DNA from: Rhizaria sp. SCN 62-66
Lineage: Eukaryota
Direction of reading: 5' to 3'
NCBI GenBank assembly: GCA_001724265.1
Contig: MEDY01000099.1
Coordinates: 57,932-77,931, forward strand
DNA length: 20,000 nt
This document shows positions 1-20,000 of this stretch, one piece after another. Numbering within the stretch: the stretch's first letter is position 1; each line of letters opens with the position of its first letter. Both the position numbers and the translations under genes were made by a program. Under the pieces are notes generated by a model. The model was not told where the DNA came from. It saw only the letters and a list, made by a program, of their open reading frames with translations, and did no database searches.

Positions 1-2
1 TT

Positions 3-3000
3 ACTGGATTGTGTGTCCCTGCACCGGCTCCCGATGCCGCTTGGCAGCCTGTGACGGAAGGCGCAGAGGACCGTCTCTCAGATATGCTTGCCCTGCAGCA
101 ATGGCTCTCTGCTCCATCATCTGCACAGATGTTGCTATCCTGCGTTGGACCTGCACCTGCTGGCGCGTTGGCGTTCGAGCCACCGGCACCTGGAAGTCGC
201 TTCCGCATCGTTCCTTCAGGCACGATTTTCTTGTCGAACGCGCGTCCTGTTCGCCAACACGATGAAGACGCTGAAGTGAAACAAGAAGACAACGATAGCG
301 GTGTCGCGGGCGATGAGAAGGCGATTGCCGCCGTGCTTGCATCCGCTGCAGACACTGCATCGCTCGATCTAACACCCCGGCAGCCTGTGCTTGTGGCTGC
401 TGCCCAACGCACATTGACCGACGAGGAAGAGTTCTATATGCTTCATTCGCCCGAGCTTTATCTCGACTTTGCTCGTGGCCAGCTGGAGCTTACCCCACGT
501 GCGGCGTTGTTGGCCGACCGCCGTAGCGCTCACACCATTGCGCGTGCAGGCAGCCGCGTGTTTGAGTCGCTCGCACCTATTGACGCTACACGTGCATTTG
601 ATCCTACTGCACTTTCACTCGCCCCTCTTTCGCTTCGCTCTGTCCCTGTTGCACACGCTGCCGCTGGAACTGCACCTGAGCAGTGTGTGGTCTCTCAACA
701 CGCTGTCACATTTGCGCCCTATGCCACCACAGCCTCTGGTGCGTCTGCTGACGCAAGTAACGCACTTGTTGCATTGTCTGGCCGTCCCCAGTCAGCTGGA
801 ACCCGTGCCCGCGGGCATGCCTTAGCTGATGCAGCGGACCCTTCTGTGGCGGGTGTGCTTCACCAAGGTTTTGTGGCTGCTGTATCTGCGCGTGATGGTT
901 TCCTGAGCGCTGTCCCCGTTACGGGCCAGTCCGCGGGCGCGTTAGTGGTGGTGCCTGCGACAAGCATTGCTTTTGGCAAGTTCCGAGTTGATGGCTGCAA
1001 GAGTGACTACATCGTTTTCCGCTCTCATTATCTCGTCTCGGTTGTTGTCACTTTGCGCTGGCGCCACTCGCCAGACCAGAACCCGTTCTCCTTATCTGAC
1101 CGCACTTTCCGACTCGAACCAAAGGATGCGTACGTTGTCCAAGTGCGCTTTGAGCCAACTTCACAAGGAGCCTGTCGTGAGACATTGCAGATTGTAGTCA
1201 CAGAGCCCATCGCTTTCAGCACAAACGAAATGCTGACCTCACCCCGTGCCCGTGCAGAGGCCAGTACTCCTTCTCGCGGGTCTTTGCCTCCGGCACGCGT
1301 GCTGATGACGCGTGAGCTCATTGTTACGGGCACGGGCTACCACTCTCGATTTGACGGTCTCCCTACTCGTCTTTGCGTTGGTAGCACGCCTCTCGGTACG
1401 ATGGCTGTGACACACTTTACGCTACGTAATGTCGGCTATGTTGCTGACTCGGTCATAATCTATTGCCCGCCACCTTTCCTTGCGTCCGAGACTGAGTTCA
1501 CTCTCCCGCCTAAGGCGAGTAAGACCGTAATTCTTTTCTACATGCCTCAGCGTGCCGAAATTCTTGCACGTACTGTGTGCGTTGTTGCGGGCGCGCATCT
1601 GCATCGGTTTACTATTTCTGCCGCAGCAGGAATTTTGTCTGTTGCTGCACTCACGCACGCATCCCTGATTGCCAGGCGATCGTCGACTTCGGCTGTTTAT
1701 TCTTCAGTCTCTGCTGGAACTGGCGCTCCCCTCGACGCACTTACACAGCGCCTTCGGAATAGCAACGTGCACAATGACACTGACGCTGCTTCTACTATTG
1801 GTGCTCTGACCGCACCTGTGGTTGCCTCATGCGAGCTTGCGTTTGGCTCCGTTCCTGTGAACACAATTGTCACCATGCGTGTGTACATTGCCAACACTGG
1901 TTCCTTGCCTCTACGTGTCACTCGAGTGACTACCCAGGCGATGAACAGGCCCACTGTGACCCACCGCGGTTCTCTGCCGTCTGGGCGCACAGCCCAAAGC
2001 AGCAACTCAACAAGCGATTTTGCGTTTGTTCCTCGCCGCCTAATTTCCTCCGATTTGTCTGCACCTGCCTCACAATTAGCTGCGGCTGATGCTGCCGCGT
2101 TGGGTGGCGTTCGTGGCAGCGAGAGTGATGCTGGCGTGCGTTACACGCGCGATTTATGGGGCTGGCTCCGCTCGAACCTTGCATCAGCTGTTGAGGCTGC
2201 TCGTGAGGCCCAGGACGTGCAAGTCAACGTGCACCAAGCTTCCGAGCTTGCTGCTGCGCTTGCTGCTGCTAATGCCTACGCCAATGCGAAGCGTTCGAGC
2301 ACGGTTGTTGCCCGCTCGCGATATTTAGGAGGCAGTGACCGGGGCGCCACTGCACGTGATGCGGCGACGGCTGCGAACAACGCTGCTGCTGCCGCTGCTG
2401 CTGCAGCTGTCGCAGCTGCGGAGGCGAGTGGCATGGCTGAGCAACAGTCGTACGCCGCACAGGCGCTTGAGCGGCTGTGCGCTGTGACCATTCCTCCACG
2501 TCACTCGCTCGCCGTTGATGTTGAGTTTCGCCCGCGATCTCACGCTTCAGTTGACGCTACTGTCTTCATCACACTCTCTGAGGCACCGCCGAGCGCTGAG
2601 CCTGTGCGTGTTGCTGCTACTAACAAGGCCCTTGCACTTCGCATGTCGCCCGCTGCGGCTTCTCTGCAGGGCGGCGCATTCTCTTCTGTCACAGCAGCCG
2701 CTGTGCAGGCGCGTATGGCGCCTGTTACGGTTGTGCCTGCGCGCGCAGTTGATGCATACGCGCAGCGCTATCTCAATCTTCTTCAGGCGCGCGAGTCCGT
2801 CACCCGCGATCTCAGCGCCGTTGCGCACCCGTCCGTGCGGCTTCTGCGCCAGCGCAGGCTTGTTGAGCGTCGGCTTGAGGAGGATTATGGCGTTGAGCCA
2901 GCTGCTCGTGGAGCCGCTTGCTCTGATGCAATTTCCAGTGACGCGGGTGGCGACGGAGTCTTTGCAGAAGCTGGCGCATCTTTGATGGGTGCCAATGAAG

Positions 3001-6000
3001 CTCCTGCTGGTGCTCAAACGCTGCTGCAGACAATGCTTGCAGCTGGCCTCCGTGCGGGCTCTGCTGCATCACTTGCTGCAGCGCTGCGTATCTCCGGTAG
3101 CTGCCAGCGTTCAGTGCACTGCGCGCCCACCTCTCTTAACTTTGGTGCTGTAGCACTCGGATTGTCTCTCACTGCGCCTGCACCGTCTCGTGCCGCACTG
3201 GTTCACTCCTTTACTCAGGCAGTCAACAACAATAGTATTGCTGCGCGCTCTGGCAGCATGTCTGACTCTGCTGCTGGGTCTGCGTTTGCACTGACATCGG
3301 AGCAGCTCACTATTATTGAGGGCGAACTTGCTCCTCCTACTGGTGGTTTTATTATCACAGCTGGCGGAGTTTCTCCCGCTACAGTCTCTACATCTCGTCC
3401 ATCAACCGGCACTTCCGCATTAAGCAGCGCCACTGGCGCGAGTGCGCGCGTTAAGCAGACGCTAACGGACGTGATGACATTCTCTGTGCAGAACTCATCT
3501 CTACAGCCTCAGGACATTCTCCTTGAGGCGGTGTCTCCGTCGTGCTTCACAGTCCTGTCCAAGCGCGTGCTGTGGGTTCTGCAGCCCGGAGAGGTGGTTC
3601 ACATCCCGGTGCTCTTTACTCCGACCGTCACCACGGTCACTGCGCACGTTGGCACGCTTAACATTCCGGTTGCCGGCTCCGGAGCTGGTAAGCCTGGACG
3701 CCGTGGCTCTGCATTACTCTCGCACACACGCGTGCTGACTTCGTCACCGCCTTTGACAACCTCCAGTATCTCCTCTTCAGGCAACTCTGCTGCACCCGCA
3801 GCGACTGCAATGAGTGTGCAGCGTCAGGCGTTGCTTGTAGAGCCTACTCTAGGATCATTGCAGCTTAAGCACAAGTTTGGCACGACTTCCATTGCTCTTC
3901 GTGGTCTGGGAGCTTTTACACGTTTCGTTCTAGCTGGTGCGGATGCTATTGATGATGCTGAGCGTGCCGTGCTTGACACAGCGCTCCGTGCTGCCGCCAC
4001 GTCCGTCACCGCTAATGCCTGGAATGACGCACCCGCGCCAGCGCAGACGACTTCTGCCTCGGCAGGTTACCTGACATCGCTAAGCGGTGTTTTCACTGGT
4101 GTCCCTGGTGGCGTTGGCTCCACAGCTAATACTACGGCTGGATCTGTTGCTCTGCCTTCTGCAGCGTTGTCTTCCGGACTTGAGCGTCTGCGCCAGTCAA
4201 TCAACGCGAGCAACTCTACAGCACTTGTCGCTCCCAGCGGTACGGTGTCGCTTCCGGCTGCGCAGGACTCGTCGCTAGCTGCGAGGTTGGTGCGCGATGT
4301 GCCGCAGGGCGTGCAGCGGGCTTACCGCGCTGTGTTCCCTGCAGTGGCTGTTGGAGACCGCGTGACGCACACAATCTACGCTGTTAATACGGGCAAGCTT
4401 CCTGGCGAGGTCACTGTTGCTTGTGTGGACGCACCCTTTGCGCTCCTTGACATAGCAACAGGCGAGCCTTGCAGTGTTGTCACTACTGTCGTACCGGGTG
4501 ACTCTTCGCTCGCGCTCACGGTTGCTTGCCACCCGCTGCGTGGAGACCAACAGGTCTTCCGTGGCCGGGTGCAGCTCGCTTGGCGCGCGACGCCTACTGC
4601 GGCACCCGTCCTTGAGACAGTATATGTCACTGCAGCGGCGGGGCAGCCGCGTCTGGCATGTGACGCTACCCACGTTAACTACGGACTTGTGGTGCTACGC
4701 AAAACTGCAACGCGCGACGTGACTCTTCGCAACACGGGCGATGTCCCTCTTCGCTGGACCGCTCACGCGTTGCCGCAGCCGGGCTTCGCCGACGCTCCGC
4801 CCGCGCCCCGTGCGGCTATTGCGGCCGACGATGACGAACAGGACGGTGAGCAAGATGACCGGTCGTGGTTTGCTGTCGCGCCCGCAGGCGGCGTGATTTC
4901 GCCTCACTCTTCGTCCACGCTTCAGGTGTCGTTTGGTGCACGCAGTCTTGACGCGCTGCATAGCGCGATTGAGATCGGTGGCGATGGTGGTGCGCTGCAG
5001 CTTGTCTGCAGCGGCCGCGTGATTGTGCCGCAGTTGATGGTGCCTACCCACCTTGACCGTGATTTTGGTACTGCAACCGTGAATCAGACGCAGGAGGTGT
5101 TCTTTGAGGTTCACAATGCGGGAACTTCAACGCTATCACTTATCTCACGTATCGACAGTGTTACCACTGAAACCCCTACTGATGCCGCCGACGAAAGCTT
5201 TGTTCAGTTGATGCTGCGTGGCCGCGACGGTAGCGTACGCCCCGCTCACGCTGCACCCCGTGCTCCTCTCACAATGACTCCCGCGCTGACTTCTGCTGCT
5301 GACTCTTCTGCCGCGCTGCCTGACACAACATGCGAGGCTATGGAGCGCGTTTTCGCAGCCGAGGGTGACGCAGCAACGCAGCCTCACGTGCATCAGCAAG
5401 GGCCTTTCCAGGTTGAGCCTGCATTTGCAGAGATTCCGCCGCACTCGACGCTGCGTATTGCTGTGCGCGCGACGCCTTCACGCCTCGGTGCTCGTTCTCG
5501 TGGTCGCCTGCTTATGTGCCCCGTTTACCCGCAGTTCTCCTCCGAGCACAACCGTGACGTTTTTCGTGTTGTTGACGTGCACGCAGGCGCGCTTACCTGC
5601 CTTGGCGGTGGTCCCTCGATGCATCTGGTTGTGACAATTGACGAGGCCCGTGTGCGTGCGTGGGCTGCAGACGTGGGTGTTGATCCCATTTCCGCGTTCC
5701 CTCGCGAGGCTGGCGTTGTTCCGGTTGGTGTTGTTCGTGCAGGCACTCGTGCATCTTTGCCCGATGTTCGCCTTGTCAACAGCGGTAACATGCCCGGCCA
5801 CGTTCTGCTGCGTCCTACTAACAGTCAGCGCAGTGACTTGGATCAGGCACGCTCGCTAAATGCGCGTGTTGGCAGGACTGCCGGTGGTGCAGCCAAACAG
5901 CTCCCTGCTGCTGCTGTGCGCGGGGATGAGGAAGTGTTCTCGCTGACACCGCTGCAGGTCAAGTTATCGCCGGGCCAATCCGCGCAAGTCAGTCTTTCGT

Positions 6001-9000
6001 GCCAGAGCGCTGCCGTTGGGTTTGTTCAACGGTCATTCGACGCTTTTTGTCCCGAGGTTAACGGCATGCATGCTTTCAGTCTTCTTGCATTCACCGTGAC
6101 GCACGCGTTGCAGCTTCAGCTGCCTGCTCCGCTCGCATTTGCTGCGATTACGGGTGCTGCAGCTCTGACTCCCGCGGCTCAACATGCACAGCGCGCCCTA
6201 GGCGCATCCCCTGCTTTGGCCAGGCTTGTTGCTACTGCTTTGGCAGGCGCTGGTGGTATCTCTCACTTGCAATTTGGCATCTGCCAGAGCGGTCAAGTGC
6301 ATTCACGCTCTGTGATGTTGCATAACTCCGGCTCTATTTCGCTGACACTGACTGTCTCAGTCCGCGCTGCGCTACCAACTCTGTCATCACAGGCGACGAC
6401 ACCTGTTGCTACGGCCCCGCCGTCACGTGCGACGACGGCATCATACACAAGCGTTGTTAACCGCAATGTTGCAGCTTCTGCTCATACACTCCCTGCGCCT
6501 GCATCGATTGGTGCGCCCACGCGCGCCAAGGCTATTGCAGCCGCAGCTGCAGCTGCAGCTGTCGCCAACGGTGGCGACACCGATGACGACTTGTTTACTT
6601 CATCCGAAGATGAGGACGCTGCTGGCGCGCCTACGAAGTCTGATGACTCACTCTCGCTTGCTGCTATCCGCGAAGCGGACGCCATGCAGCGTGAGCAACA
6701 GCAGCGTGATTTTCAGGCGGCAGCTGCGACGGGCGTCGTTGAAACCCCTGTGGCTGCACCGGCCGCTCATGCGACCGACCGTCGTGGTAGCTATGGTGGC
6801 GCTGCTCAACAGACGCACGAGCTGTCATATCTTGCCAACGGGGCTGTCATTGTCACCGAGACTCCTGGCGGTGTGTTGGACGAGCGTACGCTGGACGGAT
6901 TGAAGCTGCAACAACGCCTTTCCATAATCAATTCGGACACACTGCCATTTGTTCTTATCGCTCCGCCCGACGCGAGCGCTATTGATGGCATCACTACAGC
7001 TAAGACTGGCAAGCGTGCCACCTTCGCACCCGACACTGTCGAGCCCGCAACCCCACGCGCTCCTCGTGGTCTTTCGTCTTCGAAGTCGACGATGAACTTG
7101 CTCACGGGACCCTCACTGGAGCTCCGTGTTCCTGCCGCACCACCCAGCGATGACGACAGCACTACAGGCGGCAATGACGCTGAGTGTCACGAGTTTACTG
7201 TGACAGTTCCGCCTGGCGAGCTCTTTACGTTTGAAGTGTCCTACCGGCCTCATCACAGCGGTCGTCAAGATAATGGCGTCATTGCTGTGCTGTGGCTAGG
7301 TGCTCCTTTCTTAGTGCAGCTCTCGGCGACAGGCGGTGCAGGCCGCATGCAGCTTGCTTTGCCGCCCGCACACGAGCGTGCAACAGACTTGCACGACCCC
7401 GCTGCGACATCATCAGATCCTTACGCCGAGCAAAACAGTAGCTACACATCGTTTGGCGCATCGACCTCCGCACCCTCATCCGGGCTAGTGACCCCGGTGC
7501 GTCAGCGCCGTGGTGGCGTGGGTTCACTTCCGCCTGCTTCGATGGCACCCGCACGGCGCGGTTCGAGCGGCCAAGTGGACACAATTTTCTCGCGCTTTGA
7601 GCGCGGACTGCGCCTTTCAGGTGTTGCTGGTGCTGTAGTTCCTGCGGCAATGCTGGATCTTGGCCGCCGTGTGCGCTACTTAGAGTCTCTGGAAACTATC
7701 ACGCTGACGAACGCTGGCACACTGCCGTGCCAGTACCGTATCGAGCTTGACGGCGACGGTTTGGGCCTCTGGTCTGTTGAACTGGCGCGTGCTCCCCCGC
7801 CGCTTATTGCCCCTGGCTCGACTGAGGAGGACGCTGCCGCTGCGGCGCACATGCACGTCCCCATGCTTGCGGGCCCGCCAGTGGTGTATCTCACCGGCGC
7901 TGGTAGCGCGCTACTGACCTCTCCAGCTGCCGCTGGCCGTCAGGGCGGTGACGACGACAACGACAATGCATATGGCAGTGGGCTACCGACGGCTGCGTTA
8001 GTGACGTTGTTGGCAGGCCAGAAGGCGTCTGTCACCATTTCAGTCACGGCGCTTATTCATGGTGAGTCTTTCGGCTTCATGCGTGTCTGCGAAGTTGATG
8101 ACGGCCCCACTGGCCCCGCGCGCGGCCCTGCGAGCGAGTCTGCGGGCAGCAGTGTGCCTCCACCAGACCACAACAGTCCCAACAAGCTTTACTCGCGCCT
8201 CACCATCGGTGGCGGAGCGGGGATGAGCGGTCCCTCTGGTGGCTCCAGCGCACCCCGCCGCTTGTTTGTGGTGCCGATTCGCGTTGTGGGTGGCACGTTC
8301 AACGTATCTGTGCCCGATGTTGTTGACTTTGGTGAGGTGCCCGTTGACTCACAGCTCCAGCGCCCGATCCACCTGCGAAACAAGGGCGATGTTGCCTTTC
8401 GTCTGTGTTTGTACTGCGACCCTTCACTTTATGGTAAGCTCGGCTTCCTCACCGCTGAGGCCGCTGCAGAGGCTGCTGCAGCCGCTGCTGCTGCTAATGC
8501 TGCCGCGAACCGCCGCAGCAAAGCCAATCGCGCGACCGCCGCGACTCCTGTGTCTGCCTCTGGCACTGGGCGGGTAACTGCTCCGTCCACCTTGCCAGTG
8601 CCTGCGGCATCGTCGCTGACCCAGCTGCATGTTATCACTTTGCTTCCAGGCCAGGAAGCAACTGTGCAGGCCGTATATGCCCCTGATGAGGCTGCGACCG
8701 TGGCGTCGTCAATTTGTGTGATCCCTCACTTACTGACATCACTTGCTGCTTCTGATGACGACACTGTTGGAGACACCCCTGTTGGTAATTTCATTGCACC
8801 ACCACCTGGAGCCGCTATTGCACCTGGCGCAGCCTCGCTCGGCTCCCCGCTGGCCACAGCTATGCTGCCTCCGGGCCAGTTTGCTGTCACAGCGTCGCTG
8901 AACCAGCCGCAGCTTCTGACAGGTCCCGAGTCGTCGGCACTGACGCCGCTGTACATTCCTCTGGCGGCCTCAGCGCGGCGTCTTGAGTTGGTTCTCAACG

Positions 9001-12000
9001 ACGTCACACCTGTGGCACTTGGCAAGGTCGCGTTCGGAACCACGCTTTCTGTGACACGCCTGCTCACAAACCCGACGCGCTCAGCACCACTGCGCTTCCG
9101 CCTTGACTTGCGCACAGAGACTGACGCAGATGCACTTCGCGCGGCGCATGCGAATTCCATCACTGGGCCCATTTCTGGATTCCCGGTGGCCGCTGAGAAA
9201 GAATCGATCGATGAAGCAGCGATGGCTGCTGCTCATGCCGCACTGAGGCATTGGTCAGTTATGCCTGTTGAGGGCGTACTCGAGCCTCTTTCTTCAGTTA
9301 CCGTTACAATCACATACTCCGCCACCTCTGGTGATGCTGACGCTGAACATGCTGCGGTCCTTGTGGTCATGAACGCTCTTGAGCGTGCTGGCCTTTCCGG
9401 CTCAGGCCCCGGGAAAGAAGCTCCCACAGCGGCCGTTGCGCTCTCTGCGTCTGTGGCCTTCCCGAAGCTGGAAATTGCTCCTGTGCCTCCTTTTGGACTT
9501 TGTCTCTTTCCACCTTCTCAATGTGTACCGCACTACCGCAATGGCGCTCTCAGCCGCACCAGCTCTGGTGCGCCAGCATCGTTGCATGACCTGCTGATTG
9601 CGCCCATTGCTGCTCTTCTAGCTTCTTCATCACGTCCCCAACCGCCTAGCGCGCAGCTTGGCACGACGGGCGCAATGTCGGTGCTGCCGGGTGAGGCGGC
9701 CGTGCAGCGTGCATGGCTTCCTCAGGTGTCGTCGCGGCGTTTCTTCCTGCGCAATGCTGGTACAGGCAAGATCCCTTTTAAGGCGTCTGTGGTTGTCGAT
9801 GCTGCCTTCAACCCGTCAGGCGACTGGGCTCTACAGCACCCGCCCTTCTTCATCACTGCTGCTGTTGGCGGTGCTTACAACCCGTACGCACCTGCGACTT
9901 CCCCCGCTGTGCACACTGTGTCTGCGTCCGGTGCTGGTGCCGCGTGGCGTCGCGCTGTTCATTCCGACGGTCTTCTGCGCGCGCGCTCTGCCGCACGCGT
10001 CTTGCCGGAGCTTTTGGCTGCAGAGACAGGTGGTCGCGTTGCTGCTGGCATTAACAAAAACACGCTTGCTGCCATCACACAGCGTTCTGCAGGTGTCGCT
10101 TGGGGTCGCCGTGCGGTTCCTGCCGCTGGTGAGCATGCGGACTCTGTGTTTGCACGCCCATTTTTCTCTGCTGTCGAGGAGGGTGCTACTACTGCTGTTG
10201 ATGTCTGGTTTGCACCTACGCACGCGGGCCTCTATCGCGCATTCTTGCTCCTTGAATCTCCTGCTGGTACGGAACGCGTTGCATTGCTCGGCATTGGCTC
10301 CAGCATGGCGCTCACTGTTGACATGTTCACCACCGCAGCGCTCTCCGCGCATCCTCGATCGCTCGCCGTTGCTGCGGGACGAGTGTCACCACGTGTGCTT
10401 GCCGCCGCTGTTGCTGCTGCTGCGTTGCGGACGGAGTCCTTCACGGCAGGCGTGTCCGCGCGCACAGTAATGGCAAACGCAGCACAGAGCGCGATTGATC
10501 TCGGCGATATTGCTATCGGTGCTTCAATCACGCATCGAATCACGCTCAGCAACTCCAGTGGACATCCCGTTGTTGTGTCGGCCACGCTTAATCCCGAGGC
10601 TGGCGCTGCGGAAGCTGCGGCTGGCGCACTTATCCAAGCACTCGCTCCACAGCTGCACTATATCGGCCGCAGCCTCTTCGCATCATATACACGTGGACCC
10701 CTCGCTCTTCTGCAACGTGCGTTGGTGCCTGAATGGAGCTTGGACGAGCCTTGGAGCCTCTCCGCTGCCGATATTGCTGCGGTCCCAGGCTCTTCGGAGT
10801 CTCCTGTCGCGTCGCTTCTTACGGCTACATTGTCTCAACGCGCGCTTTCTGTAATTGCTCACGCGTTGGCGGCTCGCGGCCCTGCTGATGCAACTGTGTT
10901 TGATTCGGAGATCTCTCTTGCCGCTGCGAAACCAGCAGGTGCGGTTGAGCCGAGCCCAATATTGAGTCCTGCCGCTTCATCTACTCCCGCGGTAATGTCT
11001 ACAACTGATCTTGCACGTGGTCTCAGCACACTGGTGCTGCTCACGCGCCACTTCCAGCAGGATTCTTCTGTGTTTAACGCGCCGCTTCTGAGCGCGCATG
11101 TTGACCATTACTCTCGGTCCGCAGCGGCACCCCGCACTGTCGAGCAGCAGTCTGAGTGGGCTCCCGATGCGCCGTACGGACTCGCCCTTGATGTCACGTT
11201 TCCAGACACTGCTGATGACGATGCCGACGTAACACCGATGTTGCAAGACCGTTCGATGCCGGGTGCGGTCGGCGCCGTCGACACGGTCGGAGCGGCTGCT
11301 GCGGCACGCCAGCGTCTGCGCGAACTTCGCACCCGTCTGCGTCTCTCACGGCGTTTACACTCTATTGCAGCTGCAACACCAATTGCTGCGACGCTGCGCG
11401 CGTTAGTGGCGGCTGTGTGGGGTGATGAGCTGATTTTGCTTGCTGACGCCGAAGCTGTGGACATTGAACCTGTCACTACGCATCTTTCACCTGCTCGTCA
11501 GGCGCGTGTCGCGCGCTGGGTACAACTTGCGGCTGCGTTGTTGCAAGCGCGTGATTCGGCACCTGCGCTGACTGATGCATTATCTGTAGCTGATGGTGTT
11601 CCTGTGGCACAAGCTTTGCCTGTGCTGACGGTCGGCTCTGATGGTGTGGCCCACTGCGACGCACAGTCTGCCGATGGACTGGCGGGCATGCGTGGACAGC
11701 GCGTGCTACCGCTGCTCACGGTTTTTCCGACAAGTCTGATTCTGGGCACTCGTGACGTTGATGCTGATGCCACGGCTTCACCCTCTGGGACGCCCAGCAA
11801 ACGCACGCGTGCACCACGTCCTGGTTTCCGTCTCGCACTTGCTGGCTCTGCTGGTGACGACGGTACTGTTGGACGGGAGGCGGACGCGGCTCGTGCGCGC
11901 CGTGCACTGGCGCTGCTGCCAATTGTGATTGCTAAGACACATGCCTCTCTAGAGGCGTTGCGCAATGAGCGCGAAGCTGAAGGCTCTGCTGGCGGCGATG

Positions 12001-15000
12001 GAGATGCAGCTGTGACGATTTCTATGATTGGACTCGGCGTGGGCTCATCTTCCGTTGATACGGATGGCGGCGATGGCGCTGTCTTTGCGGGGCTCACGCG
12101 TGAGGAAGAAGAGATCGCTGTCCGCGCGTCTCCGAATGCTGCACCCATTGCTACGCAAGATGATGATGCCGATCTCCGCGCTGTGCTGGCACTTGCGCGC
12201 TTTGCACTTGGGTTCTGTCCCTTTGCACCGGGTGTGGTCCGTGCATACGCAGAGCAGTGCATTATCGCACAGACGCGCGCCTCCGGTGAGCGCGATCCCC
12301 GCGCACCTTTGCCAGCATTTGACTCCCGCGATTTTGCCGATGCTGAGCTTGATGCGACGTTGGTGGGTGCTGCCGAGGCTGCAGCTGACGATGCTGTAGT
12401 TGTTGTTCTCCGTGAGGAGACGCGCCGTAAGCGTCGTGACGCCGCTAGCTCTCCCATTTCATCTCTCTCTTCGTCCGACTCAGCCTCTGATCTTCAGGCA
12501 ATTGCTGCGGGCCTCACCTCGGCCGACCAGAGCCCTTTCTCACTGCACGCTCTTTTCGTGCACGCGCGCCGCGCGCAACAAGAAACGGACCCCGCTGCCG
12601 GAAGTGCTAGTAATATTCGCGCGCGCCGCGAGCGCTACGCTGATACAGCGAGGACGCCCGCTGACCTGCCCGCTGCTCAGCACGTGTTTGTTCACGTTTT
12701 ACCGGAGCTGCCTATGATCACACATTCCGAGCTCACTGCGCGCAACCACTCTGACTCTGCTGCCCCGTCGCCAGCTATTTCGACTGCTACGTTCGGATTC
12801 GCAGGCACGGTCTCTGCGCATCCGACAGAGCCGGTGAATTCGGCGCTGTTGGTGCCTGACCCGCTGTTCTTGCGACGCGTGCTTGCGGCACAGGCGTTTT
12901 CTCGCACGCTTTATGTGACATCACCAGCAGGCGTGACACCGCTGACGGTGCGTGGCCGTGCTGTATTGTTGCCGATGCAACTCTCGCGCACCGCTCTTGA
13001 TATTGGACAGTGCTTCACCAACACACCTGTTGTGCGCCGCATCACCTTGCACAACCCTAACGCGGTTAACATGCCTTTCTCAGCTCAGACCAACTACGTC
13101 GCTTTTTCCGTGCAGCCGCCTGCGGGCGTGGTGCCAGCATACGGCTCAGTCGAGTTGGCAGTGCGCTTTTTGTCTTCGATTGCCCTTGACACGCGTAACC
13201 GCATCGCTGTGGCAGAACAGTGCACGCTGACTGTTTCAACCTATGGTGAACCTATTCTGGCTTTGCAGACTCTGCCGCTTGATGCGCAGTGCACCAACTA
13301 CGTGTTGGATACGGATCTTCTTACACCAGTTGATTTCGGGCACATTTTGCTCAATTCAACGACTGTTGCTACGCGTACCTTCCGGAACGCTTGTGACATC
13401 GATGTGCATTATACGCTTACTTTCGTCCCCGACGACGTTTCCGCCGCCGCTGCTGCAACTGCAGGTGTGGATCCTACGACGGTCTTCTCACTCGTACCTG
13501 CTGCGAACCGTACACACGATGCAGATCTGGATGCTTTCTCTGCCGGTCCGACCGCCGCGGGCGGCGCTGTGCGTATCCGAGCTGCGGATCGTGACGCAGT
13601 TATTCCTGCATTGGGTCACCGCGTGGTGCAGGTTGCTTTTACGCCACAATCGCGCGTGTCGCTTGCTGGCCACCTTGTTATTGATACGCGTGCGGGCCCC
13701 TACGCCATCCCCGTACGCGGTGTGGGCGTCGAGCCGACTGTGTCCGTTACTGGGCCGATCGACCCGCACTTGGGCACGAGCCGCACCGCCGTCGCGACGC
13801 TGTTGCCTGGCGGCGGCTTTGCGCCCCCTCACCTTGATGTTCCATTCGGTCTTACTGGCTTTGGTCAGCCCATGCAGCAGTGCTTCCAGGTCGAAAACAC
13901 GTGCTCACTGCCATTGCGCCTAAACTGCCAATGGCACCGCGTGCGCGTCAATACATGGGAGCCCAGCGCGGACCCCGACTCAGGCGGCATTGCCATGAAG
14001 GCTGAGGCCGACGTATGCCTGCGCTGGTCGCTTTCGCGCGAAGCCGCTTGGCTGCAGCCGGGGCAGGTGTGCGTTCTTACAGTCGTGTACCAGCCTACGA
14101 TGCCTCCTGAGGCTCTGGGCCGCCTTTTGCATCTGGACGAGGAAGACTCGGAGACCGCACAGGCTAACGATCGCGCGCGTGATGAACTTGCTGCGTTGCG
14201 TCGCTGGTATGACGACAACGACGACGACGATGACGCGGCAAACGATGCTGCTGGCGGCGATGACAATAGTACTGTCGATGCCCGTGCGCTAGCTATGCGC
14301 TCCCCTGGTGCAGACGCGGAGGAGGATAACGAGTCTGACGGTGCAGTGGAGATGCCATCCGTGCGCGATTGGGTTGCCAAGTCGCCCGCTGAACTGCTTG
14401 AGGAGCAGCGCCTGCGCCAACGCCAGGCGCGTGAGAAGTCACTTGAGCGCGCTGCGAAAAGTCGTGCTCGTTCGCTGCGTGGCCGTTTGGCTCGCCCTAA
14501 CGGCACGAACGGGACCAATGGTGTGTGGCGCACTCTCTTTGCCTCCGCGAACGGCCCCGCATCTCCCACAGCAACAGCTGCTGGCGGTCTCTTTGAGGCC
14601 GCGCTGGGCGACGGTCCTGTGGATGAGGAGACTCTGCAACGCATGCTGGCGCGCTTCCAGGACCGTGGCACGCTCGAGGTTTTCCACGACGAATGGCCGC
14701 GCCCCGTGCTTGCGCTTGCCGTGTCTGGCCGCGGCGGTGCACTGCGTCTCCACGTCGCTGCCGCGCCGTCTGTCGCCGACTTTGGTGCATCGCTACTTCC
14801 TTCGGCTACGGCCGCGCCCGCTCCGAATAAGAGCGGCGCTCTTGAGGTGCGCTTCGGTAGCATTCCTCTCGACACCGCGCGGTCGCGCACTATTACGGTC
14901 GCCAACCGCGGCCAGGTTCCGCTTTGTCTTGCTGCCGCACTCTCCACTGGCACTGGCGCAACTGTTGCATACGCTGCGGGCGCTATGGCCACTGGTGTTG

Positions 15001-15875
15001 CTGGCGCCGATGCGGGTGTGATTTCCGGATTGGCGATGAGCTCGAGCGCGACGCTGCTGGGCGGATTGGTGAGTACAATGTCCTCACAGGCGGGCAGTGC
15101 TCGAATCGCGCTTGCGGCTGGGGGCGCTGATGACAGCTCGAACAATAGAGACTCGAGAGCGCCTGTGCCCTACTCGGCCTCAGCATCCTCATCCAGCGCC
15201 GTCGTAACGGGGTTGCCCGCAGTGGTGCTGGTGGTGGAGCCGGGACAAGAGCGCACTTTCACCGTAGTGACACAGCTGCGCCGCAAGGGCACGTTTTCCT
15301 TCCGCGTGCGCTTCTGGTTGCTGGGCTGCGCACCGCCGGTCTATTCGGCAGCGTCGATGGCCGTCGCGACGGGTACCTCGAACGGCTCTGCTCTTGTGAC
15401 TGCAACCTCGCCCACCCCCGCGGCGAACGGTTCGGGTCTGGCCGCAGCGCCGCAGTTTACGCGTGTTGCGGGTTTCTCGCGCCAGTGGGACGCAGCGTGC
15501 GTGGCCTTTGGCGACGAGATTGAGCTCTCGGCCGCGGCGGCCGCGACGTTGCTGGAGGAGCAGCGCGGTGGCACTGGTCCCGACGGTGCCCCGCGCGGTC
15601 TCTTTGCGTACGACTCACTGCATGAGGAGCTGGCCACGAGTGCCGCTATGACAACTGTCACGTCGACCGACTCGTTCGGGCTCGTAGCGCCTGTGTCTCT
15701 GCACGCGCTTACCTCGCTCTCCGCACTCGAGCCGCAGGTAGACGCGGACCCGCTTGCCGAGCTGCTTGCTGTGCCTGTCGCACTGGGTCCGGAGATCATG
15801 GGTGGTTTCCGCCGCTGGTACCACAGCCGCGCTCCTCTCCGCATGACCAAGGACTCAAAAAACAACAATTTCTAA
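3..15875 (+). CDS. Giant multi-ASH (ASPM/SPD-2/Hydin)-type Ig-like repeat protein, Hydin/CFAP47/CFAP65/DLEC1-like superfamily; 5'-partial, >5,290 aa, no intron needed within the window
   Basis: The frame is open from base 3 (ACT GGA TTG), so the TTG at 9 is not the real start; stop TAA at 15873-15875, followed by AT-rich sequence. The ASH-like signature 'l-d-FG-x-v ... i-t-l-x-N-x-G-x-x-P ... F-x-v-x-P-x-x-G-x-l-x-P-G ... v-x-v-x-F-x-P ... l-x-G-x-G' recurs about 18 times, e.g. ELAFGSVPVNTIVTMRVYIANTGSLPL, VNYGLVVLRKTATRDVTLRNTGDVPLRW..WFAVAPAGGVISP, VDFGEVPVDSQLQRPIHLRNKGDVAF, LDIGQCFTNTPVVRRITLHNPN..FSVQPPAGVVPAYGSVELAVRF, VRFGSIPLDTARSRTITVANRGQVPL. Family call is by motif recognition, not a database search. 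Confidence 0.85.
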   Translation, partial: TGLCVPAPAPDAAWQPVTEGAEDRLSDMLALQQWLSAPSSAQMLLSCVGPAPAGALAFEPPAPGSRFRIVPSGTIFLSNARPVRQHDEDAEVKQEDNDSGVAGDEKAIAAVLASAADTASLDLTPRQPVLVAAAQRTLTDEEEFYMLHSPELYLDFARGQLELTPRAALLADRRSAHTIARAGSRVFESLAPIDATRAFDPTALSLAPLSLRSVPVAHAAAGTAPEQCVVSQHAVTFAPYATTASGASADASNALVALSGRPQSAGTRARGHALADAADPSVAGVLHQGFVAAVSARDGFLSAVPVTGQSAGALVVVPATSIAFGKFRVDGCKSDYIVFRSHYLVSVVVTLRWRHSPDQNPFSLSDRTFRLEPKDAYVVQVRFEPTSQGACRETLQIVVTEPIAFSTNEMLTSPRARAEASTPSRGSLPPARVLMTRELIVTGTGYHSRFDGLPTRLCVGSTPLGTMAVTHFTLRNVGYVADSVIIYCPPPFLASETEFTLPPKASKTVILFYMPQRAEILARTVCVVAGAHLHRFTISAAAGILSVAALTHASLIARRSSTSAVYSSVSAGTGAPLDALTQRLRNSNVHNDTDAASTIGALTAPVVASCELAFGSVPVNTIVTMRVYIANTGSLPLRVTRVTTQAMNRPTVTHRGSLPSGRTAQSSNSTSDFAFVPRRLISSDLSAPASQLAAADAAALGGVRGSESDAGVRYTRDLWGWLRSNLASAVEAAREAQDVQVNVHQASELAAALAAANAYANAKRSSTVVARSRYLGGSDRGATARDAATAANNAAAAAAAAAVAAAEASGMAEQQSYAAQALERLCAVTIPPRHSLAVDVEFRPRSHASVDATVFITLSEAPPSAEPVRVAATNKALALRMSPAAASLQGGAFSSVTAAAVQARMAPVTVVPARAVDAYAQRYLNLLQARESVTRDLSAVAHPSVRLLRQRRLVERRLEEDYGVEPAARGAACSDAISSDAGGDGVFAEAGASLMGANEAPAGAQTLLQTMLAAGLRAGSAASLAAALRISGSCQRSVHCAPTSLNFGAVALGLSLTAPAPSRAALVHSFTQAVNNNSIAARSGSMSDSAAGSAFALTSEQLTIIEGELAPPTGGFIITAGGVSPATVSTSRPSTGTSALSSATGASARVKQTLTDVMTFSVQNSSLQPQDILLEAVSPSCFTVLSKRVLWVLQPGEVVHIPVLFTPTVTTVTAHVGTLNIPVAGSGAGKPGRRGSALLSHTRVLTSSPPLTTSSISSSGNSAAPAATAMSVQRQALLVEPTLGSLQLKHKFGTTSIALRGLGAFTRFVLAGADAIDDAERAVLDTALRAAATSVTANAWNDAPAPAQTTSASAGYLTSLSGVFTGVPGGVGSTANTTAGSVALPSAALSSGLERLRQSINASNSTALVAPSGTVSLPAAQDSSLAARLVRDVPQGVQRAYRAVFPAVAVGDRVTHTIYAVNTGKLPGEVTVACVDAPFALLDIATGEPCSVVTTVVPGDSSLALTVACHPLRGDQQVFRGRVQLAWRATPTAAPVLETVYVTAAAGQPRLACDATHVNYGLVVLRKTATRDVTLRNTGDVPLRWTAHALPQPGFADAPPAPRAAIAADDDEQDGEQDDRSWFAVAPAGGVISPHSSSTLQVSFGARSLDALHSAIEIGGDGGALQLVCSGRVIVPQLMVPTHLDRDFGTATVNQTQEVFFEVHNAGTSTLSLISRIDSVTTETPTDAADESFVQLMLRGRDGSVRPAHAAPRAPLTMTPALTSAADSSAALPDTTCEAMERVFAAEGDAATQPHVHQQGPFQVEPAFAEIPPHSTLRIAVRATPSRLGARSRGRLLMCPVYPQFSSEHNRDVFRVVDVHAGALTCLGGGPSMHLVVTIDEARVRAWAADVGVDPISAFPREAGVVPVGVVRAGTRASLPDVRLVNSGNMPGHVLLRPTNSQRSDLDQARSLNARVGRTAGGAAKQLPAAAVRGDEEVFSLTPLQVKLSPGQSAQVSLSCQSAAVGFVQRSFDAFCPEVNGMHAFSLLAFTVTHALQLQLPAPLAFAAITGAAALTPAAQHAQRALGASPALARLVATALAGAGGISHLQFGICQSGQVHSRSVMLHNSGSISLTLTVSVRAALPTLSSQATTPVATAPPSRATTASYTSVVNRNVAASAHTLPAPASIGAPTRAKAIAAAAAAAAVANGGDTDDDLFTSSEDEDAAGAPTKSDDSLSLAAIREADAMQREQQQRDFQAAAATGVVETPVAAPAAHATDRRGSYGGAAQQTHELSYLANGAVIVTETPGGVLDERTLDGLKLQQRLSIINSDTLPFVLIAPPDASAIDGITTAKTGKRATFAPDTVEPATPRAPRGLSSSKSTMNLLTGPSLELRVPAAPPSDDDSTTGGNDAECHEFTVTVPPGELFTFEVSYRPHHSGRQDNGVIAVLWLGAPFLVQLSATGGAGRMQLALPPAHERATDLHDPAATSSDPYAEQNSSYTSFGASTSAPSSGLVTPVRQRRGGVGSLPPASMAPARRGSSGQVDTIFSRFERGLRLSGVAGAVVPAAMLDLGRRVRYLESLETITLTNAGTLPCQYRIELDGDGLGLWSVELARAPPPLIAPGSTEEDAAAAAHMHVPMLAGPPVVYLTGAGSALLTSPAAAGRQGGDDDNDNAYGSGLPTAALVTLLAGQKASVTISVTALIHGESFGFMRVCEVDDGPTGPARGPASESAGSSVPPPDHNSPNKLYSRLTIGGGAGMSGPSGGSSAPRRLFVVPIRVVGGTFNVSVPDVVDFGEVPVDSQLQRPIHLRNKGDVAFRLCLYCDPSLYGKLGFLTAEAAAEAAAAAAAANAAANRRSKANRATAATPVSASGTGRVTAPSTLPVPAASSLTQLHVITLLPGQEATVQAVYAPDEAATVASSICVIPHLLTSLAASDDDTVGDTPVGNFIAPPPGAAIAPGAASLGSPLATAMLPPGQFAVTASLNQPQLLTGPESSALTPLYIPLAASARRLELVLNDVTPVALGKVAFGTTLSVTRLLTNPTRSAPLRFRLDLRTETDADALRAAHANSITGPISGFPVAAEKESIDEAAMAAAHAALRHWSVMPVEGVLEPLSSVTVTITYSATSGDADAEHAAVLVVMNALERAGLSGSGPGKEAPTAAVALSASVAFPKLEIAPVPPFGLCLFPPSQCVPHYRNGALSRTSSGAPASLHDLLIAPIAALLASSSRPQPPSAQLGTTGAMSVLPGEAAVQRAWLPQVSSRRFFLRNAGTGKIPFKASVVVDAAFNPSGDWALQHPPFFITAAVGGAYNPYAPATSPAVHTVSASGAGAAWRRAVHSDGLLRARSAARVLPELLAAETGGRVAAGINKNTLAAITQRSAGVAWGRRAVPAAGEHADSVFARPFFSAVEEGATTAVDVWFAPTHAGLYRAFLLLESPAGTERVALLGIGSSMALTVDMFTTAALSAHPRSLAVAAGRVSPRVLAAAVAAAALRTESFTAGVSARTVMANAAQSAIDLGDIAIGASITHRITLSNSSGHPVVVSATLNPEAGAAEAAAGALIQALAPQLHYIGRSLFASYTRGPLALLQRALVPEWSLDEPWSLSAADIAAVPGSSESPVASLLTATLSQRALSVIAHALAARGPADATVFDSEISLAAAKPAGAVEPSPILSPAASSTPAVMSTTDLARGLSTLVLLTRHFQQDSSVFNAPLLSAHVDHYSRSAAAPRTVEQQSEWAPDAPYGLALDVTFPDTADDDADVTPMLQDRSMPGAVGAVDTVGAAAAARQRLRELRTRLRLSRRLHSIAAATPIAATLRALVAAVWGDELILLADAEAVDIEPVTTHLSPARQARVARWVQLAAALLQARDSAPALTDALSVADGVPVAQALPVLTVGSDGVAHCDAQSADGLAGMRGQRVLPLLTVFPTSLILGTRDVDADATASPSGTPSKRTRAPRPGFRLALAGSAGDDGTVGREADAARARRALALLPIVIAKTHASLEALRNEREAEGSAGGDGDAAVTISMIGLGVGSSSVDTDGGDGAVFAGLTREEEEIAVRASPNAAPIATQDDDADLRAVLALARFALGFCPFAPGVVRAYAEQCIIAQTRASGERDPRAPLPAFDSRDFADAELDATLVGAAEAAADDAVVVVLREETRRKRRDAASSPISSLSSSDSASDLQAIAAGLTSADQSPFSLHALFVHARRAQQETDPAAGSASNIRARRERYADTARTPADLPAAQHVFVHVLPELPMITHSELTARNHSDSAAPSPAISTATFGFAGTVSAHPTEPVNSALLVPDPLFLRRVLAAQAFSRTLYVTSPAGVTPLTVRGRAVLLPMQLSRTALDIGQCFTNTPVVRRITLHNPNAVNMPFSAQTNYVAFSVQPPAGVVPAYGSVELAVRFLSSIALDTRNRIAVAEQCTLTVSTYGEPILALQTLPLDAQCTNYVLDTDLLTPVDFGHILLNSTTVATRTFRNACDIDVHYTLTFVPDDVSAAAAATAGVDPTTVFSLVPAANRTHDADLDAFSAGPTAAGGAVRIRAADRDAVIPALGHRVVQVAFTPQSRVSLAGHLVIDTRAGPYAIPVRGVGVEPTVSVTGPIDPHLGTSRTAVATLLPGGGFAPPHLDVPFGLTGFGQPMQQCFQVENTCSLPLRLNCQWHRVRVNTWEPSADPDSGGIAMKAEADVCLRWSLSREAAWLQPGQVCVLTVVYQPTMPPEALGRLLHLDEEDSETAQANDRARDELAALRRWYDDNDDDDDAANDAAGGDDNSTVDARALAMRSPGADAEEDNESDGAVEMPSVRDWVAKSPAELLEEQRLRQRQAREKSLERAAKSRARSLRGRLARPNGTNGTNGVWRTLFASANGPASPTATAAGGLFEAALGDGPVDEETLQRMLARFQDRGTLEVFHDEWPRPVLALAVSGRGGALRLHVAAAPSVADFGASLLPSATAAPAPNKSGALEVRFGSIPLDTARSRTITVANRGQVPLCLAAALSTGTGATVAYAAGAMATGVAGADAGVISGLAMSSSATLLGGLVSTMSSQAGSARIALAAGGADDSSNNRDSRAPVPYSASASSSSAVVTGLPAVVLVVEPGQERTFTVVTQLRRKGTFSFRVRFWLLGCAPPVYSAASMAVATGTSNGSALVTATSPTPAANGSGLAAAPQFTRVAGFSRQWDAACVAFGDEIELSAAAAATLLEEQRGGTGPDGAPRGLFAYDSLHEELATSAAMTTVTSTDSFGLVAPVSLHALTSLSALEPQVDADPLAELLAVPVALGPEIMGGFRRWYHSRAPLRMTKDSKNNNF
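2382..2421 (+). repeat. GCN trinucleotide tract encoding poly-Ala in the giant ORF
   Basis: GCTGCTGCTGCCGCTGCTGCTGCAGCT... encodes AAAAAAAAAVAAA. Similar tracts occur near 6531-6566 and 8454-8507. Confidence 0.8.
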
Positions 15876-16116
15876 TCTCTTGACATATCTTTAGTGCGTT
15901 ATATAGCATCAATTTATCGTTTATAAGTCACATTCATACACTATTAGATTTTTAAACCGAATTAATTATTACAATTTATTATCCTCAAACTCGACCACTC
16001 CATAAGTATTCTCTGTTGATTGAAGTGTCGTTCAAGTTTGGCCCCCCCCTTCATATCGCCCTTCATATCGATCACACAATCAGCGTTCACTGCTGCCATA
16101 CAGGTGTACAGCATAC
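15876..16116. other. Convergent 3'-UTR/intergenic region (241 bp, AT-rich)
   Basis: Lies between the TAA of the giant gene and the TGA of GSS, with an abrupt drop in GC content. Confidence 0.7.
16047..16070. repeat. Perfect 12-bp tandem duplication (CCCTTCATATCG x2)
   Basis: Read directly at 16047-16058 and 16059-16070, next to a C8 run. Confidence 0.9.
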
Positions 16117-16974
16117 TCAATCGTCGTGAAGGTAAAGCGAGTTAAGGCCCGAGAAGCCCGCAGCAACGCCGCCCTCGTTGGTGCCCTCCTTCTTGGTGCG
16201 CAGCAGGTACCCCGCGTAGGCGTTGAGCAGCGGCACAGGCCCCGCGGGTGTCTCATGGTCCGCCTGCGCTTCCGCCTCAGCATCGGCGGCATCAGGGTTG
16301 CGCGAGGCGCGCGCCGTGCCTGCTGTGGCGCTGTTCGCGGGCGCGAAGTCGATCGTGGCAGCGGCGGCAGGCGCACGGCCGTTGCCGTCGCCACCGTCGG
16401 AGAGCATGACCGCGTACACGCCCAGCTCCGACACGCAGGGCCCGACCGAGACATCGCCCAGCCGCATCAGCGCCTGCGTGGCCGTGCCAGCGCGGATGCG
16501 CGCCATAAGGATGAACGCGGCGCGCTCTTCGGACGCCATCATCTGCAGCTTGGCGACCATCTCATCGCCCCAGAAGTTGTTGCCGCCGCCCTCGCGCTGT
16601 GGCTTGAGCACGAAGTCGTCGGGGTTGGCCACGGCGCGCGCGATGATGGCGCGCGTGGCATCGTCGTCGCCTTCAAGCGGCCAGATGCCCGCGAAGAGCT
16701 GCGCCAGCCGGTCCGCGTGGCGCGGGGAGAGGTAGCGCCGGAGCACGGCCGGATCCGCCAGCACCTGCTGCACCTTCTTAGTGCCTGCGAGATGGTGCGC
16801 CACGGAAGGGCACTTGATGGCGAGGGAGAGCTCCATGTTCAGCATCGCCTCTTCCTCCGCTGCGCCGGGGAAGTCGGCCGGGGTGTAGCCAGCGCGGTAA
16901 TACACCAGCGCCACGCGCGCGCCGTCGACGAACAGCGCGCCGGTCGCAGCGTCAACGCGGGCGCACTTATGTAG
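16117..16974 (-). CDS. GSS: Glutathione synthetase, coding exon 2 (285 aa + stop; spliced protein 565 aa)
   Basis: The acceptor CAATAG|CTA gives in-frame LHKCARVDAATGALFVDGARVALVYYRAGY. Motifs AIKCPSV, LAGTKKVQQ, FVLKPQREGGGNN, SELGVY, GYLLRTK and EGGVAAG follow. Stop TGA is at 16119-16117. Confidence 0.95.
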   Translation of the reverse strand, partial: LHKCARVDAATGALFVDGARVALVYYRAGYTPADFPGAAEEEAMLNMELSLAIKCPSVAHHLAGTKKVQQVLADPAVLRRYLSPRHADRLAQLFAGIWPLEGDDDATRAIIARAVANPDDFVLKPQREGGGNNFWGDEMVAKLQMMASEERAAFILMARIRAGTATQALMRLGDVSVGPCVSELGVYAVMLSDGGDGNGRAPAAAATIDFAPANSATAGTARASRNPDAADAEAEAQADHETPAGPVPLLNAYAGYLLRTKKEGTNEGGVAAGFSGLNSLYLHDD

Positions 16975-17103
16975 CTATTGCCAGTCAAACAAGGAACAAG
17001 GAGCAAGAAAAAAAACGTGCGTGAGCATTTGAAACAAGATATCGAATCAATCGATGTTATTCTTCCCATAACAACGTGCACATAACAAAGATAGCGCGCG
17101 GAC
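16975..17103 (-). other. Spliceosomal intron in GSS (129 nt, phase 0)
   Basis: GTCCGC donor, T-rich body with polypyrimidine tract (TTTTTTTTCTTGCTCCTTGTTCCTTG), TTGAC branch-like motif and TAG acceptor. It contains an in-frame stop, and removing it joins two GSS-like ORFs in frame. Confidence 0.9.
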
Positions 17104-17943
17104 CTGGTCGAGAGAGCGGCGCAGCATTGGCACGCTGTGGTTCTCCCACAGCGCGTACTCCAGATGCCTCTGATCCGCTGAGTTGCGCTCGCCCTTTTGC
17201 ACCACCATGAGCACGTGCAGCTTCTCGCTCGCGCCCAGCGGCGCGGTCGCCGCGGCGGCCGCTTCGGCGGAGCGCGCGTGCACACCAATGTGGCGCGCGG
17301 CGAAAGCGGCGATTGCGGCGGCCATGGAGGCTGCCAGCTCTTCGCGCGCCGGGTTCGCCGGCACAGCCGCGGACTCAATGCCGTGCTGCGCGCGCAGCTT
17401 CGGGTTGTGCGCAATGACGTAGCGGTGCATAGCGGCAATGCGCGAGGACAGGCAGCCGAAGCTGGAGGCGATCATGTTCATCTCTACCTGTAGCGGCTTC
17501 ACTGCACCAGTCACGGGGTCCACGTCCATCATGTAGTCGGACCGCGCGATGGTTAGCGCCAGCGGCTGCAGCGGACCCACAACCGCGCCTGCAGCGTCGC
17601 CGCGGCGCTCGCTCAGCGACAACACACGCATGAGCATCGCCATGAAGTTGTCGGAGCGCGCGGCGGGCGCAAGAACCTCAGTCAGGAAAGCTGTGTCGCG
17701 CGCGACGCGGTCGTAGAGGAAGTTCATCAGCGGCGCAAGCTCAGTCGACGACGTAAACACGCTGCGCGGCAGTGGTAGGGGCAGAAGTGTGCATGGCACA
17801 TGCGCGTACGAGGACTCGGCGTCACTGAGCACCATGACAGCACCGTGGACGGCGCAAAAGTTGCGTGCGTCCTCACGTAGCTGCTGCAGCAGCTCCGCGT
17901 CGGTAAAGGCGCCGTTGTATCGCGCCAGAGAAAAGGACGACAT
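17104..17943 (-). CDS. GSS: Glutathione synthetase (eukaryotic type, ATP-grasp), coding exon 1 (280 aa)
   Basis: ATG at 17943 (MSSFSLARY...). Conserved eukaryotic GSS motifs: HVPCTLLP, LMNFLYDRVARD, IARSDYM, QVEMNMIASSFGCLS, ERNSADQRHLEY. The exon ends at ...SLDQ (CAG|GTCCGC), phase 0. Confidence 0.93.
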
Positions 17944-18524
17944 ATAAGGCCGAACTAGTGGAGAGTACAGGCGTGAGCAAGAACGCAAAACAGGTGAGCA
18001 AAACGGGAAAGCAGGGGAAGAGGCGCGCACGCAAACGGAGTTCGGGAACACTGACGACGTAATTCGAGTACGAGCCAACTAAAAAGGGCGGTTCTGTCGC
18101 GAGATAGAGTGTTTTGAAAGTGATATTTTCGCGACAAATTTTAATCCACTAGATACGTTGCGTTGCACAGCCTTTAACCCTAGCTGACGACCGAACATGC
18201 CTGTTTAGCACGCATTTCAGACATGCAGTCCGTATCTTCGTCATCCTGCCAGAAACAGGCACCGCGCGAAACGACGAAGTTAAAACATAGCTAGCACTTC
18301 ACAACTTCCGTTAGCTGATAATTGGTAGGCGTTTTAGGATTTTATAGACAATATCTTACGTAAATACTATTTGAAACTTATAAAATGTGCCATTATCCCT
18401 CATTTGCAAACGCGTTTCTCGCTTGCAGACACACGCTCCTTTCGTGGAGGGTGACCAACGCGTGCGCATCTTTCCCTTGAGCTACTCACTGAGTGCCTGA
18501 GGCTCAGACTTGCCCCAGACGCAG
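17944..18524. promoter_or_regulatory. Divergent (head-to-head) intergenic region, putative bidirectional promoter for GSS and the Frag1/DRAM/Sfk1 gene
   Basis: 581 bp between two divergent ATGs with an AT-rich core. TATAAAA lies at 18379-18385, followed by an Inr-like TCATTT at 18400-18405 on +. Promoter function is inferred from gene geometry. Confidence 0.55.
17955..18030 (-). other. Probable 5'-UTR intron of GSS (76 nt)
   Basis: On the minus strand: GTGCGC donor-like site, long pyrimidine tract, two GCTCAC branch-like motifs and a CTAG acceptor 11 nt upstream of the ATG. No transcript data support it. Confidence 0.55.
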
Positions 18525-18836
18525 ATGGAGACCTTTGAGACGACGTTTACGAAGGATTACTTCGTCTCCGGGCGCGCGCGGTACTTCCCCGTGGCCGTGT
18601 TTGTGACTGCGGCAGTGACGCTGGTGACGATCCAGATCCTCTGCCACGCTATCCCCCATCACGTTCCCGACAGTCTCTTCTTTGCACCGTTTTCCGTCGC
18701 CGCCGTCGGCGTTCCCGAGCGCTACGTTTACGGCGTTGGCATGACGCTCACAGCCATCTTCTTCCTCTTCACACTGTACTACGTCTACCGTGCCTACGCC
18801 CAGCGCCTCGAGCATAAGTACTCCTGCGTCTTCAAG
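18525..18836 (+). CDS. Frag1/DRAM/Sfk1-family (PGAP2/TMEM150/CWH43-N-like) multi-pass membrane protein, exon 1 (104 aa)
   Basis: ATG at 18525. Hydrophobic helix FPVAVFVTAAVTLVTIQILC, then the family-like motif FSVAAVGVPERYVYGVGMTLTAIFF. The exon ends at AAG|GTATGT, a canonical donor, phase 0. Confidence 0.8.
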
Positions 18837-19034
18837 GTATGTTCAACAACACTGAGCAGTTGTATTACACCGCGGAACGCCCTGCAGCTATGCACTGGTG
18901 GGTGTCCTATTACGGGCCAGCTCCTTGTGTCCGCCATGACCCAATAGCCTATCTTCTTACGACGACTCTCTTTCCAAACTTAGCCAAAACTTACCCTTTT
19001 TTGTGTCTTGATTCCCTTTTTATGTCACTCATAG
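18837..19034 (+). other. Spliceosomal intron (198 nt, phase 0)
   Basis: GTATGT donor, pyrimidine tract (CCCTTTTTTGTGTCTTGATTCCCTTTTT) and TAG acceptor, with an in-frame TAG at 18945-18947. Removing it joins two membrane-protein ORFs in frame. Confidence 0.87.
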
Positions 19035-19661
19035 CTGTGCGTGCCGCTTATCGTGATTGCCGTTACGGGTCTGATCGTGCAGGCTTGGGTCCACTTACAA
19101 ACCAACATTCTCTCCGACGACACCTACGCTAGCGGACGCTACAACTGGGAATCCATCGTCCACACCGTCGCAGCGGGCGTTTTCTTCGGCCTCTCGACCG
19201 TCTTTGTCGTCATCGTTTGCGTGCTTGTTTACCGCTCTGCCGATGCCCCACTGGGCCGCATCGTCACGTCGGGCTCACGCATTGGCAAGTACGTTGCAGC
19301 CGGTCTGCTGCTGGCTTCTGTCGTCGCCGGCTTTCTCATGCACCCGTCAATCGGCATCTACTCACGCCGCGAGAGCTCGCTCTTCTTCAACCTGGGTGGC
19401 GCCTTCCAGTGGATCTGCGTCTTCTCACTTCTCGCCTTCATCGCCACTTTCACCTTCGATCTGGGCCGCCACGACGATGAGATGGACGGCGCGTACGAGC
19501 GTGTCGAAAAGGCGCCCAACCGCCGTGATGGCACGACGGCGCGTGTGGTGACCGTGGGCCGCGAGGGAGCGCTGCCGGCGCCGCCGCCGCACGACCCCAC
19601 GACGAGTGATGAGGAGGCCGCGCTGGGAGAGGAGGACCGTCTTGTTGCAAAGTACAGGTGA
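19035..19661 (+). CDS. Frag1/DRAM/Sfk1-family membrane protein, exon 2 (208 aa + stop; spliced protein 312 aa, about 6 TM helices)
   Basis: The acceptor CATAG|CTG is in frame. Four further hydrophobic helices include family-like motifs IVHTVAAGVFFGLS and AFQWICVFSLLAFIATFTFDL, followed by an acidic/Pro-rich tail. Stop TGA is at 19659-19661. Confidence 0.8.
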   Translation: MCVPLIVIAVTGLIVQAWVHLQTNILSDDTYASGRYNWESIVHTVAAGVFFGLSTVFVVIVCVLVYRSADAPLGRIVTSGSRIGKYVAAGLLLASVVAGFLMHPSIGIYSRRESSLFFNLGGAFQWICVFSLLAFIATFTFDLGRHDDEMDGAYERVEKAPNRRDGTTARVVTVGREGALPAPPPHDPTTSDEEAALGEEDRLVAKYR

Positions 19662-20000
19662 CTGGTGAATGGGTCGTGGGCACAGATGGGCTAAAAAGCT
19701 CCTCCGACAGTTGTTACCAGAGCAGGAGAGAAAAGGTTATGTACACAGGCCAAGTTGTGGATTAACATTAACAAAAATACAGTTATTATTATCGACACAT
19801 GAGTTACGATGCAATGACGAAAGACGATCGATATAAGTGCTAAGTCCGATGTAGGCATTAGAGAGCTGCACAACAAAGGTTGTTCTAACTAACACTTATA
19901 TTGTACCCCTGATGTAGAGGTTTATGAAAAACGCAAAAACGCGCCTGGAAGGGGCAGTTTGAAATAGCCATACAACTTTGTCAAACTTCCGTCAAATAAA

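Follow-up and report, generated by a model that had tools for sequence, protein, structure and literature searches.

A giant, loop-rich ASH-chain protein as a putative divergent member of a conserved SPPG_08927-like family

The window analysed here, a stretch of 20,000 nucleotides, raises the question of what kind of protein is encoded by its long forward-strand reading frame. Giant ASH-chain proteins form the girders of the central apparatus in cilia, and their defects cause human ciliary disease. The original prediction read the frame as a giant chain of about 18 ASH/Hydin-like Ig modules, and considered it either a very divergent orthologue of a known ASH protein or a lineage-specific one. 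We therefore asked how well the modules hold up, whether the protein has collinear relatives, and how these compare with the ASH proteins already named.

The reading frame and its ASH modules

An ORF scan found 5,290 stop-free codons, followed by a stop, with the 5’ end open at the window edge. By our own arithmetic, about 3.2% of random codons would be stops at 60% GC, so a frame of this length is not a chance product. GC at codon positions 1, 2 and 3 is 0.69, 0.57 and 0.56, and with every 90-nt stretch at 45% GC or more there is no sign of a hidden intron. Contigs from a polyA metatranscriptome match the frame at seven places with no mismatches; contigs from such an RNA library may include DNA, and the parts of the frame without RNA cover are uninformative. 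All 15 of the RNA joints listed fall within low-complexity GCN stretches and have short sides of 20–26 letters; we read them as artefacts rather than introns. Scans for tRNAs and Rfam families returned no match in the window. Its contig, which comes from an uncultured eukaryote, was encountered in wastewater and bioreactor runs.

As originally predicted, the gene starts upstream of the window. BLAST homology to P0002, a metagenomic protein of 6,317 aa, begins at residue 3708 of that protein, and the window frame probably covers no more than the last two-thirds of a very large intracellular chain protein, whose full length is probably 7,000–9,000 aa. Metagenome contigs scanned with an exact 60-base query, or degenerately with aa 301–700 (55 pattern matches, no relatives), did not yield the upstream part.

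At the domain level, the window protein belongs to the ASH / PapD-like Ig superfamily. Pfam, run on three overlapping pieces of the protein and judged against gathering cut-offs, matched the ASH (91.5 bits vs a cut-off of 27), Cep192_D4 (84.1 vs 35.5), HYDIN_VesB_CFA65-like_Ig (71.8 vs 25.5) and Ig_CFAP65_4th (64.4 vs 27) models. When the protein was divided into 44 segments of 240 aa (the last one 130 aa), 14 had an ASH-type match at E<=0.001. An HMM of our own, seeded with eight compact modules of the protein, found non-seed modules or half-modules at aa 609–873, 2088–2247, 2394–2432, 2770–2836, 3001–3120, 3497–3532, 4613–4699 and 4948–4976. Fifteen module-like positions carry the N-x-G strand motif, and a protein atlas returned only generic ASH clusters for aa 1441–2160. 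The frame, Pfam, our HMM and the strand motif thus bear out a giant chain of about 18 modules (Table 1). Their proposed boundaries were also reproduced, with differences of no more than a few tens of bases, except that module 3 probably ends near 2621 rather than 3100.

The modules differ in how they are supported. Module 3 contains a Pfam HYDIN_VesB_CFA65 Ig match at aa 611–653, module 6 matches an HMM of the family described below (aa 1619–1713, i-E 5e-08), and within module 13 aa 3391–3451 match a second metagenomic protein, P0003, by BLAST. Support is weak, coming from motifs or low-scoring HMM rows, for the N-half of module 4 (our HMM, i-E 0.38), for module 13 and for the C-half of each of modules 14, 17 and 18; in modules 17 and 18 the C-half is read from the sequence only. 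Module 14 appears to comprise an N-half, a partly helical, Ala-rich insert of ~740 aa, and a presumed C-half; at the homologous place, P0002 and P0003 have the N-half followed by a shorter insert. A folded domain may be hidden in the insert, at aa 3533–4270. Compared with the window’s own modules, module 14 gave rows scattered on the alignment.

Structure prediction by segment gave the Ig-like beta-sandwiches that had been anticipated, with the seven- to eight-stranded fold of the ASH / PapD-like Ig superfamily. An AlphaFold model of aa 1441–2050 (model 1) had a pLDDT of 83.4 and contained four beta-sandwiches with low-confidence loops. In model 2, with an overall pLDDT of 53, the split modules 10 and 11 each formed one single sandwich around a disordered loop; module 8 was poor there, though confident in model 1. 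Module 9 has strands of pLDDT 60–83 on either side of its insert, and the pairing of its halves is putative. The PapD-like domain of HYDIN (2ys4) aligned to model residues 547–866 with a Z score of 9.7 and an rmsd of 1.9 over 98 of 122 residues, and the two-ASH SPD-2 domain of CEP192 (7ptb) to model residues 548–1012 with a Z score of 13.4. In a Foldseek search, the first 20 among the matches listed were central-apparatus chains (E 8e-27 to 9e-14).

Many modules carry a loop at the same place, between the N-x-G strand and the following F-x-v-x-P strand. These loops are 30 to ~740 aa long and are Ala/Ser/Gly-rich or acidic; alanine makes up 17.5% of the window protein. Because loops are inserted at this one fold position, the protein has about double the length that its relatives show over the matching part (~1.9 times that of the chytrid profile). 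An alignment of the window fragment with full-length relatives spread the fragment over 10,394 columns.

Table 1. Features of the reading frame in the window
Feature	Coordinates	Strand	Evidence
Single exon, C-terminal part of larger gene	3..15875	+	stop-free frame, RNA contigs, P0002 homology
ASH module 1 (aa 316-426)	948..1280	+	Pfam ASH 41.7-45.4 bits; own-HMM seed
ASH module 2 (aa 454-546)	1362..1640	+	family HMM aa 439-543 = profile 2051-2155; own-HMM seed
ASH module 3 (aa 609-873), split by Ala-rich insert	1827..2621	+	own HMM non-seed, i-E 6.6e-09
ASH module 4, split	3117..3671	+	Pfam Cep192_D4 aa 1154-1223; family HMM aa 1134-1210 = profile 2389-2462
ASH module 5	4335..4643	+	AlphaFold model residues 2-107, pLDDT ~90
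ASH module 6, 33-aa acidic loop	4653..5027	+	AlphaFold model residues 111-234; loop 150-182 low pLDDT
ASH module 7, loop ~50 aa	5034..5642	+	AlphaFold model residues 246-440
ASH module 8, helical loop	5709..6101	+	AlphaFold model residues 465-592
ASH module 9, split by ~270-aa insert	6264..7298	+	own HMM: N-half aa 2088-2247, C-half aa 2394-2432
ASH module 10, split	7659..8295	+	model 2 residues 652-866
ASH module 11, split by poly-Ala/Ser	8310..8980	+	7ptb alignment; BLAST aa 2757-2809 to P0002 and P0003
ASH module 12	9003..9362	+	own HMM i-E 1.1e-06; family HMM aa 2993-3124 = profile 3650-3779
ASH module 13, split, putative	9465..10300	+	N-x-G at aa 3247; own HMM i-E 0.11
ASH module 14	10491..12965	+	N-half aa 3497-3532, own HMM i-E 5.6e-03
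ASH module 15	12975..13295	+	Pfam Ig_CFAP65_4th 35.3 bits, HYDIN_VesB_CFA65 Ig 30.2 bits; family HMM aa 4331-4470
ASH module 16	13320..13730	+	own-HMM seed; BLAST aa 4303-4701 to P0002 5710-6024
ASH module 17, split by acidic coiled insert	13839..14740	+	own HMM N-part aa 4613-4699, i-E 8e-04
ASH module 18, split	14844..15320	+	own HMM aa 4948-4976, i-E 7.7e-05
C-terminal family motif RRWYHSR (aa 5270-5276 of 5290)	15810..15830	+	15 residues before stop

Collinear relatives in chytrid-type fungi and Hondaea

Several direct searches with the protein were unproductive. A word-indexed homologue search with aa 1–5000 of the window protein left none of 1,061 scored candidates at E<=0.001, and the same kind of search with the relative P0009 found nothing besides P0009 itself. 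Against the PDB, phmmer returned no match for the first 4,999 aa of the window protein, for aa 241–720 or for P0003; the one match of the last 990 aa, to a phage tail tube (E 0.34), was dismissed as chance.

Relatives came instead from the two metagenomic proteins. BLAST against P0003 gave seven HSPs, six of them in a single ascending chain (E down to 1.5e-31), and against P0002 six HSPs, five of them in a single chain (E down to 9e-31). An HMM built from 10 chytrid proteins scored 142.9 bits against the window protein, and all five rows with i-E<=0.1 were ascending: aa 439–543, 1134–1210, 1619–1713, 2993–3124 and 4331–4470 at profile positions 2051, 2389, 2641, 3650 and 4070. Adjacent pairs were likewise in order in P0002 (10/11), P0007 from Hondaea (7/7), P0023 (8/8), P0020 (7/8) and P0009 (5/5), with scores of 319–589 bits for Hondaea and P0002, whereas bacterial ‘choice-of-anchor D’ ASH controls were out of order, with 5/9, 2/4, 2/4 and 1/2 pairs.

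The family defined in this way includes SPPG_08927 of Spizellomyces punctatus (XP_016611917.1, 4,757 aa) and GBG33905.1 of Hondaea fermentalgiana (5,050 aa). A total of 31 proteins match SPPG_08927 at E<=1e-10, 30 of which are named from chytrid-type fungi, and the records are titled ‘hypothetical’ or ‘HYDIN/VesB/CFA65-like Ig-like domain-containing’. Members are ~4,800 aa long (chytrid members 4,000–5,100 aa) and have three parts. A long N-terminal region of ~1,300 residues without Ig domains contains G-[FY]-T-x-x-G-x-P-[YF]-[YF] repeats (profile below ~1300) and is matched by P0002, P0003, P0007, P0020 and P0023. It is followed by an ASH chain over ~3,350 profile positions, equivalent by division to ~28 modules, an estimate rather than a count, and then by a short C-terminal motif, [KR][KR]W[YH]xxR. 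This motif lies ~40–55 residues from the C-terminus in P0002, P0008, P0009, P0028, P0030, P0033 and P0038, and takes the variant form PKWHxNR in Hondaea and P0023. Of these parts, the window covers ~18 ASH modules together with the C-terminal motif, and the N-terminal hallmark region lies outside it.

The chytrid-profile score of the window protein (143 bits) is not above that of Hydin (186 bits), so the evidence for membership is the order of the matches, the C-terminal motif and the bridging by P0002 and P0003. The window protein shares ASH order, motif and fold with the SPPG_08927-like giants of chytrids and Hondaea, but it is far more divergent and, through its Ala-rich inserts, longer over the shared part. 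Judged from these sequence comparisons, it is best regarded as a divergent, loop-expanded member of the conserved, uncharacterised SPPG_08927-like giant ASH family, and the idea of a lineage-specific orphan gives way to one of collinear relatives with a C-terminal motif in common. We found no paper naming five of the family-member accessions, recognised none on the family in keyword searches judged from titles and abstract starts, and noted that hydin, PapD and CFAP are absent from the main text of a paper on a thraustochytrid zoospore proteome (PMC12221091).

Comparison with named ASH proteins

Hydin, with 33 ASH domains and an ADK-like domain, is likewise a giant and structurally similar chain of ASH/PapD-like Ig domains (7sqc_F0 from Chlamydomonas; mouse 9ijj_4G). 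Among solved proteins it gave the family profile its best match (E 2.2e-54 for 7sqc_F0 and 1.4e-46 for the mouse protein), it was the sole PDB match of window aa 1441–2160 (E 3.2e-06), and the window protein is Hydin-like in size and module number, as a very divergent orthologue of this C2b central-pair scaffold would be. However, the matched stretches, 15 on Chlamydomonas and 18 on mouse Hydin, score at most 32 bits each and are out of order, with profile region 3261–3572 reused at four or five places, and SPPG_08927 reaches a mere 59.5 bits against mouse Hydin. As originally noted for the window part, Pfam detected no ADK-like region: Hydin_ADK is absent at E<=1 from the lists for the whole window protein and at E<=1e-05 from those for eight relatives. 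Conversely, Hydin lacks the long non-Ig N-terminal region of the family, on which no match was significant (one stretch, i-E 170), and for flagellated fungi a separate HYDIN orthogroup, with 22 fungal proteins, has been tabulated. Hydin orthology thus seems extremely unlikely to us. CFAP47/FAP47, a C1–C2 bridge protein with a CH domain, also has an ASH chain in common with the window protein. In favour of orthology, GenBank’s machine name for 2 of the 31 family members is ‘Cilia- and flagella-associated protein 47’, and one study describes CFAP47 as a chain of 20 ASH domains (PMC12297659). Yet the profile matched mouse CFAP47 (E 4.8e-07, 29 bits) and Chlamydomonas FAP47 (E 1.1e-06) over one stretch each, more weakly than it matched five other ASH proteins, and the CH domain has no counterpart in the Pfam lists of the window part, in agreement with the original prediction, or of the chytrid relatives. 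This assignment is very improbable.

CFAP65/FAP65, CFAP74/FAP74, DLEC1/FAP81 and CEP192 resemble the window protein in their ASH fold and in the generic Pfam models that they match, and are among its top structural neighbours, but at 1,600–2,500 aa they are far smaller. Their profile matches range over 40–75 bits (FAP65 75, mouse CFAP65 65, FAP74 72, CFAP74 41, FAP81 44, DLEC1 40), with CEP192 at <=16 bits, and the FAP74 stretches, whose order was examined, are out of order. An N-terminally extended CFAP65/FAP65, a protein of the C2a projection, would account for the several CFAP65-named Pfam models that match. It would also suit TPX65369, which clusters with SPPG_08927 at 90% identity and stands under the ‘CFAP65’ column of the orthologue table in supplement file 1 of a fungal survey (PMC13358043), in an orthogroup of 23 fungal proteins; we read this number as roughly one per flagellated species. 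Against this, the seven FAP65 stretches score <=23.5 bits each and are out of order, the Pfam CFAP65 models lie on SPPG_08927 in the wrong order (9th, 7th, Ig_CFAP65, 4th, 8th), and the best solved match of the family is Hydin rather than CFAP65; we consider the extended-CFAP65 reading unlikely. A different kind of alternative keeps the unnamed family and places its work away from the flagellum, for example in the centrosome or spindle, in the Golgi as with the ASH proteins TRAPP and OCRL, or in general cytoskeletal spacing. ASH domains occur in the centrosomal protein CEP192 and are known also from Golgi and TRAPP proteins; ASH-bearing CEP192, TRAPPII and OCRL are all among the structural matches, and the family has no collinear match to the solved central-apparatus proteins of Chlamydomonas or mouse. 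But the named carriers are all zoospore-forming, namely chytrid-type fungi and Hondaea fermentalgiana, a thraustochytrid, and in the survey of 184 fungal proteomes the orthogroup of TPX65369 is marked as specific to flagellated fungi (PMC13358043). A role away from the flagellum appears doubtful.

With the family profile, then, no collinear match was found to Hydin, CFAP47, CFAP65, CFAP74, DLEC1 or CEP192, in keeping with what had been expected from the window alone, and the matches to these named proteins are scattered and low-scoring, with single-domain stretches of at most 32 bits each on Hydin, CFAP65, CFAP74, FAP81, DLEC1 and CFAP47, which argues against a very divergent orthologue of a known ASH protein. 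We favour, as the likelier reading, a separate ASH-chain family, orthologous to none of the ASH proteins in the solved central-apparatus structures of Chlamydomonas and mouse. The CFAP47 names and the CFAP65 table entry show that others read the family differently, and automated CFAP47/CFAP65 labels on multi-ASH proteins should be regarded as unreliable.

Proposed role of the family

The solved ASH chains (Hydin, CFAP47, CFAP65, CFAP74 and DLEC1/FAP81) run along central-pair microtubules and tie projections together. By analogy with them, the window protein most likely serves a zoospore-forming protist as a long, flexible scaffold in its flagellar or centriolar apparatus. Its ASH beads would dock on microtubules or neighbouring proteins, and the disordered loops would be directed away from the docking faces. 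A flagellar or microtubule role for the family as a whole is suggested purely by this analogy. An axonemal place for the protein and a flagellated source organism, both part of the original prediction, are suggested by the zoospore-forming habit of every named relative.

More tentatively, the SPPG_08927-like proteins might represent an ancient and so far unrecognised lineage of giant ASH chains in opisthokont and stramenopile zoospore-formers, and point to a structure not yet described in the zoospore flagellum or at its base. If so, the window copy would be an extreme form, in which almost every ASH bead has had one loop extended into a long, disordered brush, and the brush-bearing chain would double as a spacer or bristle. 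Altogether, the window copy shows how far loops can be inflated at one point of a fold within an open frame of nearly 16 kb, and the existence of a conserved, unnamed family suggests that there is flagellar or centriolar architecture missing from the two model structures.

The giant frame and its genomic setting

The giant ASH-repeat protein is encoded by a plus-strand frame of 5,290 uninterrupted codons that continues past the 5' end of the window (see table). Since stops would make up about 3% of random codons at 60% GC by our arithmetic, we take this to be a real coding frame. Its GC content is at least 45% in every 90-nt stretch, and at codon positions 1, 2 and 3 it is 0.69, 0.57 and 0.56 (window 3..15872). 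The protein contains 17.5% Ala, 9.1% Ser and just 0.9% Lys; because GC is highest at position 1 and lowest at position 3, the Ala richness belongs to the protein itself rather than following simply from genomic GC pressure.

Features of the window
Feature	Window position	Strand	Details
Giant ASH-repeat protein	3..15875	+	start upstream of the window; stop at 15873-15875
Eukaryotic glutathione synthase	16117..18078	-	Pfam GSH_synth_ATP, 176 and 146 bits, one per half
Break in glutathione synthase gene	about 16915-17046		132 nt with two in-frame stops
Frag1/DRAM/Sfk1-family membrane protein	18510..19661	+	two in-frame pieces
Break in Frag1/DRAM/Sfk1 gene	18948-19040		about 93 nt, 40% GC, with in-frame stops

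We read the 132-nt and 93-nt breaks in the neighbouring genes as short introns, judging from sequence; none of the contigs from a polyA metatranscriptome (X6) placed on the window spanned the 132-nt break. Intron-like breaks in both neighbours mark the contig as eukaryotic, compact and poor in introns; for the giant frame, a single exon is the simplest reading. Possible splice joints in the X6 contigs were discounted: each of the 15 listed falls in a GCN run, and their sides are 20-26 letters long. X6 contigs matched seven places in the giant ORF, and also the glutathione synthase gene, with 0 mismatches, which is consistent with transcription, bearing in mind that polyA libraries can carry DNA.

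Words sampled from window 9001-19000 were 95-100% present in four public runs, labelled bioreactor metagenome (two), wastewater metagenome (one) and unlabelled (one, from a study that also includes activated-sludge runs). In a public DNA run containing the window sequence (X4), summed contig depth was 162 at 19344-20000 and 63 at 2002-2668, compared with 4-9 in most other bins, and many loose contig ends lay near 19902-19931. We attribute the peak at 2002-2668 to a GCN (poly-Ala) run at 2382-2418 that is common to other sequences; no tRNA or Rfam family was found at the 19344-20000 peak.

ASH modules and their loop inserts

The original prediction described about 18 tandem ASH/Hydin-like Ig domains. 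Pfam profiles for ASH, HYDIN_VesB_CFA65-like Ig, Cep192_D4 and Ig_CFAP65_4th all matched well over their cut-offs, with an ASH-type match at E<=0.001 in 14 of 44 overlapping windows along the protein. Our own HMM, seeded on eight compact modules that it recovers by construction, added eight more modules or half-modules, and an N-x-G strand motif occurs at 15 module-like positions. Together, these three lines agree with the predicted list of 18.

Low-complexity sequence separates the N-half from the C-half in many modules. In modules 6-11 (numbered from the N-terminus) the inserts all fall at one place, between the N-x-G motif strand and the F-x-v-x-P strand, which marks one loop of the ASH fold as an expansion hot spot. 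The shortest insert in the giant is 33 aa long and the longest about 740 aa. In P0002 and P0003, two metagenome relatives, the module homologous to module 14 is likewise interrupted, by an insert that is shorter and helical in part, so at least that insert predates the giant's lineage.

Failure to fold as Ig-like domains, named beforehand as the refuting outcome, was not seen: the modules in the regions modelled are predicted beta-sandwiches. The models cover aa 1441-2050 and 1900-2995. The first, built from an alignment with 27 relatives (mean pLDDT 83.4), contains four beta-sandwiches, each with a low-confidence or helical loop after its third or fourth strand. Its best 20 Foldseek matches listed in the PDB were all central-apparatus chains (9ijj, 7som, 7sqc, 7n6g, 7n61; E 8e-27 to 9e-14) and include DLEC1, CFAP65, CFAP74, Hydin, FAP81 and CFAP47, none of which stands out from the others. 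The second model is poor overall (pLDDT 53), and the strands flanking its inserts are confident on both sides. One HYDIN PapD-like domain aligned to it over residues 547-866 (Z 9.7, rmsd 1.9, 98 of 122 residues), and the two-domain SPD-2 region of CEP192 over residues 548-1012 (Z 13.4). From these alignments, split modules 10 and 11 are each predicted to be a single sandwich.

A family of giant ASH chains

With giant aa 1441-2640 as query, rather than a family profile, an exhaustive HMMER scan across 1.84 billion representatives returned just 43 proteins at E<=0.001 and two at E<=1e-30, the unnamed P0002 (6,317 aa) and P0003 (2,875 aa). The named matches were Hondaea fermentalgiana GBG33905.1 (P0007), of 5,050 aa, and proteins of Boothiomyces, Spizellomyces (SPPG_08927) and Polychytrium that are uncharacterised and 4,244-4,757 aa long. 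Two of three word-indexed searches failed to detect relatives (those with the divergent giant and with P0009 as queries). SPPG_08927 has 31 relatives at E<=1e-10, 30 of them named from chytrid-type fungi and most 4,000-5,100 aa long.

BLAST of the giant gave seven HSPs with P0003, six in one ascending chain, and six with P0002, five in one chain, spanning giant aa 286-4701 against P0002 3708-6024. An HMM of ten chytrid proteins (the chytrid profile, from alignment A1) matched the giant with 142.9 bits; all five rows at i-E<=0.1 ascend, and of three insignificant rows one departs clearly from the diagonal. The profile matches the giant over about positions 1,850-4,688, a length of 2,840 positions, compared with 5,290 residues in the giant. 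P0002, P0003, P0007, P0009, P0020 and P0023 match in order, non-Ig N-terminal part included; bacterial ASH proteins from the same match list do so out of order. A C-terminal motif, at most about 95 residues from the end in every case compared, reads GFRRWYHSRAPLRMT in the giant, TFKKWYTDRVPLRMT in P0002, FRKWYSGR in P0009, KKWYMNR in chytrids and PKWHxNR in Hondaea and P0023. From ordered matches and motif together we conclude that a divergent family member is represented in the window by its C-terminal part, and on this sequence evidence we consider membership of the SPPG_08927 family likely. In P0002, 3,700 residues precede the first match; from this and from the length comparison with the profile, the full-length giant would probably be 7,000-9,000 aa; exact and degenerate scans of metagenome contigs did not recover the upstream part of the gene.

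In the non-Ig N-terminal region of P0030, P0003, P0020, P0023 and P0002, a P-x-G-[FY]-T-x-x-G-x-P-[YF]-[YF]-like motif is repeated several times (profile positions about 950-1100). No Pfam family covers this region in the lists of the relatives examined, and among non-ASH features it is the one that marks the family best, at 97 bits in P0003.

The 43 matches also include bacterial 'choice-of-anchor D domain-containing' proteins (P0012, P0017, P0034, P0037; Caldilineaceae, Parabeggiatoa, bacterium HR19), which show how near bacterial ASH-like Ig domains lie to eukaryotic ones at the domain level.

Could the family be Hydin, or another named ciliary ASH protein? The chytrid profile matches all those in the PDB set searched, which includes Chlamydomonas and mouse Hydin, FAP65/CFAP65, FAP74/CFAP74, FAP81/DLEC1, FAP47/CFAP47, CFAP221 and CEP192. 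Hydin scores highest (186 and 160 bits), then FAP65 (75), FAP74 (72), CFAP65 (65), FAP81 (44), CFAP74 (41), DLEC1 (40), CFAP47 (29) and FAP47 (28); SPPG_08927 alone scores 59.5 bits against mouse Hydin. A collinear match to Hydin had been set as what would remove the novelty, but the Hydin scores are made up of 15 stretches on the Chlamydomonas protein and 18 on the mouse one, each at most 32 bits and out of order, with profile region 3261-3572 used at four or five places. FAP65 (seven stretches, each at most 23.5 bits) and FAP74 show the same pattern. We therefore rejected orthology to Hydin, FAP65 or FAP74, as such weak, out-of-order and reused stretches reflect domain-level similarity.

Existing names point elsewhere: two chytrid members are called CFAP47, and the orthologue table of PMC13358043 has entries placing TPX65369, a cluster mate of SPPG_08927, under 'CFAP65', a group flagged as specific to flagellated fungi, and listing HYDIN as a group of its own with 22 fungal proteins (compared at group level). 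These CFAP47 and CFAP65 labels are machine-made. The original prediction holds for the ASH chain and for the lack of Hydin_ADK and CH domains (no Pfam match at E<=1 in the window part); its two readings, a divergent orthologue of a named protein or a lineage-specific orphan, give way to out-of-order matches and a conserved family, respectively. In our verdict, the giant is a newly found and extreme representative of an unnamed but conserved ASH-chain family that is separate from the solved ciliary ones. A literature search returned no paper naming five member accessions and none recognisable by title or start of abstract as being on the family; judged by this search, the family would be undescribed.

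Proposed role

In the giant, ASH sandwiches follow one another in a chain, long loops of low confidence recur at one position of the module, and the C-terminal peptide is conserved. Hydin is described as docking in an extended manner around C1 and C2, and CFAP47 in the bridge (PMC12297659). By analogy, we infer that the giant could be an extended scaffold, each bead of which would dock on microtubules or on a partner protein. As to where, the carriers of the family suggest a place in the zoospore flagellum or at its base. The chytrid-type genera with family members are zoospore-forming fungi, and Hondaea is a thraustochytrid. Thraustochytrids are reported to have flagellated zoospores (PMC12221091). 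We put a flagellar role at even chances.
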